Positions 1 to 64,000 of a stretch of DNA of 64,000 nt are shown piece by piece. How positions within the stretch are numbered: the first letter of the stretch is position 1; the number at the start of each line of letters is the position of its first letter. The DNA comes from an uncultured bacterium (GTDB taxonomy: Bacteria; Verrucomicrobiota; Verrucomicrobiia; Verrucomicrobiales; Akkermansiaceae), in contig CAMACY010000004.1 of assembly GCA_945831585.1 (NCBI GenBank), positions 2,830 to 66,829 on the forward strand. Direction: 5' to 3'. Position numbers and translations under genes: made by a program. The notes under the pieces are model-generated. The model did not search any database and was not told where the DNA came from. It was given only the letters and a program-made list of their open reading frames with translations.

Positions 1-1
1 C

Positions 2-823
2 ATCCTCTCGCTGGTGCAGAGCGGCGAGCTAACGCCCGACACCCTCGGCTGGCACGCGGGTTGCACGGGCTGGCAACCCCTGCGCGCGTTGCCCGCGCTC
101 TGCGATTTTCTCCGCGAGCCCGAGCCGGAGACAGAGGAGGAAGCGCCCCGGGCGGGAGACACGACGCCCGAAGCGGGGGAAACAGCGTCCGAGTCGGCGA
201 CCGCCGAGTCCTCCGGCGAGTCGCCGCAGGCGCTGCGGGTCATGGTGCCCGGCCCCGCGCCACGCGCGCTGGCGCGGCTTGTCGACATGGCGCTCTACGC
301 CGCCCTCTTCCTGCTGGGCTGTTCCCTGCTGCGCGTGCCGTTCTCGCCCCTGCTGCTGCCCGGCTCCCCCGTCTTTTGGCTGCCCTACCTGCTGTGTGAG
401 GCACTGCTGCTCCGGCTGTGGGGCACCACACCGGGCAAGGCACTGTTCGGCATCCGCATCGTCTGCGTCCGCCCCGAGGGCATCCGCCCCCCGAGCTGGG
501 GGCAGGCCGTGCTGCGCGTGCTGCTGGTCTTTGCCTGCGGGCTGGGGATGATGCTGTCCTTCCTGCCCCTTATCATGGGCGCGATGACCTGGTGGCAGAT
601 TCGCGAGCGTGGCGTGGCTCTGTGGGATGCGCGGCTGGGGCTGCTGCCCATGCTGCTCAAGCCCGTGTCGGCGGCGCGGCTGCTGTCGGGGGTTCTGCTG
701 CTGCTCTTCTGCGTACAAGTCATCTCGCAGGGCATGGCTCCCTGGGTCGAGCCCATGCTCGACATGATCAGCACCGAATCGCCCGAGCTGGGGGAAAGTC
801 TGCGCCGTCTCACCCGTCCCTAA
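2..823 (+). CDS. RDD-family membrane protein with N-terminal GYF_2 (DUF4339)-like segment; 5' end lies outside the window
   Basis: Frame is open from the window edge. It has a GYF_2-like 'GELTPDTLGWHAGCTGWQPL' segment, then RDD motifs 'RALARLVD' and 'TTPGKALFGIRIV' with hydrophobic helices. Confidence 0.7.
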   Translation: MLSLVQSGELTPDTLGWHAGCTGWQPLRALPALCDFLREPEPETEEEAPRAGDTTPEAGETASESATAESSGESPQALRVMVPGPAPRALARLVDMALYAALFLLGCSLLRVPFSPLLLPGSPVFWLPYLLCEALLLRLWGTTPGKALFGIRIVCVRPEGIRPPSWGQAVLRVLLVFACGLGMMLSFLPLIMGAMTWWQIRERGVALWDARLGLLPMLLKPVSAARLLSGVLLLLFCVQVISQGMAPWVEPMLDMISTESPELGESLRRLTRP

Positions 824-840
824 CACCGGGACGACCAGCC

Positions 841-869
841 GATTTTCCGCAGGTCGTCTGCGGAAAATC
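841..869. terminator. Perfect 12-bp inverted repeat; terminator or operator between the RDD gene and the ABC operon promoter
   Basis: gattttccgcag-gtcgt-ctgcggaaaatc. Confidence 0.55.
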
Positions 870-870
870 A

Positions 871-899
871 TTGCAGCTCACGGAGCGTTCTGCTACACT
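871..899 (+). promoter_or_regulatory. Sigma70-type promoter of the ABC exporter pair
   Basis: TTGCAG-17 nt-TACACT with an extended -10 TG; ATG is 9 nt downstream. Confidence 0.55.
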
Positions 900-908
900 G
901 TCGCCTAA

Positions 909-2750
909 ATGACAGAAACGGAACGACAGGCATCGGCAATCGCCGTTCTCAGCCCCATGGCGAAGCGCTACCTCCTCCCCTACCGAGGTTTGCTGCTCGG
1001 CGGCGTGCTCGGCGGACTCGTCGCCGCCGCCGCTGCGGGCTTCGGCCTGCCGACCATGATTCAGCATGTGTTCCCCGTGGTCTTCGGCACCGCCGAAGCG
1101 CCGCCTGCCATCGCCGCTTGGCTGAGTGCCCACTTCAGCCCCGAACAAATCCCCCTGGTCACCCTCTGGCTGGCGGCGCTGTTCATCCCCCTGCTCATGA
1201 TGCTGCGCGGGCTGAGCACCTACATCAACGGCTACCTGCTCAACAAGGCCGCCATGCGCGGCCTGCGAGACCTGCGCTGCGACACCTTTGCCCGCCTACA
1301 GTGGCTCTCCTTCTCCCACCACGACCGCCGCACCCGCGGCGAGCTCATGAACATCGTGCTGGGTTACACCGCGCAGCTGCAACAAGGCATGGTCACCGTG
1401 CTCAACGACCTCGTCATCCAACCCCTCACCCTGCTCGCTGCGCTCGCCTACCTTGTCTACGCCGCCCTCAACAGCCACGAGAGCGCCATCCTCATGGGCA
1501 ACCTGCTGGTCTCCGCCCTCGTCATCCCCCTGGTGCGCTGCGTGGGCAAGCGCATGGTCAAGCACACCGCTGCGGCACTCGAAAAGCTCAACTCACTGAC
1601 CGCGCATGTGGAGGAAAGCCTCAACACCCAGCGCGAAATCCGCGCCTTCAACCTCGAAGAGCAGCGCGAGGCACACCTGCGCGACCTCATCCGCCACTTC
1701 AACCGCCTGCAGCTGCGCGTGGTCGCCTGGAAACAAGCGCTGGGGCCCTCCATCGAAATCGTCAGCGCCCTCGCCCTGGCCTACTCCCTCTACCGCGGCT
1801 GCAGCGATGGGCTCACCCTCGAACAATTCAGCGCCATCGCCACCGCCTTCTACTTCTGCTACGACCCCATCAAAAAACTGGGCGACATCGTCAACCACTG
1901 TCAGATCATGGCCGTCGCCGCCGAGGGGGTCAACAGCATTTTGGAAGCCCGGGACGAAACCCCCGAACCCACCGAACCCCTCGCCCTGCCCCGCCCCACG
2001 CCCGGCAGCGTCCGCTTTGAACATGTCTGCTTCGCCTACACGCCCGACAGCCCCGTGCTGCGCGACATCGACGTGCACATCCCCGCCGGGCAGATTGTCG
2101 CCCTCGTGGGACCCAGCGGCAGCGGCAAGACCACCTTCATCAACCTCATCTGCCGCTTCTACGATGTCGATACCGGCTGCATCCGCATCGACGGCATCGA
2201 CGTGCGCCGCCTGAGCCGCGCCGAGCGCACCCGCGCCATCGGGCTCGTCTCGCAATTCTCCGCCCTCTTCAACGACAGCATCCGCGAAAACATCCGCCTG
2301 GGACGCCCCGAGGCCGATGACGCCGCCGTGGAACGCGCCGGAGCGCGGGCGCGCGTCAACGAGTTCACCGCCGGCACCCCCGAGGGCTACGACCGGGAGC
2401 TGGGCGAGGGCGGCAGCGGGCTGAGCGGCGGGCAGCGCCAGCGCATCTCCATCGCGCGCGCCTTCCTCAAAAATGCCCCCATCCTCATTCTGGACGAAGC
2501 CACCTCCGCCCTCGACATGAAGAGCGAGGCGCGCATCCAAGAAGCGCTCGACGAGCTTGCCGAGGGGCACACCACCTTCATCATCGCCCACCGCTTCAGC
2601 ACCATCCGCCGCGCGCAGCGCATCCTCGTGTTCGACAGCGGGCGCATCATCGCCGACGGCACCCACGACACGCTCTACGCAAGCTGCCCCCTCTACCGTC
2701 GGCTCTACGATGAACAGGTCAACCAAGCAGCCCCCTCCCCCGCATGCTGA
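909..2750 (+). CDS. ABC exporter, fused permease/ATPase (MsbA-like)
   Basis: N-terminal TM domain, Walker A GPSGSGKT, signature LSGGQRQR, Walker B ILILDEATSALD, H-loop IAHR. Confidence 0.9.
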   Translation: MTETERQASAIAVLSPMAKRYLLPYRGLLLGGVLGGLVAAAAAGFGLPTMIQHVFPVVFGTAEAPPAIAAWLSAHFSPEQIPLVTLWLAALFIPLLMMLRGLSTYINGYLLNKAAMRGLRDLRCDTFARLQWLSFSHHDRRTRGELMNIVLGYTAQLQQGMVTVLNDLVIQPLTLLAALAYLVYAALNSHESAILMGNLLVSALVIPLVRCVGKRMVKHTAAALEKLNSLTAHVEESLNTQREIRAFNLEEQREAHLRDLIRHFNRLQLRVVAWKQALGPSIEIVSALALAYSLYRGCSDGLTLEQFSAIATAFYFCYDPIKKLGDIVNHCQIMAVAAEGVNSILEARDETPEPTEPLALPRPTPGSVRFEHVCFAYTPDSPVLRDIDVHIPAGQIVALVGPSGSGKTTFINLICRFYDVDTGCIRIDGIDVRRLSRAERTRAIGLVSQFSALFNDSIRENIRLGRPEADDAAVERAGARARVNEFTAGTPEGYDRELGEGGSGLSGGQRQRISIARAFLKNAPILILDEATSALDMKSEARIQEALDELAEGHTTFIIAHRFSTIRRAQRILVFDSGRIIADGTHDTLYASCPLYRRLYDEQVNQAAPSPAC

Positions 2751-4540
2751 ACCGCACGCTCTACTTTCTCCGCCGCTTTCTGCTGCCGCAGTGGCTCTAC
2801 TTCGGCATTGTCATCCTCACGGGGCTGGTCGCCGCCGCCTCCAGCGGGTTGGGTATCCCGCTGATGATTAAATTCGTCTTCCCGCTCGTCTTCCGCAGCC
2901 CCGGCGCGCCGCCCGAGCTGCTCACCCTCTGCCCCGCGCTCGAGCACCTCGCCCCCGCCACCATCCTCCTGCTGGCCTGCGGCAGCCTGCCCGCGCTCTT
3001 CCTCATCCGCGGGGTGGCGCAGTGGAGCAACGCCTACATGGTCAACTACCTGGGCATCCGCATTCTCGAAGATCTGCGCATGACCATCTTCCGGCGGGTG
3101 CAGGAGCTCCCCCTCTCCTTCCTGGAACGCGAGAAAAAGGGCGACATCCTCAGCCGTATCACCAGCGACACCGCCAACGTCCAGAACATCCTCGGCACCA
3201 TCGCCAACGACCTCATCAAGCAACCCATCACCTGCGCCAGCGCCTGCGCGGCCTTCATCTACCTGCTCTTCTCCACGGGGCAGGGGCTGCTGCTGCTCGT
3301 CAACATCCTCCTCATCGCGCTGGCCGCCTGGCCCATCATCATCTTCGGCAAGCGCATCTCCAACCGCGCCCTGCAGGCGCAGCGCAGCAACGGCGCCCTC
3401 AACAGCGTGCTGCAGCAGAACCTCGAAACACAGCGCGAGGTGCGCGCCTACGGCATGGAAGAACGCCAAATCCGCCAATTTCGCCGCGTCGCCGACGGCA
3501 TCTGCACCGCCATCATCAAGCTAGTCAAATACCAACGCGGCATCATCCCCATCATCGAGACCGTCTCCTCCCTCGCGCTCGCCTTCCTGCTCGTGCGCGG
3601 GCGGCAAGCCGGCATGAGCCTGCCCGACTTCATGGCCATCGCGGGCGCGCTCTTCTTCCTCTTCGACTCCATGAAGCGCGCCGGCAACGCCTACAACCGC
3701 TTCAACGAAGCGCAGGGCTCCCTGCACCGTCTCGCCGAAATCCTCTTTACCCCCAACCCCCTCCGCGACCCCGAGCAGCCGCAGCACCTGTCGCAGCCCG
3801 TGCGCGGCGAGCTCGAGCTGCGCGGCGTCAGCTTCCGCTACAGCCCGGAGGCTGCGCCCGCCCTGCGCGACATCGACGTGCACATCCCCGCCGGGCAAAT
3901 CGTCGGGCTCGTGGGACCCAGCGGCAGCGGCAAAAGCACCTTTGCGGGACTCATCCCCCGCTTCTACGACCCGAGCGAAGGCAGCGTACGGCTCGACGGC
4001 ACCGACATCCGCCGCATCACCCAGCACGAGCTGCGCGAGCACATCTCGCTGGTGGGGCAGCAAGCGCTGCTCTTCAACATGAGCATCCGCGAGAACATCC
4101 TGCTGGGCAAGGCCGACGCCACCGACGACGAGCTGCGCCGCGCCGCCGAGGCCGCCGCCGTCACCCCCTTCCTCAGCCAACTGAGCGGCGGGCTCGACAG
4201 CCCCGTCGGCGAGGGCGGCAACCAACTGAGCGGCGGGCAGCGCCAGCGCGTTGCCATCGCCCGCACCTTCATCCGCAACGCCCCCATCCTCATCCTGGAC
4301 GAAGCCACCGCCTCGCTCGATGCCGAGAGCGAGCACGACATCCAGCAGGCGCTCGACCGCCTCGCCCTCGGGCGCACCACCCTCATCATCGCCCACCGCT
4401 TCAGCACCATCCGCGCCGCGCAGCGCATCCTCGTCTTCGAGCGCGGGCGCATCATCGCCGACGGCAGCCACGATACCCTCTACGCGAGCTGTCCGCTCTA
4501 CCGCGAGCTCTACGATCGGCAGGGCATCGCCGAATCCTGA
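2744..4540 (+). CDS. ABC exporter, fused permease/ATPase (MsbA-like), second paralogue
   Basis: GPSGSGKS, LSGGQRQR, ILILDEATASLD, IAHR; overlaps the stop of the first paralogue. Confidence 0.9.
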   Translation: MLNRTLYFLRRFLLPQWLYFGIVILTGLVAAASSGLGIPLMIKFVFPLVFRSPGAPPELLTLCPALEHLAPATILLLACGSLPALFLIRGVAQWSNAYMVNYLGIRILEDLRMTIFRRVQELPLSFLEREKKGDILSRITSDTANVQNILGTIANDLIKQPITCASACAAFIYLLFSTGQGLLLLVNILLIALAAWPIIIFGKRISNRALQAQRSNGALNSVLQQNLETQREVRAYGMEERQIRQFRRVADGICTAIIKLVKYQRGIIPIIETVSSLALAFLLVRGRQAGMSLPDFMAIAGALFFLFDSMKRAGNAYNRFNEAQGSLHRLAEILFTPNPLRDPEQPQHLSQPVRGELELRGVSFRYSPEAAPALRDIDVHIPAGQIVGLVGPSGSGKSTFAGLIPRFYDPSEGSVRLDGTDIRRITQHELREHISLVGQQALLFNMSIRENILLGKADATDDELRRAAEAAAVTPFLSQLSGGLDSPVGEGGNQLSGGQRQRVAIARTFIRNAPILILDEATASLDAESEHDIQQALDRLALGRTTLIIAHRFSTIRAAQRILVFERGRIIADGSHDTLYASCPLYRELYDRQGIAES

Positions 4541-4608
4541 AAAGCCTCCTTGCGCCGCACGCGCCCATCTGCTACAATCTCCCCCGTTACCAAACCTCTC
4601 CCTCACCC

Positions 4609-5907
4609 ATGGACAAACTCATCGTCGAAGGCGGTCACAAACTGCGCGGAACCCTCAACATCAGCGGTTCCAAAAACGCCTCTCTCCCCATCCTCGCGGC
4701 CGCCCTGCTCACCGACGAGCCCGTGCGCATCTCGCGCGTGCCCGATGTCTCCGACACCAACTACATGCTGCAAATCCTCAGCCAGCTGGGCGCCTCCGTC
4801 GAGCGCTCCAGCGGCACGGTGCGCATCGAATCCCCCGACGGCATCTCCTCCAGCGCCTCCTACGACCAAGTGCGCAAAATGCGCGCCTCCATCTGCCTGC
4901 TCGGGCCCATGATGGCGCGCATGCACCGCTGCACCCTGCCCCTGCCGGGCGGCTGCGTCATCGGCGACCGCCCCGTCGACCTCCATGTGCGCGCCATCCA
5001 GGCGCTGGGCGCCCGCGTGCGCGTCAAGGGCGGCAACCTGCTCATTGACGCGCCCAACGGGCTCATCGGCACCACGGTCGACATGCGCGGCGACAGCGGG
5101 CCCACCGTGCTGGGCACCGACAACCTCATGATGGCCGCCGTGCTGGCCAAAGGCACCACCGTCATCGAATCCGCCGCCCGCGAACCCGAGGTCGTCGACC
5201 TCGCCGACTTCCTCAACAAAATGGGCGCGCGCATCGAGGGCGCAGGCTCGCGCACCATCACCGTCCACGGCGTGGACAAACTCCACGGCTGCGAGCACAC
5301 CGTCATTCCCGACCGCATCGAGGCGGGCACCTTCATGGTCGCCGCCGCCATGTGCAGCGAAGAAGGGCTCACCCTCAACCGCATCTGCCGCAAGCACCTG
5401 AAGGCCATTGCCGACCTGCTGGTCGAGTGCGGGCACAGCGTCGAGTTCAACGAGGAGGGCGACAGCGTGGTCGTCAAACCCGGCGCCCACCCCCGCAGCG
5501 GCAAGATCCTCACCAACCCCTACCCCGGCTACCCCACCGACATGCAGGCGCAGATGACCGCCCTCTTCGCCATCACCCCCGGTATCAGCGTGGTGCGCGA
5601 CACCATCTTCCCGCAGCGCTTCATGCACTGCTCCGAACTCAAGCGCATGGGTGCCAACATCAAGGTCGACAACGGCACCGCCATCATCACCGGGGTGGAG
5701 GGGCTCTCCGCCGCGCCCGTCATGGCCAGCGACCTGCGCGCCAGCGCCGCCCTCGTCCTCGCCGCCCTCGCCGCCGAAGGCACCACCGAAATCCACCGCC
5801 TCTACCACATCGACCGAGGCTACGAGATGCTGGATGAAAAACTGCTCTCGCTCGGCGCTCGCGTACGCCGCGTGCTCGACACCGAAGCCCCCGACTTCGA
5901 GAGCTGA
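4609..5907 (+). CDS. murA: UDP-N-acetylglucosamine 1-carboxyvinyltransferase
   Basis: MDKLIVEGG start, SGSKNASLPIL, LPGGCVIGDRPVDLH (catalytic Cys), PYPGYPTDMQ, SDLRASAAL. Start set at ATG 4609, not at the ORF-track 3022. Confidence 0.96.
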   Translation: MDKLIVEGGHKLRGTLNISGSKNASLPILAAALLTDEPVRISRVPDVSDTNYMLQILSQLGASVERSSGTVRIESPDGISSSASYDQVRKMRASICLLGPMMARMHRCTLPLPGGCVIGDRPVDLHVRAIQALGARVRVKGGNLLIDAPNGLIGTTVDMRGDSGPTVLGTDNLMMAAVLAKGTTVIESAAREPEVVDLADFLNKMGARIEGAGSRTITVHGVDKLHGCEHTVIPDRIEAGTFMVAAAMCSEEGLTLNRICRKHLKAIADLLVECGHSVEFNEEGDSVVVKPGAHPRSGKILTNPYPGYPTDMQAQMTALFAITPGISVVRDTIFPQRFMHCSELKRMGANIKVDNGTAIITGVEGLSAAPVMASDLRASAALVLAALAAEGTTEIHRLYHIDRGYEMLDEKLLSLGARVRRVLDTEAPDFES

Positions 5908-5930
5908 ACCCCTATCCTCCCCCCCCTGTC

Positions 5931-5970
5931 GCCCGCTGCCCCAGCCCCGGGACAGCGGGCGGCGATTTTC
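5931..5970 (+). terminator. Probable terminator hairpin after murA
   Basis: gcccgctg...cagcgggc stem, followed shortly by tttt. Confidence 0.45.
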
Positions 5971-6066
5971 AATAAACCGGCAGTCAAGAGCTAAGAAAGC
6001 TTTTCGTCCAACTTAAAGTCAGACCTTAAATGGGACGAACAGAGCTTAGCGCCCTCCTGCACCGCC

Positions 6067-6111
6067 AAAAAAGCACCCACTCCCCCGGGACGGCGGAGCG
6101 GGTGTGAAAAA
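6067..6111 (-). terminator. Rho-independent terminator of PEP-CTERM gene 1, related to those after genes 2 and 3
   Basis: On the minus strand: acacccgctcc...ggagtgggtgc-tttttt. Confidence 0.7.
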
Positions 6112-6127
6112 GACCGATGAGCTATGT

Positions 6128-6817
6128 TTAGTGGCGGCGGCGGCGAGCAGCCAAACCGGCCAGAGCCAGCAGACTCAGCGTCGCCGTAGCGGGTTCCGGA
6201 GCAACAACCGCCCCGCGAGTGATGGAAATGGTCGTCGTTGTACCGGAGGGAACGTCGACCGTGCCCACGTTCGTCAGCGTTGCATAGTTGAACGTGCTGA
6301 CAATGTTGGTATCGCGCTTGGTGTCGAACGTCACCGAGCTACCTTCGTTGGAGCTAAACTCAATGTAGGGAGTATCCGCATCGGCATTGTAGGTGAGGGT
6401 GAAGCTGAACGTCCAAGGCGCCGAATCGGCCGGCTCCGTGTAAACGACATTGGTCATGCCATACCCCCAACTGTTGGTGCCGATTTCCACCTTCTTATTG
6501 GTCGTACTACCCACATATATCCCGAACTGATCTTTACCCTTAGGATTACCATACGGATCGGATGTACCGAGCAACCCCGTACCCCAAGAATTGGCAAAGG
6601 AAGGAGCCGTGGTGGTGACGGACAGGCTGAAGCTCTCGCTTCCCAGCTCGATCCCGGCATCCGCCAGCGTCAGCGTGAAGCTGCCCGCAAGGGTCGTCGT
6701 GAAGGTTTCCGTCTGGTCAGCATAACTCGTCGTCCGAGTCCAGTCAGCCGAGGTTGTCTCCGCATAGGCGCAAATGCTGCTCACGGCAGCCGTCGCCAAC
6801 ATAATTGTTTTTTTCAT
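6128..6817 (-). CDS. PEP-CTERM sorting-domain surface protein 1
   Basis: Signal peptide MKKTIMLATAAVSSICAYA, Thr/Ser-rich body, C-terminus VAPEPATATLSLLALAGLAARRRRH. Confidence 0.9.
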   Translation of the reverse strand: MKKTIMLATAAVSSICAYAETTSADWTRTTSYADQTETFTTTLAGSFTLTLADAGIELGSESFSLSVTTTAPSFANSWGTGLLGTSDPYGNPKGKDQFGIYVGSTTNKKVEIGTNSWGYGMTNVVYTEPADSAPWTFSFTLTYNADADTPYIEFSSNEGSSVTFDTKRDTNIVSTFNYATLTNVGTVDVPSGTTTTISITRGAVVAPEPATATLSLLALAGLAARRRRH

Positions 6818-6924
6818 GATTGTATTTCTTTTTTGATGTTCCGACTCCCGGAGCAAGTCGCCCTCAGAGCACGCATCGCGTGGATGTTTTTACCGGCGCA
6901 GCTCGGCAAAAAAACCTGCGCGCA

Positions 6925-7180
6925 GGATTGTAAGCATTCTGAATGCTGTAGTCAAGGATTATTTCATGAAAATATCATGCATCGCCTAACGCATTGTTTA
7001 TCAATGCGATATATGCTATAAATCATCTTCATCATCGGGCGCCGTTGCCAAGACACATCGAATCAAATTCACAGAAATTCTTTCGCGCCGCAAAAATCCA
7101 AGCACTTGATTTATTTGCAAACCGCTCAATATAAGAGCCTTACAAAAAGAGAGCTACAGCATTCAGAATGCTTACAATCC
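6925..7180. promoter_or_regulatory. Putative invertible promoter segment 1: 27-bp perfect inverted repeats (6925-6951 and 7154-7180) around a 202-bp AT-rich segment
   Basis: ggattgtaagcattctgaatgctgtag is the exact reverse complement of ctacagcattcagaatgcttacaatcc. Both repeats carry the -10 TACAAT. The -35 TTGACT is complete only on the left (6950-6955, minus strand); the right has AGAGCT. Confidence 0.75.
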
Positions 7181-7285
7181 CCGGCGTGAGGGTTTCTGCC
7201 GAGTTGCGCCGGCAGGGACATCCACAAGGATGCGGGAGGGCTCATGCTGCTTTCTCTGCTCGACAACCATCAAACAAAAAATATC

Positions 7286-7948
7286 ATGATGAAAAAAACA
7301 ACATTGATTTGTGCGGCAACCCTCAGCAGCGTTTGTGCCTATGCTGCAGACATCGTGACCACGATCGAACCCACCGCGTTTGTGAACGGCACCGCAACGC
7401 TCTCCGAGAACTTTGCTCAGACCGCCACCGAGTGGAGCATCGAGACGACGTTTACCTACAAGACGGACACGAAAATGGGCTATTGGGGCACGACGATTCT
7501 GTCTACCGCATCGAACCTGACACAGGACAGCTACAAGGGAGGGTTGCAGGTGTATGCTAGCAAAGATGGGAATCTCGTCGTTAAAGGCTGCGGCTTTGAC
7601 AACGGCACCTCTGGTACAGCCCTGGGCAGCACTCTGACGGCAGACAGCGGCTATACCGTTGTTCTCGATGTGGTGTACAACGACACAGAGAAGAATTATA
7701 CCACATCACTGACCTTGAAGGGGTCTGACGGGGTTAAGATTGGAAACACGGCGACATCGACCTACACCTTCCAGGAAAGCAATGTGATCTCCCATCTTTA
7801 CACGGCTTGCGGTCAGGGTGCGGCAACGTCTTGGAGCGCTCCCTCGGTGACGCTGAAGACGTCGGGCGTATTGGTTCCCGAGCCCGCGACCGCGACGCTG
7901 AGCCTGCTGGCGCTGGCCGGTCTGGCGGCGCGCCGCCGTCGTCACTAA
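7286..7948 (+). CDS. PEP-CTERM sorting-domain surface protein 2
   Basis: Signal peptide MMKKTTLICAATLSSVCAYA; C-terminus VPEPATATLSLLALAGLAARRRRH. Confidence 0.9.
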   Translation: MMKKTTLICAATLSSVCAYAADIVTTIEPTAFVNGTATLSENFAQTATEWSIETTFTYKTDTKMGYWGTTILSTASNLTQDSYKGGLQVYASKDGNLVVKGCGFDNGTSGTALGSTLTADSGYTVVLDVVYNDTEKNYTTSLTLKGSDGVKIGNTATSTYTFQESNVISHLYTACGQGAATSWSAPSVTLKTSGVLVPEPATATLSLLALAGLAARRRRH

Positions 7949-7951
7949 GGA
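7872..7951 (+). repeat. 80-bp direct repeat identical to 9164-9243 (PEP-CTERM anchor coding sequence)
   Basis: tggttcccgagcccgcgacc...cgtcgtcactaagga occurs twice, 1292 bp apart; the downstream terminators are also nearly identical. Confidence 0.9.
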
Positions 7952-7973
7952 ATATTTTTCTCTGTATTTTTCG

Positions 7974-8008
7974 CACCCGCTCCTCCGCCATGGGGGAGCG
8001 GGTGTTTT
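7974..8008 (+). terminator. Rho-independent terminator of PEP-CTERM gene 2 (possibly bidirectional)
   Basis: cacccgctcc-loop-ggagcgggtg-tttt, preceded by T tracts. Confidence 0.75.
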
Positions 8009-8099
8009 GCGCAGGCGATCGCGCAGGGGGGGGCTGCATGTCGCTTGCGGCAAACGACAAGGCGCCATCCGACTGAAGCCCGCCCATCTACCATCCATC

Positions 8100-8335
8100 A
8101 GCTTTTGGAATGCTGTAGTTGCCTGCATACTAAAGATTCACAATCAATATATTGCAGATATTGTAGTATTCAATTTTAGCGTGTCCGGCTGCGTTGTGTG
8201 CGAGCGCTGCTCGTCGCGCCAAGAGAAACTCAGAAAAGAATAAAGAGCCATAATATACTGAGCATGAAGGAGTCGTGAAAAAACCAACATTCTTGACAAA
8301 TCATCCTTGACTACAGCATTCCAAATGCTTAAAAT
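8100..8335. promoter_or_regulatory. Putative invertible promoter segment 2: 19/20-bp inverted repeats (8100-8119 and 8310-8329) around a 190-bp segment
   Basis: The reverse complement of the left repeat (actacagcattccaaaagct) matches the right repeat (actacagcattccaaatgct). The right end forms TTGACT(8307-8312)-17-TAAAAT(8330-8335) facing gene 3. Confidence 0.7.
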
Positions 8336-8409
8336 GCGCTGCGGCGGCGTTATGCCTGCTTAGGGCAGGTGCCCCCTGCACACGGACAACATCATCTCAG
8401 CATTCTGTT

Positions 8410-9240
8410 ATGAAAAATACTCTCCTACTCACGGCAGCCGCGAGCGCTACGCTCAGCGCATTTGCCACAGACACACTCACGGCAGAGGTCACCTCCGGCG
8501 GTGATCTGCTGCATGTTTCAGAATACGGCTATTTTTGGAATCTTCAGGACACAACCGGCGTAACCCGCCCTGAGGGAACAGGAAATGCGTGGGCGGGTGT
8601 TCCCAAAAACAGCGGCAGCACATACCAAAGCGAAGGCAGTGTCTACCAAAAACTCACGACGCAGGGCAACACCGACTACAATCTGCGTCTGGGAGGGGAG
8701 AGTGTCGACTTCACGCTCAGCTCTGATGTCTATATCAACCAGCTGAGCACCGTGAGCGGCCTGACCTCCACGATCATCCGATTCGATGGCGGCACCTTAA
8801 CATCCTCCGGCTCCATGGGTTTCGGTTCCTCCACCATTACCTTAGATGTCAGCGCCATCGCCGCCGAGGGCAATATCTTCAGAACAACGCTGCTGAGCTC
8901 GGATCGCATCTTTGGCTTCGGCACCAAGTTCGACAATCTGACGCTCAGCGGCGGCAGCATGGACTATAAGGGTGTTCTGTTCTACAACCGCAACGCAAAA
9001 AAATATTACAACTCGGCGGATATCAGCATCAGCAATGGCTACTACGGCGTCAAGGATGGCGCGACGGCTGTCACCATCGATCAGTCGGCCTGGGGTTCCT
9101 ACCTCGTGGCTGACATCACGGCTAACAGCGGGGCGTCGATCAAGTCGCTGTCGTACCTGACCGTGGTTCCCGAGCCCGCGACCGCGACGCTGAGCCTGCT
9201 GGCGCTGGCCGGTCTGGCGGCGCGCCGCCGTCGTCACTAA
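8410..9240 (+). CDS. PEP-CTERM sorting-domain surface protein 3
   Basis: Signal peptide MKNTLLLTAAASATLSAFA; C-terminus VPEPATATLSLLALAGLAARRRRH. Confidence 0.9.
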   Translation: MKNTLLLTAAASATLSAFATDTLTAEVTSGGDLLHVSEYGYFWNLQDTTGVTRPEGTGNAWAGVPKNSGSTYQSEGSVYQKLTTQGNTDYNLRLGGESVDFTLSSDVYINQLSTVSGLTSTIIRFDGGTLTSSGSMGFGSSTITLDVSAIAAEGNIFRTTLLSSDRIFGFGTKFDNLTLSGGSMDYKGVLFYNRNAKKYYNSADISISNGYYGVKDGATAVTIDQSAWGSYLVADITANSGASIKSLSYLTVVPEPATATLSLLALAGLAARRRRH

Positions 9241-9264
9241 GGATTTTTTTCATTGTCTTTTTCG

Positions 9265-9301
9265 CGCCCGCTCCGCCGCCATGGGGGAGCGGGTGTTTTT
9301 T
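9265..9301 (+). terminator. Rho-independent terminator of PEP-CTERM gene 3
   Basis: cgcccgctcc-loop-ggagcgggtg-tttttt. Confidence 0.75.
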
Positions 9302-9363
9302 CGAGCAGCGGGGCGCCCCTTTAGGCTTGCGGTGCGGGCATGCTTGGTGTACACTGCCAGGGT

Positions 9364-10206
9364 ATGAAAATGTCTCCCTCTCTCCCTCCCGCGCGGGCGC
9401 TGCGGGGTTTTACGCTCATCGAGCTGATGGTGGTCATCGCCATTTTGGCTGCGCTGGTGTCCATCGCCGCACCGACGATTTATTCCCACATGGGTGCCGG
9501 GACGGAGGCCAAGTGCCGCGCCAATCTCGAGCAGCTTGCTCAGCTGGGTGCCAGGTACAGCAGCGATTTGGCCAATCGCGGCACCCTGCCCACCAGCGGC
9601 ATGAGCGATGACGAGGAGACGCCCCATGTCGACGAGAGCGAGGGTTGGTGGCTCATGCTGGCGCCGGAGCTCGACGCCGTGGTGCTGCCGCAGAAGCCGG
9701 GCGCCAAGATGAAGGTCTCCGCCATCTTCCACTGCCCCGCGGACAAGCGCCACCCCATCGACAACGACTCCACCTTTGCCGCCGACACCAAGAGCATCTC
9801 CTACGTCTCGTGGACGGACGGCAGCGAGGATCGCGACAACCCCAACTCCGGCATCAACACCCGCGCCAAGCAGAACCTCGACATGCTGCCCTGGCTCTCC
9901 GACGGGCTGCCCGTCAAGGGCAAGAGTGTCACCACCGCCGCCGATTTCCGCAAGCAGGTGGCGCCCGCCGCCGAGCGCCACGACGGCAAAATTCTTGTGC
10001 TCTACGCCAGCGGCGTGGTCAAGGCGGTCGACTACGACCCGGAGACGGACAAGGCCGACGCTCTCTTCAAGAAACTGGCTCCCGCGCTGGCCAAGAAGGG
10101 CGCCAAGGGCGGCAAGAAGGGCAAGGGCGGCAAGCAGTCCGCCGAGGACGAGGAGGAGGATAGCGCCGCAGACGAGGCGGACGACAGCGGGGACGACGAC
10201 GCATGA
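9364..10206 (+). CDS. Type IV pilin/pseudopilin-like protein with prepilin cleavage motif and H-X9-DG-like C-terminal motif
   Basis: RGFTLIELMVVIAILAAL; late RH-DGKILVLYA-SG; Lys-rich then acidic tail. Promoter TTGCGG-17-TACACT ends 8 nt before the ATG. Confidence 0.85.
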   Translation: MKMSPSLPPARALRGFTLIELMVVIAILAALVSIAAPTIYSHMGAGTEAKCRANLEQLAQLGARYSSDLANRGTLPTSGMSDDEETPHVDESEGWWLMLAPELDAVVLPQKPGAKMKVSAIFHCPADKRHPIDNDSTFAADTKSISYVSWTDGSEDRDNPNSGINTRAKQNLDMLPWLSDGLPVKGKSVTTAADFRKQVAPAAERHDGKILVLYASGVVKAVDYDPETDKADALFKKLAPALAKKGAKGGKKGKGGKQSAEDEEEDSAADEADDSGDDDA

Positions 10207-11219
10207 TGCCCGAAGCACAGCCCTGCCCTCCCTCCCGACCGCTGCCGCTGGCAGCGGTTTGTTTGCCCCACCTGCGCGGCGGGCGCGTGCTGGCGGGGCT
10301 GAGCGGCGGGCGCGATTCCGTCGCGCTGCTGCGGGCGCTGCTGGCGGAGGGCTGCGAGCTCTGCGCCTGCCATGTGCACCACGGTCTGCGCGGCGCGGCG
10401 GCGGATGCCGATGAGCAGTTCTGCCGCGAGCTCTGCGCGCGGCTGGGGCTCCCCCTCGTCGTGCGGCGGGTCGATGTACCCGCGCTGGCGCGGCAGCGGC
10501 GCGAGTCGCTCGAGACGGCGGCGCGCGCGGCGCGGCGGGCGGCGCTGGCGGAGGTCGCGCGCGAGCAGGGCTGCGCCGCCATCGCGCTGGCGCACCATGC
10601 CGATGACCAGGCGGAGACCGTCCTCTTCCGTCTGGCGCGCGGGGCGGCGGGCGCGCGCGGCATGCGCGCCGTGCACCGCGCGCAGGGCGTCCTTTGGCTG
10701 CGCCCCCTGCTGGAATGCCGCCGAGCCGAGCTGACAGCCTGGCTACGCGAGCGCGGACAAGCCTGGGTAGAGGATGCCACCAACGCCCAAGCCTGCGCCG
10801 CGCGCAACCGCCTGCGGCTGGAGGTGCTGCCCGCCCTCAACCGCGCGCTGGGTCGCGACACCGTCCCCATTCTGGCGCGCAGCGCCCGCGTGCAGGAGGA
10901 GACGCAGGAGGCCCTGCAGGAAGCCCTCGCCCGCCTGCCGCTCACCGACCCGCAGGGGCGGCTTTACCTGCCCGCCCTGCGCGGCGCAGGCGCTGCCTTG
11001 GTTCGCGCCGCCCTGCACCGCTACCTCAGCCTCGGCGGCGTGCCCGACATCAGCAGCAAACTCATCGACGACATCACCGCCATCCTCCCCGCCGACGCCC
11101 CGGTCGCGCGCGTCAACCTGCCCGGCGGCGGACAGGTCGCGCGGCGGCAGGGGCGGCTGGTGCTGCTCAGCCCCGCGGGCGAGCCCCGAGCGGTCATCTG
11201 GCAACATATTGCTTCATGA
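10203..11219 (+). CDS. tilS: tRNA(Ile)-lysidine synthase
   Basis: PP-loop LSGGRDSVAL, HVHHGLRG, HHADDQAETVL, RNRLRLEVLP. Confidence 0.9.
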   Translation: MMPEAQPCPPSRPLPLAAVCLPHLRGGRVLAGLSGGRDSVALLRALLAEGCELCACHVHHGLRGAAADADEQFCRELCARLGLPLVVRRVDVPALARQRRESLETAARAARRAALAEVAREQGCAAIALAHHADDQAETVLFRLARGAAGARGMRAVHRAQGVLWLRPLLECRRAELTAWLRERGQAWVEDATNAQACAARNRLRLEVLPALNRALGRDTVPILARSARVQEETQEALQEALARLPLTDPQGRLYLPALRGAGAALVRAALHRYLSLGGVPDISSKLIDDITAILPADAPVARVNLPGGGQVARRQGRLVLLSPAGEPRAVIWQHIAS

Positions 11220-11313
11220 CAGTTTTTAGGGCTTGCATTCGGGGGCGGAAGTGCTAGGCTTGCACTCAAACATCCGAACATCGGATGTTTGACTCTTCAA
11301 CCCCATATCAATC

Positions 11314-12294
11314 ATGGATATTCTGCACGATAAGGACGCCGACATGAGCGTTCTCAATGGCAAGACGGTGGCCGTCATCGGCTATGGTGCTCAAGGTCGC
11401 GCCCAGGCGCTCTGCATGCGCGACAGCGGTGTGCATGTCATCATCGGCATTCGCCCCGGCAAGAGTTGGGATGCCGCTGCTCAGGACGGCTTCGAGGTCA
11501 TGAGCGTGGACGAGGCGGCCGCCAAGGCCGACATCATCCACCTGCTGCTGCCCGATGAGAAGCACGGCGAGGTGTACGAGAAGCAAATCAAGCCGCACCT
11601 GGCGGCGGGCAAGGCGCTGTGCTGCTCGCACGGCTTTGCCTATGTGTTCAAGACCATCGTGCCCCCGGCGGATGTGGATGTCATCATGGTGGCGCCCAAG
11701 GGCCCCGGCACGGAGGTGCGCCGTGTGTTCGAGGAGGGCTTCGGTTGCCCCGGGCTCATCGGCGTGTTCCAGAACCCCACGGGCAAGGCGCGCGATCTGG
11801 CGCTGGCCATTGCCAAGGCCGAGGGGCTGACCCGCGGCGGTGTGCTGGAGTGCACGCTGGCGCAGGAGACCTACGAAGACCTCTTCGGCGAGCAGAACGT
11901 GCTCTGCGGCGGTCTGGTGGATCTCATGAAGTACGGCTTCGAGACGCTCATCGAGGCGGGCTACCCGCACGAGATGGCCTACTTTGAGTGCGTGCACGAG
12001 GCCAAGCTCATCGTCGACCTTATCTACAACGGCGGCATTCAGCGCATGAACGCCGTCATCTCCAACACCGCCGAGTTCGGCGAGTACTACAACGGACCGC
12101 AGATTCTCGGGCCGGAGGTCAAGGCCAAGATGAAGGAATCCCTGCAGCGCATCGAGAGCGGCAAGTTTGCTCAGGACTGGCTGGCGGAGGCCGCCGCCGG
12201 GGCTCCCAACCTGCTGGCCAAGCGCGCGGCGCTGGCGGAGCACCCCGTCGAAATCGTCGGCAAGAAGATTCGCTCGCTCTTCGAGCGCAAGTAA
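11314..12294 (+). CDS. ilvC: Ketol-acid reductoisomerase (class I)
   Basis: VIGYGAQGRAQAL, MVAPKGPG, ETYEDLFGEQNVLCGG, ISNTAEFG. Confidence 0.96.
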   Translation: MDILHDKDADMSVLNGKTVAVIGYGAQGRAQALCMRDSGVHVIIGIRPGKSWDAAAQDGFEVMSVDEAAAKADIIHLLLPDEKHGEVYEKQIKPHLAAGKALCCSHGFAYVFKTIVPPADVDVIMVAPKGPGTEVRRVFEEGFGCPGLIGVFQNPTGKARDLALAIAKAEGLTRGGVLECTLAQETYEDLFGEQNVLCGGLVDLMKYGFETLIEAGYPHEMAYFECVHEAKLIVDLIYNGGIQRMNAVISNTAEFGEYYNGPQILGPEVKAKMKESLQRIESGKFAQDWLAEAAAGAPNLLAKRAALAEHPVEIVGKKIRSLFERK

Positions 12295-12366
12295 GCTTCC
12301 CGCAATGTCGGGGTGCGGTCGTCGCGCACGGCCGCACCCCCTTTTCCCTCCTTGCAACAGCAGACG

Positions 12367-13155
12367 ATGGAAGCGGCCATCCACGTTGAGAACGCGCGCG
12401 TGTACCTCTCCGGGCGCGAGATTCTGCACGGCATCAACTGGACCGTGGCGCCGGGCGAGCGCTGCTTCATCCTCGGCGCCAACGGCGCGGGGAAGACCAC
12501 GCTGGTGCGCATGCTCATGGGCTATGCCTGGCCGCTCTTCGGCGCGACGGTCGAGGTGCTGGGCAAGCGCTTCGGCAGCGTCAACCTGCAGGAGCTCCGC
12601 AAGCGCATTGCCTGGGTGAGCCCGCTGATGCACCAGTGGCTCGGCGACCGTGAATGGACGGGGCGCGAGATGGTGCTCAGCGGTCCCGATGCGACCATCG
12701 GGCTTTTCCGCGAGCCGACGCCCGAGGAGGAGGCGCGCGCCGCCGCGCTGATGGCGAGCCTGCGCGCCACGGCGCTCATGGAGCGCAAGGTGGTCACCAT
12801 GAGCAGCGGCGAGCAGGTGAAGGTGCTCATTGCCCGCGCCCTCATGACGAACCCGGACTTGATGATTCTCGACGAGCCCAGCGTGTTTTTGGACATCGCG
12901 GGGCGCGAGTTTCTGCTCAACACGATTGCGGAGTTAGCTGCCGCTCGCCCCGAGCTCACGCTCATCTTCATCACCCAGCGCATCGAGGATATTCTGCCGG
13001 AGTTTTCGCGCGGGCTGATTCTGCGCGAGGGGCGGATTCTGGCGCAGGGGGCGCGCGAGGAGGTGCTCACCGAGCCCCACCTGCGCGCGGCCTTTGACCT
13101 GCCCATCCGCCTCATCGCGGGGCGCAAGGGGCGCCTGTGGACCGTCATCGACTGA
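12367..13155 (+). CDS. ABC ATP-binding protein (ModF-like, standalone)
   Basis: GANGAGKT, MSSGE signature variant, MILDEP; no cognate permease adjacent. Confidence 0.8.
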   Translation: MEAAIHVENARVYLSGREILHGINWTVAPGERCFILGANGAGKTTLVRMLMGYAWPLFGATVEVLGKRFGSVNLQELRKRIAWVSPLMHQWLGDREWTGREMVLSGPDATIGLFREPTPEEEARAAALMASLRATALMERKVVTMSSGEQVKVLIARALMTNPDLMILDEPSVFLDIAGREFLLNTIAELAAARPELTLIFITQRIEDILPEFSRGLILREGRILAQGAREEVLTEPHLRAAFDLPIRLIAGRKGRLWTVID

Positions 13156-13162
13156 GCCTGCC

Positions 13163-13852
13163 ATGCCCCCCGTCCGCCGTCCCGTCCGACAATCGCTTGC
13201 CAAGCAGGTGCGCGAGAGCATGGAAACGCTCATCCGCGAGGGCGAGTGGGTCGTGGGCGAGCGCATCCCCGCCGAGAACAGCCTCACCGAGCTCTTCGGC
13301 GTGAGCCACAACACCGTGCGCGAGGCCGTGCAGGGGCTCATCCACGCCGGGCTGCTGGTCGCCCGCCCCGGGGACGGCACCTATGTCACCGCCACCGACC
13401 GCTTGGATGCCGCGCTGGACGACCGCCTGCACCGCGCCGACACCGCGCGCATTCTCGAAGCGCGACTCGCTGTTGAGCAGGCGGTGACGGCGCTCGCCGC
13501 CCGCAACCGCACGCCCGACGACCTCGCCGCCATGCGCGCGGCGCTTGCCACCTGCAAGACGCGCCGCGGGCGCGGCATCGAGGACGACATGGCTTTCCAC
13601 GCCTGCGTGGCGGACGCCACGCACAACCCCATCCTCAGCCAAATCTACCGCGTACTGGCGGGCTATCTCTCGCGCCACTTCACGGCGGCGCTCAGCGAGC
13701 GCCAGTACGACCCCGCCGCCCTCGCGCTGCACGATGAGCTGCTCGCCGCGCTCGAAGCGGGCGATGCCGCCGCCGCGACCCGGGCCGTGGCACAGATTGT
13801 GGCGTTCGACACGGAGAACATCCGCGAGACACCGCAAGCGCACCGCGCCTGA
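13163..13852 (+). CDS. GntR/FadR-family transcriptional regulator
   Basis: RIPAENSLTELFGVSHNTVREA...GDGTYV winged HTH plus FCD domain (DMAFH...HNPIL). Confidence 0.9.
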   Translation: MPPVRRPVRQSLAKQVRESMETLIREGEWVVGERIPAENSLTELFGVSHNTVREAVQGLIHAGLLVARPGDGTYVTATDRLDAALDDRLHRADTARILEARLAVEQAVTALAARNRTPDDLAAMRAALATCKTRRGRGIEDDMAFHACVADATHNPILSQIYRVLAGYLSRHFTAALSERQYDPAALALHDELLAALEAGDAAAATRAVAQIVAFDTENIRETPQAHRA

Positions 13853-13914
13853 TGCCGCGCGCGACACACAATGCGCTTGCCATGCGGCGGCATCGGGGTA
13901 TCATTTCCGCCGCC

Positions 13915-15087
13915 ATGAGCGATGTTGTGAATGCCAAGACGCTCTCCCTGTGCTGCCTGACGCTGGCGGCGGGTCTTTCGGAATGCGCCATGATGGCGAT
14001 CCTGCCCGAGACGGCGACCGGGCTGGGTGTCTCCCTGTCCCAAGCGGGGCAGTACATTTCGGCGTACGCGCTGGGGGTCTGCGTGGGGGCTCCGCTGTTG
14101 GCGCTCTGCCTCACGCAGTGGCCACCCAAGCGCATTTTGCTGCTGCTCGCGCTGATTGTGTTCGCGGGCAACAGCTGCACGGGGCTTAGCCCCAACCACG
14201 CAACGATGGTGGCGCTGCGCTTTGTCTCGGGGCTGCCGCACGGCGCGGTGTTCGGTATGGCGACCATCGTGGCGGAGCGCATTGCTGTGCCGGGCAAGGT
14301 TTCGGGTACGGTGGCGGTCGCGATTCAGGGTATCTGCGTTTCCAATGTGTTTTGCGTGCCGCTCTGCGCTCTTCTTGCGCAGGGTGTCGGCTGGTCCAGC
14401 GCGTTTTTGTTCATCGGTTCCTGGGGGCTGCTGTCGCTGCTGCTCATCGCGCGTTTCATTCCCCGGCTGCCGTCCGGGCGGGCGCGGCACGGCGCCGGCA
14501 TGTTTCTCTTCCTGCGCCGCCCCATGCCTTGGCTCTTGCTTGCGCTCACGCTGCTGACGAACAACGGGTATTTTTGCTTTTACAGTTATGTGAAGCCTTA
14601 CCTCACGGAGGCGGTGGGGCTGCCGTCGGCGGCGGTGGCTCCGGTGCTGCTGCTCGGCGGAGTGGGGATGTGCGTGGGTACGTGGCTGAGCGGGCGCTGC
14701 GCCGACCGCTACAGCCCGGAGCGCACAGGCTTGGGGATGCTGGTGCTTATTTTTCTGTGTTTGGTGGCGGCGTTTGCGCTGCCGCAATGCGGTGGGCTTG
14801 CGATCGGCGCGGTGGCGCTCATGTCGCTGGGGGTGTTCGGGGTGGCGCTTTGCTGGCAGGTGCTGATTCTGCGCTATGCGCGCGGGTCGGAGCTGCTGGG
14901 GGCGGCGTCTATCCAGATGGCGTTCAACGGAGGCAATGCGCTGGGGGCGTACTTGGGCGGACTGCCGCTGGATATGGGGCTGGGGGTGGAGTTCACGGCG
15001 CTGCCGGGCATTTTATCGCTGCTGCCGGTGTTCCCGCTGCTGGTGCTCATGCGACGCGCTACGGCGGGTCGCCGCGCGAAGCGCTGA
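13915..15087 (+). CDS. MFS transporter (AraJ/DHA1-like)
   Basis: About 12 TM segments, 'RFVSGLPHGAVFG' and 'FNGGNALGAYLGG'. Promoter TTGCCA-17-TATCAT ends 10 nt before the ATG. Confidence 0.85.
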   Translation: MSDVVNAKTLSLCCLTLAAGLSECAMMAILPETATGLGVSLSQAGQYISAYALGVCVGAPLLALCLTQWPPKRILLLLALIVFAGNSCTGLSPNHATMVALRFVSGLPHGAVFGMATIVAERIAVPGKVSGTVAVAIQGICVSNVFCVPLCALLAQGVGWSSAFLFIGSWGLLSLLLIARFIPRLPSGRARHGAGMFLFLRRPMPWLLLALTLLTNNGYFCFYSYVKPYLTEAVGLPSAAVAPVLLLGGVGMCVGTWLSGRCADRYSPERTGLGMLVLIFLCLVAAFALPQCGGLAIGAVALMSLGVFGVALCWQVLILRYARGSELLGAASIQMAFNGGNALGAYLGGLPLDMGLGVEFTALPGILSLLPVFPLLVLMRRATAGRRAKR

Positions 15088-15133
15088 CGCATTGAGCTTG
15101 CCACTCGCAGGCGCAGAGGGTATGATAAGAGCC

Positions 15134-15622
15134 ATGCAAGCGAGCCTCATCATCGATTTGGAGGATTTTCCCGAGGAAGGTCGGCGCCTGTGCGGCGAGC
15201 TGGACGGCGCGCTGCTCGATGTGGACAGCGAGGCGCTGCAAAGCACCGGTCCCATTGCCTACGAACTCACCGCGCAGCTCTTCGACACCGAACTGGTGCT
15301 GCAAGGGCGGCTGCGCGCGCCCTTCCGCCTGCGCTGCGACCGCTGTCTCGGCATGTTCGACTACACCGTAGAGACCGAGCCGCTCGCCCTCTCGTACGAC
15401 ACCAAGGGAAAGACCGCCGTCAACGCCACGGAGGATCTGCGCGAGGAGCTGATTTTGGCGCTGCCCGCCTACCCCAAATGCGAGCTGGCGGGGCGGGAAT
15501 GCAAAATAAATGACATTTTGGGTGATTTTAGGCTGGACAAAGACCCCCGAGCAGGTGTAGACTCTGCCACCCCGAGTGGCAATAGCGTGTGGGATGCTCT
15601 GGATCAGCTCCCCGAAGAGTGA
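15134..15622 (+). CDS. yceD: YceD/DUF177 family protein
   Basis: CDRCL metal motif, 'DLREELILALPAYPKC', position directly upstream of rpmF-plsX. Confidence 0.8.
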   Translation: MQASLIIDLEDFPEEGRRLCGELDGALLDVDSEALQSTGPIAYELTAQLFDTELVLQGRLRAPFRLRCDRCLGMFDYTVETEPLALSYDTKGKTAVNATEDLREELILALPAYPKCELAGRECKINDILGDFRLDKDPRAGVDSATPSGNSVWDALDQLPEE

Positions 15623-15663
15623 GTGTCACATCGGCGTCAATCGTCTTAACCAGATAGAACATT

Positions 15664-15855
15664 ATGGCAGCTCCCAAACGCAGAACATCCAAGATGAAGC
15701 AGCGCTCCCGCCTGGCCGCTCAGGCGTGGAAGGCGCCCCAACTCGGCAAATGCCCCAAGTGCGGCGCAGCCGTTCCCGGTCACACCGCCTGCCCCCAGTG
15801 CGGCACCTACAAGACCCAAAGCGGCGCCGAGGTCATCGTCAAGCTGGCGGACTGA
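15664..15855 (+). CDS. rpmF: 50S ribosomal protein L32
   Basis: [21 protein letters not shown]...[10 protein letters not shown]. Confidence 0.95.
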
Positions 15856-16004
15856 GGTTTCTACAGCTCGTCCCGAAGCCCGCTCGAAGGCTTTTTCCTG
15901 TTTTTTTCAGCCGCCTGCACACTGTGTAGGCGGTTTTCTTTTGACAGGCTATTCCCCGACATGCTAGACTGTCCTCAAACCATTTTACCGCATCTCTCTC
16001 ATCT

Positions 16005-17054
16005 ATGAAGCTCGCGCTGGACGCCATGGGCGGCGATAACGCCCCGCAAATCAACATCGATGGTGCCAAACTCGCTCTGCAAGAGGTCAAAGGTCTGGAG
16101 ACCATTTACCTGGTGGGGCGCGAGGAGGAGCTGCGCCCGCTCTGTGCGGCGGCAGGTATCCTCGACAACCCGCGGGTGGAGCTGGTACACGCCTCCGAGG
16201 TGGTGGGCATGGGCGAGAGCGGCAAAGCCGTGCGGCAGAAGAAGGACTCCTCCATGTGCCGCGCCGTGGAGCTGGTGCGCCGGGGGCAGGCCGATGCCGT
16301 GCTCTCCGCGGGCAACACCGGGGCCGCCGTCACCGCCAGCACCCTCCTGCTGGGGCGTTTGCCGGGGGTGAAGTTCCCGGGCATCGTCTCCCCCCTGCCC
16401 AGCGTGCATGGTCATGTGCTGCTGACGGACACGGGCGCCAACCCCGATGCCGAGCCCAAGAATCTGGTCGTCTACGGCATCTTCGCCGCCATGATGGCGC
16501 GCTACATCTACAACCGCCCCGCGCCCAAGGTGGGTGTCATGAGCAACGGCACGGAGGAGGGCAAGGGCTGCGCCAAATCCAAGGAAACCTTCAAGCTCAT
16601 GAGCGCGCTGGCGGCCAAGGGCATCCTGCCCTTTGAGTTCATCGGCAACTGTGAGGGGCACGACATCTTTGAAACCGAGCTCGACGCCGCCGTCATGGAC
16701 GGCTTCACGGGCAACATCCTCCTCAAAACCGCGGAAGCCACCGTCAAGGCCTTCACGCACTGGATGAAGGCCGGCATCAAGAGCAGCGTCCCGGCTATGG
16801 CGGGCGCCCTGCTCATGAAGGGCGTCTTCAGCCGGCTCAACGCGCGCCTCAACCCCGATAAAATCGGCGGCAGCACGCTCATGGGCGTCAACGGCGTCTC
16901 CATCATCGCGCACGGCAGCGCCAACGGCGAGGCCATCCTCAACGCCATCCGCATGGCCGAGGCTATGTGCCGCCACAGCGTCAACGACAAAATCATCGCC
17001 GCGCTGGAGAGGGTCAACCCCGCCATCGCCGAGCTGGAATCCGAGCAGAGCTGA
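16005..17054 (+). CDS. plsX: Phosphate acyltransferase
   Basis: LALDAMGGDNAP, KKDSSM, SAGNTGA, DTGAN, IAHGS. Confidence 0.95.
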   Translation: MKLALDAMGGDNAPQINIDGAKLALQEVKGLETIYLVGREEELRPLCAAAGILDNPRVELVHASEVVGMGESGKAVRQKKDSSMCRAVELVRRGQADAVLSAGNTGAAVTASTLLLGRLPGVKFPGIVSPLPSVHGHVLLTDTGANPDAEPKNLVVYGIFAAMMARYIYNRPAPKVGVMSNGTEEGKGCAKSKETFKLMSALAAKGILPFEFIGNCEGHDIFETELDAAVMDGFTGNILLKTAEATVKAFTHWMKAGIKSSVPAMAGALLMKGVFSRLNARLNPDKIGGSTLMGVNGVSIIAHGSANGEAILNAIRMAEAMCRHSVNDKIIAALERVNPAIAELESEQS

Positions 17055-17129
17055 CGCGCGGTTTCCGGCTTGACATCCGCGCACACGCGCGTATACTCCC
17101 TGCGGGGAGGTATCACCCCCGTTTGCAAT

Positions 17130-17834
17130 ATGGAACCGATCTACGAAGGCAAAGCCAAGAGACTGTACACGACCGACGACCCGAACGTGCTGCGCATGGA
17201 GTACAAGGACTCCGCCACGGCGTTCAACGGCGAGAAGAAGGAGGACTTTGAAAACAAAGGTCGCTTCAACAAGGCCATCACCCTCATCATCTACAGGATG
17301 CTGGAGGAGAAGGGCGTCAAAACTCACTTGGTGCAGGATGTGGATGACATCAACCTGCTGGTCAACAAGGTTTCCATCATGCCGCTGGAGGTGATTGTGC
17401 GCAATGTGGCGGCGGGCTCGTTCTCCAAGCGCATGGGCGTGACCGAGGGCACCGCCTTCAAGAAGCCCATTGTCGAGTTCTCCTACAAGGACGATGCGCT
17501 GGGCGACCCCTTCATCAACGATGACTACGCCCGCGAGATGGGCGCCGCCACCGAGGAGGAGATGGCCTACATCAAGCAGCAGGTGCTCACCATCAACGAG
17601 GTGCTCAAGGAGTTCTTCCTCAAGGCTAAGCTGCGCCTCATCGATTTCAAGGTCGAGTTCGGCCGCCTCTCCACCGACCCGAGCCAAATCGTGCTCGCGG
17701 ATGAGATTTCCCCCGACACCTGCCGCCTGTGGGATGTCGAGACGGGCAAGAAGATGGACAAGGATCGTTTCCGCCGCGGTTTGGGTGGCTTCATGGAAGC
17801 CTATGCCGAGGTGCTGGAGCGCCTCTCCAAGTAA
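17130..17834 (+). CDS. purC: SAICAR synthase
   Basis: IYEGKAKRLY, YKDSATAFNG, PLEVIVRNVAAGS, LADEISPDTCRLWD, DKDRFR. Confidence 0.96.
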   Translation: MEPIYEGKAKRLYTTDDPNVLRMEYKDSATAFNGEKKEDFENKGRFNKAITLIIYRMLEEKGVKTHLVQDVDDINLLVNKVSIMPLEVIVRNVAAGSFSKRMGVTEGTAFKKPIVEFSYKDDALGDPFINDDYAREMGAATEEEMAYIKQQVLTINEVLKEFFLKAKLRLIDFKVEFGRLSTDPSQIVLADEISPDTCRLWDVETGKKMDKDRFRRGLGGFMEAYAEVLERLSK

Positions 17835-17903
17835 CACCGCCTTTCTTCCGGCCGCTGCGGGCTCGCCCGCAGTGGCTTTTTCACCCTCCCCCACCACGAC
17901 ACC

Positions 17904-18353
17904 ATGGCCACGCTAACCTTTGAAGTTTTCAGCCGCTTCCAGTCCGCGACGGACGCGAACAAGCTGCTCTACACCCCCATCCCCGACCAACTGACCTACA
18001 ACCACACCCGACTCTACACCGCCGAGGTGGAGGGCGACACGGAGGCAGCGCGCGCCTATCTGCGCAGCGTGGTGGTCGAGCCCATCTCCCAGCGCGTGCA
18101 AGAGGACGGCACCCCCGCCCTGAGCGGCGAGCTCTTCTGCATCTCCTACGGCATCAAGAAGGGGGCGCTCGACCTGGAGAAGGAAGCCATCCTGACCAAT
18201 TACCGCGGGCGCAAGGGGCTGCCCTTCACCCTCACCGCGCTCACCATCACCCAAAACATCTACATCTTCGGCAGCGGGGACAAGCAGGCCTTGGCCGCCC
18301 GCTTCTGCAACGATGTCTGCAACCCCGCCATCCACACCTACAGCGTCCGCTGA
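17904..18353 (+). CDS. Probable PurS-like subunit with two PurS-like halves
   Basis: 149 aa between purC and purL. The C-terminal 'VCNPAIHTYSV' resembles PurS NPVIE-Y, and 'VVEPISQ' mid-protein may be a second copy. Inference from motif and context. Confidence 0.5.
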   Translation: MATLTFEVFSRFQSATDANKLLYTPIPDQLTYNHTRLYTAEVEGDTEAARAYLRSVVVEPISQRVQEDGTPALSGELFCISYGIKKGALDLEKEAILTNYRGRKGLPFTLTALTITQNIYIFGSGDKQALAARFCNDVCNPAIHTYSVR

Positions 18354-18383
18354 GCCGCTGCAACCCCCTTTTTCCCCTTCCCC

Positions 18384-20777
18384 ATGGCCACCTACCGAAC
18401 CATCCCCGTGCGCGCGCTGAGCGAGGCCGAACTCACGCAGCTGAGCCGCGACATGAAGCTCTCCCTCTCCACGGAAGACATGCTCGTGGTGCAGCAGATT
18501 TTCCGCGAAATCGACCGCGAGCCCACCGATGTGGAGCTCGAGGTCATCGCCCAGACCTGGTCCGAGCACTGCAAGCACCGCATCTTCGCCGCCACCATTG
18601 AGCACACGGTCGGCGGCAAGACGGAGGAAATCCGCAGCATGTACAAGACCTTCATCAAGAGCCCGACCAAGGAAATCATGGCGCGCAAGCCCGGCTTTGT
18701 GCTCAGCTGCTTTGTGGACAACGCGGGCTTCATCACGCTGGACGACAAGCTCTCCGTCTGCCTGAAGGCCGAGACGCACAACCACCCGAGCGCCATTGAG
18801 CCCTACGCCGGAGCCAACACGGGGCTGGGCGGCGTCATCCGCGACATTTTGGGCGCGGGCAAGGGCGCCAAGCCCATCGCCAACCTCGACGTCTTCTGCT
18901 TCGGCGCGCCCGACACCCCCGCTGAGATGGTGGAGGGGCACAACATCATCCACCCGCTGGGCATCATGCGCGGCGTGGTGCACGGCGTGCGCGACTACGG
19001 CAACCGCATGGGCATCCCCACCGTGAGCGGCGCCATCCAGTTCGACCCCACCTACATCTACAACCCGCTGGTGTACTGCGGCACGGCCGGTGTCATCCCC
19101 CAAAGCGACATCGCCAAGGAGATGAGCCCGGGGCTGGCGGTGGTTGTCATCGGCGGGCGCACGGGTAAGGACGGCCTGCACGGCGCCACCTTCTCCTCCG
19201 CCGCCATGGGCGAGGCCTCCGCCACCGAAGATCAGCAGGCGGTGCAAATCGGCAACCCCATCGAGGAGAAAAAGACCCTCGACGTGATTCTCGAGGCGCG
19301 CGAGCGCGGCTTGATTGAGTTTGTCACGGACTGCGGCGCGGGCGGCTTTTCGTCTGCCGCAGGCGAGATGCTCTCCGAGACGGGCGGCAACCTCTACCTG
19401 GAGCGCGCCCCGCTCAAGGAGACGCACATGCAGAGCTGGCAGATTTTCCTCTCCGAATCGCAGGAGCGCATGGTGCTGGCTGTCAAGCCCGAGAACCTGC
19501 CCGAGCTGCAGAAGCTGGCCGACACCTTCCAGACGGAGATGACCGTGCTGGGCGAGAGCAACGACAGCGGCGTGCTGCGCGTGTGGCACAACGGCGAGCT
19601 CGTCTGCGAGCTGGACAACAGCAAACTGCACGATGCACCCACCAAGCAGCTGCGCTCGGTCTTCGGCAGCGTGCCCACGGGCACGGGCTACGCGACCGAT
19701 GACAGCGACCTCACCGGAGACCTGAAACAACTCTTCCGCGACTTCGCCATCGTCTCCCGCGAGCCCATCATCCGCGAGTACGACCACGAGGTGCAGGGCA
19801 ACACGGTGCTCAAGCCGCTGGCGGGTGCCACGGCCGACGCACCGCAGGACGCCGCCGTCATCGACATCGACGGCAGCGACAAGCTCATGTCGCTGGCGCT
19901 GGCCATCCTGCCCGAGTGGGGCAAAACCGACCCCCACGCCATGGGCACGGGCACGGTGGACGAGACGGTGCGCCAGCTGGTGCTGGCCGGCACCAACCCC
20001 GACAAGATTGCCCTGCTGGACAACTTCTGCATGGGCAACCCCGAGTGCCCCACCGAGCTGGGACGTATCGTGGAATGCGCCAAGGGCATCCGCGAGGCGG
20101 CGCTCGCCTACGGCGCGCCCTACGTCTCCGGCAAGGACTCCTTCTACAACTACTTCGAGACAGAGGAGGGCCCCGTCAACATCCCCGTCACCTTCCTCTG
20201 CTCCGGCTTCGGCGTGGTGGAGGATGCCGAGCATGTGCGCGGTGCCTCGCTGCGCCGCAGCAACAGCGTGCTCTTCCTCGTGGGCAACACGGAGGACGAG
20301 CTCGGCGGCAGCGTCTACGCCCGCCTGAAGGGCATCTCCGGCGCCCGCGTGCCGCAGACGGACTGCGCCGCGAACTTCGCCGTCTACAAGCAGTACTACG
20401 AGCAGGCGCTCACCAAGGGGCTGGTGCTCTCCGCCCACGACCTCTCCGAGGGCGGTCTGGCCGTGGCGGCGGCGGAGATGGCATTCTCCGGCAAGGGCGG
20501 TATCACGCTTGACCTAGATGCCCTGCCCAGCGTCGGCTCGTGGAAGAGCTTGGCGGTGCCCTGCTTCGGCGAGAGCACCGGGCGTTTCCTGGTAGAGGTC
20601 GATGCCGACCTGGCGGGCGAGTTCGAGCAGGCCATGGCGGGCACGCCCTGCGCCCGCGTGGGGCAGGCCACCGACGACGGGCTGCTGACGCTGTGCGCCG
20701 GCGGCAAGGTCGTGTTGCAGGCTCCCGTCGCTGAGCTGAAGAGCCTGTGGAAGAACGGGCTGACCGCTTTCTATTGA
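18384..20777 (+). CDS. purL: FGAM synthase, synthetase subunit
   Basis: QTWSEHCKHRIF, ETHNHPSAIEPYAGANTGLGGVIRD, DCGAGG, SESQERM, SGKDSFYN, HDLSEGG. Confidence 0.95.
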   Translation: MATYRTIPVRALSEAELTQLSRDMKLSLSTEDMLVVQQIFREIDREPTDVELEVIAQTWSEHCKHRIFAATIEHTVGGKTEEIRSMYKTFIKSPTKEIMARKPGFVLSCFVDNAGFITLDDKLSVCLKAETHNHPSAIEPYAGANTGLGGVIRDILGAGKGAKPIANLDVFCFGAPDTPAEMVEGHNIIHPLGIMRGVVHGVRDYGNRMGIPTVSGAIQFDPTYIYNPLVYCGTAGVIPQSDIAKEMSPGLAVVVIGGRTGKDGLHGATFSSAAMGEASATEDQQAVQIGNPIEEKKTLDVILEARERGLIEFVTDCGAGGFSSAAGEMLSETGGNLYLERAPLKETHMQSWQIFLSESQERMVLAVKPENLPELQKLADTFQTEMTVLGESNDSGVLRVWHNGELVCELDNSKLHDAPTKQLRSVFGSVPTGTGYATDDSDLTGDLKQLFRDFAIVSREPIIREYDHEVQGNTVLKPLAGATADAPQDAAVIDIDGSDKLMSLALAILPEWGKTDPHAMGTGTVDETVRQLVLAGTNPDKIALLDNFCMGNPECPTELGRIVECAKGIREAALAYGAPYVSGKDSFYNYFETEEGPVNIPVTFLCSGFGVVEDAEHVRGASLRRSNSVLFLVGNTEDELGGSVYARLKGISGARVPQTDCAANFAVYKQYYEQALTKGLVLSAHDLSEGGLAVAAAEMAFSGKGGITLDLDALPSVGSWKSLAVPCFGESTGRFLVEVDADLAGEFEQAMAGTPCARVGQATDDGLLTLCAGGKVVLQAPVAELKSLWKNGLTAFY

Positions 20778-20880
20778 TTCACCCCCACCCCCTTTTCACC
20801 CATTTCCGCACCCAAGGGCGGGCACAGACGCTCAAGCGCACCATCCCGCCCGAATGTCAGCACACACCCACTCACCAAAC

Positions 20881-21594
20881 ATGCCTCACGCACTTCTCCT
20901 CAAATACCCCGGCACCAACTGCGATGTCGAAACCGCGCGCGCGCTCAACGCCGCCGGTTTCTCCACGCAGGTGCAACCCATCGCCACCGCCACCCCCGAG
21001 CATGTCCGCAAGGCGCAGCTCGTGGTCTTCTCCGGTGGCTTCTCCTACGGCGACTATGTGATGAGCGGCCGCCTGGCGCAGCTGGAAACGGAGCGCTTCC
21101 TGGGCGATGCTCTGCTGCGCCACCACGCGGCGGGCGGCTTCCTCTTCGGCATCTGCAACGGCTTCCAAATCCTCACCAAGCTGGGCATTCTACCCAAGGC
21201 CAGCCTCATCTGGAACAAGAGCGAACGCTTTGAATGCATGTGGGACAAGCTGGTCAAGGAGCCGCTGGCCAAGGCGAGCCCCTTCACCCAATACCTGCCC
21301 GCTGAGTTTGAGCTGCCCTCCGCGCACGCCGAGGGGCGCCTCGTCTGCGAGCCCGGCGATGCGGAGAAATACCTGGCCGAGGGCTGCGTGACCCTGCGCT
21401 ACGCCGACAACCACAACGGCAGCGAGCTGCGCATCGCCGGTCTGCAGGATCCCACAGGGCGCGCCATGGGGCTCATGCCCCACCCCGAGCGCTTCCTCAA
21501 ACCCCGCCACCACTACGACCCCGACTGGAGCGGCGATCCCGACTGGGGCTGGGGCTACTACTTCTTCAAGGGAGCCTACGACGCGCTCAAGTGA
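20881..21594 (+). CDS. purQ: FGAM synthase, glutaminase subunit
   Basis: PGTNCD, GGFSYGDY, GICNGFQIL, AHAEG, GLMPHPER. Confidence 0.95.
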   Translation: MPHALLLKYPGTNCDVETARALNAAGFSTQVQPIATATPEHVRKAQLVVFSGGFSYGDYVMSGRLAQLETERFLGDALLRHHAAGGFLFGICNGFQILTKLGILPKASLIWNKSERFECMWDKLVKEPLAKASPFTQYLPAEFELPSAHAEGRLVCEPGDAEKYLAEGCVTLRYADNHNGSELRIAGLQDPTGRAMGLMPHPERFLKPRHHYDPDWSGDPDWGWGYYFFKGAYDALK

Positions 21595-21622
21595 GTTTTC
21601 CCCCGACGCGCCCTCCCCTATC

Positions 21623-22690
21623 ATGAACCGCATCATCCTGGCCGACATCCGTAGCACCAACACCGACGGCCGCTCCGTGGGGCACGGACCGGCCGTGGCG
21701 CGCAACTACGCCGCGCTGTATGCCGATGAGCCCCGTTTTTATGTCGCAGGCGGTCCGGTCTACCGCACGGCAGGGCTGCCCCGCCTGCTGCGCCTCCCCT
21801 TTGACGTCCGCAGCAGCGACAGCCGCCTCCTCACCGGCTTCAAGAGCCTCATCAACGGGCTCTTCCTCCTGTGCCGCTCGCGGGGTGATACGATCATCTT
21901 CCAAAGCTACTCGGTAGCCATCATCATCTGCCTGCTGGCGCTGCGCCGCTGGAACTGCCGCATTCTCCTGATTCAGTACCACTACCAAATCACGCAATCA
22001 CGCCTCCTGCGCCTCCTCTACCGCCGGGCACAGCGGCATCTGGACGGGGTCATCTGCCCCTTGCCGGACATCGGGCGAACGCTGGAGCGCCCCTACCTTG
22101 TCGTTCCCGACTACCTCTACTTTGCGCGTCCCTCCCCCGCCTGTCCCAAGCGGGTCGATTTCGGCATCTACGGGATTCTGACCCACGGCAAGGGCATCAC
22201 CGATGTGGCTCGCAGCTTTGTCGGCACCCCCTTTCATCTCGCCATCGCCGGACGCCCCTCCGAAGTCCTCCCCGAGGATCGAGCCGCGATGCAGGAACTG
22301 CGCGAGCTCTGCCGCAACGCTCCCAACATCACGCTGGCCGAGGGTTACATGAGCGATGAAGAATACGAACGGCGGCTCAGCGAAACCAAGTACATTATCC
22401 TCAACTACCGGGAAAACTACGAGGATCGCAGCAGCGGCTGCATTCTGGACGCTCTCTACCACCGCTGCCCCGTCATTGCCCACCGACTCCGCTCCACCGC
22501 CTTTGTCGGGGAGGAGGGCATCGGGCTCCTCATCGACAGGGCGGAAGAGCTCACGCCCGCCTGCCTGCAGCACCTCCTGCAACCGGAGGTCTATGCCGCC
22601 TACGGGGAAGCACTGGAGCGTTTTCTGGCAGCTGCTCAGGAGCAACACCGCGCACTGCGCGACTTCATCTGCCCGCCTTGCAGGGGCTAG
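21623..22690 (+). CDS. Glycosyltransferase (GT-B/GT4-like)
   Basis: C-terminal GT-B features 'GILTHGKG', 'YEDRSSGCILDALYHRCPVI'. Confidence 0.65.
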   Translation: MNRIILADIRSTNTDGRSVGHGPAVARNYAALYADEPRFYVAGGPVYRTAGLPRLLRLPFDVRSSDSRLLTGFKSLINGLFLLCRSRGDTIIFQSYSVAIIICLLALRRWNCRILLIQYHYQITQSRLLRLLYRRAQRHLDGVICPLPDIGRTLERPYLVVPDYLYFARPSPACPKRVDFGIYGILTHGKGITDVARSFVGTPFHLAIAGRPSEVLPEDRAAMQELRELCRNAPNITLAEGYMSDEEYERRLSETKYIILNYRENYEDRSSGCILDALYHRCPVIAHRLRSTAFVGEEGIGLLIDRAEELTPACLQHLLQPEVYAAYGEALERFLAAAQEQHRALRDFICPPCRG

Positions 22691-22697
22691 CCCCCTC

Positions 22698-23717
22698 TCA
22701 GGTCAGTCTCTGCAAAAAGCGCTGCGCCTGCCCCCGGAGGGTGCGTACCGCTGTTTTCCAATCGCCGTATCGGCATTGCAGCAGAAAACTCTCCAGACAA
22801 CGGAACGTCTTGATAACCGGGTGATCCACCGCACACATGCGTTTCACGCGTTTGGAAAAGGGCGGATAATTTTCCACCCGCTGCGGGTGCTTCAGATGCG
22901 CCACGTCGAGCTCATACGAGCTCAGGGTCGCCAAACGCCTATCCGCCCGAGCCATCATGTGTAATTCACTCTGATAATGCGAGGAACCTCCCCCGATGCC
23001 GATATGGCGCACCATGTTACACCGGGGGTAGATCGTCAAACCACGGTGCACATGCTGGTGAGCAATCAGAATGCACTCAAAACTCAATCCGCCGCTTTTT
23101 TTATGACGCTCCCACGCGGACATCGACTCGCTCGGCAGATCCATGCGGCGGATATAGTCCTGCAAGGAGCGCTTCGTCTCCGCATCATCCAAGAAAGAAT
23201 ACGCGGCATCCCACTGCCGCACCACGCGCCCCCACGAGGCCCAACCCAAGGTATACGTCGCCGCCGAGAAAAAATAATCGCTGTCAATCTCCTGCGTTTT
23301 CTCCTCCAAATTCCAACCGGAAATCAACATCACCCGTTCATCGTGCTCGTAGCGGTCGAGCATCTCCTTGCAGAAAGCAAAGAAACTCCGCGCAGGCACC
23401 ACATCATCCTCCAGCACCAAACACTTATCTGCCTGCGAAAAGGCCCAACGATCGGCCAAATAGCCGGACGCATCCGGCCCATAGTTCTTCTCCTGATACA
23501 GGCGGTGCACCTTGCACTCCCAATCAATCTGCTCCACCACAGCGCGGCAGGCTTCCAGTTTGGCCGCATCTTCCGGATGGTCGCTCCTCGGGCCGTCCTG
23601 ATAGAGGAACAACTCGCTCGGGCGTGCCTCACGAATGCGCGCAAACACCTTTTCCAAGGTATCCTTGCGTGTAAAAAAAACCAGCAGAACCGCCAGATCA
23701 ATCGATGAGGGCAACAT
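22698..23717 (-). CDS. Glycosyltransferase (GT-A-like, 'HlpA-like' family)
   Basis: LLVFFTR, LFLYQDGPR, LVLEDDVVP, LGWASWGR. Start reassigned to ATG 23717; promoter TTGACA-17-TACACT at 23778-23806 on the minus strand. Confidence 0.7.
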   Translation of the reverse strand: MLPSSIDLAVLLVFFTRKDTLEKVFARIREARPSELFLYQDGPRSDHPEDAAKLEACRAVVEQIDWECKVHRLYQEKNYGPDASGYLADRWAFSQADKCLVLEDDVVPARSFFAFCKEMLDRYEHDERVMLISGWNLEEKTQEIDSDYFFSAATYTLGWASWGRVVRQWDAAYSFLDDAETKRSLQDYIRRMDLPSESMSAWERHKKSGGLSFECILIAHQHVHRGLTIYPRCNMVRHIGIGGGSSHYQSELHMMARADRRLATLSSYELDVAHLKHPQRVENYPPFSKRVKRMCAVDHPVIKTFRCLESFLLQCRYGDWKTAVRTLRGQAQRFLQRLT

Positions 23718-23917
23718 AACAACTCCAATAACAGCATTCACCCCCGGCCAAGCAGACCAATCCCGAGGCGCGGCAACAGTGTAGTCTCCCGCACCCTGAA
23801 TGTCAAGACCACACGGTAAGCGCTCGCGAATCCACCCCGTCGGCAGCAGCTTTTCCCTTGACAAAACCGGCGGCGCGCGCTATGAATGTGCCCGCATTAC
23901 CCCGGATTCATTAGACC

Positions 23918-24370
23918 ATGGACATTCGCGACGAAAAAACGCTCCTTCTCTTCAAGCCCGACTGCGTGCGCAAAAATCTCTCCGGCGTTATCCTGCAACG
24001 CCTGCTGGCCGAGGGCTTCCGCCTGCGCGCGCTCAAGATGATGCAGCTCGATGACGCCATCCTGCGCGAGCACTACGCGCACATCATCGACTTGGTCATC
24101 GACGGCGAGCCGCTCTTCCCCAAGCTCTCGGCCTTCATGCAGACCAGCCCCGTGGTGGCGCTCGTGCTCTCCGGCCCGGGGGTCATCACCCGCGTGCGCA
24201 GCATCCTGGGGCCCACCAACTCCCAGAAAGCCGACAAAGGCACCATCCGCGGCGACTACGGCACCAACAGCATGCTCAACATCTGCCACGCCTCCGACTC
24301 CCCCGAGAGCGCCGAGGTCGAAATCGCCCGCTTCTTCTCCCCCGAGGAAATTTTTGACAACATCAACTGA
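23918..24370 (+). CDS. ndk: Nucleoside diphosphate kinase
   Basis: TLLLFKPDCV, GPTN...GTIRGDYG, NICHASDS; promoter TTGACA-17-TATGAA at 23858-23886. Confidence 0.96.
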   Translation: MDIRDEKTLLLFKPDCVRKNLSGVILQRLLAEGFRLRALKMMQLDDAILREHYAHIIDLVIDGEPLFPKLSAFMQTSPVVALVLSGPGVITRVRSILGPTNSQKADKGTIRGDYGTNSMLNICHASDSPESAEVEIARFFSPEEIFDNIN

Positions 24371-24394
24371 GAGCCGCTGCGCTCCCCGTTCACC

Positions 24395-24428
24395 AAGCCC
24401 CGCTGTTCCCCCAAGAGCAGCGGGCTTT
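24395..24428. terminator. Bidirectional terminator between ndk and the amidase pair
   Basis: aagccc-cgctg...gcag-cgggcttt stem between convergent genes. Confidence 0.55.
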
Positions 24429-24447
24429 GTTGCGCCCGACGCGCGGC

Positions 24448-25627
24448 TCAGCGGCGCGTTTTCCGGCTCGAGCTGCCGCTGCGCTTGGGTTTCGTTTTCG
24501 GCGCCGCCTTGGCGGGCTTCTTGGGCGCCGCCTTGACCGTGGTCTTGCGCGTCGGTGTGCGGCTGCTCTTGCGGGTCGGGGCGCTCGGCTTGGCAGGCTC
24601 CACCTTGGCCGGGGCGGGCGGCGGCTCGGCAGCGGGCTTCTCCGCCGCGCGCAGGCACTGCTCCGGGTTCATCACCGCCGCAAAGCGCTCGATACCGTCC
24701 GCCAGCGCGAGCGCCAACTGCCGCTGATACTCGTCCGTGCTCAGCCGCGCGCCCTCCTCGGCATGCGTGGCATAGCCCAGCTCCACCATCGCCGCCGGAC
24801 AGCGCAGGGAGGACAGCAGGCTGTAGCGCGCGCGGCGGCAACCGCCGTCCCGAGCCCCTGCCCCGCGCACCAGCGCGGACTGCAGCGCCGCTGCCAGCGC
24901 CACATTGGCCGCATCGAACTCATTGCCCGGCAGGGCATCCGCCCCCGGCTCCGCCGGCGTCACCGTGTAGGTCTCCGCGCCGGAGACATCGCTGCGCCCG
25001 CTGTTGAGGTGCAGGCTGATGAGCAGGGGGTTGAGCGCATTGTTCGCCGTATCCACCCGCTGTTGGTCGGAGAGATAGCGATTTTCCGTGCGCGTCAGCA
25101 CCACGTGGTAGCCCCGCTTCGTCAGCTCCTGCTGCAGCATGGTCGCCACCACCAGCGCCACATCCGCCTCGCGAGCGTAGGGCGTCACCGTCCCCGTATC
25201 GTGCCCACCGTGCGCGGGATCCAGCACCACCGTCTTGACCAAGCGGCGGTTGGCAATGTAGGTCGGTCGCAGCACCGGGTCAATGAGCTTCACCGCATCC
25301 GTTTCGGACACCAGCACCCCCCGCGCCGCATCCTGCCGCACCGGGTGCGACAGGCGGCACAGCAGCCCCCCCAGCAGCAGATCGCGCGGGTCGGGACCAA
25401 AGACCAGTGACAGCACGCCGTTGCCCGCCGCCGTCACCCCCGGCTGCTGCCCCGACAGCGGCAGCAACTTGTAAAAACTCCGCAGCTCCTCCAGCGGCAC
25501 ATAGCCGTCCGACTCCGCCGCTGCCGCGCTCCACATCGCCCCGTCTGCCGTCACCGCCGAAACCGCAGGCAGCAGCCCCGGCGCGAGCAGGAGCCCCCAA
25601 CACAACATCTGCATCCCGACTCTCATG
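24448..25627 (-). CDS. N-acetylmuramoyl-L-alanine amidase (Amidase_3) with K/P/A-rich C-terminal tail
   Basis: VVLDPAHGGHD, READ, SLHLN, MVELGY zinc-ligand motifs. The start probably overlaps the upstream stop (25627 or 25615). Confidence 0.85.
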
Positions 25628-26681
25628 ACTTGCGCAACGATGGAAGATGAGACCCCGGCGCACTCGTGCGGAGGCGCCCCTTCCCCGGGGGCGGCGCGTT
25701 GAGCGCCCCGGGGCGCTTGCGGCACACGATGCAGCTATACGACACAATCCCCTGCGCCAGCGCTTCCGCCAGCAGCTCCTGATAGGCCGCGCTCGAAATC
25801 CGCCGTCCCTCCTCGGGGTTCGACACAAAGCCCCCCTCGAACAGAATCGCCGGGCGCACGATGGTGCAGAGCACCGAAAAACGCGCGCGCTGGATGCCGC
25901 GATCCACCGCCTTGGTCGCCTTGATGGTGCGGCTGTGCACCGCCGTGGCCAGCGCAATGTTCTCGCTGTCCTGATTATTGCCCGAGAGCTCCTCCGTGCG
26001 GCGCGTCCGCGCAAAAGGGCCGGTGGTGCCGTGCGGCGCCAGCGTGAAGGTCTCAATCCCCTCGGCACCCGAGCGCCCGCTGTTGTGGTGAATGCTCACG
26101 AAAATGGAATCCGGGGTCTTGTTGGCGATGGCCACGCGCTGCTGCAGGGTCAGGAAATAGTCGCCGTCGCGCGTCATCACCACCTTGAAGCCCAGCTTGA
26201 GCAACTTGGCGCGCAGGCGCTTCGCCACAGCGAGGTTGCAATCCTTTTCGCGCGCGTAGGAGCTCGTGGCGCCCGCATCGTGCCCACCGTGACCGGGATC
26301 CAGCACCACGGTGCGCAAACTGCCCGCCGAGGTCGAAAATTTCGGGCGCAGCACGGGGTCCACCAGCTTGTGGACGTCCACGGAAGAGATGTAGAGCTGC
26401 CCCGCCAGCTCCTGCACGGGGAAGGAGAGGATATAGCGGTAGCTGTTCACGTAGAAATCCTGCCGACGGGGCATCACCGACACCGTGCGGTTGCCCGCGC
26501 CATAGGCCACGCAGCCCTCGCGCCCCTTGCGCGGGGAAAAACCGTACCAGCGCCACAAATCCTTCAGCGCCACATACTCCTCGCCCCCGAATTCCGTTGT
26601 GCGAAAAGGCTCCGCCGCCCCTCCCGCCGCCGACAGCAGCAGAAGCAACACAAACAGGCAGCGGAACAGGCAGGAACTCAT
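25623..26681 (-). CDS. N-acetylmuramoyl-L-alanine amidase (Amidase_3)
   Basis: Signal peptide, VVLDPGHGGHD, REKDCNL, SIHHN, LFEGGF. Confidence 0.9.
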   Translation of the reverse strand: MSSCLFRCLFVLLLLLSAAGGAAEPFRTTEFGGEEYVALKDLWRWYGFSPRKGREGCVAYGAGNRTVSVMPRRQDFYVNSYRYILSFPVQELAGQLYISSVDVHKLVDPVLRPKFSTSAGSLRTVVLDPGHGGHDAGATSSYAREKDCNLAVAKRLRAKLLKLGFKVVMTRDGDYFLTLQQRVAIANKTPDSIFVSIHHNSGRSGAEGIETFTLAPHGTTGPFARTRRTEELSGNNQDSENIALATAVHSRTIKATKAVDRGIQRARFSVLCTIVRPAILFEGGFVSNPEEGRRISSAAYQELLAEALAQGIVSYSCIVCRKRPGALNAPPPGKGRLRTSAPGSHLPSLRKS

Positions 26682-26833
26682 GCGCGGTGCCCCCACTCTA
26701 CCACCGAGACACGCCCCCCATCAAGCGAAAAGCATGCGGCCGCGCGTCATCCCCCGCTGCTGCGGAAACAAGGCGCAACAAGGCGCCCGCACGGGACTCC
26801 GCGCGGGCGCCTGACAGAGGGTCTCGGCAGGGC

Positions 26834-29800
26834 TCAGAAGCTGTGGCGCACGCCGATGTGGCCGTCCACCGAGCGGTAGTCGTTGCGCAGCTCGTAGCTC
26901 ACGCCGCCGAAGCCGCTCCAGCTGTCCGTCACCGGCAGGTCGAGCCCCACGCTCAGCAGCCCGCCCACGCGGTCGCGGCTCGGACCGTTCTGCGTGAAAT
27001 CGTAGCCCGGCGCGCCGATGAAGTGCGCCTTGACCGAGGAACCCTGGTCGGCGGCATCCAGCGTCAGCATGACTTGCGCCGTCAGCACCGAGCTCTTGCG
27101 TGTGCGGCGGCTCAGCGCTCGGAACTCGTAGCTGTAGCGCGCGCCCAGACCCAGCACCGTGCTCCAGGCATCCTGGCGGTTCACGCTCAGCCCGGCATTG
27201 CCCATGCCCGTCTCCGTGTAGCTGTCCAGCCACGCGGCGGTGGAGTCGATGGTAAAGACCGGGGCTAGGGTGGCGCGATCCGACACGCGGAAGTTCACCG
27301 CCGCCTCGTAGGAGAGGTTGAGGCTCATGCCGGAGATGTCGCCCTTGGTGCCGCCCGCAAAGGGAGCCAGCCCGGCCACGCCCACGTTGCGCTTGTGCAT
27401 GAGCTCATGCACGCCCACACCCACGCTGAAGCTGTGCGCCCAGCGCCCCTTGTTCACGCGGCCGTAGAGGTCGAGGTAGTAGTTGTCGCCCGTGCTCTTC
27501 TGCGCGCCCGTGATGTTGATCTTGGAGTACTCGTAGCCGCAGGAGAGCCCCAGCAGCAGCTCGGGCGTCAGGCTGCGATCCACGCCCAGCATGGCGCCGT
27601 AGCCCTGGCGGCCGAAGGAGGGCACACCCTCGGCACCGCCGATGCGGGTGTAGCCCGCCGTCGGCGCAAACCACAGCTCGGTGGCGGGGATGGTGTGGTA
27701 GCGGCGGCAGCACTCGTCGCTGCCCTTGAGCTCGATGCGCGTGGCGCCGTTCTGCCCGGCCATCTGCCGCAGGTTGCGGGTGTGATCCAGCGCGCCCTCC
27801 AGCACGGAGCTCATCAGCGCGGTGTTGTTCACGCCGCCCAGCGAATCCAGCGCGGCCAGCGCCTGACCCTCGCTCGTGGTGTGCGCCAGCGCGGTGAGCA
27901 CCTGCGCCAGCTCACCCGTGGCGATGCCCGCGCGCTCGATGTCGCGCAGCGCATCGCTCACGCTCTGCTGGTTGCCGTTCTTGTCCGCGCCCTTGTGGTT
28001 CTTGCTCAGCACGAGGATGACATCACCGCCCTCGTTGACGGTGTGGGCGTTGCGCGTGTCCATATTGTGCTCGATGCGCAGACCGTAGTCACCGCTGACG
28101 ACGACGCCCGTCCCCTGAGCTTCCACAATCGTGTGGCGCGTCTGCTCGGCCACGGCACTCTCATCGCCCGCAAAGTGCAGCTTCAACGTGTCGGCGCTCA
28201 CATCCGCCGCGCCCACCGTCACCACCAGCTTGTCCGCGCCGGCATTCGTCACATCCAACAGCAGGTCGGCACCATGGGCGTCGTACTGCCCCACGGTCAG
28301 GGTGGCGATGTCGGACGATTCCGCCGCCGCACCCACATAGATGCGGCTGTCGGCAGCGCCCGTCACATCGCCCAGCGTTCCCGAGCCGTTCAAGGTGGTG
28401 CCCGTGCTCATGGTGACCGCCGAGGCGATACTGCCGTTGACCTCCAAGCGCCCCTCGTTCAGGGAGATGGCTGTGGCGAAGTTCGGCACGTTGCTGTTAA
28501 GAATCAGCGCGGAGGCACCCTGCTTGCTCAGAGTGGTGCCGGCAGCGCCGAGCAGCTGAGCCGCCGTCGTCCACGTCGTGTCCGAGAGCGTCTTAAGCGT
28601 GAGGTCAGCTTGTACGTCCAGAGTCGAGTCGTAGGAGACGGCCGCACCGCCCTCCGTACCCGTGATGAGTAGGCGCGTGCTGCCTGCACGAGTCATCCCC
28701 GACGCAATCACCAACGTTGCCGCGCTGCCGCCGAAAGCACCGCTCGCCTGCGCCGCCAGCGTCCCCTCGAGCAGAGCAATGGTGCCGCCGAAAGACGCGG
28801 CGTTGTCCGCCGTCAGCGTCAGGGTGCCTGCACCATCCTTGGTGAGCTCGTGCGCACCCGTGATGCTGCCCAGCTTCAGCGAGGCGTTCTCCTGCGTGGT
28901 GATGCTGCCGTCGGCATTGACCGCCAGCGTAGCGTCGCTCAAATCCTCCGCGACGTCGCCGAGCACCGAGATGCTGCGGACATCATCGCCCCCGCCCTCC
29001 AGCGTCAGCGTCTTGCCCGTGGCCGAGTTGCCGCCATTGAGCGAGAGCCTGCCCGCTTGCAGGGTGACGTTGCCGAGTTCGGTTTCTTGGGTACCCACCC
29101 CGCCATCCTGCGCCAGGGTGAGCTCCAAATCACGGAGATGACTGTTGGCAAGGAGGCTCACCCCACCGTTCATATCCAACTGACCACTCAGCGTAGCACC
29201 CAACACCCACGCCCGCTCGTTGGTCAGGCTGCTGCCCGCGGCCAGGCTGCCTGTGGTGCCGGACAAGGTCACCGTCACTCCCGTGGTCGGTGCGACATCA
29301 TGGCTCAGAACCAGCTTGGCGTTGTCCAGCTCGTCCGCCGCCAATACCACCTTGGCATTCGTACCGCTGATGCCCGTGGTGCCCGTGCCGTCGCCGAAGC
29401 TGTTGCCACCGGTCGAGCTCAGGGTGGTGCCTGCCGCCAGCACGGTGTTCTCCACGGTGTAGTTCTCGCCCGTGAGCTTCACCGAACCCGCATCCACCGT
29501 CAGCTTCGTGAGTGTTTTCTCATCCTCGGACTCGTTGCTCAGTGTCAGCTCGGCATCCCCGGTCTTGGTGATGCTGCCGTTGTTGACAACCCCGGCCAGC
29601 TCCAGATTCTCTCCGGTCTCCACCGTCAGCGTCTTGCTGTTCAGATTGATAGCCTTGCTCTGCGTGGTGGCCTGCGTGTTGTTGGCGAGCGTTTGGTCAT
29701 TCCCCAGCGTCAGCGTGCCCTCAGCGCCCAAGGCTTCATCCTCACCCAGCTCGATGCGATTCAACGCCGAGGCAATGTTGAGGTCAAACGCCTCGTTGTC

Positions 29801-32800
29801 GGAGTTGATCTTCATAGTTCCGCCGTTGAGGCGCACGGTCTCCGCAGGATTGTTCTGCGAGATCAGATCCTTTTTCACCAGATGGCCGTTGAGCTCCAGC
29901 GAACCCACGACGTTGATGGTGCCGTTGCTCGCGAAGACCAAATCCTTGTTCTGCTCATGCGTGCCGATGAACGTGACCATGGGATCCGCGGCATCGGTCG
30001 GAGTCAGCAGGGGGTTCGCCCCCTCCACCAAGCCGTAGCGGTCGAAGATGATGACCGAATCGAGGCTGTTATGCGCATCGACCCGCAGCTCACCATTGGC
30101 CTTAATCACCGCGCCTTGGGTCACGGAGAGCGAACCGGCCGGCTGATGCGCATCGTTCACGATGGTGACGACATCCGAGATGATCACGGCACCGCCCACG
30201 CTGTTGTTGCCGCCGAGCGTCAGGGTACCGCCGACCACGGTCAGATCGCCGCTAATGGTGCTGTTCGTCAGGCTCAGCGAGGTAGAACCGCTCGCCGCGT
30301 CCGCAGCATTCGTATTCGTGGTGGTGATGTCGCCCGTCAGCTCGATATTCGTCAGCGAGGCGCTGCCCGTGCCGTTGAGGGTGATATCGGCCGTCAGGGT
30401 CGACTGAGCGGTGCCCGTGCCCTCCAGCGTCAGTCCGCCCTCCACGCCGGTCGTGCCCAGCTTGCCCATGTCCGTGTTGCTCGTCAGAAGCAAGCTGCTA
30501 TCCGCCTCGATGCTGCTTTCCGCGAAGTTCACCGTGGCATTCTTCAGCACGTTGTCCTCACCGGTGACCTCCAGCAAATCGCCCGAGAGGGAGACGCCCG
30601 TGGCTCCCTCGACCGTCTTCACGTTACTCTCCAGCACCACGCCCGCACCGTCCAGCGTGGCATCGCTCGTCAGCGTGGTATTCGCCAGGCTCAGCGTGCC
30701 CTCGTCCTCATCCGCTTTCACCGTGCCGCTGATGCTGTTGAGATGTGTCGCATCGCCGCCCGTGATATCGATGTTCTTCGCCGTCAGCGTGCCCTCCACC
30801 GCCACGGTGGCCGTGCTGCCCGTGCTGCTGACATCGCCCGCGACCTCCAGCGTATCATGCGCGCCGATGCTCAGCGTGCCCGTGTTCTCCACGCTGTCGG
30901 CGGTCGTGGTGGTGGCGTTAGTCGAGGTTAGCGCCAGCGTGCCGCTGTTCGTCACCGCACCGAGCTCAGCCTGCGCACTGTCCGCCAGCGTCAGATTGCC
31001 CGTGATGGTCGTTTGATCGGCCAGGATGGTATCCTCCGTCAGCGTCACCTCGCTCGTCACCTTCAGCTCGTTGGCCGTGAAGGCATTGCTGCGCATCGCG
31101 AAAGCGCTGTCCGTGATACCCTCTCCGAGTTCGATGATGTCAGCATCCAGCCAGGCTCCGAGCAGCGTGGTGTTTGCCAGCGTTAGATCGTCCTCCGCTG
31201 TGACCTTGCCGCTGATTTCGTTGCCCGTGCCCGAGATGCTAATATCCTTGTCGCCCGTCAGCTCACCGGCCACGGTCAGGGTGCCCGTGCTGGTGACATT
31301 GCCGGAGGCGCTCAGGCTGCTGGTGGCATCCAGCGTCAGGGTGCCCGTGTTGGTGATGCCTGCGACCTCCAATTCCGACTGGTTTTCCAGCTCAAGCGTG
31401 CCCTCATTGGACACGTTGCCGAGATGCTGCCCCGTGACCTGATCCAGACTGATGCTCGCGGTCTCACCCGTCGTGATGGTCGACTGCGCTTTCAGGGTAG
31501 CCCGAGCGACCGCCAGCTGACCGCCACCCGAAGCTTCCAGATCCCCGAAGCTGCCGCCAACCAGCGCGAGTCCGCCGTCCTGCACCTCTACCCCGCGCAA
31601 ATCGTTATACTCATTCTGCAACAGCGCCATGCCCGTGCCCGTCTTGAGCAGCGAACCCGTCGACAGCACACCGCTCAACACCAATTCGGGTGCATCAGCC
31701 GCCAAGCCGGTCACGTCGCTCAGGGCGAGCGTCAGCGTCTTCCCCCGCAGGTCAATGTTATTGCCGAGTTCCACTTGCTCCGTGGCGCCCTCATTGGAAA
31801 GCGTTTGGCTCTTCATCAGACGGACACCGCCCGTGCCGAGTGCATGGTCTGCCTGCACCACGATTGTGTCCACGGAGGAGCTGATGTCGGCCGTCAGCCC
31901 GGTGTTGCTGTGGCTGAGCACGATAGCCGCATCATCCGCACCGACCAGGGTCAGCGAGGTGTTGTAGGCGGAGCTGATGGCGCCGCTGATGGTCAGCGTG
32001 CCGTCCACCTCGATGGTGCCGCTGCTCACCAGAGTGATCTTCTGCTCCTGCGTGTGCGTGCCGATAAACGTCGCCTTGGCACCGTTGCCGTTGAAGCTGA
32101 TGGCCGAATCCAGATCATTCTCCACGATGAGATGACCGTAGTCATCGATTTCCGTCACATCGGTCACCGTCAGCGAGCCGGTACCATTGTTGTTCACGGT
32201 GACGGTGTCGCTGATGAAAAGCGAGCCGCCGACCGTGTTGGCTCCGCTAAGTTGCAGCGTGCCGCCAATCACGGTCAGGTCGCCGCTGATGTCGGTGTTC
32301 GTCAGGCTCAGCGAGGTGGAGTTCGTGTCGGCGCGGTTGGTGGTGCTGATGCTGCCCATCAACTCGATGTTCGTCAGCGAGGCGCTGCCCGTGCCGTTGA
32401 GCGTGATGTCAGCCGTGAGGGTCGACTTGCCGGTGCCCGTGCCCTCCAGCGTCAGCGTGCCGTCCACGTCGGTCGTGCCCAGCTTGCCCATGTTCGCGTT
32501 GCTCGTCAGCCCCAGGCTCTTGCCTGCGGCGATATCGGTGGCGGCAGCATTCACGGTGTCACCCGTCAGCTCAATGTAGCTGTCAATGGTCAGCTTGGTC
32601 GTGGCGATGATGTTGTTGTCGCCGCTGTCGGTGATGCCGTCGCCCAGCACCAGCTCCTCGGCACTCAGCGTGCCGCCCAGATTGGTGTTGCTCAGCTCGA
32701 GGCTGTCGGCGCTCAGCGTGCCGCTGATGCTGCTGCCCGCGCCGCTGATGACCGCGTTGCCCGCAACCTCCAGCGTATCGTACTCGCCGATGGTCACCTT

Positions 32801-35800
32801 GCCCGTGCTCGCCACGCTGTCGGCTTCCGTGGTGGTGTCCGTGGTCGAGGCCAGCGCCAGCGAGCCCTCGTTCGTTACAGCGCCGAGGGACACCGTTCCG
32901 CCCTGAAGGCTCAGGCTCTTGCCTGCGACGATGTCGGTGGCGGCGGCATTCACGCTGTCATCCGTCAGCGTGGTGGAACCGTCAATGGTCAGCTTGGTCG
33001 TGGCGGTGATGTTGTTGTCGCCGTTGTCGGTGATACCGGCGCCCAGCACCAGCTCCTCGGCGCTCAGCGTACCGCCCAGATTGGTGTTACTCAACGCGAG
33101 GATGTCGGCGCTCAGCGTGCCGTTGATGCTGCTGCCCGTGCCGCTGATGACCGCATTGCCCGCAACCTCCAGCGTATCGTACTCGCCGATGGTCACCTTG
33201 CCCGTGCTCGCCACGCTGTCGGCTTCCGTGGTGGTGTCCGTGGTCGAGGCCAGCGCCAGCGTGCCGCTGTTCGTCACTGAGCCGAGGGAAGCGGAGCGGT
33301 TGTCGGCGAGGGTCAGGCTCTTGCCAGCGGCGATGCTTGTCTGCGTGAGGCTCAGATCCCCGCTCAGTGTCAGGGCATCCGCAGCGACCGCCAGTTGCGC
33401 GCCGGAGATGCGACCGCTGAGGGTGCCCGTGCCCGCAGTCGTCAGGGTGCCGATGATGGCTATGTTCTTGGCTTCATCGCCTGCCAGGGTCAGGGTGCTA
33501 TTGCCCTGCAGCTCCAGAGTGCCGGCACGGCCAAGGACATTGCTCTCCTCCGTCTTCAGGTTCACACTGTCCGCCAGCGTGATGTTCCCCGTGTGGGTGC
33601 CGACAGCCGCCAGCGTCAGGGTCTTATTGGTGCCCTCCACCCGCAGCGTGCCGTTGCCCGCGAGGGACTGAATCGTGATGTCTTTCTCCAGCACGATGGT
33701 GCCGCCGGCGTTGAGCGCCTGCACGGTCATGGCGCTGCCGTCGGCGATGTCCGTGCCGACATCGCTCTTGACCGCCAGGGTGCCGCCGCCCAGCGTCAGC
33801 GTGCCGACCAGCTTACCCTCCAGGTCGAGGCTCGCGCCCGCGCTGTTCAGTGCAATATCGCCCGTGGTGGTGCCGCGCAAATCCACGCCGCCGTTCAGCA
33901 CGCTCAGCTGAGTGAACGAGACCTCCCCGCCCAAATCCACGGCGGGGTCCGTTCCGCTGTCCGTGCGGATGGAACCGACCAGCACCCGATACCCCTCCAG
34001 GACGGCACTGTTGAGCACCAAGCGCGAATCCCCGTTGACGTTGATGAGCTCCGGATCCGAGGTCGCAGTGGCGAGCTTCAAATCCTTCATGAGCAGGTCG
34101 GAATTGCTCAGGTTGATATCCGTGGTCACCAGGACATCCTCCACACCCGCCTTGCCTGTCAGGGTCAGCTTGCTGCTCGAGAGGTTTACCTCGCCCAGCG
34201 AGCCGAGCGCGGTGGATGCCGTGGCGTTCGTGATGCTCAGCTCCGAGCCGTTCTCCATCGTCAGGCCGTGGCTGAGCTGCACCTCGCTGTACGTCCCGGT
34301 GGTCAGCTCCTGAAGCTTGATCTCAGCTTTACCCTCGTGGATGTAGAGCTCGTGGGCGGTAACCCCGCTCAGTCGGACGGTCTGACTACCCGAAATCTCC
34401 ATATCCTGCGTATCGGGGGAGACCAGCACGATGTTGCCGAGCAAGGCACCGGCGGAAGCCAGTGCGTTCGCGGAGATACGCACGCTGCCGTTCAGATTCA
34501 TCGTAGCGTCCTTCCCGATGCTCAACTTGTCCAGCACATCGTCCGTGATGTCCAGATCGCCCTCGGTGTTCAGCACGGAGGAGTCCTCCAGCTTGATTTG
34601 GTCGAAAGCCGCCAGCAGCGCATTGATGTCGTGGTCTTCTACCCTCAGCTCCGCCGTGTCGCCCAGCGTGAGGGAACCCACCCCATCCGTGGTAGTCAGC
34701 GTGGTGATGGTCACCTGCGTGGTGCCGTTCACTGTGAGCGAGGCATCGCCGAGCTTCAGCGCGCTCAGCGTGTTCAGCGGGGTATTCGCAAACCCCACCG
34801 AATTCAGCGTCAGGTCGTGACTCTTCGTATCGATCGTGGCGGCGGTGGTACGGCCGTTCAGGGTCGTATCCTGCTCCAGCTCGATGGTGTCGGTGTTGAT
34901 GGTCGCCTTCACCACGCCATCGCTCGTGTTGAGCACCACCTTGCCGGACCAGGCGTTCAGCGTCGCCCCGTCGACATCCGCACTACCCTTGATGGTCAGG
35001 ATCTTGCCCGCATCAACGCTCACCTCGCCCATCAGGCTGGTGCCCGTAGTGCCCTCGATGATCAAATTGCCATGCGCCTGAAGTGTGGCTCCGGTGTCCA
35101 CCGTCAGTATGCTCTTAACCGTGACCTCAGAGGGTTCGCCTGACTTCTGCCTCAACGCGCCCCGGATGGTCAGGGTATCGGTAGCATCATCGCTCATCCG
35201 GGTGAACTGAGCCTGGGCACCTGTGCCAATGACCAACGAATCTGCGGTTCCCGGAGTTGTTTCGAGAGTGCCCAACACATGTGTTCTCCCACCGCTAATT
35301 GTCAGACTACCCGGGGTGTCGCTAGCCCCCAGCAAGGTACCGAAGACCGTGATGGTGGAGGTCCCGCTCACCGTGCGATTACCGGTGACCACAAGCCCCC
35401 CGGCCGACAGCTCGACATCCGTCAATGTTGCCGGGGAACCGCTCTGCGCAATGCTCGGGTCATCTTTCAGAAAAATCTTGCCGTCCGAGGCGGTGGCGGA
35501 GAGCCTCGCTTTCGTTGCCGCACCGAACAGCGTGAGGTAGGACGCCTGGACGGTATTGCTTCCGGAGGCAGTGCCCTCAACGCTCCCCAGCGTGAGCATA
35601 GCGCCGGAGATACTCAGTCCCGCCGCATTGGTGAGAGTCAGCTTCTTGACCGCCGAGAGGGCACTCGCCTGCAGATTCGCTTGCAGCGTAAGCGTTCCCG
35701 ACCCGAAGTCCAGGACATTGACGGAGCAGGCGCCGCTGCTGCCAATCGTGAGGCTCCCCGATCCGGCAATCCGGGTTGCCCCGTTGAGCGTCTCGATTCC

Positions 35801-36418
35801 TTGATTGAGCGTCAGGTTGGCGTTTTCGCCGACGGTGAACATGTGGTCTCCCGATCCGGAGAAGGAGACTTTCTCCAGCGTCGTGCTTAGCTCCTGCGTG
35901 GGCGAAAACGTCACATTGGTACCGACGCTCACATCAAAAGGAGAACCGTCGCCGTCGACACTACCGGTCAGCGTGAAGCTCCCCCCGGCAACGAGATGAG
36001 AAGATCCGTGCACTCGCGTCACCGTGCCTGCAATCGTCAAATCGCCGTTGGTTTGGAACGTGGCGCCACCCCCAAATGTTTCATCACCCAGTTGAAGCGT
36101 ACCCTGCAAGGTAACGGCATCGACATATCCGCTCGCCTGCGCCAAGGTACTGTTAACGCCAAGGATAATCTTGCTGTCCGCATCCGTGCGGATGGTGGTG
36201 ATATAGGTATGCGCCCCCGTAACAGAAAGCACTTTGCCAGCCCCCGTCAGGTCGATGTTGAGTACATCCGCTTGCGCCTGCGGGACGAGTGCAAGCGCAG
36301 CAGCGCTGAGGGTGAGGGTGGCGATGGTGGTCGCCGCCGGGGTGGCGGTCAGGGGGCTGAGCAGCGCCAGCACCGAGAGCAAGGCCTTACGCAGGCCTCT
36401 GGGTAAATGCAGTTTCAT
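26834..36418 (-). CDS. Giant autotransporter (type Va), 3194 aa, repetitive beta-helical passenger
   Basis: MKLHLPRGLRKALL extended signal, T/G/L/S-rich passenger, autotransporter-associated repeats (LTKDGAGTLTL, ITKTGDAELTL), C-terminal beta-barrel ending in HIGVRHSF. Confidence 0.92.
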   Translation of the reverse strand: MKLHLPRGLRKALLSVLALLSPLTATPAATTIATLTLSAAALALVPQAQADVLNIDLTGAGKVLSVTGAHTYITTIRTDADSKIILGVNSTLAQASGYVDAVTLQGTLQLGDETFGGGATFQTNGDLTIAGTVTRVHGSSHLVAGGSFTLTGSVDGDGSPFDVSVGTNVTFSPTQELSTTLEKVSFSGSGDHMFTVGENANLTLNQGIETLNGATRIAGSGSLTIGSSGACSVNVLDFGSGTLTLQANLQASALSAVKKLTLTNAAGLSISGAMLTLGSVEGTASGSNTVQASYLTLFGAATKARLSATASDGKIFLKDDPSIAQSGSPATLTDVELSAGGLVVTGNRTVSGTSTITVFGTLLGASDTPGSLTISGGRTHVLGTLETTPGTADSLVIGTGAQAQFTRMSDDATDTLTIRGALRQKSGEPSEVTVKSILTVDTGATLQAHGNLIIEGTTGTSLMGEVSVDAGKILTIKGSADVDGATLNAWSGKVVLNTSDGVVKATINTDTIELEQDTTLNGRTTAATIDTKSHDLTLNSVGFANTPLNTLSALKLGDASLTVNGTTQVTITTLTTTDGVGSLTLGDTAELRVEDHDINALLAAFDQIKLEDSSVLNTEGDLDITDDVLDKLSIGKDATMNLNGSVRISANALASAGALLGNIVLVSPDTQDMEISGSQTVRLSGVTAHELYIHEGKAEIKLQELTTGTYSEVQLSHGLTMENGSELSITNATASTALGSLGEVNLSSSKLTLTGKAGVEDVLVTTDINLSNSDLLMKDLKLATATSDPELINVNGDSRLVLNSAVLEGYRVLVGSIRTDSGTDPAVDLGGEVSFTQLSVLNGGVDLRGTTTGDIALNSAGASLDLEGKLVGTLTLGGGTLAVKSDVGTDIADGSAMTVQALNAGGTIVLEKDITIQSLAGNGTLRVEGTNKTLTLAAVGTHTGNITLADSVNLKTEESNVLGRAGTLELQGNSTLTLAGDEAKNIAIIGTLTTAGTGTLSGRISGAQLAVAADALTLSGDLSLTQTSIAAGKSLTLADNRSASLGSVTNSGTLALASTTDTTTEADSVASTGKVTIGEYDTLEVAGNAVISGTGSSINGTLSADILALSNTNLGGTLSAEELVLGAGITDNGDNNITATTKLTIDGSTTLTDDSVNAAATDIVAGKSLSLQGGTVSLGAVTNEGSLALASTTDTTTEADSVASTGKVTIGEYDTLEVAGNAVISGAGSSISGTLSADSLELSNTNLGGTLSAEELVLGDGITDSGDNNIIATTKLTIDSYIELTGDTVNAAATDIAAGKSLGLTSNANMGKLGTTDVDGTLTLEGTGTGKSTLTADITLNGTGSASLTNIELMGSISTTNRADTNSTSLSLTNTDISGDLTVIGGTLQLSGANTVGGSLFISDTVTVNNNGTGSLTVTDVTEIDDYGHLIVENDLDSAISFNGNGAKATFIGTHTQEQKITLVSSGTIEVDGTLTISGAISSAYNTSLTLVGADDAAIVLSHSNTGLTADISSSVDTIVVQADHALGTGGVRLMKSQTLSNEGATEQVELGNNIDLRGKTLTLALSDVTGLAADAPELVLSGVLSTGSLLKTGTGMALLQNEYNDLRGVEVQDGGLALVGGSFGDLEASGGGQLAVARATLKAQSTITTGETASISLDQVTGQHLGNVSNEGTLELENQSELEVAGITNTGTLTLDATSSLSASGNVTSTGTLTVAGELTGDKDISISGTGNEISGKVTAEDDLTLANTTLLGAWLDADIIELGEGITDSAFAMRSNAFTANELKVTSEVTLTEDTILADQTTITGNLTLADSAQAELGAVTNSGTLALTSTNATTTTADSVENTGTLSIGAHDTLEVAGDVSSTGSTATVAVEGTLTAKNIDITGGDATHLNSISGTVKADEDEGTLSLANTTLTSDATLDGAGVVLESNVKTVEGATGVSLSGDLLEVTGEDNVLKNATVNFAESSIEADSSLLLTSNTDMGKLGTTGVEGGLTLEGTGTAQSTLTADITLNGTGSASLTNIELTGDITTTNTNAADAASGSTSLSLTNSTISGDLTVVGGTLTLGGNNSVGGAVIISDVVTIVNDAHQPAGSLSVTQGAVIKANGELRVDAHNSLDSVIIFDRYGLVEGANPLLTPTDAADPMVTFIGTHEQNKDLVFASNGTINVVGSLELNGHLVKKDLISQNNPAETVRLNGGTMKINSDNEAFDLNIASALNRIELGEDEALGAEGTLTLGNDQTLANNTQATTQSKAINLNSKTLTVETGENLELAGVVNNGSITKTGDAELTLSNESEDEKTLTKLTVDAGSVKLTGENYTVENTVLAAGTTLSSTGGNSFGDGTGTTGISGTNAKVVLAADELDNAKLVLSHDVAPTTGVTVTLSGTTGSLAAGSSLTNERAWVLGATLSGQLDMNGGVSLLANSHLRDLELTLAQDGGVGTQETELGNVTLQAGRLSLNGGNSATGKTLTLEGGGDDVRSISVLGDVAEDLSDATLAVNADGSITTQENASLKLGSITGAHELTKDGAGTLTLTADNAASFGGTIALLEGTLAAQASGAFGGSAATLVIASGMTRAGSTRLLITGTEGGAAVSYDSTLDVQADLTLKTLSDTTWTTAAQLLGAAGTTLSKQGASALILNSNVPNFATAISLNEGRLEVNGSIASAVTMSTGTTLNGSGTLGDVTGAADSRIYVGAAAESSDIATLTVGQYDAHGADLLLDVTNAGADKLVVTVGAADVSADTLKLHFAGDESAVAEQTRHTIVEAQGTGVVVSGDYGLRIEHNMDTRNAHTVNEGGDVILVLSKNHKGADKNGNQQSVSDALRDIERAGIATGELAQVLTALAHTTSEGQALAALDSLGGVNNTALMSSVLEGALDHTRNLRQMAGQNGATRIELKGSDECCRRYHTIPATELWFAPTAGYTRIGGAEGVPSFGRQGYGAMLGVDRSLTPELLLGLSCGYEYSKINITGAQKSTGDNYYLDLYGRVNKGRWAHSFSVGVGVHELMHKRNVGVAGLAPFAGGTKGDISGMSLNLSYEAAVNFRVSDRATLAPVFTIDSTAAWLDSYTETGMGNAGLSVNRQDAWSTVLGLGARYSYEFRALSRRTRKSSVLTAQVMLTLDAADQGSSVKAHFIGAPGYDFTQNGPSRDRVGGLLSVGLDLPVTDSWSGFGGVSYELRNDYRSVDGHIGVRHSF
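32520..33300 (-). repeat. Tandem 399-bp (133-aa) near-identical repeat inside the autotransporter passenger
   Basis: ccgcaacctccagcgtatcgtactcgccgatgg... at 32761 and 33160; a diverged third copy near 30840-30960; another block is repeated at about 30240-30500 and 32280-32520. Confidence 0.9.
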
Positions 36419-36472
36419 GGTAAAAAAAGGCTAGAGACATCACCGGGACACAGCACACCCCGGCGAAGCAGC

Positions 36473-36501
36473 ATTGTGAGACTCGAACAGGCAATTGTCA
36501 A
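36473..36501 (-). promoter_or_regulatory. Sigma70-type promoter of the autotransporter
   Basis: TTGACA-17-CACAAT on the minus strand. Confidence 0.6.
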
Positions 36502-36828
36502 TCCTGAATCGTGCACAGCATCGACATGATTGACAGTTTGGCGATTTCGAAACAATACCTAGAAAATTCGCCTAAAATACAAAAATGTTATTCATCTTAA
36601 CACAAATAAATTAAATCAGAAAGAAAGATCAAGAAACAATTTTCCACGTCAATGAACATATCATTTGAAAATCATGTTGCCGGAGCTTTCGCCTCTCTCA
36701 CAAGCATCACCGCCCTAGCCTTGTTCCGCCGTCGCCCTGCCTTATCCCTTCCTACCTAAAAAATACAAACCAAGGAGCAGCATCCTCAAACGTGAGGGAT
36801 CTATTGACGATGCAGCGGCGCCCCGCTC

Positions 36829-36875
36829 AAAAAAACAGCCGCGCGCGATCGGGACGACCGCGCGCGGGGCTTTTT
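36829..36875 (-). terminator. Terminator downstream of thi4 (bidirectional form)
   Basis: A-tract, agccgcgcgcg...cgcgcggggct, T-tract. Confidence 0.6.
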
Positions 36876-36895
36876 CGAGAATACAGGAGGCGGCT

Positions 36896-37675
36896 TCAAG
36901 AGCGCTGCGCCTCGATGGCGGCGGCCATGAGCGCAGCCGCTTTTTTGCCGCTCAGGAGCATGCCGCCGAAGATGGGACCCATGCGGAAGCTGCCCGACAC
37001 GCCGTTGGCGGCCATGCCGGAGACGAAGAGCCCGGGGTAGATTTCCTTGGTGTTGTCGATGGTGGTGCGCTCGCCCTCGGCGGCGTCCATGCTCATCTCG
37101 CCGATGACGCCGCCCGTGGGGGTGTTGAGGGTCACGCCGTTTTTACGCGCCACGGTTTTGGCGATTTCGCAGTCGTGCCCCGTGGCATCCAGCACGGTGG
37201 CGGCGGCCAGCGTCAGGGGGTCGACGTGCAGCCCCTCGCGCAGGACGGGGGTCCAGTTGACGACCACGCCGCCCACACGCCCCTGCTTGTAGACGACATC
37301 CTCCACGGAGTAACAGTTGAAGATGGTGGCACCCGCCTCTGTGGCGCGGTAGAGCAGCCCGGCGGTGGCGTGCACGGAGTCGACGATGTGCGTCCCCTCG
37401 CGGTAGGGCTTGTGGCGCAAGCCGAGTTCCTCGATGATGGGTAGCGCCTCGTCCTGAACCACGATGTCGTTGAACATCATCGCGCCGCCCCACATGCCGC
37501 CGCCGGGGGAGAGTTTGCGGTCGAAGAGCGCCACGCGGTAGCCCTGCTTGGCCAGGTAGTAGGCGCAGACGATGCCGCTGGGGCCGCCGCCCACGATGGC
37601 GGCATCCAGATGCAGGCAGGCGGTGAGCTTGCCGAAGTACGAGTCGATGATTCCTTGGGAGATGAGGGTTTCCAT
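36896..37675 (-). CDS. thi4: Thi4/THI4-family thiazole synthase, non-Cys (His) sulfide-dependent type
   Basis: IVGGGPSG, DRKLSPGGGMWGG, GLHVDPL, DATGHD, RMGPIFGGMLLSG. Confidence 0.9.
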   Translation of the reverse strand: METLISQGIIDSYFGKLTACLHLDAAIVGGGPSGIVCAYYLAKQGYRVALFDRKLSPGGGMWGGAMMFNDIVVQDEALPIIEELGLRHKPYREGTHIVDSVHATAGLLYRATEAGATIFNCYSVEDVVYKQGRVGGVVVNWTPVLREGLHVDPLTLAAATVLDATGHDCEIAKTVARKNGVTLNTPTGGVIGEMSMDAAEGERTTIDNTKEIYPGLFVSGMAANGVSGSFRMGPIFGGMLLSGKKAAALMAAAIEAQRS

Positions 37676-37708
37676 GGCGTTAAATCATATTTTTTCGATG
37701 GGAGTTTG

Positions 37709-38341
37709 TCAATGCGGAAGTTGGGCGATGACGCAACGGGCAGCGGCGGCGATGTCGCGCTGCGCCAGCAGCCACGAGACGATGACGACGCGCTGCGCGC
37801 CCGCCGCGAGGACGAGGGGGAGGCTGCGCCCGTTGATGCCGCCGATGCAGAACATGGGGTAGTCTCCGAGCTGCGCCTGCACGGCGGCGATGTCGCTCAG
37901 ACCGATGGCAGCACGCCCGGGTTTGGTGCCGGTGGGGAAGAGGGGGCCAAAGCCGATGTAGTCCGCGCCCTCGGCTCGGGCGGCGAGGGCTTGCTCGGGG
38001 CTGTGGGTGGAGCGGCCGATGAGCATGCGCTCGCCGACACAGCGGCGCACGGCGGCCAAGGGGCCGGCATCCTGCCCGACGTGAACGGCGTCCGCCCCGA
38101 GCTCGGCGGCGAGCTCGGGGTAGTCGTTGAGCACGAAGAGGGCACCCGCTGCGCGGCAGAGGGGCTGCATACACCGCGCCATGTCGGCCACCTGCGCCAA
38201 GGGAAGGCCCTTGGCGCGCAGTTGGAGAATACGCACGCCGCCCTCCAGCAGGGCGGCAGTAGTGGAGGCGATGTCGGCGGGGGCGGTGTAGCCCGTGTCG
38301 ACGATGCCATAGAGGCGGCAGCGCAGCAGCTCGGTTCGCAT
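37709..38341 (-). CDS. thiE: Thiamine-phosphate synthase
   Basis: ILQLRAK, FVLND, VHVGQDA, IGRSTHS, GPLFPTGTKP, IGGIN. Confidence 0.93.
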   Translation of the reverse strand: MRTELLRCRLYGIVDTGYTAPADIASTTAALLEGGVRILQLRAKGLPLAQVADMARCMQPLCRAAGALFVLNDYPELAAELGADAVHVGQDAGPLAAVRRCVGERMLIGRSTHSPEQALAARAEGADYIGFGPLFPTGTKPGRAAIGLSDIAAVQAQLGDYPMFCIGGINGRSLPLVLAAGAQRVVIVSWLLAQRDIAAAARCVIAQLPH

Positions 38342-38467
38342 GGCGTTTACTCTGCCACAAGGGGCGCCCTATGGCAAGGAAAACCATGTTGCTGCCCGCT
38401 GACCGGGGCAGCACACACGAAAAAGCGATTGACGGCACCGACGGCAGATTTTATACTGCCCCCAGCC

Positions 38468-39667
38468 ATGACCGAACCGAAAACTGTGTTGCTGGTGCAT
38501 AATTTTTACTGCGTTCCCGGAGGGGAGGATACGGTGTTTGCGCAGGAGCGGCGACTGCTGGAGGAGGCGGGCTACCGCGTGCTGTGCTACACGCGCCACA
38601 ATAAGGAAATCGCCTCTGCGCCGTGGTGGCGCAAGCTGCTGCTGCCCGTGGCGACCTTGTTTAATCTCCGCACCTTTTGTGAGCTGCGCCGCCTCATCCG
38701 CCGCGAGGGGGTGCAGCTGGTGCATGTGCACAACACGCTGGCGCTCATCAGCCCCGCCGTGTATGCTGCGGCGACGTCCTGCGGCGTGCCGGTGGTGCAG
38801 ACGGTGCACAATTACCGCCTGCTCTGCCCGCAAGGCACCTGCTACCGCGAGGGTGCCGTCTGCGAGGATTGTTTGCAGCGGGGGCTCGGGGCGGCGCTGG
38901 GGCGGCGCTGCTACCGGGAGAGCCGGGTGCAGACGGCGCTCTGCGTGCTCAACCTATGGCTGCAACGCCGCTGCGGTGTCTACAACAAGCTGTTCTTCAT
39001 CTGCCTGACGGAGTTCAACCGCAGCAAGCTGCTGCAGCTGCCGGGGGTGTGCCCCGAGCGCGTCGTGGTACGCCCGAACTCGGCTCCGCGCCTCGGGGAG
39101 CCGCTGCCTCCGGAGCAACGGGAGGGCTTTCTCTTTGCCGGGCGCTTATGTGTACTCAAGGGGCTGCGTGTGCTGTTGCAGGCTTGGCGCTTGCTGGAGC
39201 AAGAGGGCGATGCCCCGCTATTGCGCATCTGCGGCGGGGGCGAGCTCGACGAGGAGTGCCGCGGCTACGTTCGGGAGCACCGACTGCAACGCGTGGTGTT
39301 CTGCGGGGCGATTCCCCACGATGAACTGCTGCGGCTGCTGCGGCAAAGCCGCGCGCTCATCCTGCCGACGCAGCTGTACGAGGGCTTTCCCATGGTCATT
39401 GCGGAGGCCTTTGCCGCCGGGGCACCGGTGCTTTGCTCTGCCTTGGGCAATGCGGGCAGTTTGGTGAGCGAGGGCGAAACCGGCATGCGCTTCCGCCATG
39501 ATTCACCGGAGGATTTAGCCGCCGCCGTGCGTCGTTTCTGTCGCGTGCCCGCTGCACACTGGGAGCAGCCCGTGCGCGCCTGCTACGAAGCGCACTACAC
39601 CCCGCAGCGGAGCTTGGAGCAGCTGCGCGCCATCTACCGGCAGGCAGCGGCGGCGCAGCACCAATGA
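38468..39667 (+). CDS. Glycosyltransferase family 4, copy A
   Basis: LLVHNFY...GGED, FAGRL..LKG, YEGFPMVIAEAFAAGAPV; own promoter TTGACG-17-TATACT. Confidence 0.88.
   Translation: MTEPKTVLLVHNFYCVPGGEDTVFAQERRLLEEAGYRVLCYTRHNKEIASAPWWRKLLLPVATLFNLRTFCELRRLIRREGVQLVHVHNTLALISPAVYAAATSCGVPVVQTVHNYRLLCPQGTCYREGAVCEDCLQRGLGAALGRRCYRESRVQTALCVLNLWLQRRCGVYNKLFFICLTEFNRSKLLQLPGVCPERVVVRPNSAPRLGEPLPPEQREGFLFAGRLCVLKGLRVLLQAWRLLEQEGDAPLLRICGGGELDEECRGYVREHRLQRVVFCGAIPHDELLRLLRQSRALILPTQLYEGFPMVIAEAFAAGAPVLCSALGNAGSLVSEGETGMRFRHDSPEDLAAAVRRFCRVPAAHWEQPVRACYEAHYTPQRSLEQLRAIYRQAAAAQHQ
38576..38773 (+). repeat. 198-bp identical block shared by the two GT4 genes (second copy at 39859-40056)
   Basis: Direct comparison by eye, offset 1283 bp; a second short identical block lies near the 3' ends (cactgggagcagcccgtgcgcgcctgctacga). 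Confidence 0.88.
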
Positions 39668-39750
39668 TTCTGACAACGCAGGAGCCTGCGGCAGCTCAGA
39701 AGAAAAAACAGTTGACGGCTCTTCCTGCGGCTTTTATACTGGCGCTACCC

Positions 39751-40971
39751 ATGGTCGAACCGAACACTGTATTGCTGGTACACAATTTTTTCTGCGTTCC
39801 CGGCGGAGAGGATACAGTGTTCGCACAGGAACGGCAGCTGCTGGAGGATGCGGGCTATCGCGTGCTGTGCTACACGCGCCACAATAAGGAAATCGCCTCT
39901 GCGCCGTGGTGGCGCAAGCTGCTGCTGCCCGTGGCGACCTTGTTTAATCTCCGCACCTTTTGTGAGCTGCGCCGCCTCATCCGCCGCGAGGGGGTGCAGC
40001 TGGTGCATGTGCACAACACGCTGGCGCTCATCAGCCCCGCCGTGTATGCTGCGGCGGCGTCCTGCGGCGTGCCGGTGGTGCAAACCGTGCACAATTATCG
40101 CATGCTTTGCCCGGCAGGCACCTGCTACCGCGAGGGCAGACAATGCACCGATTGCCTCGAACGGGGTCTAGGCTGTGCCCTGCGGCGGCGCTGCTACCGG
40201 GGAAGCCTGCTGCAAACGGCTGCCTGCGTGGGCACGCTGCTGCTGCACCGCGCGCTGGGCAGCTACCGCCCCCTGCACTATATCTGCATGACACCCCTTG
40301 TGCGCGAGCGCCTCCTGAGCCTGAACCGAGGGGGGCACCGCATCATCGAGCCCTCGCGCGTGTTCATCCGCCCGCATTTTACCCCGCCCTCCCCGCGCCC
40401 GCGCGGCACGGCGCGCTATTTTCTCTATGTGGGGCGCTTGGATCGCGTCAAAGGAGTGGCACTGCTGGCCGAGGCCTTTCGGGCGCTGCCCGAGTTCCGC
40501 CTTGTGCTGGCGGGCTCGGGCGAAGAGGAGGACGCGCTCCGCGCGGCGACCACCGACTGCCCGAACATCGAGCTGCGCGGGCACTGCTCCCGCGAGGAGG
40601 TGCAGGAGCTCCTGAGCGGCGCGCAGGCGGTCATCGTCCCCTCGCAATGGATCGAGCCTTTCGGCTTGGCCGTGATTGAAGCCTATGCGGCGGGCGTTCC
40701 CGTGCTGGTCAGCGACATCGGCTGGCTGCCCCGCATGGTGCAGGACGGGGAGACGGGGCTCGTCTTTTCCCCCCATGATTCCCCGCAGGCGCTCGCGGCT
40801 GCCGTGCGGCGCTTTGCGGACTACCCCGCCGAGCACTGGGAGCAGCCCGTGCGCGCCTGCTACGAGGCACTCTACACCCCGCAGCAGAGCTTGGAGAAGC
40901 TGCGCGCCATCTATCGGCAGGCAGCGAAGCTGCGGGACAATGATTCTGACAGCTCGGGGGCGGCACCCTGA
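39751..40971 (+). CDS. Glycosyltransferase family 4, copy B
   Basis: LLVHNFF...GGED, YVGRLDRVKG, WIEPFGLAVIEAYAAGVPV; own promoter TTGACG-17-TATACT. Confidence 0.88.
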   Translation: MVEPNTVLLVHNFFCVPGGEDTVFAQERQLLEDAGYRVLCYTRHNKEIASAPWWRKLLLPVATLFNLRTFCELRRLIRREGVQLVHVHNTLALISPAVYAAAASCGVPVVQTVHNYRMLCPAGTCYREGRQCTDCLERGLGCALRRRCYRGSLLQTAACVGTLLLHRALGSYRPLHYICMTPLVRERLLSLNRGGHRIIEPSRVFIRPHFTPPSPRPRGTARYFLYVGRLDRVKGVALLAEAFRALPEFRLVLAGSGEEEDALRAATTDCPNIELRGHCSREEVQELLSGAQAVIVPSQWIEPFGLAVIEAYAAGVPVLVSDIGWLPRMVQDGETGLVFSPHDSPQALAAAVRRFADYPAEHWEQPVRACYEALYTPQQSLEKLRAIYRQAAKLRDNDSDSSGAAP

Positions 40972-41158
40972 AATTTCCTTGACAGCACCCGCGCCGCGCC
41001 CGTATACTGCGCACGGGTTTCTGCACCCCCCTCTAGGAGCCAGCAGCGGCGCGCATGCCACCCTCGGCGGTTCATCCCCTAAAAAGGACAACCGGGCGGC
41101 ATCACGCACCGAACGAGGCTCGGCTGTTACTCACCTTTTTTCACGTTCACCATCTTCC

Positions 41159-42175
41159 ATGTCCGGTTTTTTCCGTAAAATCGCCGGGTTGTTCTCCTAC
41201 GATGTAGGGATCGACCTCGGCACAGCCAACACCTTGGTCTACATTAAGGATCAGGGTATTGTGCTGCGCGAACCATCCGTTGTCGCCATGAAGGGCGACA
41301 AGGTAAAGGCCGTGGGCGAGGAGGCCAAGCGCATGGTCGGGCGCACGCCCGGCAGCGTCGCCGCCATCCGGCCTCTCAAGGAGGGCGTCATCGCCGACTT
41401 TGAGGTCGCCCACAACATGCTGCGCTACTTCATCAAGAAGGCTTGCCACCACCGCCGCCTGCGCACGCGCGTCCTCATCGCGCACCCCTCCTGCATCACC
41501 GAGGTGGAGCGCCACGCCATCGAGGAATCCGCCTACGAAGCCGGCGCCATCGCCGTGCGGCTCATCGAAGAGCCCATGGCGGCCGCCATCGGCGTCGGAC
41601 TCCCCGTCAGCGAACCCATCGGCAGTATGATCATCGACATCGGCGGCGGCACCACCGAGGTCGCCATCATCTCCCTCTCGGGCATTGTCTGCAAAAAATC
41701 CGAGAAATGCGGCGGCGATGCGCTGGATGACACCATCATCCGCCACATGCTCTCGGCACACAGCCTCTTCATCGGCCCCCGCACGGCCGAGGACATCAAG
41801 ATCCGCATCGGCTCGGCGCACCCCCTGCAAACCGAGCTGACGATGGATGTCAAGGGGCTCGACCGCGTGACGGGACTGCCCAAGACCGTGCAGGTGCGCT
41901 CCGAGGAAATCCGCGAGGCACTCCAAGACAAGCTCGATGTCATCGTCAACGCCGTGCGCCAGACGCTGGAGCACTGCCCGCCCGAACTCGCCAGCGACAT
42001 CCACGACCGCGGCATCACGCTGGCGGGTGGCGGGGCGCTGCTGCGCGGGCTCAAGGAGCTGCTGCACGAGCAAACGGGGCTGCCCGTGGTCATCTCCGAG
42101 GATCCCCTCAGCGCCGTGGCCGAGGGCACGGGCAAATTCCTACAGGAGAACGACGACGCGTTCTACGAGGACTGA
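41159..42175 (+). CDS. mreB: Rod shape-determining protein MreB
   Basis: VGIDLGTANTLV, IRPLKEGVIADF, IEEPMAAAIG, IDIGGGTTEVA, LAGGGALL. Confidence 0.96.
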   Translation: MSGFFRKIAGLFSYDVGIDLGTANTLVYIKDQGIVLREPSVVAMKGDKVKAVGEEAKRMVGRTPGSVAAIRPLKEGVIADFEVAHNMLRYFIKKACHHRRLRTRVLIAHPSCITEVERHAIEESAYEAGAIAVRLIEEPMAAAIGVGLPVSEPIGSMIIDIGGGTTEVAIISLSGIVCKKSEKCGGDALDDTIIRHMLSAHSLFIGPRTAEDIKIRIGSAHPLQTELTMDVKGLDRVTGLPKTVQVRSEEIREALQDKLDVIVNAVRQTLEHCPPELASDIHDRGITLAGGGALLRGLKELLHEQTGLPVVISEDPLSAVAEGTGKFLQENDDAFYED

Positions 42176-42353
42176 CGCACCTCTTCCCGACGGGGCGGTG
42201 CACGCATCGCCGCCCCCCTGCCGCCACCCGCAGACCCGCGCGCCGCTCGCCCCGGCGGCTCCCGATGGGGCAGCTCTGCGCGCACTGTCCGGCGGCTCCC
42301 GGCTCAGCCAAACCCTTTAACCTAAACCCACAGCTTTGTCGCTACTTTCTAAA

Positions 42354-43949
42354 ATGATTCAATCTGTCAAACACCTCTTCGGGTTCGGCCAATGCAACCC
42401 GAAGGAGGGAACCACCATCGTCATCAACTCCGAAAAACTCGAACGCCGCGTCGCCCTGCTCGAGGACGGCGTGCTGGAAGAATACAGCATCGAACGCGAG
42501 GGCGAGGACAACATTGTCGGCGGTATTTTCAAAGGCCGCGTCAAGAACATCGAGCCCGGGCTCAAGGCCATGTTCGTCGACATCGGCGGTGAGAAAAACG
42601 CCTTCCTGCACTTCTGGGATGCCCTGCCGCTGGCGCTCGACTCCTCGCTGGAAGAAATCCAGAAAGAGGGGCGCCCGCGCCGCCAGCAAAAGAAAATCAC
42701 CAGCAAGGACATCCCCGAAATCTACCCCGTAGGCTCGGAAATCATGGTGCAGGTCACCAAGGGTCCCATCAGCTCTAAGGGGCCGCGCGTCACCACGAAC
42801 ATCTCGCTGGCGGGGCGCTACATCGTGCTGATGCCCTTCACCGACCAGTTCGGCATCTCGCGCAAGATTGACGACCCCAAGGAGCGCCAGCGCCTGCGCC
42901 AAATTGTCCAGAAGCTCAACGTGCCGGAGGGCATGGGCATTATCATGCGCACGGTGGCTCAGGGGCAGCGCTTCCGCCATTTTGTGCGCGATCTGGCCAT
43001 GCTGCTGACCCAGTGGCACGAGGTGGAGGAGAAATTCGCCTCGCGCCCCGCCCCGCTCTGCGTCTACCGCGAGCCCGACCTCATCGAGCGCACCGCGCGC
43101 GACTTCCTCACCGACAACGTGGACAACATCGTCTGCGACAATCAGGACACCACCCGCCGCATGCAGGAAATCGCGGGGCGCATCTCGCGCCGCTCCAAGC
43201 GCCACATCCAGTACCTGCCCTGCCGCCAGCCCATCTTTGAAGAACTGGGCATTGAGCGCCAGATCAACGAGGCCTTCCAGCGCCAGGTGCAGCTACCCTG
43301 CGGCGGCTACCTCGTCATCGATGAGACCGAAGCGCTCATCGCCATCGACATCAACACCGGGCGCAACAAGGGCAACAAGGACCTCGACAAGACCATTTTG
43401 GAGACCAACCTCGAATCCGCCCGCGAAATCGCGCGCCAGCTGCGCCTGCGCAACATCGGCGGGCTCGTCGTGGTGGACTTCATCGACATGCGCCACCGCA
43501 AGGATCAGCTCGCCGTCTACAAAGCGATGAAGGATGCCCTCAAGCGCGACAAGGCTAAGACGCAGGTCATGCAGATCACCCCCATCGGGCTCATGGAAAT
43601 GACGCGCCAGCGCATCAATGAGTCGCTGCTGGACTTTGTGAACGACCACTGCCCCTACTGCCACGGGCGCGGGCGCATCAAGAGCGTCATGACCATGAGC
43701 GTGGAGATTCAGCGCCAGCTCAAGGCGACGATTATGCGCTACCGCGACAGCGTAGGCGACATGATCGTGGTGGTCAACAGCGACGTGCTCTCGCGCTTCA
43801 AGAACGAGGATTCCAAGCTGCTCGTGGAGCTGGAGCGCCAGTGCTCCGGGCGGCTCATTTTCCGCAGCGATCCCGGCATCCACCGCGAGGCCTTCGCCAT
43901 CCTCGACCCGGCCAACAACAACAAGGCGCTCTACTCCGTCAACCTCTGA
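42354..43949 (+). CDS. rng: Ribonuclease E/G family
   Basis: S1 domain (GGIFKGRVKNIEPGLKAMFVDIG), KGPRVTTNISL, IDINTG, RLRNIGGLVVVDFIDM, CPYCHGRG. The start may be TTG 42336. Confidence 0.9.
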   Translation: MIQSVKHLFGFGQCNPKEGTTIVINSEKLERRVALLEDGVLEEYSIEREGEDNIVGGIFKGRVKNIEPGLKAMFVDIGGEKNAFLHFWDALPLALDSSLEEIQKEGRPRRQQKKITSKDIPEIYPVGSEIMVQVTKGPISSKGPRVTTNISLAGRYIVLMPFTDQFGISRKIDDPKERQRLRQIVQKLNVPEGMGIIMRTVAQGQRFRHFVRDLAMLLTQWHEVEEKFASRPAPLCVYREPDLIERTARDFLTDNVDNIVCDNQDTTRRMQEIAGRISRRSKRHIQYLPCRQPIFEELGIERQINEAFQRQVQLPCGGYLVIDETEALIAIDINTGRNKGNKDLDKTILETNLESAREIARQLRLRNIGGLVVVDFIDMRHRKDQLAVYKAMKDALKRDKAKTQVMQITPIGLMEMTRQRINESLLDFVNDHCPYCHGRGRIKSVMTMSVEIQRQLKATIMRYRDSVGDMIVVVNSDVLSRFKNEDSKLLVELERQCSGRLIFRSDPGIHREAFAILDPANNNKALYSVNL

Positions 43950-44028
43950 GCCCGCGGCTCCCGCCAAACAGCCCCCGTCTCGTGCGCGAGGCGGGGGTTG
44001 CGGTGTGCCGTGTGTGAAGACAGGGGGA

Positions 44029-44421
44029 TTACTGCGCTTGGCGGTAGCGGTTCATCCACTCCGACACCTTTTGCGCCGCCCCCTGCGCCGCCACCTGGCG
44101 GTAGAGCTTGCCCGTCTGCCAGTTGTCGAAGCTGAAGCGCGCCGAAGCCGGCACGGCGTTCTCCGTGCGCAGCACGCGATATTTCAGGCTGTTGCGCGTG
44201 AAGTAATCATAGGTCTCATCCGAGCCGTAGTACATCATATCCGTGTAGGTGCTCGTGTCCACCGCTGTCATCACCGTGGGCGTCAGCAGCTCCTTGCGGG
44301 AAATCGTCGTCACCGGCATCAGCGAGCACGAGACCAGCAGAGACGCCAGCAGCATCCCTACCAAGGCCTTCTGCGTGGGAGAACCCACCGCCGTCAACAT
44401 CCGAAGCGAATCCTTGTTCAT
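44029..44421 (-). CDS. Hypothetical lipoprotein
   Basis: Lipobox-like LLVS-C after a hydrophobic stretch; 'YYGSDETYDYF' segment. Confidence 0.6.
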   Translation of the reverse strand: MNKDSLRMLTAVGSPTQKALVGMLLASLLVSCSLMPVTTISRKELLTPTVMTAVDTSTYTDMMYYGSDETYDYFTRNSLKYRVLRTENAVPASARFSFDNWQTGKLYRQVAAQGAAQKVSEWMNRYRQAQ

Positions 44422-44533
44422 AGCGCCGCCCTCCATAACACAAGAGCAAGAGACTGTCAAGCCCCACCGCTGCCCGGCGAAGCAAGAAAAGCTTGACGCC
44501 GCCCCCCCCAATCGCTAAGCTAGAGTCAACACA

Positions 44534-45457
44534 ATGAAAGCCGTCATTCTCTTTCCCGGACAGGGTGCCCAGAAAGTGGGCATGGGTCACGATCTCTACA
44601 CCAACTATCCCGAGGTGAAGAGCCTCATGGATGCCGCCGATGCCGCGTTGGGCTTCCCGCTGACGAAGGTCATGTTCGAGGGGCCTGATGCGGAGCTGAC
44701 GCGCACCTGCTACTGCCAGCCCGCGCTCTACCTGCACGGGCTCGCCCTGTGGAAGGTGCTTTCCGCGCGCACGGACATCACCCCCGTAGCCGCCGCCGGG
44801 CTCTCGCTGGGCGAGTTCACCGCCCATGCCGCCGCCGGCACCTTCTCCATGGAGGACGGGCTCAAGCTGGTGCAGAAGCGCGGCTCCTACATGGAGGAAG
44901 CCTGCCAGGCAGCCCCCAGCACCATGGCGGCTTTCATCGGCGGCAGCCCCGAAGCGCTGCAGAAGCTGGCCGCCGAGTGCGACATCGACGTGGCCAACTA
45001 CAACTGCCCCGGGCAGACGGTGGTTTCCGGCTCACACGAGGGGGTGGACAAGGCGATTGCGGGGGCAAAGGCCGCCGGCTTCAAGCTGGCCAAGAAACTC
45101 AACGTGGCGGGGGCCTACCACAGCCGCTACATGAAGAGCGCGCAGCAAAAACTGCTCCCCGAGCTGACGGCGACCCCCATGAGCATGCCCTCCTGCCCCG
45201 TCTACTGCAACTACGAGGCTCGCCCCGTGACCGACACAGAGGACATCCGCGCCATGCTCGGCGCGCAGGTTTGCGGCTCCGTCCGCTGGGCGGACAGCAT
45301 GCAGAAGCTCATTGATCAGGGCGAGCGCCTCTTCATCGAAATGGGGCCGGGCAAGACGCTGGCGGGCATGATGGGGCGCATCTGCAAGGAGGCGCGCGTC
45401 ATCTCCATCGAAGATGCCGCCGGGCTCGAAGCCGCCATCGCCGAGCTCAAGGGCTGA
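44534..45457 (+). CDS. fabD: Malonyl-CoA:ACP transacylase
   Basis: LFPGQGAQ, CQPALY, GLSLGEF, ANYNCPGQ, VAGAYHS, EMGPG. Confidence 0.96.
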   Translation: MKAVILFPGQGAQKVGMGHDLYTNYPEVKSLMDAADAALGFPLTKVMFEGPDAELTRTCYCQPALYLHGLALWKVLSARTDITPVAAAGLSLGEFTAHAAAGTFSMEDGLKLVQKRGSYMEEACQAAPSTMAAFIGGSPEALQKLAAECDIDVANYNCPGQTVVSGSHEGVDKAIAGAKAAGFKLAKKLNVAGAYHSRYMKSAQQKLLPELTATPMSMPSCPVYCNYEARPVTDTEDIRAMLGAQVCGSVRWADSMQKLIDQGERLFIEMGPGKTLAGMMGRICKEARVISIEDAAGLEAAIAELKG

Positions 45458-45597
45458 TCCCTTTCTATCCCCGGCACGGCGCCTGCTGCGGCGGGCGCTG
45501 CGCCGTTTTTCTGCCATCCGCGGCGTTCCGGCGCAAAAATCCTTGACAGCCGCCGCCGAAGCGGGCACAATGCTGCGCGTGCGGCGCGCCGCATCAA

Positions 45598-45685
45598 GGA
45601 GAGATGGCTGAGTTGGTCTAAGGCACTCGACTCGAAATCGAGCGTGGCAGGAATGTCACCAAGGGTTCGAATCCCTTTCTCTCCG
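45598..45685 (+). tRNA. tRNA-Ser(CGA), CCA not encoded
   Basis: Acceptor GGAGAGA/TCTCTCC, anticodon arm CTCGA-CT-CGA-AA-TCGAG, long variable arm, T arm AAGGG-TTCGAAT-CCCTT. Promoter TTGACA-17-CACAAT from 45543. Confidence 0.96.
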
Positions 45686-45690
45686 CTCTC

Positions 45691-45717
45691 AGGGCAATCG
45701 CATGTTGCGATTGCCCT
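45691..45717 (+). terminator. Hairpin after tRNA-Ser
   Basis: agggcaatcgca-tgt-tgcgattgccct (12-bp perfect stem). Confidence 0.65.
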
Positions 45718-45869
45718 TGCTGTTTCAAGACTTGACGACCATCATACCCGCCCCAGAAGTAAACGCTCATTTGCAACGTGATGGCAACGGAAATGACAAC
45801 CAAGCGCCCGAGGGCATGCTCTCCTTCGCCGCGTTCTGCGAGGAGAAGTGATTGTTTCCCACCAGACGC

Positions 45870-46289
45870 TCAAGGGCAAATGACCGTGACGTCGGCGATG
45901 GAGGCAATGTCCATGCAGGTGTCGTTGTGGAGGCGGACGGTGCGGGTGTGGGGGTCGAGGCAGCGGATGCTGCCGCAAGCTTCGGCGTAGCGACCGCCGT
46001 TTTTTCGGGGGTCGGGGATGAAGTAGCGAATGTTGAGGATGAGGGCGGGGTCGCGGGCGGCGCGTTGCAGCAGTTCACTGATCTGCCATTTGAGCGTTTC
46101 ATCCGGCTGAGGCGCTTCTTCGGTGAGGCGGGCGGCTTCAGCGATGGCCTCGTCGTGCCCGCTGAGAGCGGCAAAGGGGGAGAATTGGGCGGCGCGCTCG
46201 GCCGGGCTCATGCGCGGGCGGGTGGTGGCGTAGGGGTAGGGCTGCGCGATGATGTCCTCGTAGGCGCTTCTCTCGTTCGGGGTGTTCAT
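45870..46289 (-). CDS. YolD-like protein (accessory partner of a Y-family polymerase)
   Basis: RPRMSPAERAAQFSPFAALSGHDEAI motif; its start overlaps the polymerase stop. Confidence 0.8.
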   Translation of the reverse strand: MNTPNERSAYEDIIAQPYPYATTRPRMSPAERAAQFSPFAALSGHDEAIAEAARLTEEAPQPDETLKWQISELLQRAARDPALILNIRYFIPDPRKNGGRYAEACGSIRCLDPHTRTVRLHNDTCMDIASIADVTVICP

Positions 46290-47785
46290 GCTTGGTGACC
46301 TCCGATTTGGGTGTTGCGGTCGCGAGCGGTAGCGCCTTCTTCCAGGTTCATGCCGCGCAGGATAGCGTTGCTGCCGAATTGGCGGCGGATGTGCAGCAGG
46401 GCTTGCTGCATGCGGTGTTCGCGAGCCAGGCGCTCGCGTTCATCGTCCTCGCTCTCGGCGCAGCGTGGCTCGAAGAGCTCGAGCTGGTGCGGCTCGGTGC
46501 AATCTTGCAGCGGGGCGGTTTCGCTCACAACGCGAGCGGCGACCATGTTGAGCCGCCGCACCAGCAGAGAGGGGTCTATCAGCTCCTGCGCCAGCGCCTG
46601 CACGCTTTGACGCAGGAGGCGGGCGGAGGAAGTGAAGCGCCCGAGTTTGCGGCTGCCGTGCGCGTGGGCGGGAATGCGGCGCCCGTAGACATCGGTGCTG
46701 ACGGGGCCGCGATATTGGCGGCGGCGCTGCGGGTCGAGCAAATTCTCGATGTCGTAGCCGATGGTGATGGCGATTTGGTCGGTGACCAGTCCTTTTTCCA
46801 CCAGGTCAAGCGCGAGTTGGTCGGCCATTTCGCGCAGCACCAGCAGCGCTTTGTCGGCGCTGTAGGGCTCGTGCAGCACTTGCCCCGAACCCAGGCTGCG
46901 GTTGTCGGGGCGATAGGCCTTGATGTCCTGCACCGTGCAGGGTTCCCAGCCCCAGGCGTGGTCGATCAGCAGCTCGGCATTTTTGCCGAAGAGGCGGTAG
47001 AGGGAGTCTTCGTTGCGCAAGGAGCGGCGGGCGATGTCGCCCATGGTGTACAGGCCGTTTTGCTCCAAGGTGCGCGCGTAGCCCCGTCCGACGCGCCAGA
47101 AGTCGGTGAGGGGACGGTGCGCCCATAGCCGGCGGCGGTAGCCGGGCTCGTCCAACTCGGCGATGCGGGTGCCGTCGGCATCAGGAGCGGTGTGTTTGGC
47201 CTCGATGTCCATGGCGACTTTAGCCAGGTAGAGGTTGCTGCCGATGCCGGCGGTGGCGGTGATGCCGGTGTTGCGAAGGATGTCGAGGATGATGCGCTTG
47301 GCGAGTTCGCGAGGGCTGCAGCGGTAGCTGTCGAGGTAGGGGGCGACGTCGAGGAAGACCTCGTCAATGGAGTAGACGACAATGTGCTCGGGGGCGATGT
47401 AGCGGGTGTAGATCGTGTAGATGCGGGTGCTGTAGCGAATGTAGTGCGCCATGCGGGGCGGGGCAACCAGCACCTCCAGCGCGGCGCGCGGATCGCGCTG
47501 CAGCTCGTGTTGGGAGGAGGAGGTGCCGCTCAGCCCGGCGCGGGCGCGCTGTTGGCGCTCGCGGTTGATTTCGCGCTGCTTTTGGCGCACTTCAAAGAGC
47601 CGGGGTCGCCCGGGGAGCCCGCAGGCTTTGAGCGGCGGGGTAACGGCCAGACAGATGGTTTTGTCGGTGCGGCGCTCGTCGGCCACGACGAGGTGGGTGT
47701 CGAGAGGATCAAGCCCGCGCTCCACGCACTCGACAGAGGCGTAGAAGGACTTGAGGTCGATGGCGATATAGGCCGGCTTCGGCAT
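46286..47785 (-). CDS. Y-family (UmuC/UvrX-like) translesion DNA polymerase
   Basis: YIAIDLKSFYASVEC, YSIDEVFLD, TAGIGSNLYLAK, FWRVGRG, FGKNAELLIDHAWG, RNTQIGGH. Confidence 0.9.
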   Translation of the reverse strand: MPKPAYIAIDLKSFYASVECVERGLDPLDTHLVVADERRTDKTICLAVTPPLKACGLPGRPRLFEVRQKQREINRERQQRARAGLSGTSSSQHELQRDPRAALEVLVAPPRMAHYIRYSTRIYTIYTRYIAPEHIVVYSIDEVFLDVAPYLDSYRCSPRELAKRIILDILRNTGITATAGIGSNLYLAKVAMDIEAKHTAPDADGTRIAELDEPGYRRRLWAHRPLTDFWRVGRGYARTLEQNGLYTMGDIARRSLRNEDSLYRLFGKNAELLIDHAWGWEPCTVQDIKAYRPDNRSLGSGQVLHEPYSADKALLVLREMADQLALDLVEKGLVTDQIAITIGYDIENLLDPQRRRQYRGPVSTDVYGRRIPAHAHGSRKLGRFTSSARLLRQSVQALAQELIDPSLLVRRLNMVAARVVSETAPLQDCTEPHQLELFEPRCAESEDDERERLAREHRMQQALLHIRRQFGSNAILRGMNLEEGATARDRNTQIGGHQA

Positions 47786-47841
47786 GGTGACAGCCCCGCG
47801 GTGCGGGTGGGGGCAGCACACACCCGCGCTCCCGCACACGC

Positions 47842-48636
47842 TCACAAAATCTCCGGGGCGAGATAAAATTGCAGCAGGGTGATCTCGTCCTCACGGGTGA
47901 CGACGTAGCCGGGGTCGGCGGGCACCCACTGCAAGTGGTGAATGGTGGTACGCCGCGAACCGACGGGGTCTTCCGGGCGCGGGTCACGCAATTTGCCGCG
48001 CAGGGAAGGGGCAATCGCGGCGACGAGCTCGGCGGTGGTCAGGGGCGGCACGGCGGGGATGATGGAGGGGATACCCAACGGAATGCATTTTTCGACATCC
48101 AGCAGGATGCGCTCGGGCAGGTAAAGCTGGTGGTATTCCAGCGGGGCGAAGGGAAGCTCGCCGCGCTGTTGCTCGGGGTGCGTCAGGGCATGGAGCAGCG
48201 GATTAAACTCGGGGGTGGCGCGGGCAATGGAGGGGACATGGACGTTGAGCACGCGCCCGTACTGGTAGTTGACGGCTTCATAGAGCTTGATGCGATTGTT
48301 GGTGTAGGTATCGTCGCTCTGCTTGAGGGTGGGGGTGTTTTCATCGGCCTCGGGGGCGAGCATGTCCGCCGTGGTGACGAAGACGGTCAGCTCGGGGCGG
48401 ATATCACCCAGTCGGTGGATGAGGTAATCGGTGGCGCGGGTGTCGCCCTCGACATCGGCGCGCACGGCGGCGGGACCGTTGGCAATCGCCGGGTCGAGGA
48501 ACACCATCATGCGGAAGCTGCGCCCGAAAGCGAGCTTGAAATTTTCCTTGTCGATGAGGTAATCGAAGTAGCGATGCTTGGTCCAGTAGTTGCCGAAGAC
48601 GGTGCCGGCGCCGAGGAATGCGGTATCGTGGCTCAC
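47842..48636 (-). CDS. Degenerate NAD(P)-dependent epimerase/SDR-like protein
   Basis: Rossmann-like layout, but the Gly-rich motif reads FLGAGTVFG and the catalytic motif reads YTNNR. GTG start lies 7 nt after TTGTCA-17-TAGAAT. Confidence 0.5.
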   Translation of the reverse strand: MSHDTAFLGAGTVFGNYWTKHRYFDYLIDKENFKLAFGRSFRMMVFLDPAIANGPAAVRADVEGDTRATDYLIHRLGDIRPELTVFVTTADMLAPEADENTPTLKQSDDTYTNNRIKLYEAVNYQYGRVLNVHVPSIARATPEFNPLLHALTHPEQQRGELPFAPLEYHQLYLPERILLDVEKCIPLGIPSIIPAVPPLTTAELVAAIAPSLRGKLRDPRPEDPVGSRRTTIHHLQWVPADPGYVVTREDEITLLQFYLAPEIL

Positions 48637-48740
48637 GTTGTGCATTCTAGCGCACGGCACGGCGCCTGACAAGCGGTAAACGCGCGCCGCCGCGCAAAAA
48701 GGCAGCGGCGGCGCAACGGGGCTCCACTGCCCGTCGCGGC

Positions 48741-50348
48741 TTACATCTTGGCGCGGCGCGGGCGCAGGCTGTGCGGCGGCAGGGGGGCGATCAGGCCATG
48801 CGTCAACGCCTCGGCAAACATGCGGGCGGCGTCCGCGCTGTGCGAGGCGGCATCGTGCAGCGGGGTGTCGCGCAGGGCACCGCCGCTGCCGGCGGGGGCG
48901 CAGCGGTACATCTCCAGGCAGCTGAGCCCGCCGGGCTCCTTCTCACCGCGCAGGTTGATGCGCGGCAGCAGGGTGCGCCGGTGGAACCAGCTGCGCTCCA
49001 GCAGCCCGCGCAGAGCGTTGATGCCACGCCACACATCGGGGGTACGCGGCACCACGCGCACGGCGCAGATGCCCTCCTGCGCCAGACTCTCCACGTAGGA
49101 TTGCCCGTGCGGGTCGCGGTGGGCCGCGTCGTGCGGCAGGAGGTGGGCGGCGATGCGCCCGTAACGGCTCTCCCAACTGCGGATGATGCCGGCATAGTGT
49201 TCCAGGGGGAGCTGGTTGGAGGCGTAGTGGTCGAGCCAGTAAATTTGCCCGCCGTAGGGCTGCACCAGCCAGATAGCGGTGTGGTCGCTCATGCCGAGAT
49301 CCCAGGCGGTGTAGAGCGGCGCATCACTCCGGCACGCAAAATCGGCACCCACGCGTCCCTGCTCGCGCAGCAGGGCGATTTGGCTGCCGTAGATAGCGCC
49401 ATCGTTCCCGGTAGAGAAGGCCTCGTCGGGGGTGGTGGGGTATTCCTGGCGCATAGCGGCGCCCATGGTACGCTCCATGCGCGCGTACCAGAGCTTTTGC
49501 GCGTGGCTCAGGCGAATTCCCTGCTCCGTCTCCAGCTTTTCAAAGTAGGCTCCCAGCGCGTCGCTCCACCCGGAGCTGCCGGGCAGCGCGTAGTCGGGGT
49601 TGTCGGCCCAGCTAAAGAAGAAGAAGCGGAAGTCCAGAGGCGAGAGCTCGGCCTTGGCATTGTTTTCCATGGCCTGCACGGTCATCTCGTAGTTGACTCC
49701 GTAGCGCCCGCCCTCGTGGGTGCTTTCAAGGATGATGAGCCCATCCGCCGGGACGGTGTTGATGGCGCCGGTGCGGATTTCGCGGGCGCGCCACGGGGCG
49801 TGCACAGAGGTGTGCGCCAGCTCCGAGACATGCAGGAGTTGCAGGGTGCCGCCGCGCAGGTTGGTGCCCAGGCGGATGTCGCTGCCGTTGGAAAAGCCCA
49901 AGCGCGTGCGGGCATCGGTCACGGGGCGCCACTCCTGCTTGCGCCGGCAGCCGCTGCGCTGCTTGATGAGCCCGCCGAGGTAGGCGAGCGCCTGCTGCGC
50001 CGCATCGCTGCCGGGCGGGGCGTAATCGAGATGCTCCCAGGCGAAGCGAACCTTGTCGAGTTTCATCTCGGCATCGGGCAGGGTTTTGTCGATGATGCCG
50101 GCGTGGTAGTTAGGCGTAAACAGGCAGCGGTCGAGCATGAGCAGCGCCACATAGGTCGAGATACCCAGTTGGCGCGCCTTGAGCACAGCATTGCGGCTCC
50201 AGAGCCCGCGATGCAGGCGCAGCTGTGCCGCGTTGGGCGCAAAACGCTGCATCTGCCCGCTTTTCGTCTCGATCCAGTAGAGGTGCTGCAAGCGCCACAA
50301 CGGATTACCGAGCTGGCTGAAGTCGGCGAAAGCAGACGGCTTACTCAT
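48741..50348 (-). CDS. terL: Phage terminase large subunit (535 aa), motifs intact
   Basis: Walker A LKARQLGIST, Walker B LHVSE, coupling motif ILESTHEG, RNase H-like nuclease AWDLGMSDHTAIW, LPHDA, HDAASHSADA. The start overlaps the upstream stop (ATGAGTAA). Confidence 0.88.
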   Translation of the reverse strand: MSKPSAFADFSQLGNPLWRLQHLYWIETKSGQMQRFAPNAAQLRLHRGLWSRNAVLKARQLGISTYVALLMLDRCLFTPNYHAGIIDKTLPDAEMKLDKVRFAWEHLDYAPPGSDAAQQALAYLGGLIKQRSGCRRKQEWRPVTDARTRLGFSNGSDIRLGTNLRGGTLQLLHVSELAHTSVHAPWRAREIRTGAINTVPADGLIILESTHEGGRYGVNYEMTVQAMENNAKAELSPLDFRFFFFSWADNPDYALPGSSGWSDALGAYFEKLETEQGIRLSHAQKLWYARMERTMGAAMRQEYPTTPDEAFSTGNDGAIYGSQIALLREQGRVGADFACRSDAPLYTAWDLGMSDHTAIWLVQPYGGQIYWLDHYASNQLPLEHYAGIIRSWESRYGRIAAHLLPHDAAHRDPHGQSYVESLAQEGICAVRVVPRTPDVWRGINALRGLLERSWFHRRTLLPRINLRGEKEPGGLSCLEMYRCAPAGSGGALRDTPLHDAASHSADAARMFAEALTHGLIAPLPPHSLRPRRAKM

Positions 50349-53300
50349 CGTCCTCCGAATTCCACTCCTTTCCGAGGTAATTCCGCCACAAGCGCTTGAG
50401 CAACAACTGCTCGGGGAGCATATTTTCCTCTCCCGGTTCAGGCTGCGGCGACTCCGGCTGCGACTGCTCCGGCTTCTGGGGCTCCGGCACCCCACCCGAG
50501 CGGAATTTCTTGCGAGGTGCCTTTTCGGGCTGCGGTTGAGTCAGGGGAGTCACGTCGCGCAGGTAGCCGTGGTTCAAACGATGACTGCCGTAGGAGGCGG
50601 TGGACGACCATTGCCACAACGTGTCCTCCTTTTCCGTACGGCGAGCGGTATGAAAGAGCTCGCGCACCGCCTGTTCCTTCTCGGGATTCCGGCGCAGATA
50701 ATCGTTCAGCGCCAGCAGCTCACTCTTAGCCTCAGCATCGCCGGCATATTCGTGCCGAGCCAAGGCATAGAGGAAGAGCGAAGCCAGCGCCTCGGGCTCC
50801 GAGTACTCGTGGGGTGCCTTCCCTGCCATCACACGCCCGAAGCGGCAGTCCTCCGCCAGAGCCAGGAGCAACTCAGCGTTGGGAATCAGCTCCGAGCGAG
50901 AATGGTTAAGGCTCTCGGCACTCTCCGTTCGTTGCATCAACGCCTTCCATGCCTCCTCCACCATGGTCTTGCCGTAGAAGTTCAACATATGCCCCGTGAA
51001 CTGGCGATCGGGATTCAGGAATCGATCCAACGTCTGGTACAAGAAGCGCCCCTGCGAGCCATTGGGCAGCGCGCGCCCGCCCTGCAGGGGAGCTCCCACG
51101 AAGGTATGCACCACATAGGGACTGCGCAAATCGCCATAGAGACTGCTGCGCGAGCCGGGCATCAGGCGCACATGCGTCAGGGGATTCTCCTCGGACTCGT
51201 AGATGCAGATACGGCGTAGCGCCTCCTCGGGCAAGGGGGCTCGCGCCGAAAAACGGTAATCGCCGAACTGCATACCGGGTTCCCCCTCCTCGGAAAGCTG
51301 TGTGAACAAGTTCTGTAGCGTCTGGAAGGGGCGACGAATCGTCCACGCGGCATCCATGCCGGGCAGCAGACGCCCGGTATCCTGCGAATAGAGCTCGAAG
51401 TTCCACCACACCCCGCGCTCATCGGCATAGGGCAGCGACATCACCGCACGGCGCAGACGCGACAAATCGTGCAACGTTCCCTGCTGCTCGCTCAACTCGG
51501 GCGGCAAAGCCTCCGCAGGTTCCAGGTCGAAATCGCGTTGCAGCAGCCCCGGACGGCTGTAATCCGCACCGGTCCGCGTCACCTCCTCCGGGCGCATGAC
51601 CGGGCGCAAATCCAAAGGACGAAGCTTGAGCTGCAGCAATTGCCGCCCATCCTCGGGGTTCACATCGTAGCGCCGCAACTCCGGGAACTCCTGCAACGCC
51701 TTCTCCAGGCGTTGCAGAGCCGGCGGCGCTTCAGGCTTATCCGGCGCGGCAATCACATCCTCCGCTGCGCCCTCATGCTCGCAGAGCCAGTTAAAACGCC
51801 CGGCCAAAGCCTCCCGCTGAGACTCCGTCAGCTGCGACCAGCCTTGCGCAGGCGCGCGCAGCACATTCCACAGCCCCGGCTCGCGGTTGCGGAACTCGTG
51901 GTCACCGGCCATGGCATAACTCCAGCCCTGCTCCAGACGGCGCGACTCGCTCGGCACCAGCGCGTCGACAAAGGTCGCGAAGAGAGGGTCAGCCGTCAGC
52001 GTCTCCCCCTCGTTCTCCGCTCGCTTCCACTGCTCGGCAAAGGGCAGGAACTCCCGCATCTCCTCCACTGTATGCCGCAACGTTCGCCGCAACCCCTGCG
52101 TCGCATCGTGGCGCCCCATGCGACCACCGGACGCTTGAAGAAAGGAGCCGCGCCCTTCCATCGGGCGGGCAAAGGCCGACAGCCCGAACCACTCGCGCAC
52201 AGACTCCGGCAAGGGCAGCTCCTGCAAATGATTGAGCAGGTAGCCCATCGAGCAGCGGCTCAGATGCTCGGCCAATTGGCGATCGCGCACTGCCGAAAAG
52301 CGGAAAAAGCGCTGCGGCCACCACTCGTTGACGGCATCGAGATAGTCCGACTCCGTGCGGTAATCCTCGCGCACGGGAGCCTTGCGTTTGTGCCAAGCCC
52401 CGTTGCGCATGATAAAGTTCGCCTTCTTCTGTGTCACAACACCCTGCCGCAGCAGAAAGTCAATGGCCTCCCGGGGGGTCACCCTCCCGGTCTGAATAGC
52501 ATCGAGCCAATGCGCCGTCAGTCGCCCCTTGAAGTAGGCAAAAGGATTACTCACGGAGCGCTCCTCCATCCGCAGGTGGTCATAGACATCGGGACTGCTC
52601 TCAATCAGCTGTTGCTCCGAACGCTTTTTGAGCCTTAAGTTCACGCGCAGGGGGCCGATACCCACCCCGGGCTCCGTCAGCGACACATTCTCGTGCCACA
52701 ACTGTTGCAAATCGTTGGTCGCCATCGCCGTCAAGCGGTCGAAATAGGAATACTGGCGCTCCTGCCCCAACGAGAACGCATTGGCGTCGAAGCCTTCCGG
52801 ACCGCGCGCGGCATTATAATCACACATCAACGCATGGTCTAGATTCAGGAAGCGCAGGCGCATGCCCGCAGCCAAATCGTTCACCGCCTGCTCGCGCGTA
52901 CCATGCCAGCGGGTGTAGCGGCCGTCGGGTGTCCGCACGCGCCAATAGCTCTGCCCATCATCGCCGAGTCGCTGCTCGGGTTCCACCCCGCACAGGTAGT
53001 GATAGCGCTGCATCATCTCCTCGTTCTGGCGGGCATACTCCGCACGATCCGTCGCATCGACCTCGGGGAGCTTGGGCATCCACGAATCCCCGGGAAGCCT
53101 GTTGCCCAACTCTCGGTGCAGCAGGTGTGCCATCGACTCCTGCGGCGACATCCCGCGCGCAATACCCGTCTGGAAATCGGGATGATACAGCAACAGCGAG
53201 CAGAGCGTATCCGCCACGGCTCGTGAATTGCGCACCAGCTCAATGGCATCATAGTACTCTTGCGGGCGATTGTTGTGCAGCGGGTCGCGGCGCTCCATCG

Positions 53301-55779
53301 CCAGCGGAAAAATCTTCGACAAGCTCCTGGGTGTCACGCGGTACTGCCAAGCGTGCACCCCCATCGAGCGGAAGTTATCGAGATGGTAGCGCGTCACAAA
53401 ATCGCCGATGACGGAGGTCATGCCCTCCACCGGCGTGCCCAAAACGCGCTCCAGCACCGCCTCGGCCAGCTTGCCGATGTAGCGGCGGCGCAGCGCCTCG
53501 CCCTCGCGCAGCGTAGCGTTCACATCTTTGCCGCGGTACAACATCGTTTCCACCGATGTCGTGTTGAGCAAAAAGCGGTACGACAAGCTGTCCGCCAGAC
53601 GAATCACCTCGCCAATGGCGCGGCGGCGCTCGGCCGCCGTCTCGGGCGTGAAATCACCAAGCACCCGCAATTTGGGATCCAGCAAATCCTCTGTCCGCAC
53701 CCTGCCCTGCGGCAAATCCTTCGGGAAAGCCTTTTGGTGCCAGGCATCAGCCAGTTGCAAGTAGGGCAGCGTCTCCTTGGTCACGGGTTGCCCCTCCGCA
53801 AAACGCTGCGTCAACGACTCCACCACCTCGGGCTTGCTGATATCCGCCGGCGTAAAAGGCTCGGGCTTTTGGCTTGTCTCCGCCGGGAGCTGCAAGAAAT
53901 CACGCACCGCCTCTTCCTTCTCAAAAACGCGGCACTCGGGCGTCTGCAACAACTTGAGCGCGCGCAGCGCCTCCGCCAAAAAGCCCGCGCCGCCCCAGCG
54001 CTTGCTGCTGTGAATCGCCTCGTAGAGCATGCGGTCGCGGCGGTTGATGTCGGGCTCCGCGAGGATGCGCTGCTGCTCGGCCTCGCCCACCCCCCACTCA
54101 TCCAAAGCCTCGCCCCGCGCCCCCAAAATCGCCTGCGGATGGCGGAAATGGCGCAGCGCCACCCGCCCCGAACCGATGAGCACAAAGGGCAGCAGGCGTG
54201 CCGCCTCGCGCATATTCTGTTCCACGTCAACCATGGTCTTCCCATAGCTCTGCCAGTCAATATTCGAGGCCGTATCACTCAGCTGCGCGGCCAGCTCCTG
54301 CAAGCCCAAATCGGCCGTCTGTCCCGCCTTGGAAGCCATGAGCAGCTTCACATTCTCCGCCGTCAGCGCACCCGCAGATTTGAGCGCCGCCAGCGAATAG
54401 CCCTTGGCACCGTGGGCCCGGGCAAATTCCCCCAGCGAACGGTTGAGCATCTGCCCACCCACGCGACTCATGCCGCAGAAAATCCCCGCCTGCACCGCCG
54501 CCCCCAACACCCCGGCCGCCGTCTGCAAGCGGCGATCCCCCTCCGGGGCGCGTTCGCGCGCCGCGGCCACGGCCTCACCCATGCCCGAGAGACTCAGCAA
54601 CCCGAAGCCCGCCCCACCGCAGAAAGCCAGCGCCGCGCCGGGCGTTGCCTCGGCCGCATCCACCATCATCTGCTCGGCCAAGGAAGCATCCGGCGCCAAA
54701 CGCACGGGATATGCCTCACCCTGCGCACGACGTCGCAGCTCCTCAAACACCTGCAAACGGGCATCCGCGCCCTCTGCCGCGCGGCTCAACGAGGGCGCAT
54801 TCAACGAGCGCCCCGCCTGATCCAGCGTGGCCGCAGCCGTATGCCCCACCCCCTGCAAAAGCCCCCAGTTCAGGTTGGTCGATCCGCGCTGCGCCGCAGC
54901 CCACATGGTCGGCAGCAGCGCCGAACTCCCCCGCCCGCGCCGCCCCTCGGGCAAGCGCGTCATCGCCACGCGGTAGAGAAGAGCACGCTGCTGCGGATCC
55001 GTCTCCGCCAGCGTATCCACCACGTCCATCAGCTCGGGAACGCGCGAGTAGAAGTGGAGCATATCCGGCAACTTGCCCCCCTCCACCCCCTCCACAGCCG
55101 CCATCGCCTGCGCCACCCGATCGGCCATCGGCAGCAGCCGCTTGCGCTCGCGAGCCCCCTCGGCATAGCCCAGCGCCGCCACGCGCGACTCCGGCGTCTG
55201 CGCCTCCGGCTCCGCCTCTGCCCCATCCAGCGCCCGTTCATAAGCCCGGGTATACAACGCGCGCGCCTGCCGCCGCCGAGGCTCATCCTGAGCCACCTGC
55301 GACAGCGAGGCAAAGAGCTCCGGCTCACTGTCCCCGCTGCCCAAGCGCTGCGCCAAACGCTGCCGCAACACCGGCCACTCCGCCGCCACCCGCGCACGCG
55401 GGCGCCCCGAATAATCAGCCGCCCACGAACGATTCACCGTCGAAAGCAGCCGATACTCACGCTCCTCACCCGACAGTGTAGCATCCGCCGCACCGGCGCG
55501 CTGCTGCACCTCTGCCGGGATACTCGCCGCCTCACCCGTCAACACGCGCTGCCAATAGGCACGCAACGGCGTATCGAGCGAAATCTCGGCAGCCCCCGCC
55601 AAGTTGCCCGCCTGCCGCGACGACGCGGCCTCCTCTTCGGGCTCGGGGGCTACCGCCTGCAACGCCTCCCCGCCTGCCCCGGCGGCAGGCAAGGCTTCCA
55701 CCTGCTGCGACAACTCGGGCTGCACACTCGCTTCCGGCGCATCCTGCGGCACCGCCTCAACAATGGGTTTTGCTATCAT
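50341..55779 (-). CDS. 1812-aa hypothetical protein, possible phage internal virion/DNA-ejection-type protein
   Basis: Long uninterrupted ORF coupled to terL. The N-terminal third is helical and Ala/Gly-rich with hydrophobic GAALAFCGGAGFG...GVLGAAVQAG segments. Function is inferred only. Confidence 0.6.
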   Translation of the reverse strand: MIAKPIVEAVPQDAPEASVQPELSQQVEALPAAGAGGEALQAVAPEPEEEAASSRQAGNLAGAAEISLDTPLRAYWQRVLTGEAASIPAEVQQRAGAADATLSGEEREYRLLSTVNRSWAADYSGRPRARVAAEWPVLRQRLAQRLGSGDSEPELFASLSQVAQDEPRRRQARALYTRAYERALDGAEAEPEAQTPESRVAALGYAEGARERKRLLPMADRVAQAMAAVEGVEGGKLPDMLHFYSRVPELMDVVDTLAETDPQQRALLYRVAMTRLPEGRRGRGSSALLPTMWAAAQRGSTNLNWGLLQGVGHTAAATLDQAGRSLNAPSLSRAAEGADARLQVFEELRRRAQGEAYPVRLAPDASLAEQMMVDAAEATPGAALAFCGGAGFGLLSLSGMGEAVAAARERAPEGDRRLQTAAGVLGAAVQAGIFCGMSRVGGQMLNRSLGEFARAHGAKGYSLAALKSAGALTAENVKLLMASKAGQTADLGLQELAAQLSDTASNIDWQSYGKTMVDVEQNMREAARLLPFVLIGSGRVALRHFRHPQAILGARGEALDEWGVGEAEQQRILAEPDINRRDRMLYEAIHSSKRWGGAGFLAEALRALKLLQTPECRVFEKEEAVRDFLQLPAETSQKPEPFTPADISKPEVVESLTQRFAEGQPVTKETLPYLQLADAWHQKAFPKDLPQGRVRTEDLLDPKLRVLGDFTPETAAERRRAIGEVIRLADSLSYRFLLNTTSVETMLYRGKDVNATLREGEALRRRYIGKLAEAVLERVLGTPVEGMTSVIGDFVTRYHLDNFRSMGVHAWQYRVTPRSLSKIFPLAMERRDPLHNNRPQEYYDAIELVRNSRAVADTLCSLLLYHPDFQTGIARGMSPQESMAHLLHRELGNRLPGDSWMPKLPEVDATDRAEYARQNEEMMQRYHYLCGVEPEQRLGDDGQSYWRVRTPDGRYTRWHGTREQAVNDLAAGMRLRFLNLDHALMCDYNAARGPEGFDANAFSLGQERQYSYFDRLTAMATNDLQQLWHENVSLTEPGVGIGPLRVNLRLKKRSEQQLIESSPDVYDHLRMEERSVSNPFAYFKGRLTAHWLDAIQTGRVTPREAIDFLLRQGVVTQKKANFIMRNGAWHKRKAPVREDYRTESDYLDAVNEWWPQRFFRFSAVRDRQLAEHLSRCSMGYLLNHLQELPLPESVREWFGLSAFARPMEGRGSFLQASGGRMGRHDATQGLRRTLRHTVEEMREFLPFAEQWKRAENEGETLTADPLFATFVDALVPSESRRLEQGWSYAMAGDHEFRNREPGLWNVLRAPAQGWSQLTESQREALAGRFNWLCEHEGAAEDVIAAPDKPEAPPALQRLEKALQEFPELRRYDVNPEDGRQLLQLKLRPLDLRPVMRPEEVTRTGADYSRPGLLQRDFDLEPAEALPPELSEQQGTLHDLSRLRRAVMSLPYADERGVWWNFELYSQDTGRLLPGMDAAWTIRRPFQTLQNLFTQLSEEGEPGMQFGDYRFSARAPLPEEALRRICIYESEENPLTHVRLMPGSRSSLYGDLRSPYVVHTFVGAPLQGGRALPNGSQGRFLYQTLDRFLNPDRQFTGHMLNFYGKTMVEEAWKALMQRTESAESLNHSRSELIPNAELLLALAEDCRFGRVMAGKAPHEYSEPEALASLFLYALARHEYAGDAEAKSELLALNDYLRRNPEKEQAVRELFHTARRTEKEDTLWQWSSTASYGSHRLNHGYLRDVTPLTQPQPEKAPRKKFRSGGVPEPQKPEQSQPESPQPEPGEENMLPEQLLLKRLWRNYLGKEWNSEDDE

Positions 55780-55791
55780 AAAAACGATCTC

Positions 55792-57060
55792 TCAAGCCTG
55801 CTGCACCTCGTAGCACACCCAGCGCGGCGCGACTGAGGCGCAATCACGCAACCATGTATCCAGCATCTCGCCGCTCTGCGTCACCAAGCGCTGCTGCGCC
55901 TCCTGCTGCAACCGCGCCAAGCGGCGCTGCGGCACCGCATCCTCCGGGCATCCCAAACACCCCGAAAGGTACACATTCCACAAAGCCTCCCCCGCGCGAC
56001 GGCGAAGCTCCGGCGGCAAGCTTGCGCTGCGCTCCAAATAGCCGAGCAGCGCACGACGCTGCGGCGCAGGCGCCCCCAACGCCGCAATCTCCACGCGCAG
56101 AGCATCTGCCGCAGCCTCTCCTTCCTCACGCGTATCCACGCGATGCTGCCACGCCGCGTATTCCTGAGCCGACCACGTTTTTTTCTCCGCAAGCGAAGCA
56201 TCTACGATACCCGCCTCGGCAGCCCGCTGCAACTCCTGCGGAGCCGGCTCACCCCCCTCGGCCAAACGCTGCGCCCACTCCTGCCCCAAGGCGCGCTGCA
56301 ACCCACGGCGAGCCTGCGACACCGCTAACTCCACCTGCTCGAGCTGCGCGCTCCCGGCGGGGCGATCAGCATCCTCGCGCCGCCAGTCTCGCAGCGCCTC
56401 GGCGGGCGACTCCTGCAACGCCCGCGTCCAGCGCGCCGCGCAGCAGCGGCTCACCACCTCGCAGCGGCGCTCCTCCATCTGCTCCTCGGGCACAAACACC
56501 CCACGCCCCAACTCCAGCTGCTGCAAAGCCATTTGCGGCTCCCCGCGAGACACCTCGCTCTCCAACACCTCCTGCCAGCGATGCCGCGAATGGGCGATAC
56601 TCTCTCGTTCATACCGACTCTTCGCCAAAAGAGAGGCTCTCTGCACCATCGCCCCCGCTGATTCCCGCCACTCCGGCGGCAAAGCCGCCGCCGTCTCCGC
56701 CACCACGGGAGCCCCCGCCCGCCGCCACACAGACGACCAATCCCCGGGCTCATCTGCGCCCAACACATTACCCTCAGCTTCCATCTCTTCCGTCAAGCGA
56801 GCCTGCATCTGCGCAACCATGCCCACCGTATTCACCTTCCGCTTCGCCTCATCCAGAACCTCATCGGCGCTCTCCCTCGCCGTCGACTCCTGATGCCTCG
56901 TCACAGCCGTCGCCAGCTCGGCGCCCCCGCTCACCGCCTCCACCCAACCCTGCCCCCATTGAGCCGCTGCACGACCCATCCCCTCAATCCCGGATGTCGG
57001 CACCCGGAGCCCCGCCCCCGGATACGCCACCAACGCCCACTCTTTCATGCGAATCGCCAT
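55792..57060 (-). CDS. 422-aa helical hypothetical protein, possible phage ejection/internal virion protein
   Basis: Start MAIRMKEW; Ala/Glu/Arg/Gln-rich coiled-coil-like sequence; 12 bp upstream of the 1812-aa gene. Confidence 0.55.
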   Translation of the reverse strand: MAIRMKEWALVAYPGAGLRVPTSGIEGMGRAAAQWGQGWVEAVSGGAELATAVTRHQESTARESADEVLDEAKRKVNTVGMVAQMQARLTEEMEAEGNVLGADEPGDWSSVWRRAGAPVVAETAAALPPEWRESAGAMVQRASLLAKSRYERESIAHSRHRWQEVLESEVSRGEPQMALQQLELGRGVFVPEEQMEERRCEVVSRCCAARWTRALQESPAEALRDWRREDADRPAGSAQLEQVELAVSQARRGLQRALGQEWAQRLAEGGEPAPQELQRAAEAGIVDASLAEKKTWSAQEYAAWQHRVDTREEGEAAADALRVEIAALGAPAPQRRALLGYLERSASLPPELRRRAGEALWNVYLSGCLGCPEDAVPQRRLARLQQEAQQRLVTQSGEMLDTWLRDCASVAPRWVCYEVQQA

Positions 57061-57151
57061 AGCACCAGCATCGCAAAGCGCCACCCAACGCACAAGGAAG
57101 CGCCACCCCGCCGCAGACGGTGCCCGCCCCCGGAACACACCCCCTCAACGC

Positions 57152-57183
57152 AAAAAAACTCTTCCCCCGGTCAGGGGAAGAGT
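57152..57183 (-). terminator. Rho-independent terminator of galM, insulating the phage-like operon
   Basis: actcttcccc-tgacc-gggggaagagt-ttttttt on the minus strand. Confidence 0.8.
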
Positions 57184-57213
57184 CTTGTTGACACGCCCTC
57201 CGGCGCGTGCCCC

Positions 57214-58134
57214 TCAATCGAGCTCCCACACAATCGTGCGCGAGCTCAGCACCCCCGGTCGCAGCACAATCGAGGGGAAATGCGCGTGGTGGGGCGCATC
57301 CGGGTAGCACTGCGCCTCCAGCGCCACCCCGCCCCGCGGAAGGGGCAGATAATCCCCCGTATACACCTGCATACCGGGAGCATCCGTGCTCACGCGCAGC
57401 GTGCGCCGCCCATTGGTCAGCAGCGCCGCCCGCCGCACCCCGAGCGCAGGACTCAGCACATAATTATCATCGAAACCGCCGGGCAAGGCCGCCGCCATAC
57501 GCTCCCCCAGCAGCACCGGACGGCGCAAATCATAGGGCGTTCCCTGCACCGCCGCCACCTCGCCCGTGGGGATATTGGCCACCATCGGCGTCATCTCTTC
57601 GGCATCCACCTGCAAGCAATGCTGCTCCACCGTGCCCCGCCCATCGAGATTCCAATACGCATGATGGGTCAGATTCACCAGCGTGGGTGCATCCGACTCA
57701 GCCACAAGCTCCAAGCGCAGCGCGCGCCCCTCCAGCGTATACGTTGCGCGCACGCGCACCGCGCCGGGGTAGCCCTCCTCCCCCGCCGGAGACAGCAGAG
57801 AGAGCACCACCCGCGACGGCTCCGCCAGCTCCGTCCGCCACAGGCGATCACTGAACCCCACCGCACCGCCGTGCAAGTGATTCGGCCCATTGTTGCAGGC
57901 CAGCTGATAGCGCACCCCGTCCAACTCGAAGCACCCGCCGGCAATGCGGTTAGCCACCCGCCCGCACACACTGCCGCAGTAGCAGGTATCCGCCCGCAGC
58001 TCCTCCTCCGTCTTGGGACCATACAGACAATCGACCCCCTGATAGCACACGGAAAGCAAGCGTGCGCCCCAATTCGTCAATCGCACGGAAAGCTCCGGCG
58101 ACTCCAGCGTCAGAAACATCAGTTCATCCGTCAT
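57214..58134 (-). CDS. galM: Aldose 1-epimerase (mutarotase)
   Basis: GRVANRI, NHLHGG, NLTHHAYWNL, FDDNY, QVYTG, ALEAQCYPDAPHH. Confidence 0.93.
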   Translation of the reverse strand: MTDELMFLTLESPELSVRLTNWGARLLSVCYQGVDCLYGPKTEEELRADTCYCGSVCGRVANRIAGGCFELDGVRYQLACNNGPNHLHGGAVGFSDRLWRTELAEPSRVVLSLLSPAGEEGYPGAVRVRATYTLEGRALRLELVAESDAPTLVNLTHHAYWNLDGRGTVEQHCLQVDAEEMTPMVANIPTGEVAAVQGTPYDLRRPVLLGERMAAALPGGFDDNYVLSPALGVRRAALLTNGRRTLRVSTDAPGMQVYTGDYLPLPRGGVALEAQCYPDAPHHAHFPSIVLRPGVLSSRTIVWELD

Positions 58135-58149
58135 AAGAAAACTCAGCCA

Positions 58150-58578
58150 TCAGCGGCGGCACTCCCAACGCGTCACCCGCCCCTCCTCAAAGGTCACGGA
58201 AGCGCGCTCCTCCGGCACATAGGCCGTCCTGCCCCAAGCATCGCAACACCCATAACAGCCCCACGCATGGTAGCCGCCGCCCGACATCATCACCGGGCGC
58301 AAGCTCGTGTACACCCAGCGCTCATAGCGACGACCGCCCTCCTGACCGAGCACGGGAGCCGCGCTCGGAGAGCCCCAGGCCAGCAGCACCGCCTCGCGGC
58401 TCATTCCCTCGCACAGCAACCCCTGCCGCACCAAGACCTGCTGCTGCGCCGGCAGCGACTGAAACAACACGGGATTCTGCGCAATGCGCTCAGCCGGACC
58501 CACACTACCGCAGGAAACAAGCGACAGTCCCACCGCCAGGCAAGCCCATACACGCGACAACATCCCCATAACACGCAT
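58150..58578 (-). CDS. Small lipoprotein (SmpA/OmlA-like segment)
   Basis: Lipobox LVS-C, 'GMSREAVLLAWGSP', 'VTFEEGRV'. Confidence 0.6.
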   Translation of the reverse strand: MRVMGMLSRVWACLAVGLSLVSCGSVGPAERIAQNPVLFQSLPAQQQVLVRQGLLCEGMSREAVLLAWGSPSAAPVLGQEGGRRYERWVYTSLRPVMMSGGGYHAWGCYGCCDAWGRTAYVPEERASVTFEEGRVTRWECRR

Positions 58579-58642
58579 GACAATAGCACCTCATTTCCGG
58601 CTTGCCAAGAAAAAAAAACGGTGCTAGAGTACAGGCGTTTCC

Positions 58643-59407
58643 ATGAAATCGCACGCCTTTTTTTGCACACTGCTGGCTGCCCCCCTCGCGGTCTGTTCCG
58701 CGGCACAGGGGGCAGAGTCTGCCGATCTTGTGACCTCTGTTCTGCCGACTGACGGCACCCTGAAGCAAGGAGCCGTGGTTCGCGTGGTTCCCTCCGAAGA
58801 ATTTGCGACCCTGCAAAAGGATGTACTGGAGCGCTTCGCCAAGCTCCCCAAGGAAAAACAGCAAGCCATCTCCGATCGTGCCGTCGAGATGACACTAGCG
58901 GAATACACCCCCGAACTCTGGCCCAACAAGGCCGACTATGACGCCTATGCCGCTGCGTGGAAGAAAGCCACCCTCATCAAAGCCGCCGACGTCGCCATCG
59001 GCCTGCGCAAAAACAGCGACGGCACCTACCACGTCATCTCCGCCACACGCATCTCCAACTCCGACACCATGCCCATCACCATGGGCTCGCTGAGCTACGA
59101 CGCCACCAAGCACGTGTGGCTCTCCAACAACGGCGAAATGACAGGCAAGGAATTCCAAACCGACGAAAACCACCTGCTCGGCGCCCAAACCGGCATGGAA
59201 TGGAGCCTGACCAAGGAAGACAGCCTCTCCATCCTCAAGGAGCAGGTGCGCGTCACCAAAGCCACCGACGGCAAAGGCGCCTACATCTACTACAACCTCT
59301 CGGAAATCTCCGCCTACAGCAAGTCCCCCATCGCCAACCACGGCTATGTCATCTTCCTGCCCCACACTGCAGCTGCCGCCAACACCGGCCGCCCGGGGCA
59401 AAAGTAA
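58643..59407 (+). CDS. Hypothetical secreted protein
   Basis: Signal peptide MKSHAFFCTLLAAPLAVCSAAQG; host-like codon usage; terminator at 59428-59462. Confidence 0.7.
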   Translation: MKSHAFFCTLLAAPLAVCSAAQGAESADLVTSVLPTDGTLKQGAVVRVVPSEEFATLQKDVLERFAKLPKEKQQAISDRAVEMTLAEYTPELWPNKADYDAYAAAWKKATLIKAADVAIGLRKNSDGTYHVISATRISNSDTMPITMGSLSYDATKHVWLSNNGEMTGKEFQTDENHLLGAQTGMEWSLTKEDSLSILKEQVRVTKATDGKGAYIYYNLSEISAYSKSPIANHGYVIFLPHTAAAANTGRPGQK

Positions 59408-59491
59408 CGCGCAGCCCCTTCTCCCGAGCGGGAGCCCGCAGCACGGCGGTCTCCCGCTTTTTATGCCGCAAACCCACCCCTGCCGCCACCC

Positions 59492-60058
59492 ATGAGAATC
59501 ATCGCCGGAGCCGCCAAAGGCATGCCGCTGCGCGTCCCCGACAGCGGCGTGCGCCCCACGCAAGACCGCGTCCGCGAAGCCCTCTTCAGCATCCTCGGCG
59601 AGCTCATTCAGGGCGCCCGCGTGCTCGACCTCTTCTGCGGCAGCGGCTCCGTCGGCATCGAAGCCCTCAGCCGGGGAGCCGCCACCGCGCGCATGGTAGA
59701 CGAATCGCGTGCCTCCTGCGCCACCGCGCGGCACAACCTCGAGCGCTCGCGGCTGCGCGGCGGCAGCATCACGCAAAGCGACTGCCTCGCCTTCGTCCGC
59801 CGCGATCGCGGGTGCTACGACCTCATCTTTGCCGACCCGCCCTACTGCAAAGCCCTCGGCGACCGCGACCTGATTGCCGAGCTGCTCAACGATCGCACCG
59901 CCGAACTGCTCGCCCCCGGCGGCTACTTCATCGCCGAAGCCCAGCTCGGCTACGGCATCGGCACCGCAGCGGGCTGCAACTTCGCAGGCTGGGAGCTCGT
60001 CGAGCAGCGCAGCTACGGCAAAAACACCATCCTCTTCTACCGGGTAGCCAGCTCATGA
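59492..60058 (+). CDS. rsmD: 16S rRNA m2G966 methyltransferase
   Basis: MRIIAG, RPTQDRVREALF, LDLFCGSGSVGIEALSRGA, IFADPPY. Confidence 0.93.
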   Translation: MRIIAGAAKGMPLRVPDSGVRPTQDRVREALFSILGELIQGARVLDLFCGSGSVGIEALSRGAATARMVDESRASCATARHNLERSRLRGGSITQSDCLAFVRRDRGCYDLIFADPPYCKALGDRDLIAELLNDRTAELLAPGGYFIAEAQLGYGIGTAAGCNFAGWELVEQRSYGKNTILFYRVASS

Positions 60059-61338
60059 AACGCCTCCTCTTCCTCTGCCTCTACAACCTCTTCTTCCCGA
60101 TTTTCCTGCTCATCTCGCTGCCGGGCTACCTCATCAAAATGAAGAGGCGCGGCGGCTTCGGCACCGGCCTGCTCGAACGCTTCGGCATCTACCGCCGCCC
60201 CGCCGCCCAAGAACCCAGCGGCGGGCTCTACATCCACGCCGTCAGCGTGGGCGAAAGCTTCATCGCCCTCAAATTCATCCGCGAATGGCGCAAAACCCAC
60301 AGCGAGCCCGTCGTGCTCGCCGTCGGCACCGCCACCGGACACCAAGTCGTGCGCCAAGCCGCCATTCCCGGCGTACGCCCCCTCTACGCCCCCCTCGACC
60401 TGCCGGGACTGCCCGGGCGCTGCCTCGACCGCTTCCGCCCGCGCGCCGTTGTGCTCATCGAGGCCGAACTCTGGCCCAACTTTGCCGAAGCCGCCCACCG
60501 CCGCCGGCTGCCCTTGCTCATGCTCAACGCCCGGCTCTCCCCCCGCAGCGAAAAGCGCTACGCCGCCGTGCGGGGGCTCACCGCCCTGCTCTTCTCGCGC
60601 CTCACCGCCCTGGCCGCCCAAAACGAGCGCGACGCGCGGCGCTTTGCCGGCATCGGCGTTACCCCCGACATCATCCGCAGCGTCGGCAGCATCAAGTTCG
60701 ACGTGCTGGGCGACACCCCCCAAGAACCCCGTAGTGAATTCCGCGACATTCTTCAGCGCCTGAGCCAAGGGCGCCCCGTCGTGCTCGCTGCCTCCACCCA
60801 CGCGGGGGAGGAAGCCCTCATTGCCCGTGCCATCCGCGAAGTCGGTGCCTGCCCCCTCATCATCCCACGCCACGCCGAACGGCGCGAAGCCGTCTGCACC
60901 GACCTGCGCGCCGCCGGATTCACCCCCCTGCTGCGCAGCGCCGGCTCCCTGCCCGAGGAACTGCCCGAGCAAGCCTGCTACGTGGCCGACACCACGGGCG
61001 AGCTGCGCGACTGGACCGCGCTGGTACAAGTCGCCATCATCGGCAAGAGCTTTCTGGCACGCGGCGGGCAAAACCCCGTAGAAGCCATCTCCGCACGCGT
61101 CCCCGTCATCGTCGGCCCCGACATGAGCAACTTTGCCGACCTGGTAGCGCTGCTTCGCGAGGCCGGAGGCATCCGCATCTGCACCGCCGAAGAGCTCACC
61201 GACACCCTGCGCCAAGTGCTGAGCGACCCTGCCGCCACCGCCGCGCAAACCGAAGCCGCCTACCGAGCCCTCAGCGTACACAGCGGCGCCACGGCACGCA
61301 GCGTCGCGCTGGTCAGCGAGTATTACTGCCGGAGCTGA
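60055..61338 (+). CDS. waaA: 3-deoxy-D-manno-octulosonic acid transferase
   Basis: IHAVSVGE, YAPLD, LIEAELWPN, GSIKFD, AASTH, PRHAER, GGQNPVEA, GPDMSNF; start overlaps the rsmD stop. Confidence 0.93.
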   Translation: MKRLLFLCLYNLFFPIFLLISLPGYLIKMKRRGGFGTGLLERFGIYRRPAAQEPSGGLYIHAVSVGESFIALKFIREWRKTHSEPVVLAVGTATGHQVVRQAAIPGVRPLYAPLDLPGLPGRCLDRFRPRAVVLIEAELWPNFAEAAHRRRLPLLMLNARLSPRSEKRYAAVRGLTALLFSRLTALAAQNERDARRFAGIGVTPDIIRSVGSIKFDVLGDTPQEPRSEFRDILQRLSQGRPVVLAASTHAGEEALIARAIREVGACPLIIPRHAERREAVCTDLRAAGFTPLLRSAGSLPEELPEQACYVADTTGELRDWTALVQVAIIGKSFLARGGQNPVEAISARVPVIVGPDMSNFADLVALLREAGGIRICTAEELTDTLRQVLSDPAATAAQTEAAYRALSVHSGATARSVALVSEYYCRS

Positions 61339-61345
61339 CTCCCAC

Positions 61346-61720
61346 TCATTCCCTCACCCGCACCTGCAACACGCACTGATCTGCGGGTGGCACGTCCGTC
61401 TCCCAACAGCGGCGATACTGCAAGCGCAGCAGCTCCGTCCCCGGCTGCAACCCGCGCAGACGCACCCGCATCACCCCCGGCGCCCCGCACAGCGGCTCCT
61501 CCCCCTCCGGCGGCAGAGGCGGCACCTCAAAAGAAAGCTCCACCGCCACCACCGCCGAGCGCTGCGGCTTCACCAACTCCCACCGAAACCCCGTGCTCGG
61601 ATTGCTCGGCAACGCCAACACCCGCTCCTCCCCCACCGCCACATCCACCACCCCCGACGGCTCTGCAGGCGCGCACAGCGCCGGCAGGGCTCCGAACAAC
61701 ATCAGCATCCGAAACAGCAT
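61346..61720 (-). CDS. Chagasin-family (I42) cysteine protease inhibitor, secreted
   Basis: LPSNPSTGFRW, GAPG, YRRCWE motifs; signal peptide. Confidence 0.8.
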   Translation of the reverse strand: MLFRMLMLFGALPALCAPAEPSGVVDVAVGEERVLALPSNPSTGFRWELVKPQRSAVVAVELSFEVPPLPPEGEEPLCGAPGVMRVRLRGLQPGTELLRLQYRRCWETDVPPADQCVLQVRVRE

Positions 61721-61768
61721 ACCCCACTACCCTAGCGCAAACACGTCCTCCATGCAAGCGCGATATGC

Positions 61769-62707
61769 TCAGGGCTCCAAACGCTCCGTCAGCGCATCCC
61801 AACGCCGCTTGGCCTCCAGAATCTCCTCGCGACTCACCGACGGCGACAACTCCCAGGTCAGGGGCATTCCCCGGCGGAAAAAGCGCGGCAGCAGACGCTC
61901 AAAATCCACATCGCCACCGCCGAAGGGCGCGCGGTGATCCCGCTGCGGCCACTGCACATCATTCACATGAGCCCCGAACAAATAGGGCTGCATGCGCTCC
62001 AAAAATTGCTCATGATCAAGCAGCAGCAGATTATGCTTGCGCTGAATATGCCCGAAATCGTGCCAGTAGGCCACCGCAGGGTCATCGCGAAACGCCTCCA
62101 TCAGCGCGGGGAACTCCACATCGCCCGGCACCTGCTCAAAATGGCTGCGCCCCTCCACCGCCAACACCAGCCCCATCGGTCGCGCCAGCTCCGCCAGCTC
62201 CGCCAGAGCCTCCCGCGCCCGCGCCTCATACAGCGGCGCCTTCCTCTGCCGCTCCCGCACCAGCCTACCCTTCAGCGCCGCATACTCCCGCGTTCCCCGA
62301 TACCCATGGCGCACCAGGCGTTGCAAGCGACGCGTCGCCTGCGAGCGCGCCATCAGCTCCACCATCCCCATGTGCAGCACCACATAACGCGCCCCCAACG
62401 TCGACGCCACCTGCAAGGTCTCGCGCGTCAGGCGCATGGCTCGCTCCCGCTCCTCCGCGCGATACGACGTAAAGCGATACACATCCGGCGCATCGCCCGT
62501 CACCTCCATCGGAGCCGGGCAAAAATTGTGCACCCCCGCCACGCGAATGCGCCCCTCCTCCACCGACTGCACGATCCCCGGCAGTAGAGACAAAGGCAAG
62601 CCGTGCGAAGCCTCAATGGTGTCAAAACCCAGCTCACGAATCGCATCGCACAAGCGATTTCCATCCGCAAACTGCTTGCTGTTCCAGCAGGTAGAAAACA
62701 CATTCAT
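61769..62707 (-). CDS. Sugar phosphate isomerase/epimerase (xylose-isomerase-like TIM barrel)
   Basis: GFDTIEASH, GVHNFCP, VVLHMG, LAVEGR, WHDFGH, GAHVND, TWE. Confidence 0.75.
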   Translation of the reverse strand: MNVFSTCWNSKQFADGNRLCDAIRELGFDTIEASHGLPLSLLPGIVQSVEEGRIRVAGVHNFCPAPMEVTGDAPDVYRFTSYRAEERERAMRLTRETLQVASTLGARYVVLHMGMVELMARSQATRRLQRLVRHGYRGTREYAALKGRLVRERQRKAPLYEARAREALAELAELARPMGLVLAVEGRSHFEQVPGDVEFPALMEAFRDDPAVAYWHDFGHIQRKHNLLLLDHEQFLERMQPYLFGAHVNDVQWPQRDHRAPFGGGDVDFERLLPRFFRRGMPLTWELSPSVSREEILEAKRRWDALTERLEP

Positions 62708-62845
62708 TCGCCCATCCTAACACCCCCACCACACTCTGTAAACCCCTTTCCGAAGTGCATCCGCAGAATGTTCATGGTCGCTCGCGCATGAAGCCTTGGC
62801 TGCGGCCAAGCACCCGCAGCCGTGCTCGTGAGTGCGCGCAAATGC

Positions 62846-64000
<1,155 letters not shown>

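Follow-up and report, generated by a model that had tools for sequence, protein, structure and literature searches.

Two divergent genes for secreted PEP-CTERM proteins, separated by a short segment between inverted repeats, raise the question of whether inversion of that segment decides which of the two proteins is made and, if so, how so small an element could serve genes that face in opposite directions. The locus lies at 6925-7180 of the window, by which we mean the whole stretch of 64,000 nucleotides that was analysed, in the genome of a gut Akkermansia, 1.92 Mb in size (63.9% GC, 94 contigs, 97% complete). The features are as follows.

6128-6817, minus strand: gene 1, a 229-aa secreted PEP-CTERM protein (from the ORF list)
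6818-6924, minus strand: predicted 5' leader of gene 1, about 100 nt
6925-6951, no strand: left 27-bp inverted-repeat arm, with a -10 TACAAT and a 15-bp palindromic core
6932-6927, minus strand: -10 TACAAT of the left arm, towards gene 1
6933-6947, no strand: left-arm palindromic core AGCATTCTGAATGCT, 15 bp, defined from the arm sequence and the family alignment
6950-6955 (read 6955-6950), minus strand: the single -35 hexamer TTGACT, towards gene 1 in the window
6952-7153, no strand: invertible segment, 202 bp, AT-rich, 85-88% conserved in the nearest species
7150-7155, plus strand: AGAGCT at the -35 place of gene 2 in the window orientation (TTGACT there in flipped assemblies)
7154-7180, no strand: right 27-bp inverted-repeat arm, with the core AGCATTCAGAATGCT (7158-7172) and a -10 TACAAT
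7173-7178, plus strand: -10 TACAAT of the right arm, towards gene 2
7286-7948, plus strand: gene 2, a secreted PEP-CTERM protein of 220 aa (start at 7244 in public gene calls)
8100-8329, no strand: second inverton, of the family type, with arms 8100-8119 and 8310-8329 (19 of 20 positions complementary)
8307-8312 and 8330-8335, plus strand: putative promoter of the second inverton, TTGACT, 17 nt, TAAAAT, facing gene 3
8410-9240, plus strand: gene 3, a 276-aa PEP-CTERM protein (from the ORF list)

Inverted repeats and promoter hexamers between genes 1 and 2

The sequence 6925-6951 (GGATTGTAAGCATTCTGAATGCTGTAG) is the exact reverse complement of 7154-7180 at 27 of 27 bases, and 100 dinucleotide-preserving shuffles of the window gave no repeat match even when up to three mismatches were allowed. 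Each arm holds its own 15-bp palindrome, AGCATT-N3-AATGCT, and the left-arm core is presumed to be both the recombinase site and the region of crossover. Read on the minus strand, the gene-1 junction is TTGACT-17-TACAAT; read on the plus strand, the gene-2 junction is AGAGCT-17-TACAAT, the 17-nt spacer being identical in the two. The TTGACT straddles the inner edge of the repeat, with TTGA within the invertible segment and CT within the arm. An earlier note on this DNA had described both the perfect repeats around a 202-bp segment and the two unequal junctions, and we verified each of them, coordinates included. In a consensus promoter scan of 5900-9400 the gene-1 junction was among the three best sigma-70-like matches (10 of 12 positions); its TTGACT and TACAAT probably form a working promoter, and AGAGCT at the gene-2 junction is predicted to be non-functional as a -35 hexamer. 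A weaker promoter-like match, TCGACA-16-TATCAT at 7260-7287, lies just 5' of the gene 2 start and could drive expression of gene 2 independently of orientation.

The likeness of the arms extends outward at 81% identity to 72 nt (6880-6951 and 7154-7225) and resumes across the signal-peptide regions, so that genes 1 and 2, with their leaders, make up an inverted paralogous pair. The promoter-proximal part of the gene 1 leader (6880-6924) is accordingly 81% identical to the gene 2 leader. No significant structure was found when the leaders were folded (z = -0.65 for the gene 1 leader and -1.85 for the other), and an Rfam search of 5900-9400 returned only a chance miRNA match. The gene 2 leader (7181-7285) differs from that of the nearest species, G015, at about 6 positions in 100 nt, a conservation far above that of the coding regions; the coding regions start to diverge right after the signal peptide.

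Gene 1 starts with an ATG at 6817 (6802 in public gene calls, giving 224 aa), and its exact protein is present in 10 or more public contigs. The two proteins are 30% identical, with a common signal peptide and an identical PEP-CTERM tail, both C-terminal ends reading ...PEPATATLSLLALAGLAARRRRH. Gene 2 passes the TIGR02595 model (18 bits against a cut-off of 16), and genes 1 and 3 give PEP-CTERM family matches just under the related cut-offs with an identical tail (...VPEPATATLSLLALAGLAARRRRH). The C-terminal end is made up of a PEP motif, a transmembrane helix and a basic tail, and an exosortase is encoded elsewhere in the genome (Exosortase_EpsH match on contig C18, 161 bits), as expected of PEP-CTERM/exosortase substrates.

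The 3' ends of genes 1 and 2 (6070-6200 and 7876-8008) also form an inverted repeat, with 73 nt at 85% and 48 nt at 81% identity, which takes in the PEP-CTERM coding part and a GC-rich terminator hairpin (GCACCCGCTCC...GGAGCGGGTG). The same PEP-CTERM and terminator tail recurs 3' of gene 3 and on other contigs, and the sorting signal and terminator appear to behave as a shared cassette.

Inversion of the segment 6952-7153

Public contigs encoding identical gene 1 and gene 2 proteins were compared with the window and with a model in which the segment had been flipped. A 121-kb ENA contig of ERZ27292448 matched 6000-9300 with 0 mismatches after 6952-7153 had been reverse-complemented and with 172 otherwise, and a Logan contig of SRR5666660 gave the same counts over 6000-7901 (0 to the flipped model, 172 to the window orientation). 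Flipped junctions were also present in ERZ8810619 and in contig NODE_667 of ERZ11448883, bringing the flipped form to four independent samples, with no other difference over up to 3.3 kb. A further contig of ERZ11448883, NODE_461, covered 64x, breaks off precisely at 6951, where the repeat meets the segment. The flipped contigs carry TTGACT-17-TACAAT before gene 2 and AGAGCT-17-TACAAT before gene 1. It is exactly the flanked segment 6952-7153 that inverts, as the earlier note had supposed; the note had also proposed that orientation be compared across related genomes or MAGs. This evidence consists, at the focal locus, of consensus assemblies, each giving one orientation, and of one contig break; an exact search of JGI metagenome contigs for either of the gene-1-side junctions found no match.

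Another member of the same site family, the inverton at 9594-9738 of contig C62, has both junction types in a single sample. Contig k141_263667 of ERZ27292446 (L152) is hairpin-like, running from the right flank through the inverted interior and into the right flank again, and so contains both the reference and the flipped right junction, an indication that both orientations of the C62 inverton coexist in that sample.

The gene-1-ON orientation of the window is shared by G015, at 88% identity. The left arm in G015 has one mismatch (26/27), and the equivalent of 7150-7155 reads ATGACT there, not AGAGCT. As this non-promoter end lies one base from TTGACT, exclusivity may be leaky in G015.

Split-promoter geometry in the site family and in the genus

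The repeat arms belong to a family. About 15 site pairs of the form (CT)ACAGCATT-NNN-AATGCT(GTAG), spaced 96-225 bp apart, are present in the genome, and PEP-CTERM genes flank seven of them (both pairs on contig C4, C39, both on C52, C54 and C62). The C2 pair has a large PEP-CTERM-tailed surface protein alongside and the C67 pair a similar large surface protein; further pairs adjoin large autotransporter-like proteins, lipoproteins and a capsule-like locus. Across the genus, 38 of 61 genomes contain the exact 17-mer ACAGCATTNNNAATGCT, for which the controls gave no match, and the 21-mer palindrome, searched for in 185,579 species with one genome each, is nearly confined to MAGs labelled Akkermansia sp., Akkermansiaceae or Verrucomicrobiales, from the guts of horse, goat, sheep, deer, rabbit and other hosts. 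Family-type sites were also seen in three MAGs labelled Negativibacillus, Acetatifactor and Acutalibacteraceae (L020, L117 and L127), L117 with a fragment of a C67-type recombinase; these contigs in Firmicutes-labelled MAGs are most likely mis-binned Akkermansia contigs.

Pairs 90-260 bp apart, pooled from the genome and from fetched loci of many "Akkermansia sp." MAGs, were used to describe the geometry. The centre triplets are inverted between the arms in 86 of 95 pairs, where chance would give 1 in 64. A TTG at the -35 position follows a T-rich tract and, in 84 of the 85 non-redundant pairs, is present on one of the two inner flanks and not on the other, the left in 42 pairs and the right in 42; as a control, the outer flanks were scored in the inward direction, and only 7 of 170 had it. 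Two size classes can be distinguished, one of about 200-225 bp with TTGACT+ACAGC...GCT+TAnAAT and one of about 123-147 bp with TTGCT+ACAGC...GCTG+TAnnnT. They are offset by one base on each side, and the distance from TTG to TA is constant at 23 nt (a 17-nt spacer), a compensation that would be expected of selection on promoter geometry and not on the recombinase site alone. The outer flank usually carries TAnnnT followed by CC(C)G, a context that is likewise enriched behind -10 boxes in other Akkermansia genomes. Inside the invertons lie only the -35-like TTGAC or TTGCT and its T-rich upstream tract, with the -10 at or beyond the repeat edge. A promoter split in this way appears to be the rule for the whole AGCATT-type family. 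The proposal of a single -35 inside the segment with -10 boxes fixed in the repeats therefore gains support from family-wide conservation.

The known invertons of the genus have another core. In published accounts, A. muciniphila is described as having about 30 or more invertons with one inverted-repeat motif, quoted as CGGATT..AATCCG, that are enriched near PEP-CTERM genes, come with no reported linked invertase, and flip in culture, in mice and in humans (PMC11892184; PMC13343947; PMC10028968, citing Jiang et al. 2019). The family is called "inverton group 138" in one of these papers (PMC11892184), and another deals with a cps1 inverton (PMC13343947). Genus genomes of the CGGATT type carry the motif as a 15-bp palindrome, CGGATT-NNN-AATCCG, in 22-97 copies per genome and in inverted pairs. 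The core found here, AGCATTNNNAATGCT, has the same 6-3-6 architecture and differs at 2 of 6 half-site positions. The classical core CGGATTNNNAATCCG has 0 matches in this genome and likewise 0 in G015; conversely, AGCATT-type matches number no more than one in the classical-type genomes G007, G051 and G042 and are absent from several others. This near mutual exclusion of the core types by genome suggests a lineage-specific switch of recombinase and site specificity together. In the counts made by genome, AGCATT-NNN-AATGCT has 23-48 matches in G000 and G015, and CGGATT-NNN-AATCCG, absent from those two genomes, has 56-97 sites on each strand of G007, G051 and G076.

The split geometry recurs with the classical core. 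In some 18 of 22 classical pairs inspected, an xTTGACnn lies directly against the core on one of the inner flanks alone, a single TTGAC being so placed in CGGATT-type pairs of G046, G007 and G051, and classical pairs with a gene on the far side have TAnnnT 17 nt off after flipping (for example TTGACA-17-TAGAAT in G046). Moving a -35 between fixed -10 boxes thus looks to be how the whole genus builds its invertons. The earlier note had singled out the shared -35 as the unusual part of the locus; it is instead standard in the family (84/85 pairs), CGGATT-type invertons included. The split-promoter geometry of Akkermansia invertons was not found stated in the literature searched, a scope that left Jiang et al. 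2019 outside, and a search for split promoters in invertible elements and for toggles between divergent genes returned nothing specific.

A second inverton 0.9 kb downstream illustrates the one-sided form. Its right end faces gene 3, which it would control, and its left arm (8100-8119) faces no gene, so that it should be a plain ON/OFF switch, predicted ON in the window; the three other assemblies seen have it in the same orientation. The absence of a gene beyond that far arm also rules out paired promoters or operators as an explanation of the repeats. A palindromic transcription-factor operator as their sole cause was rejected on the same ground and on the inversion of the segment in other assemblies. 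Outward ORFs with signal peptides on both sides, the arrangement taken to indicate a toggle, were found in about four credible cases among the 85.

Focal locus: the PEP-CTERM pair of genes 1 and 2
Contig C3, 17361-17510: two divergent paralogous lipoprotein genes
Contig C60, 3970-4200: a capsule-like locus, the two sides carrying a Wza-like lipoprotein and a 620-aa membrane protein respectively
L130, 904-1048, in Akkermansia MAG JAZSQS01: a different PEP-CTERM pair

What sets the focal locus apart would be only the presence of a good -10 and a gene beyond both arms, by which an ON/OFF switch becomes an either/or toggle.

The geometry also bears on a reading in which the inversion is real but expression is set by a whole promoter, or by some other element (a terminator, for example, or a site bound by a protein), in the segment or the leaders, with TTGACT being an extension of the recombinase site. 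Some family sites, among them C2 71249, are palindromic throughout, with CTTGCT...AGCAAG included on either side, which means that TTG(C/A) could be part of what the recombinase recognises, and weak promoter-like matches occur within the segment as well as at 7260-7287. A recombinase half-site should, however, be found on both inner flanks, whereas TTG stands on one alone in 84 of 85 pairs; its 23-nt distance to TA is kept across both spacing classes and the CGGATT-type core; and the TAnnnT with CC(C)G of the outer flank is the context found behind -10 boxes genome-wide in the genus. We regard this reading as improbable.

Candidate invertase, proposed mechanism and known systems

No serine recombinase (Resolvase, PF00239) was matched in the 97%-complete genome, against 12 of 14 control genomes with a match. 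The genome encodes seven tyrosine recombinases: two Xer-like, one phage-like and four paralogues of 325-357 aa that are 36-47% mutually identical and carry the motifs SKTGG...IPLR and LRH(S/T)FA(S/T)YH. These four lie on contigs C67, C26, C35 and C48, none of them within the window, and on contig C67 (4277-5531) a distance of 34 nt separates the start of the recombinase gene from the middle of a family site. Homologues of the C67/C26 type (48-54% identity) occur in 12 of 115 site-centred windows, where a rough estimate of the chance expectation is about 1, and in 10 loci from at least nine MAGs they start 26-95 nt from the site (L036, L052, L070, L101, L108, L113, L117, L120, L043 and L128). 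From this synteny, a tyrosine recombinase of the C67/C26 clade is likely to be the invertase, acting in trans on all sites; the chemistry of tyrosine recombinases is consistent with a palindromic core whose asymmetric centre has to be inverted in the partner site. Inspection of MAG loci by eye showed, for most of them, a -35 directed towards the recombinase gene, and the invertase may itself be phase-variable.

Without a dedicated invertase, the segment could in principle be flipped by general homologous recombination across the promoters and leaders of the inverted paralogues (27-72 bp), given that the arms reach 72 nt at 81% identity and the genes are an inverted duplicate, and sap promoter inversion in Campylobacter fetus is said to depend on RecA. 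This is very unlikely here: a conserved palindromic core with inverted triplets is found at some 15 loci of this genome and in dozens of species, in most cases with no paralogous flanks beside it, the second inverton has arms of merely 20 bp, and the recombinase clade is syntenic with the family sites. Scarcely credible is the absence of any biological switching, a reading in which the repeats are paired operators or left over from an inverted duplication and the flipped contigs reflect misassembly or fixed differences between strains, since the single consensus orientation per assembly at the focal locus, which would allow it, is set against four flipped samples that are otherwise identical, a MEGAHIT label k141 that, if it gives the final k-mer size, far exceeds the 27-bp repeat and means that flipped junctions must exist in the reads, the 64x assembly that breaks exactly at the repeat edge, the two junctions of the C62 inverton in one sample, and the flipping of the homologous A. 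muciniphila family in culture and mice (PMC11892184, PMC13343947).

The site-specific switch is accordingly the reading we prefer, and we hold it with considerable confidence: the focal locus would be a member of an Akkermansia-wide inverton family whose promoter is split by the recombination site, giving either/or expression of surface proteins through an invertase of the C67/C26 clade. The 15-bp core in each arm, its asymmetric centre triplet inverted between the arms, would be where a tyrosine recombinase from that clade performs the inversion. Core plus two bases would make up the 17-nt promoter spacer, the -10 TACAAT at the outer arm edge would stay put, and only the -35 (TTGACT, after an A/T-rich tract), just inside one end of the 202-bp segment, would move. 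The window orientation would give a complete promoter to gene 1 and inversion a complete promoter to gene 2, with mutually exclusive transcription of the two as the predicted outcome; a given cell lineage would then show on its surface just one of the two exosortase-sorted PEP-CTERM proteins, which are 30% identical to each other. A broader generalisation is more tentative, and we would sooner doubt than accept it as a whole: that invertons genus-wide are promoters cut by the crossover site and act as toggles wherever a second -10 and a gene lie beyond, that a master recombinase may be phase-variable and self-limiting, and that AGCATT and CGGATT specificities were swapped along with the recombinases.

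Akkermansia is a leading next-generation probiotic candidate, and its invertons have already been linked to capsule production and gut colonisation. The present analysis contributes four points: animal-gut lineages of the genus use a recombination site of a second type; a precise promoter geometry would explain how some 200 bp (120-320 bp in the family) can govern a gene on one side or a gene on each; the focal locus is a concrete case of a predicted either/or choice between two PEP-CTERM surface proteins; and a clade of candidate invertases can be named, where published surveys named none. For annotation, tools that seek a whole promoter within inverted repeats will under-call regulation of this kind and miss the gene on the "other" side.

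Among known switches, E. coli fimS with FimB and FimE and the invertible promoters of Bacteroides carry a whole promoter inside the element and turn one operon ON or OFF. Like them, the focal element is short and intergenic, is probably flipped by a tyrosine-type enzyme (as in fim and for several Bacteroides Tsr enzymes) and concerns phase variation of surface structures; unlike them, it has its crossover site as the promoter spacer and the -10 outside the moving part, TACAAT standing in both fixed arms and only TTGA moving. Salmonella Hin is a serine invertase whose switch works via an operon-encoded repressor, not by a promoter moved between two genes. The likeness to Hin/hix lies in two surface antigens alternated by one inversion and in palindromic recombination sites, whereas the present genome has no PF00239 match. 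Closer in layout is sapA of C. fetus, where an invertible segment between two opposed paralogous surface-protein genes gives either/or expression and antigenic variation. The sapA segment is kilobases long and carries a complete promoter, and its inversion, studied by Dworkin and Blaser in the 1990s, is reportedly RecA-dependent and takes place in conserved 5' coding sequence; the Akkermansia element has a 202-bp segment and 27-bp sites, a dedicated tyrosine recombinase is likely and only the -35 moves.

The nearest relative is the A. muciniphila inverton family, said to be attributable to Jiang et al. in Science in 2019. In both, the short inverted repeats contain a 15-bp palindrome centred on ATT-NNN-AAT, the invertible segments measure about 120-320 bp and are numerous in each genome, PEP-CTERM, autotransporter and capsule genes are enriched nearby, no linked invertase has been reported, and one inner flank has a single TTGAC directly against the core. 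They differ in the core, CGGATT-NNN-AATCCG there and AGCATT-NNN-AATGCT here, and in that the focal locus has its -10 inside the perfect repeat and a gene on each side, which makes it a toggle. The kind of inverton was known already, and the focal locus is a member-like variant of it, not a new kind of system; what is new is the AGCATT core in animal-gut Akkermansia lineages, a split-promoter geometry that is made explicit and extends to the published family, the predicted toggle between two genes and the candidate invertase clade.

Follow-up and report, generated by a model that had tools for sequence, protein, structure and literature searches.

Probable promoter switches with inverted dyad arms in an uncultured Akkermansia from pig gut: two members of a genome-wide family

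The window, by which we mean the whole 64,000-nucleotide stretch of DNA analysed here, lies on contig C4 of an uncultured Akkermansia genome from pig gut (1.9 Mb, 64% GC, 97% complete, 94 contigs). Three genes for PEP-CTERM surface proteins stand there around two pairs of inverted repeats, as follows, with positions counted in the window and promoter elements as predicted.

6128–6817, minus strand: gene 1, PEP-CTERM surface protein (open reading frame, 229 aa)
6925–6951: left arm of pair 1, GGATTGTAAGCATTCTGAATGCTGTAG, dyad centre TTCTGAA
6927–6932, minus strand: putative fixed −10 of gene 1, TACAAT, in the outer half of the left arm (promoter scan TTGACT-17-TACAAT, 10/12)
6950–6955, minus strand: putative −35, TTGACT, with TTGA on the invertible DNA and CT as the first two bases of the arm
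6952–7153: invertible segment 1, 202 bp, GC 0.38
7154–7180: right arm of pair 1, CTACAGCATTCAGAATGCTTACAATCC
7173–7178, plus strand: putative fixed −10 of gene 2, TACAAT, from the register table
7286–7948, plus strand: gene 2, PEP-CTERM surface protein (PF07589, E = 1.2e-4)
7974–8004, plus strand: GC-rich hairpin followed by a T run (inverted repeat)
8100–8119: left arm of pair 2, AGCTTTTGGAATGCTGTAGT, with one mismatch in the outer half-site
8120–8309: presumed invertible segment 2, 190 bp, GC 0.41
8307–8335, plus strand: predicted assembled promoter of gene 3, −35 TTGACT (8307–8312), 17-nt spacer, −10 TAAAAT (8330–8335), scan 10/12
8410–9240, plus strand: gene 3, PEP-CTERM surface protein, 276 aa (PF07589, E = 6e-5)

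Gene callers place the start of gene 1 at 6802, giving 224 aa, which is also its length in public assemblies. Its match to the PEP-CTERM family PF07589 (E = 0.001, 19.5 bits) falls slightly below the Pfam cut-off of 20.7 bits, and its C-terminal anchor matches the anchors of genes 2 and 3. Over the 5′ UTR and signal peptide gene 2 is paralogous to gene 1, and inverted homology extends around the first pair of repeats (6762–6838/7268–7344 and 6880–6951/7154–7225). The hairpin at 7974–8004 is probably the terminator of gene 2, parting it from the second pair. An Rfam search of 6000–9500 returned one sub-threshold chance match only.

As an earlier reading made from the sequence alone (the sequence-only reading) had it, the four sites are copies of a single dyad, CTACAGCATT-NNN-AATGCTGTAG, inverted with respect to each other in two pairs that each enclose some 200 bp of AT-rich DNA. 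Exact matches to CTACAGCATTC number four in the 64 kb, at 6941–6951 (minus), 7154–7164 (plus), 8108–8118 (minus) and 8311–8321 (plus); with up to one mismatch, 0.65 matches are expected in this length, and four or more occurred in 0 of 100 shuffles. The arms of pair 1, 6925–6951/7154–7180, form a 27-bp inverted repeat without mismatches and enclose 202 bp; those of pair 2, 8100–8119/8310–8329, are identical at 19 of 20 positions and enclose 190 bp. The arm is a 23-bp dyad composed of two half-sites with a centre of odd length, which is therefore necessarily asymmetric. The centre bases are those described earlier, TTCAGAA in pair 1 and TTCCAAA in pair 2, and are the same within each pair.

The sites had been proposed to be recombination sites, and pair 1 indeed occurs inverted in natural populations, as seen in assemblies. 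In contig k141_120574 of ERZ27292448, positions 6952–7153 are present as the exact reverse complement, within 6.8 kb that is otherwise 100% identical to the window, so that this flip must be very recent. Flipped copies occur as well in Logan SRR5666660, ERZ8810619 and ERZ11448883. In at least four independent metagenome assemblies, then, both flanks match the window and the 202-bp segment is reverse-complemented, while the sister species G094 carries it in the window orientation. Switch 1, as we call pair 1 with its segment, really inverts.

Switch 1 has a single −35 (6950–6955). In the window orientation the −10 of gene 2 is preceded by AGAGCT and lacks a −35; in the flipped assemblies the same TTGA adjoins the right arm of pair 1, completing TTGACT-17-TACAAT. 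With a TACAAT −10 on both sides and one −35 between them, switch 1 would be an either/or toggle of the divergent PEP-CTERM genes 1 and 2, and the consensus hexamers predict gene 1 to be ON and gene 2 OFF in the window. At switch 2, the spacer of the gene 3 promoter is the core of the right arm (8310–8329), and the flank beyond the left arm, GATGGA, offers no −10. Since a −10 lies only at the gene 3 side, switch 2 would work as an ON/OFF switch, predicted by the same hexamers to be ON in the window. We did not find a flipped segment 2: one orientation is seen in all three assemblies showing this switch, and the left junction of pair 2 had no match in a scan of JGI metagenomes. Of the four surface states envisaged for the two switches, two were observed among assemblies and the other two were not, and the suggested cross-pair inversion of gene 2 was seen in no assembly. 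The mismatch of centre bases between the pairs may insulate the two switches from each other.

Over the whole genome there are 24 occurrences of GCATTNNNAATGC, and none in a reversed-sequence control. A whole-genome scan for paired sites, as the sequence-only reading had advised, returned 19 inverted pairs, 2 sites truncated where contigs end and some 6 solo sites; strong sites are thus mostly paired, not single. The network of surface genes that this reading had imagined is there, as the 19 pairs stand ahead of surface-protein and surface-glycan genes. Genes downstream of the switches encode at least eight PEP-CTERM proteins, two lipoproteins, a repeat protein longer than 1403 aa, an acyltransferase and a deacetylase; some switches have a gene on either side, with GT4 opposite LicD and Wza/Wzc opposite a CapD-like gene. 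The segments of the family are AT-rich; leaving aside one tRNA-like pair and the homology between gene starts on either side of switch 1, all low-GC inverted-repeat pairs of the genome carry the dyad except C78:472-893. Two classes can be told apart, a long one (202–225 bp from centre to centre, −35 TTGACT) and a short one (123–155 bp, −35 TTGCTA). Centres are identical within the pair in 16 of the 19 pairs. The same centres recur at different loci of the source genome, and the sister genome G034 has one centre in most of its listed sites, so that centre diversity is not required for the network. Across the genus, the dyad was found in 30 of 41 genomes, against 0 matches in reversed controls.

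The pairs also share a design. All 19 have a TTG in −35 register at exactly one inner end, flush with the dyad, and TAnnnT hexamers stand in register on the flanks of pairs. The dyad itself makes up the 17-nt spacer, with the −10 in the outer half-site or the flank, and these consensus hexamers suggest that the switches have promoter activity. When the 5′ leaders downstream of the −10 boxes were aligned, no leader was conserved family-wide.

We hold it about 85% probable that two invertible promoter switches, members of a family spread over the genome of this uncultured pig-gut Akkermansia, have the four sites as their arms. A tyrosine recombinase encoded elsewhere in the genome would bind both inverted dyads, and strand exchange in their central region would flip the 100–200 bp between them. 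The moving DNA would bring one half of a promoter, a −35 (TTGACT or TTGCTA) flush with one arm together with an A/T-rich tract; the arm would serve as the 17-nt spacer, and the −10 would remain fixed in the outer half-site or flank. Depending on orientation, the lone −35 of switch 1 would serve gene 1 or gene 2, and the promoter of switch 2 would be complete toward gene 3 in one orientation only.

Jiang et al. reportedly described promoter invertons in Akkermansia in 2019 (Science 363:181). A. muciniphila has at least 32 invertons with one inverted-repeat motif, enriched near PEP-CTERM genes (‘inverton group 138’, PMC11892184), and a capsule (cps1) inverton (PMC13343947). The published motif, as relayed by papers citing Jiang et al. 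2019, is CGGATT..AATCCG; taken as having a 2-nt gap it is absent everywhere, and the actual A. muciniphila dyad has a 3-nt centre. CGGATT-NNN-AATCCG occurs at 82–117 sites in each of the genomes G064, G054, G113, G074 and G105, with 0–1 in controls. By taxonomic placement, G064, which is A. muciniphila-like, belongs to the same genus as the source genome. The A. muciniphila invertons resemble the switches described here in being short intergenic segments, dozens per genome, with a common motif and PEP-CTERM or capsule neighbours, and their dyad has the identical 6-3-6 geometry and a similar spacing of pairs. In one example of that type, L131, judged from its sequence, the −35, arm and −10 are laid out likewise (TTGACG-17-TAAACA). 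Here, however, the half-sites read AGCATT-NNN-AATGCT. The source genome and its close relatives G034, G044 and G094 have the CGGATT dyad at no more than background level, and CGGATTNNNAATCCG with up to one mismatch has 3 matches in the source genome versus 2 in the control, compared with 95–117 in genomes of the A. muciniphila-like kind. Differences also lie in the host, here a small-genome pig-gut lineage, and in switch 1, which explicitly toggles two divergent paralogues. The window switches are a lineage variant of the published Akkermansia inverton system, not a new system.

No recombinase is encoded in the window, as had been noted; contig C4 as a whole has no PF00589 or PF00239 match. 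Serine recombinases (PF00239) gave 0 matches in the 97%-complete genome in a search that was positive in 12 of 14 control genomes. Tyrosine recombinases (PF00589) are represented by seven genes, of which two score far above the others and are Xer-like by eye and one resembles a phage-type integrase. The remaining four, C26, C67, C35 and C48, are paralogues at 35–47% identity, all above the PF00589 cut-off; NCBIfam assigned the recombinases to no specific subfamily, with weak Xer-like scores. Tyrosine recombinases have the catalytic set R...K...HxxR...H/W...Y. In the paralogue family, R, K, R, H and Y are invariant, and an Asp occupies the first His of HxxR (the second conserved His, His-II) in all 80 relatives. 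All records in which the family was found are from Akkermansia/Akkermansiaceae. Of 80 related loci, 72 have a dyad no more than 420 bp upstream of the recombinase start, typically at 20–60 bp, and 46 have both arms. In the source genome, one of the 19 pairs adjoins a recombinase gene, that of C67, with the arm variant ACTGCATT. This association with the dyad points to tyrosine recombinases as the candidate invertases. Sites of such enzymes consist of two inverted binding elements around an asymmetric overlap of 6–8 bp that matches between partners, and the dyad is compatible with 8-bp arms and a 7-bp TTNNNAA overlap.

The switches may be real and yet be served by several of the paralogues C26, C67, C35 and C48, each with a subset defined by size class or arm variant; this is possible, though we would not bet on it. 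The divergence of the four paralogues, the two size and register classes and the variant arm of the inverton adjoining C67 favour such a division, as do the dyads upstream of the paralogues in A. muciniphila-like genomes, which differ in matching variants (ACGGATT..., ACAGGATT..., ACAGCATT...). In the hCom2 study, moreover, the members of one inverted-repeat group of invertons differ in part in their behaviour (PMC11892184). Against it, both size classes have one and the same half-site, ACAGCATT, as do both window pairs. A phylogenetic profile gave no clear master invertase, as orthologues do not track motif abundance cleanly: the C26 orthologue (92%) was found only in G094, and the CGGATT-adjacent recombinase has orthologues of at least 77% only in G064 and G054, with G113, G074 and G105 equally CGGATT-rich.

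More doubtful, and offered tentatively, is the idea that the Asp-for-His-II recombinases and the 6-3-6 dyads form a co-evolving specificity system in which the network has been re-wired and the recombinase also represses the promoter. Each paralogue would then recognise the half-site variant that lies just ahead of its gene (ACGGATT, ACAGGATT or ACAGCATT), and the network of the small-genome pig/ruminant lineage would have passed from a CGGATT paralogue to an AGCATT paralogue in the clade of C26 and C67. As recombination site and promoter spacer coincide, bound recombinase would also repress or lock the assembled promoter, a role of which the solo dyads of fixed promoters would be relics.

The reading of the sites as arms of promoter switches has also to be weighed against general recombination, by which the orientation differences would be rare fixed strain polymorphisms made through RecA and not programmed switching. 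Most loci do show one orientation only among assemblies, and flipped copies were not found at C39, C52a, C52b, C62, C16 and C54 among the contigs spanning them. We nevertheless consider this improbable. Arms of 17–27 bp are poor RecA substrates, the segment of switch 1 is flipped amid wholly identical flanks, and one conserved dyad is common to all 19 loci and to most genomes of the genus. A further switch, C60:3970/4182, flips recurrently. This pair sits in a capsule-like locus between a wza-wzc operon and a capD-like gene, and is reversed in six assemblies by probe matches (four of them checked by alignment) and unreversed in four. The reversal ends at the arms, with collinear flanks of 98.5–100% identity, and the crossover can be placed no finer than 17 identical bases. 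Both states are scattered across strains with such flanks, from which the recurrence follows. Public contigs repeatedly stop at the inner arm edge, also within single samples, which again argues for switching; in relatives, dyads lie about 120–135 nt from contig ends. Finally, switching of the A. muciniphila invertons has been published, in mice as well as in culture (PMC13343947, PMC11892184).

The weakest alternative, that the dyad is merely an operator for a dimeric transcription factor and the pairs regulatory without recombination, accords with its position in the 17-nt spacer and with the roughly six partnerless dyads in apparently fixed TTGAC-17-TAnnnN promoters, but is barely credible given the precise inversion between the arms of switch 1 and of the C60 switch in independent assemblies, the invariably inverted partners with their mostly matching asymmetric centres and the dyads adjoining recombinase genes throughout the genus; for switch 1 it is refuted as an explanation on its own. 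The solo dyads do imply that the dyad may also be a binding site without recombination.

Other systems share parts of the proposed switch mechanism. In the hybrid promoters of insertion sequences, an outward −35 in the end of the element joins a resident −10, and there, as here, a mobile DNA end brings a −35 to the right distance from a fixed −10; the present arrangement differs in being reversible and programmed, with the recombination site as the spacer and without transposition. Invertons of Bacteroides carry a complete promoter inside the invertible DNA. Like FimB/FimE at fimS of E. coli, the candidate enzymes have a PF00589 domain and the invertible promoter elements are short, and like linked tyrosine invertases, a recombinase lies directly beside an inverton at C67 and in 72 of the 80 relatives. 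Bacteroides also has ‘tyrosine-type DNA invertase’ clusters linked to their own switches (PMC11892184). Unlike in these clusters and FimB/FimE, most switches here are unlinked, the promoter is split across the recombination site and Asp replaces the second His. Mpi of Bacteroides fragilis, with which the sites had first been compared, is a single unlinked invertase that flips many surface-polysaccharide promoters, by the account of Coyne et al. 2003 given in PMC11892184. That analogy stands in its logic, with dispersed promoter invertons, a common repeat consensus, a mostly unlinked recombinase and surface targets, but falls on enzyme class, since Mpi is a serine recombinase and the genome has no PF00239 protein. 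The repeat consensus differs as well, and here the −35 half alone moves.

For the window, what emerges is a well-supported case of phase variation of a kind already known. Akkermansia is under study for probiotic use, and colonisation and surface properties vary from strain to strain. In a long-read survey, Verrucomicrobia, represented by Akkermansia strains only, had the most intergenic invertons per genome among the groups compared (PMC10028968). The enzyme that flips them is not named in PMC11892184, PMC13343947 or PMC10028968. Physical linkage and matching site variants tie a candidate invertase family to the dyad across the genus, which makes the identity of this enzyme testable, with four genes here and three in G064. 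A second recognition sequence with the published geometry provides a natural specificity swap to exploit, and the split promoter, seen in all 19 switches, explains how one 200-bp segment can choose between two divergent genes.

What the window shows is a real, well-supported case of phase variation by Akkermansia invertons, or invertible promoter segments, and the system is a variant of the published kind, not a new kind. It adds a candidate family of invertases that can be tested, a new variant of the recognition site and a clear logic of split promoters. The window holds exactly four copies of CTACAGCATTC, at 6941-6951 (-), 7154-7164 (+), 8108-8118 (-) and 8311-8321 (+); the expected number, allowing up to one mismatch, is 0.65, and not one of 100 shuffled sequences reached that count of four. 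The sites form two inverted pairs:

6925-6951 / 7154-7180, inverted: pair 1 (switch 1), perfect 27-bp repeat, 202 bp between arms, GC 0.38
8100-8119 / 8310-8329, inverted: pair 2 (switch 2), 19/20 repeat, 190 bp between arms, GC 0.41

Every arm in both pairs is built on a dyad, CTACAGCATT-NNN-AATGCTGTAG, two half-sites around a 3-nt centre; the sequence-only reading had placed and described these sites correctly. The centre is the same in both arms of a pair (TTCAGAA in pair 1, TTCCAAA in pair 2), and two of the three central bases differ between pairs.

The host genome (1.92 Mb, 94 contigs, 64% GC, estimated 97% complete), in which the window is C4:2830-66829, holds 24 copies of GCATTNNNAATGC, against none in a reversed control. 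Scanning the whole genome for the dyad and, without bias, for any inverted repeat, we found 19 inverted pairs, 96-225 bp apart centre to centre. All inverted-repeat pairs with a low-GC interior carry the dyad, save C78:472-893, a tRNA-like pair and the gene-start homology at switch 1. The two arms share a centre in 16 of the 19 pairs, and centres recur between loci (TTCAGAA at three, TTCCAAA at two, TTGGGAA at two); in G034, of the same genus, one centre is common to most listed sites. With a tyrosine recombinase, it is plausible that centre bases would insulate pairs from one another, as had been proposed. Centre-to-centre spacings fall into a short class (123, 131-133, 144-145 and 155 bp) and a long one (202-225 bp). 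The short class rises in steps of about one helical turn, with 144-146 bp predominant in relatives; a constraint on phasing during synapsis may lie behind this pattern. Unpaired dyads comprise two sites lost to contig ends and about six solo sites, of which C1:55931, C2:58584, C50:10236, C33:629 and C56:4626 lie unpartnered in DNA of normal GC. A TTGAC -35 stands in register at no fewer than three of these (the first three), and solo dyads may be remnants of switches locked ON, or sites bound without recombination. Four other repeats (C1:27596-27670, C7:25124-25223, C63:5721-5858 and C69:4890-4952) do not belong to the dyad family: one is a long C/G homopolymer palindrome, and the rest are perfect inverted repeats, 19-27 bp long and closely spaced.

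Orientation was assessed in independent public assemblies coding for exactly identical flanking proteins. Over a 6.8-kb stretch of ENA contig ERZ27292448 k141_120574, both flanks match window 5410-12240 at 100% identity, and the 202 bp inside the pair-1 arms read as the window's exact reverse complement. Switch 1 is also flipped in a Logan contig of SRR5666660 (three samples), in ERZ8810619 and in ERZ11448883, where the opposite-side contig stops exactly at the arm's inner edge. The orthologous switch in the sister species, G094, has the window's orientation, with identical centre and 225-bp spacing. A second family member, C60:3970/4182, has a wza-wzc operon on one side and a capD-like gene on the other. 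By probe matches, six assemblies carry it reversed and four unreversed; in four reversed copies that we aligned, the arms bound the reversal and the flanks are collinear at 98.5-100%. Pair 2 had one orientation in all three assemblies showing it, and six other members yielded no flipped copy among the assemblies that span them, although several public contigs terminate exactly at an arm. Inversion between the pairs, raised earlier as a way to flip gene 2, was not seen, as gene 2 kept its orientation in the assemblies compared. Across the genus, many MAGs have dyads close to a contig end, at a distance of about 120-135 nt or less:

Other genomes: G044:C9:37, G034:C20:133, G082:C60:127, G095:C5:127, G087:C125:121, G104:C109:57
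This genome: C1:28, C78:124, C92:3706, C65:10024

Such breaks at switches are as expected if both orientations co-occur in samples.

Measured from the dyad centre, all 19 pairs place a TTG in -35 register at exactly one inner end, the hexamer being TTGA|CT or TTG|CTA. The dyad forms the 17-nt spacer, with TAnnnT hexamers in the outer half-site or flank. An independent, simple promoter scan returned TTGACT-17-TACAAT (minus strand, 6955 to 6927) and TTGACT-17-TAAAAT (8307-8335), and from sequence we infer promoter activity at the switches. At switch 1, TACAAT is present in both arms and the single -35 faces gene 1 (6128-6817, minus) in the window and gene 2 (7286-7948) in flipped assemblies, so that the switch would act as an either/or toggle of these divergent PEP-CTERM paralogues, which are also inverted homologues of each other in their 5′ UTRs and signal-peptide regions. 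At switch 2 the -10 lies on the side of gene 3 only, which would make it an ON/OFF switch, predicted to be ON in the window. Family switches precede at least eight PEP-CTERM proteins in all, and other targets are two lipoproteins, an Acyl_transf_3 protein, a polysaccharide deacetylase, a GT4 opposite LicD, an FrhB-like protein, DPBB_1 proteins and a repeat protein of more than 1403 aa. Only 8 nt separate the Acyl_transf_3 ATG from TATACT, the putative -10 upstream of it in its switch (C6:51378-51410, minus), which suggests a leaderless mRNA.

PEP-CTERM anchor DNA of about 75 nt (PEPATATLSLLALAGLAARRRR; window 7874-7949 and 9165-9240) recurs in roughly 9-20 copies per genome at 75-90% identity, with many loci in G092, G094 and G117. 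The copies in genes 2 and 3 are about 95% identical, consistent with homogenisation among paralogues. Aligned with window 6806-8697, G094:C22:10949-11721 (L147) passes directly from the part of gene 2 that encodes the signal peptide (~7352) to the body of gene 3 (~8463) and has neither gene 2 nor any of switch 2, which indicates that DNA between paralogous 5′ regions was deleted or duplicated.

As the sequence-only reading had stated, no recombinase is encoded in the 64 kb: PF00589 and PF00239 have no match on the window's contig. That reading's proposals of trans action and of a genome-wide surface network are supported. Its analogy with Mpi holds for the functional logic and fails for enzyme type, because Mpi is a serine recombinase and the whole genome has none (PF00239). 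Seven tyrosine recombinase genes (PF00589) are present, two scoring far above the rest and Xer-like by eye, one resembling a phage-type integrase, and four paralogues, named by contig:

C26: 11939-12916
C67: 4473-5531
C35: 18839-19912
C48: 406-1503

These are 35-47% identical, conserve R, K, R, H and Y, and match no curated subfamily. They have more than 570 relatives, of which the best-scoring 80 all come from Akkermansia, Akkermansiaceae or unclassified Verrucomicrobiales MAGs; across 21 genomes examined from the genus, the copy number is 1-14. Of 80 related loci, 72 have a GCATT-NNN-AATGC dyad no more than 420 bp upstream of where the recombinase starts, typically at 20-60 bp, and in 46 a second lies within that distance, typically about 150 bp farther upstream. 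In this genome only C67 has an adjoining dyad pair (4277/4430), and the -35 of its inverton points toward a divergent giant surface protein.

In A. muciniphila, at least 32 invertons share one inverted-repeat motif and are enriched near PEP-CTERM genes (PMC11892184), and cps1 has a phase-variable switch (PMC13343947). A long-read survey placed Verrucomicrobia (Akkermansia strains only) top among the groups compared in intergenic invertons per genome (PMC10028968). None of the three papers names the invertase. In the A. muciniphila-like G064, the arms of an inverton close to a published position are CGGATTGAGCATCCG: the half-site is CGGATT there and AGCATT here, whereas the 6-3-6 geometry is common to both. 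CGGATT-NNN-AATCCG (up to one mismatch) occurs 82-117 times in G064, G054, G113, G074 and G105, against 0-1 in controls, and at background level in this genome, G034, G044 and G094; CAGCATTNNNAATGCTG is found in 30 of 41 genus genomes and never in reversed controls. These distributions argue that the window's sites are a lineage variant of the published one. The split-promoter layout also appears to be shared, as TTGACG-17-TAAACA spans the G064 arm.

In A. muciniphila-like genomes, recombinase paralogues differ in the dyad variant just upstream of their genes:

G064:2362669 and G054:3006004 (77% identical): ACGGATT...
G054:1593769: ACAGGATT...
G054:1928878: ACAGCATT...

C26 and C67 are 46-48% identical to the ACAGCATT-linked paralogue and cluster with it, and this genome's paralogues are at most 38% identical to the CGGATT-linked one. 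The clustering points to the C26/C67 clade as the AGCATT-network invertase, a candidate at family level only, since orthologue profiles single out no master invertase. Every recombinase family member examined, C26, C67, C35 and C48 among them, has Asp in place of the usual first His of HxxR, with D-x-x-R-H in all 80 related loci and in the A. muciniphila-like paralogues.

Follow-up and report, generated by a model that had tools for sequence, protein, structure and literature searches.

Segment 2 (8096-8333), a short stretch of DNA upstream of a gene for a secreted PEP-CTERM protein (gene 3), is probably a working ON/OFF inverton for that gene, and it stands in the ON orientation in the present assembly. 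Our inference that it flips is a strong one, drawn from what is observed of its site anatomy, its promoter geometry, its membership in a genome-wide site family and the flipping of its sister elements. The acting recombinase and the effect on transcription at this locus are predictions from sequence. The DNA analysed, here called the window, is a 64-kb stretch (C4:2830-66829) of genome assembly G000 (1.92 Mb in 94 contigs, 63.9% GC; a genome of about 1.9 Mb), whose host strain occurs in the pig gut. Coordinates are collected in Table 1.

Table 1. Features of the segment 2 locus and its relatives. Positions are those of the window unless a contig is named.
Feature	Location	Strand	Remarks
Gene 1	6128-6817	-	PEP-CTERM; segment 1 target, ON in the window
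Segment 1	6929-7176		sites 6929-6951 and 7154-7176; core CTG/CAG; same family as segment 2
Gene 2	7286-7948	+	PEP-CTERM; opposite segment 1 target
Gene 2 terminator hairpin	7973-8005	+	-31.4 kcal/mol (+ strand), -24.4 kcal/mol (- strand); z-scores -5.2 and -4.2
Segment 2 left site	8096-8118		CATCAGCTTT-TGG-AATGCTGTAG; outer arm degenerate, inner arm perfect; no -10 beyond it
Segment 2 interior	8119-8310		AT-rich, putatively invertible; right end holds the -35 TTG, preceded by A/T-rich DNA
Predicted sigma-70-type split promoter	8307-8335	+	TTGACT-17-TAAAAT; 10/12 consensus matches
Segment 2 right site	8311-8333		CTACAGCATT-CCA-AATGCTTAAA; also serves as the 17-nt promoter spacer
Gene 3	8410-9240	+	276-aa secreted PEP-CTERM protein; predicted controlled gene
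Switches outside the window (about 16)	G000 C1, C2, C3, C5, C6, C16, C34, C37, C39, C52 (two), C54, C60, C62, C67, C78
Family sites at G000 contig ends	C1:1-175, C65:10024-10139, C77:5567-5953, C78:1-357, C92:3706-3850
C67 switch	G000 C67:4275-5531; G015:C20 (L014 453-632)		recombinase-adjacent; variant site ACTGCATT..AATGCAGT

Sites and interior of segment 2

Segment 2 is bounded by a 20-nt inverted repeat (8100-8119 and 8310-8329) in which 19 of 20 positions pair (95% complementary) and whose arms lie 190 nt apart, which confirms the first-pass annotation of this DNA. The arms are two copies of a 23-bp near-palindromic site, CTACAGCATT-N3-AATGCTGTAG. A 19-nt core pattern, CTACAGCATTCNRAATGCT, allowed up to three mismatches, matched the window four times (at 6933, 7154, 8100 and 8311), against 0.02 matches expected from shuffles. 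The 3-nt core at the middle of the sites, TGG/CCA, is identical in the inverted register only. Measured against the family consensus, the left site has no mismatch in the ten positions of its inner arm and four in its outer arm, including GCTTT for GCATT; the right site pairs a perfect inner arm with two outer-arm mismatches, leaving the left outer arm the more degenerate of the two. At family sites shown to flip, outer-arm mismatches number 3 to 5.

The GC content of the interior is 41%. This DNA is a weak paralogue of the interior of another family member, G000 C78:134-348, and an Rfam search with it returned no credible match. The inner ends of segments 1 and 2 that carry the -35 are 89% identical over 38 nt (6927-6964 and 8298-8335), in keeping with a match seen at first inspection. 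To the left of the left repeat, the position for a -10 reads GATGGA and the first feature is the gene 2 terminator hairpin, so that the earlier description of a repeat lacking a -10 and facing a terminator was borne out. A run of eight G residues (8026-8033) lies between this terminator and the left site, and at the C1 switch a G9/C9 run lies directly against the right site. Both runs may be slippage-prone tracts.

The predicted split promoter and gene 3

A predicted promoter, TTGACT-17-TAAAAT, is completed at the right end of segment 2 and nowhere else on the segment, and it points toward gene 3. The border of the invertible DNA runs through its -35 (8307-8312), and its -10 (8330-8335) belongs to the fixed flank, 75 nt upstream of the gene 3 ATG. 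Between 5900 and 9400 the best consensus score is a three-way tie of this promoter, the segment 1 promoter toward gene 1 and a site abutting the gene 2 ATG. Because the -35 is at the invertible edge and the -10 is in the fixed flank, inversion would swap TTGACT for GCAACT before gene 3; the computed inverted state, a consensus prediction, is GCAACT-17-TAAAAT. The first-pass annotation had placed a complete promoter toward gene 3 at this end, which we confirm, and had proposed that inversion dismantles it, which the computed sequence supports at the level of consensus prediction. By consensus matching, the connection between the segment 2 promoter and gene 3 is predicted to depend on orientation.

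The gene 3 product scores above the cut-offs of both Pfam PF07589 (23.4 bits; cut-off 20.7) and TIGR02595 (21.3 bits; cut-off 16). As expected of PEP-CTERM cargo, the protein carries a PEP motif at its C terminus together with a transmembrane helix and a basic tail, and G000 encodes an exosortase. That exosortase gene is the only one in the genome (Exosortase_EpsH at C18:5879-6622, E = 2e-47). Genes 1, 2 and 3 all encode small secreted PEP-CTERM proteins.

The 3′ ends of these genes are themselves repeated. The DNA for the PEP-CTERM tail and terminator is 98% identical between genes 2 and 3 (7872-7958 and 9164-9250), and gene 1 has an inverted copy at 83-85% identity; the hairpins lie at 6073-6105, 7973-8005 and 9264-9296. 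This repetition suggests gene conversion or modular 3′ ends. Downstream of gene 3, the protein encoded at 9340-10206 combines a prepilin-type N-terminal methylation domain with a long tail rich in Lys, Asp and Glu, and the stop of its gene overlaps the tilS start at 10203.

A genome-wide family of paired sites

The first-pass annotation had assigned segment 2 to the same site family as segment 1. That assignment holds, and the family extends well beyond the window. Scanning G000 gave about 18 pairs of the 23-bp site on 15 contigs, 96-222 bp apart centre to centre, together with a few single copies near contig ends. The spacings fall into two classes, roughly 96-155 bp and roughly 200-222 bp. 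In register, the family site is a 23-bp near-palindrome with the consensus TTACAGCATT-NNN-AATGCTGTAG. Its inner arm is nearly invariant, with ATG at positions 15-17 in 36/36 sites and C at position 18 in 35/36, and its outer arm (..AGCATT) is looser. The site motif occurs in 21 of 31 genomes of the genus, where a control pattern gave 0 hits.

The 3-nt cores of a pair are identical in the inverted register at 16/18 pairs and in the direct register at 0/18, and cores of different loci agree in 4.2% of comparisons. Cores that are inverted-identical within a pair and variable among pairs are the signature of paired recombination sites. One could instead read the palindromes as operators that bind a dimeric transcription factor, with the main operator overlapping the promoter spacer, an auxiliary one further upstream and no inversion at all; the twofold symmetry of the sites and their overlap with the promoter spacer are what such a reading has to offer. 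An operator, however, has no need of a core that is inverted-identical in 16/18 pairs yet variable from locus to locus, nor would operators explain why the DNA is physically inverted at segment 1, between C67 and its G015 counterpart and between loci L020 and L032, or why the sites adjoin tyrosine recombinase genes in 35/80 loci. Core covariation and the observed inversions contradict the operator hypothesis for the family, and we rejected it; for segment 2 we give it almost no credence.

Read as recombination sites, the pairs share one promoter design. Exactly one inner end carries a -35 in 18/18 pairs, recognizable as ...CAAG or TCAA directly after the inner arm. On the other strand these letters form the -35 (TTGACT or TTGCTA), the site makes up the 17-nt spacer, and a TAnnnT hexamer then follows in the fixed gene-facing flank. 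This split design is found at all 18 loci. The interiors have a GC content of 29-45%, compared with 63.9% for the genome.

Most genes beside the switches encode PEP-CTERM proteins, and of the 15 PEP-CTERM genes in G000, nine have a family switch next to them. The other switch-adjacent genes include those for lipoproteins and a giant surface protein, as well as polysaccharide genes; as a set, these neighbours are cargo of the kind usually subject to phase variation. Some switches, segment 1 and C3 among them, are toggles between two divergent genes, and others are of the ON/OFF type, with a far end that faces no gene. The C54 switch and its counterpart G015:C61 face a convergent terminator, as segment 2 does; the repeat facing no gene, to which the earlier description had drawn attention, is a recurrent arrangement in this family.

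Family sites also tend to lie where assemblies end. Seven of 43 are within 400 nt of a contig end, a zone that makes up 3.9% of the genome, and several public contigs of other samples stop at or just inside the repeats. This enrichment is suggestive only; it is compatible with mixed orientations breaking assemblies.

Inversion of sister elements

Segment 1, located 1.1 kb upstream of segment 2, toggles one -35 between the divergent genes 1 and 2. Its promoter, TTGACT-17-TACAAT at 6955-6927 on the - strand, is the mirror of the segment 2 promoter. Inversion of segment 1 is seen directly in other assemblies of the same strain. Three public assemblies (ERZ27292448, SRR5666660 from Logan, and ERZ8810619) carry the segment exactly inverted, with 100% identity elsewhere. 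Compared with the computed inversion of window 6700-7400, their contigs are 100% identical over the full overlap; compared with the native form, the flanks alone reach 100%. In a further assembly, ERZ11448883, contig NODE_667 begins 28 nt inside the segment 1 interior and agrees letter for letter with the predicted inverted junction, and NODE_461 stops precisely where the left repeat meets the interior. Segment 1 is an assembly breakpoint in both ERZ11448883 and ERZ27292449. The first-pass reading of both loci as recombination sites is therefore established for segment 1 by exact inversion; at segment 2 we infer the flipping.

Other members of the family differ in orientation between genomes. 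The C67 switch has an orthologue in G015, which is a sister species at about 88% identity (deposited as Akkermansia sp. PUUB15_bin.039). The flanks of the two align colinearly and their interiors run in opposite directions, with 96/128 identities in reverse complement versus 64/128 forward. In one of the two orientations, the -35 of this switch faces the recombinase gene. L020 and L032 have identical interior ends in swapped positions. The C78 paralogue of segment 2 shares its TGG core; one of the C78 flanks is of the GCTTT type, and the other, of the TAAGCATT type, has a -10. Its interior aligns with that of segment 2 in the same direction, and its -35 abuts the opposite flank type, which places C78 and segment 2 one inversion apart.

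At five loci of the ON/OFF type (C39, C52a, C52b, C54 and C62), public assemblies showed no orientation but the native one, and some contigs stopped at the repeats or slightly inside them. Flipping may be rare at such loci, or one state may be strongly favoured. Since consensus assemblies hide minority states, loci seen in a single state fit a switch with a favoured state.

Orientation and history of segment 2

Wherever segment 2 could be read, in the window, in ERZ27292448 and in ERZ11448883, it is ON, and none of these three assemblies has the inverted form. The predicted junctions of that form are the left flank ...CATCAGCTTTTGGAATGCTGTAG followed by TCAAGGATGATTTG, and GTATGCAGGCAACTACAGCATTCCAAATGCTTAAAAT. 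Segment 1 is flipped on the ERZ27292448 contig and segment 2 is unchanged, which indicates that the two switches act independently. A contig search with gene 3 and 3-kb and 10-kb flanks gave eight contigs, one of them readable. Every gene 3 contig on record also carries gene 2, so none breaks at segment 2. Flank-anchored patterns for segments 1 and 2 gave 0 hits each in the JGI metagenome collection, from which the species is absent.

The main rival to a working switch is a locked copy that no longer flips, or does so very rarely, so that gene 3 has a constitutive promoter and the left site is a relic. The uniform ON state in three of three assemblies would fit such a fossil, as would the lack of assembly breaks at segment 2 when several occur at segment 1, the four mismatches in ten positions of the left outer arm, and the absence of the segment from G015, which speaks against long-term conservation. 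A relic should decay, however, and both inner arms of segment 2 are perfect and its cores identical. Outer arms that are equal or worse do flip (3 and 3 mismatches at segment 1, 5 and 4 at C67), and the GCTTT variant is also present at the flipped C67 site and at C78. Minority orientations, moreover, are masked in consensus assemblies. We regard a locked or rarely flipping copy as improbable, with a chance that is small without being negligible.

The wider history of the locus bears on a second rival. A search of 40 relatives turned up no orthologue of segment 2, and nothing in G015, the nearest among them, matches the interior. Segment 1 is present in G015 in the same orientation, and the gene 2 body and segment 2 are absent. 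In their place, G015:C22 (L002 1089-2280), compared with window 6880-9240, has a gene 2-type leader and signal peptide fused to the gene 3 orthologue. This fusion indicates that segment 2 was gained or lost as part of a cassette whose boundary is the signal-peptide cleavage region. A difference of a whole cassette (gene 2 body, segment 2 and gene 3 leader) might be expected if the segment 2 sites recombined mainly with C78 or segment 1, giving larger inversions or cassette swaps, and C78 has cores and arms identical to those of segment 2; some G015 interiors also look shuffled between loci. Yet the cassette boundary falls at the signal-peptide cleavage region and not at a site, the cores of segments 1 and 2 differ (CTG and TGG), and in ERZ11448883 the region 7154-10448 is colinear with the window and 100% identical to it in an assembly with segment 1 flipped. 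Long-range partners are very unlikely to be the main use of these sites. Recombination between segments 1 and 2 through their 38-nt inverted repeat is likewise unlikely, given the differing cores and the colinearity of the region in other assemblies.

Candidate recombinases

A search for serine recombinase (Resolvase-family) genes found none in G000, and a serine invertase was dropped as a candidate. The genome has seven tyrosine recombinases. Four of them, on C26, C35, C48 and C67, are paralogues that are 36-48% identical to one another; all four match the Phage_integrase catalytic domain (PF00589), and R203, K231, R279/H280, H302 and Y312 are invariant in their alignment. By these features, the four are candidate invertases. 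The C67 recombinase lies 25 nt from a switch of the same design as segment 2.

More than 570 relatives of this enzyme family turned up in metagenome-assembled genomes (MAGs) whose deposited name is 'Akkermansia sp.' or Akkermansiaceae; the faeces sampled were those of goats, horses, buffalo, deer and humans. Of 80 loci fetched from other genomes, 35 have a GCATT-N3-AATGC pair whose cores are identical in the inverted register, placed 8-53 nt upstream of the point where the recombinase gene starts, and this adjacency links the two families, that of the enzyme and that of the sites. Among these 35 loci, the end that carries the -35 is the proximal one in 23 and the distal one in 12, never both or neither, so both states exist across the family. 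The segment 2 locus lacks an adjacent recombinase gene, and its inversion would have to be catalysed in trans.

Model

We propose that a tyrosine recombinase acting in trans, one of the four candidates, would bind both palindromes of segment 2, and that strand exchange around the identical TGG/CCA cores would flip 8119-8310. In the ON state, the interior would supply TTG and A/T-rich DNA, the site the spacer and the fixed flank the -10. In the OFF state, the TTG of the -35 would be replaced by GCA and the A/T-rich upstream DNA would be moved away. The displaced -35 would face GATGGA and the bidirectional gene 2 terminator, so nothing else would be switched on. Tyrosine recombinases are normally intolerant of differing cores, and the difference between the CTG core of segment 1 and the TGG core of segment 2 should block recombination between the two switches. 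Combined, the two switches could produce four surface types, in which either gene 1 or gene 2 is expressed and gene 3 is on or off.

A broader reading can be offered tentatively, and it is more doubtful than the switch itself. The approximately 18 switches may form a single split-promoter regulon served in trans, in which the palindrome is the spacer, the cores are labels and the cassettes are mobile. The locus-specific 3-nt cores could then act as address labels against recombination among dispersed sites, occupancy by the recombinase could modulate transcription directly, and a cassette of switch, leader and signal peptide could move between PEP-CTERM genes. The gain or loss of the gene 2 body and segment 2 relative to G015 suggests such movement.

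Relation to known systems

Phase variation by invertons beside PEP-CTERM genes is a principle already published for Akkermansia. The inverted-repeat motif of A. muciniphila invertons, CGGATT..AATCCG, was reportedly described by Jiang et al. in Science in 2019. According to one account, the many A. muciniphila invertons that share this motif ('inverton group 138') lie beside PEP-CTERM and autotransporter genes and flip in vivo, and 17-bp repeats around about 160 bp are described there; the part consulted links no invertase group to group 138 (PMC11892184). Both orientations of the A. muciniphila cps1 capsule inverton have been shown experimentally (PMC13343947).

The system described here has much in common with that of A. 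muciniphila. The phylum is the same, and MAGs of G000 relatives were deposited under the name 'Akkermansia sp.' In each of the two systems a genome contains dozens of short invertons, with one shared motif and similar sizes, that adjoin PEP-CTERM, autotransporter and capsule genes, and the PEP-CTERM enrichment of group 138 is found here as well. The sites differ, being CAGCATT-N3-AATGCTG here and CGGATT..AATCCG in group 138: GGATT-N3-AATCC occurs in 1 of 97 fetched loci, versus 39 loci with GCATT-N3-AATGC. The host also differs, being an uncultured pig-gut lineage with 64% GC and a 1.9-Mb genome.

Two better-known systems resemble this one in part. Mpi of Bacteroides is a serine recombinase, and in Bacteroides the entire promoter lies inside the invertible DNA. 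The capsule-promoter invertons of Bacteroides fragilis are flipped by Mpi as a global invertase (Krinos et al. 2001, as cited in PMC13343947). Like that system, ours consists of dispersed promoter invertons with one repeat family, mostly without an adjacent recombinase, served in trans and controlling the surface. Unlike it, G000 lacks a serine recombinase and the promoter is split across the site. In E. coli fimS, the tyrosine recombinases FimB and FimE invert a short promoter segment before a surface-structure gene in an ON/OFF manner; the promoter is complete between 9-bp repeats and the dedicated recombinases are adjacent. The ON/OFF logic, the surface-gene target and, presumably, the tyrosine recombinase class are shared with fimS, whereas here 23-bp palindromes form the promoter spacer and the segment 2 locus has no recombinase of its own.

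The segment 2 locus itself is thus a further example and not a new principle. What the family as a whole adds to the Akkermansia-type inverton system is a further host, an uncultured pig-gut lineage of high GC content, with a different palindrome and a candidate recombinase family. It also provides a clean set of criteria by which sequence alone can reveal such switches: a palindrome whose 3-nt core is identical in the inverted register, a -35 on the invertible DNA and a -10 in the flank. About 60% of the PEP-CTERM surface proteins of this genome (9/15) appear to be under such control, which is relevant to the surface variation of gut Verrucomicrobiota toward host immunity and phages.

Follow-up and report, generated by a model that had tools for sequence, protein, structure and literature searches.

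A terminase operon within a dispersed, vertically inherited set of podovirus-derived genes in Akkermansia: parts of a putative host-owned virus-like particle

The window, a stretch of 64,000 nucleotides from an uncultured member of the Akkermansiaceae, carries among its housekeeping genes (galM, kdtA, fabD and a Y-family polymerase with its 276-aa partner) three coupled genes on the minus strand, here called A, B and TerL (Table 1). A gap of 12 nt separates A from B, the end of B overlaps the start of TerL by 8 nt, and none of the three has an internal stop. The operon lies between the intrinsic terminator of galM and a GC-rich hairpin 3' of the TerL stop. A preliminary description, made from the sequence alone, had reported the three genes with these sizes and spacings, the two boundaries, the ordinary metabolic flanks, a TerL with both ATPase and nuclease motifs, no frameshifted ORF, and no integrase or att repeat. 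All of this held, the gene layout exactly so when compared with the ORF coordinates. Its “epimerase-like” downstream neighbour did not: the gene 3' of TerL is the 276-aa ORF, whose coupled partner is an ImuB/DinB-like polymerase. The ORF and the polymerase were considered as further members of the module and rejected, since their position next to the operon is found in the closest relative alone, and a promoter-like site of their own serves them.

Table 1. Features of the operon and its surroundings in the window, and partner genes on other contigs of the same genome
Feature	Location	Strand	Remarks
Gene A, 422 aa	55792..57060	-	ORF call; candidate internal virion protein
Gene B, 1812 aa	50341..55779	-	ORF call
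TerL, large terminase, 535 aa	48741..50348	-	ATPase and RNase H-like nuclease
galM intrinsic terminator	57155..57186	-	upstream boundary of the operon; 14-bp stem, then T-run
Promoter-like element of A	57067..57095	-	TTGTGC, 17 nt, GATGCT; ends 6 nt before the ATG of A
GC-rich hairpin 3' of the TerL stop	about 48690..48735	-	downstream boundary of the operon
Promoter-like site of the gene downstream of TerL	48644-48672		the gene's own site
tRNA-Ser	45598-45686		sole tRNA in the window; 3 kb from the operon
Adaptor <> small ORF-portal-scaffold	contig C90		
Major capsid protein	contig C42		E=1.7e-32
Tail nozzle	contig C25		E=3e-62

The start codon of A is backed by a conserved N-terminus, MAIRMKEW, in 14 orthologues. 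Upstream of it, the pattern TTGAC(G)-N16-17-(C/G)ATGCT-N6-7-ATG is repeated across divergent species. The element does not match a canonical sigma-70 promoter, and its position would make the A transcript leaderless or leave it with a very short leader. The composition of the block is host-like, its GC3 of 0.77–0.86 comparing with 0.78–0.90 for the flanking genes. No exact direct repeats flank the block, the search for att-like repeats having returned nothing beyond imperfect, GC-rich matches due to chance, and neither an integrase, at the locus or in its flanks, nor replication genes were found. The hallmarks of an integrated prophage (a contiguous genome, an integrase, att repeats, and replication or lysogeny genes) are unmet here, unlike in the true prophage of one A. 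muciniphila genome (G064). A, B and TerL also match no known or candidate defence model in PADLOC.

The gene for TerL encodes a genuine, intact large terminase in which no motif of functional phage TerLs is missing. It matches Pfam Terminase_6C (PF17289) with E=1.9e-6, which passes the curated cut-off, as well as the PHROG families phrog_2 (E=6.5e-19) and phrog_2472, and shares 36% identity with TerL from phage Mcat8 and from phage PS-1. Both criteria of a Terminase_6-type enzyme are met, namely an N-terminal ASCE ATPase (Walker A, Walker B with the catalytic Glu, and coupling motif) and a C-terminal RNase H-like nuclease. The ATPase motifs LKARQLGIST, LQLLHVSE and ESTHEG are kept in 41 core orthologues; their counterparts in the aligned PS-1 TerL read LKARQLGFTT, LHVSE and ESTAEG. 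The acidic nuclease motifs WDLGMSDHTA, PHDAAHRD and HDAASHSADAAR likewise align with the PS-1 protein.

The two genes upstream of TerL are far harder to name. Neither A nor B matches any Pfam, PHROG, PADLOC or NCBIfam model, their profiles returned nothing meaningful against PDB sequences, and neither has a significant match to a solved structure. A is conserved in 14 cassettes and is all-helical, with an AF2 model of pLDDT 81 and pTM 0.66. When this model was compared with BFVD by Foldseek, the matches with probability 1.0 were all to Caudovirales proteins, and the named ones among them were internal virion proteins or carriers of a lysozyme domain. It is possible from this predicted fold that A is an internal virion protein of the podovirus kind, with the reservation that the Foldseek matches of both A and B have low TM-scores (0.1–0.4).

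B is mostly helical over its modelled residues 60–1130, and its matches in the PDB by Foldseek were generic helical repeats only. A tblastn search with B of 50,697 phage records and a pattern scan of IMG/VR with the B family were both without a match. In BFVD the best structural matches of B were ART-PolyVal-like proteins, and residues ~100–600 form a domain common to the giant polyvalent proteins of phages. In an A. muciniphila prophage, the B family HMM detects (E=1.4e-30) a polyvalent protein of 3385 aa; this giant has ART-PolyVal, PBECR5 and LPD3 domains and is encoded 3' of the nozzle, the position of internal virion proteins in phage genomes. Some 35 giants were found in an exhaustive search to share with B this N-terminal domain only. 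The prediction for polyvalent proteins is that the phage packs them into its head and injects them together with its DNA (Iyer, Burroughs, Anand, de Souza and Aravind 2017, PMC5512222). B has about 500 N-terminal residues in common with them and none of their recognisable effector domains; it fails their definition, which asks for at least two disparate effector domains in one polypeptide. B may keep just the packaging or ejection scaffold of such proteins. The window also contains a 3194-aa ORF, which was considered as a relative of the prophage giant and rejected; it is a signal-peptide repeat protein without similarity to it.

A comparison with the T7 proteins gp14, gp15 and gp16 is helpful here. 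Like A and B (B being modelled over residues 60–1130 only), these are large, helical and fast-evolving, and are encoded beside virion and packaging genes; A and B differ from these core and ejection proteins in the absence of any PHROG or Pfam sequence match and of a significant PDB fold match, and in the lack of a lytic transglycosylase domain. The suggestion that A and B are internal virion or ejection proteins, already made in the preliminary description, has been borne out in part, by remote homology and fold only.

Matching podovirus genes are present at three other housekeeping loci of the same genome (Table 1). The portal matches PF12236 at E=1e-122. The genome has a single match each for TerL, capsid and portal, and no related prophage. 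It should be noted that this genome is a MAG of 94 contigs, and that the contig with the portal is only 4.3 kb long. The gene set is spread over at least four loci here, and in complete genomes the loci lie hundreds of kb apart. The dispersed loci have no promoter motif in common: when the regions upstream of A were compared with those upstream of the capsid gene, no 8-mer occurred in half or more of both sets. With phage queries, which have limited sensitivity, no tail fibre or receptor-binding protein, small terminase, holin, endolysin or regulator was recognised in the genome, and the internal virion proteins, fibres and small terminases of BcepC6B and Pelagibacter phage Greip, used as queries, gave no matches either.

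The cassette occurs in 11/13 and 72/81 of the sampled genomes of the genus (about 85–90%), which public records name Akkermansia; the other genera sampled from the Akkermansiaceae lack it. Each of the 15 loci examined in the genus has the order A-B-TerL, and their surroundings make up five or more distinct housekeeping contexts. In comparison with the nearest species, at a dS of about 0.3, dN/dS is 0.087 for TerL, 0.185 for B and 0.27 for A, with 0.108 for galM. Some 70 species keep the reading frames open, a single in-frame stop being seen among the tabulated TerLs. TerL identity across the genus is 61–95%; in the most distant clade TerL (61–67%), capsid (62–65%) and portal (63–66%) are all more alike than MurE (52–57%), so that TerL is better conserved than an essential enzyme. 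A, B and the nozzle diverge fast, at 32–38% and about 50% identity where TerL keeps 78–84%.

The core TerLs are monophyletic, set apart from the two sampled Akkermansia prophage TerLs (support 0.93), and their divergence tracks that of MurE and of the capsid (Spearman 0.80 between TerL and capsid identities, n=61). The related Akkermansia prophages are distinct from the core set in their TerL (42–52% identity) and portal (about 37%), and in their capsid show 26–36% or even 58–63%. Among 81 genomes, core TerL and core capsid are both present in 65 and both missing in 11, with four having TerL only and one having capsid only (Fisher p=1.3e-9); the 11 without either also lack the portal. Ten of these non-carriers stand at an intermediate distance (62–71% MurE identity) and one at 54%, whereas carriers reach down to 52–57%. 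The non-carriers are mostly less diverged from this genome than the farthest carriers, which implies a joint loss of all the dispersed loci.

The genus Akkermansia has inherited this dispersed set vertically, over at least four chromosomal loci. The identities of its phage genes, their dispersal, conservation, co-occurrence and co-loss, the selection on them and the intact motifs of TerL are all shown by the analysis. The preliminary description had proposed a domestication under selection for a host function, with capsid and portal encoded elsewhere, and had suggested a test of synteny across the Akkermansiaceae. The system turned out to be confined to the genus and does not extend to the whole family. 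The domestication itself is supported by synteny (galM-A-B-TerL in the three nearest species examined, with gene order kept and flanks differing across the genus), by a TerL tree whose core clade excludes the prophage TerLs, by dN/dS values that indicate purifying selection and are not near 1, and by the partner search, in which not only capsid and portal but also scaffold, adaptor and nozzle were each found among housekeeping genes. Its idea of a gene transfer agent (GTA) fits the dispersed and vertically inherited genes; GTA activity itself is inferred and has not been shown.

The reading that we favor, with a probability of about 0.6, is that A-B-TerL is one module, for DNA packaging and internal proteins, of an old, host-owned, podovirus-derived set with a T7-like architecture, maintained under purifying selection. 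The capsid protein and the scaffold would assemble a procapsid on the portal, with A and B loaded inside as core or ejection proteins. TerL would then pump DNA into the head and cut it. Because no small terminase is recognisable, host DNA would probably be packaged by headful with little sequence specificity. The adaptor and the nozzle would close the portal after packaging, and the product would be a phage-like, GTA-like particle unable to carry its own scattered genes. We infer that Akkermansia probably builds such a virus-like particle of its own, possibly a GTA, with the caveat that DNA transfer has not been shown. Particle assembly, DNA cargo, release and delivery are likewise inferred, there being no expression or particle evidence. 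An adaptor and a nozzle are present; with the fibre, the small terminase and the lysis genes (holin, endolysin) still undetected, a complete particle that can be released and adsorb to a cell is not demonstrated.

Other explanations have to be weighed against this one. The host-encoded set might interfere with related podoviruses, by hijacking or poisoning their assembly, and not be an autonomous GTA at all; in a variant of this idea it would be a dispersed capsid-forming satellite that borrows fibres and lysis functions from those phages. Related prophages do circulate in the genus, the missing fibres, lysis genes and small terminase are just what a helper phage could supply, and the fast evolution of A, B and the nozzle is like that of interface or conflict proteins. 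Against both versions stand the lack of a PADLOC match, a genome that has the full dispersed set and no related prophage, the absence of integrase and replication genes, and a conserved, active-looking packaging ATPase-nuclease that exceeds the needs of a decoy. Taken together, we consider the two versions unlikely.

Less likely again is a standalone role for A-B-TerL, without relation to the capsid, portal and nozzle genes found elsewhere: a DNA translocase/nuclease complex of the cell or a device for delivering proteins. In favor of it, the operon is bounded on both sides, is preceded by a promoter-like element of its own and has no regulatory motif in common with the capsid locus. Yet its presence and absence match those of capsid and portal almost perfectly over the 81 genomes, and relatives of B are located in virion gene clusters; TerL enzymes, moreover, work docked on portals. 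As for a functionless, decaying prophage remnant, with frames intact by chance or through recent acquisition, the operon is indeed without mobility or replication genes and has different flanks in distant species. Its dN/dS of 0.09–0.27, the open frames in about 70 species, a TerL more conserved than MurE, the monophyly of the core clade and the host-like composition leave next to no room for this reading.

The favored reading, of a host-owned particle, has precedents. RcGTA, in Rhodobacter capsulatus and its relatives, and the GTA-like packaging in gut Faecalibacterium (PMC12946183) also rest on host-owned head, portal and terminase genes of phage origin. As in the multi-locus GTAs, the Akkermansia genes are vertically inherited, under purifying selection and without integrase or replication genes, which satisfies one criterion of a GTA; being split over several loci, they could not all be carried by one particle, and this dispersal satisfies a second criterion, that the genes are barred from self-transfer. 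The packaging of essentially random host DNA and its delivery to recipient cells, which also define a GTA, are inferred only. There are differences as well. To our knowledge, no described GTA is other than long-tailed or siphovirus-like, while the Akkermansia set has T7-like podovirus parts (a PF12236 portal, a gp11-like adaptor and a gp12-like nozzle), belongs to the phylum Verrucomicrobiota and is dispersed down to single genes. It also differs in that its small terminase, fibre, lysis gene and regulator are unidentified, and its packaging and transfer of DNA are inferred. Homologous TerL, portal, scaffold, capsid, adaptor and nozzle are found in BPP-1/BcepC6B-like and Pelagibacter HTVC010P-like podoviruses and in Akkermansia prophages, such as the A. 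muciniphila cluster at 2.44–2.47 Mb of G064, whose giant protein has the same N-terminal domain as B. In the phages these genes are contiguous and accompanied by replication, methylase, lysis and fibre genes; in the host set they are scattered, with A-B upstream of TerL.

A bolder reading would be that Akkermansia, including A. muciniphila, makes a podovirus-derived GTA from singly scattered genes, and that A and B, its hypervariable core proteins and relatives of the injected polyvalent proteins, are delivered to recipients along with host DNA. We lean slightly against it on the present evidence. If true, the particle could move proteins as well as genes between cells in the mucus layer, and would be the first GTA with a short tail as well as the first from the Verrucomicrobiota. 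No publication describing the system was found in the literature searched, and a gut study of capsid-packaged bacterial DNA makes no mention of Akkermansia. Few beneficial gut bacteria have been studied as much as A. muciniphila, which is in development as a probiotic. A conserved, host-owned particle, should it exist, would let genes, and perhaps proteins, pass between cells of the mucus layer by a route not recognised before, with a bearing on strain evolution, the safety assessment of probiotic strains and the interpretation of faecal virome data. Short-tailed phages would also join the known sources of domesticated phage particles, and such particles would be known from one more phylum. 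Provided that the inferred function is right, the set offers a natural example of single structural genes that stay functional while fully dispersed.

The minus-strand genes A, B and TerL (the large terminase) were drawn exactly right in the preliminary description. The start codon of A is set by the N-terminus MAIRMKEW, kept in 14 orthologues. The neighbours are housekeeping genes: galM with its strong terminator, kdtA, fabD, and a Y-family polymerase to which a 276-aa ORF is coupled. The TerL stop is followed by a GC-rich hairpin, and the gene downstream has a promoter-like site of its own. No exact direct repeats were found flanking the block, and the sole tRNA of the window (tRNA-Ser) lies 3 kb away. 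The pattern TTGAC(G)-N16-17-(C/G)ATGCT-N6-7-ATG recurs upstream of A in several species; it could be a promoter whose transcript has a very short leader or none, an inference from the pattern only.

Coordinates of the features discussed (window positions unless a contig or locus is named)
Feature	Location	Strand	Remark
A	55792..57060	-	422 aa
B	50341..55779	-	1812 aa, 12-nt gap after A
TerL	48741..50348	-	535 aa, 8-nt overlap with B
galM intrinsic terminator	57155-57186	-	strong; ends galM
Promoter-like site of 276-aa ORF/polymerase pair	48644-48672	-	
276-aa ORF/polymerase pair	46286-48672	-	276 and 519 aa
tRNA-Ser	45598-45686		
3194-aa ORF	26834-36418	-	
~65-aa portal-coupled ORF	G000 (this genome) contig C90:1085-1288; L035:11524-11733	+; -	
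Capsid upstream element	L077-L085, L090-L092, C42:958-1100		
G064 prophage cluster	L072+L073, G064:C1:2436001-2476000		A. muciniphila

TerL has matches in Pfam (Terminase_6C) and among the TerL families of PHROG, and is 33-36% identical to the TerLs of cultured phages. Alignment with the TerL of phage PS-1 and with Akkermansia prophage TerLs shows that all motifs are kept: the Walker-A-like LKARQLGIST, the Walker-B/Glu LHVSE, ESTHEG and three acidic nuclease motifs. Its orthologues are labelled “hypothetical protein” or “phage terminase large subunit family protein” in public records.

The preliminary description recognised no capsid, portal or tail gene and supposed that capsid and portal might be encoded elsewhere; a portal, capsid, scaffold, adaptor and nozzle were indeed found on other contigs of this genome, a 94-contig MAG. 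The T7-type portal (PF12236, E=1e-122) lies on the 4.3 kb contig C90, where a divergent gp11-like adaptor (phrog_394 type) adjoins it and a scaffold-like gene (phrog_3742) comes downstream; the four other genomes tested all have such a portal as well, and the 14 controls all lack it. Coupled to the portal start by TGATG is a conserved ORF of ~65 aa (MGFAAKTPS...KRKRGLLSTILS...), which has no family match and is possibly a further component. An 829-aa gp12-like nozzle (E=3e-62 to Pelagibacter phage Greip) sits on contig C25 between a GT8 glycosyltransferase gene and nrdR/UDG, and the 302-aa major capsid protein, 33% identical to that of Greip, is encoded on contig C42, divergent from the mraW-ftsI-murE cluster. 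The solitary capsid gene is preceded by the element GGAyAATC-N9-12-CCGnTTGCCG and a 25-30-nt A/C-rich leader, both conserved across species; no upstream motif shared between A and the capsid gene was found. Portal, nozzle and capsid are each present in one copy, so this genome holds no related prophage. Fibres, a small terminase and known internal virion proteins had no match in it.

One species has nrdR and an ORF of ~184 aa immediately after its A-B-TerL cassette (L005:15303-18346), and in this genome nrdR and an ORF of ~180 aa directly precede the nozzle gene (C25:19154-22754). From these common neighbours, the TerL and nozzle loci may once have lain in the same neighbourhood.

The order A-B-TerL was found in all 15 loci examined (about 410-450, 1600-2200 and 533-547 aa), which lie in at least five different housekeeping contexts with no phage genes nearby. 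The preliminary description inferred selection for a host function, to be judged by synteny, TerL phylogeny and dN/dS. The galM-A-B-TerL synteny held in the three nearest species, with different flanks farther off. The 41 core TerLs (those of the dispersed gene set, as opposed to those in prophages) are monophyletic, with the two sampled Akkermansia prophage TerLs outside (support 0.93). Against the nearest species (dS about 0.3), dN/dS is 0.087 for TerL, 0.185 for B, 0.27 for A and 0.108 for galM, not near 1. The composition of the block is host-like. Of 13 genomes sampled from the genus, 11 gave a detectable B, against none of 108 genomes from 19 other genera; core TerL (>=61% identity) shows the same restriction to the genus. 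Even in its most distant clade TerL remains 61-67% identical, with MurE at only 52-57%.

The dispersed genes also come and go together. Among 81 genomes of the genus, 65 have both core TerL and core capsid, four TerL only, one capsid only and 11 neither (Fisher p=1.3e-9), and the core portal is absent from the same 11. The nozzle had no match in these 11 either, at an E-value cut-off that was too stringent for the distant clade. Compared with this genome, ten of the empty genomes have 62-71% MurE identity and the other 54%, while carriers reach down to 52-57%; the empty genomes thus do not form an outgroup, although MurE distances are not a tree. Judging from these identities, all dispersed loci were lost together at least once, and probably several times, which argues that they depend on one another. 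TerL and capsid divergence are correlated (Spearman 0.80, n=61).

A and B have no match in Pfam, PHROGs, PADLOC, NCBIfam, PDB sequences or phage records. Full-length relatives of B are confined to Akkermansia-type contigs. When 1.84 billion representatives were searched exhaustively with its profile, only 202 relatives came back, among them ~83 full-length B-like clusters at 50% identity and ~35 giants of 2000-3740 aa sharing only the N-terminal ~500 residues of B. The structural matches are weak for both proteins. Modelled with AF2, residues 60-1130 of B are nearly all helix (pLDDT 69.5), and the sole significant Foldseek matches of this model are two ART-PolyVal-like Caudovirales proteins, with nothing in the PDB. 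The model of A is all-helical (pLDDT 81, pTM 0.66); in BFVD, every match it has at probability 1.0 is a Caudovirales protein of 500-900 aa. Those with a name are internal virion proteins or contain lysozyme, NlpC/P60 or SLT domains, a trait of podovirus ejection proteins too. A may thus be an internal virion or ejection-type protein, but because TM-scores are low the match is supportive rather than decisive. Both proteins are hypervariable between species: against genome G157, B and A are 38% and 36% identical where TerL is 84% and galM 70%. Their dS exceeds that of the flanking genes, and allele replacement by recombination between conserved flanks is one possible account.

One giant, of 3385 aa, belongs to a contiguous podovirus-like prophage in G064, a complete genome of the genus whose core TerL is also found, residue for residue, in public records under the name Akkermansia muciniphila. 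The prophage order is TerL-portal-scaffold-capsid-adaptor-nozzle-567 aa-giant, adjoining a replication initiator and two DNA methylases. The giant is hit by the B-family HMM (E=1.4e-30) and can be called a polyvalent protein from its ART-PolyVal, PBECR5 and LPD3 domains; for this class, packaging in the phage head and injection along with the DNA have been predicted (PMC5512222). In a second case, genome G002, a B-like domain on contig C49 lies 8 kb from a phage-type capsid gene. The G064 prophage capsid is 63% identical to that of this genome, as close as G064's own solitary core capsid (1.73 Mb); the prophage might be a surviving relative of the phage from which the dispersed genes came, or phage and host may have exchanged capsids.

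We favour, at a probability of about 0.6, a host-owned T7-like particle that would be built from dispersed genes: head, portal, adaptor, nozzle, terminase and probable core proteins. Of roughly 11 essential components of T7-type virions and packaging, only the fibre, small terminase and a gp14 equivalent are unrecognised here. It is the internal machinery (TerL, capsid, portal) that is conserved, and the nozzle, A and B that evolve fast; in this model these last three would meet the recipient cell. Assembly, packaging and transfer are all inferred. The main rival supposes that the genes interfere with, or depend on, related podoviruses still infecting the genus. We consider it unlikely. Because an intact packaging ATPase-nuclease has stayed more conserved than MurE, DNA packaging resembling that of a gene transfer agent (GTA) is the most likely activity of such a host-owned particle. 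No paper in the full-text literature searched links Akkermansia to GTAs or to these genes, and Akkermansia goes unmentioned in a study of bacterial DNA in capsids from human faeces.

Some observations concern other parts of the window. The 3194-aa ORF, autotransporter/adhesin-like with an N-terminal signal peptide and Gly/Thr/Ser-rich repeats, was considered as a relative of B or of the prophage giant and rejected as unrelated. The 276-aa ORF, without a family match, is coupled via an ATGA overlap to the polymerase homologue (IMS/IMS_C); the pair resembles imuA-imuB, but dnaE2 is absent nearby. Against the nearest species the 276-aa ORF is highly conserved (dN/dS 0.05) and the polymerase less so (0.26). 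The GC skew is positive at 45500-49500 despite the minus-strand genes there, whereas those from 50 to 62 kb give a negative skew.
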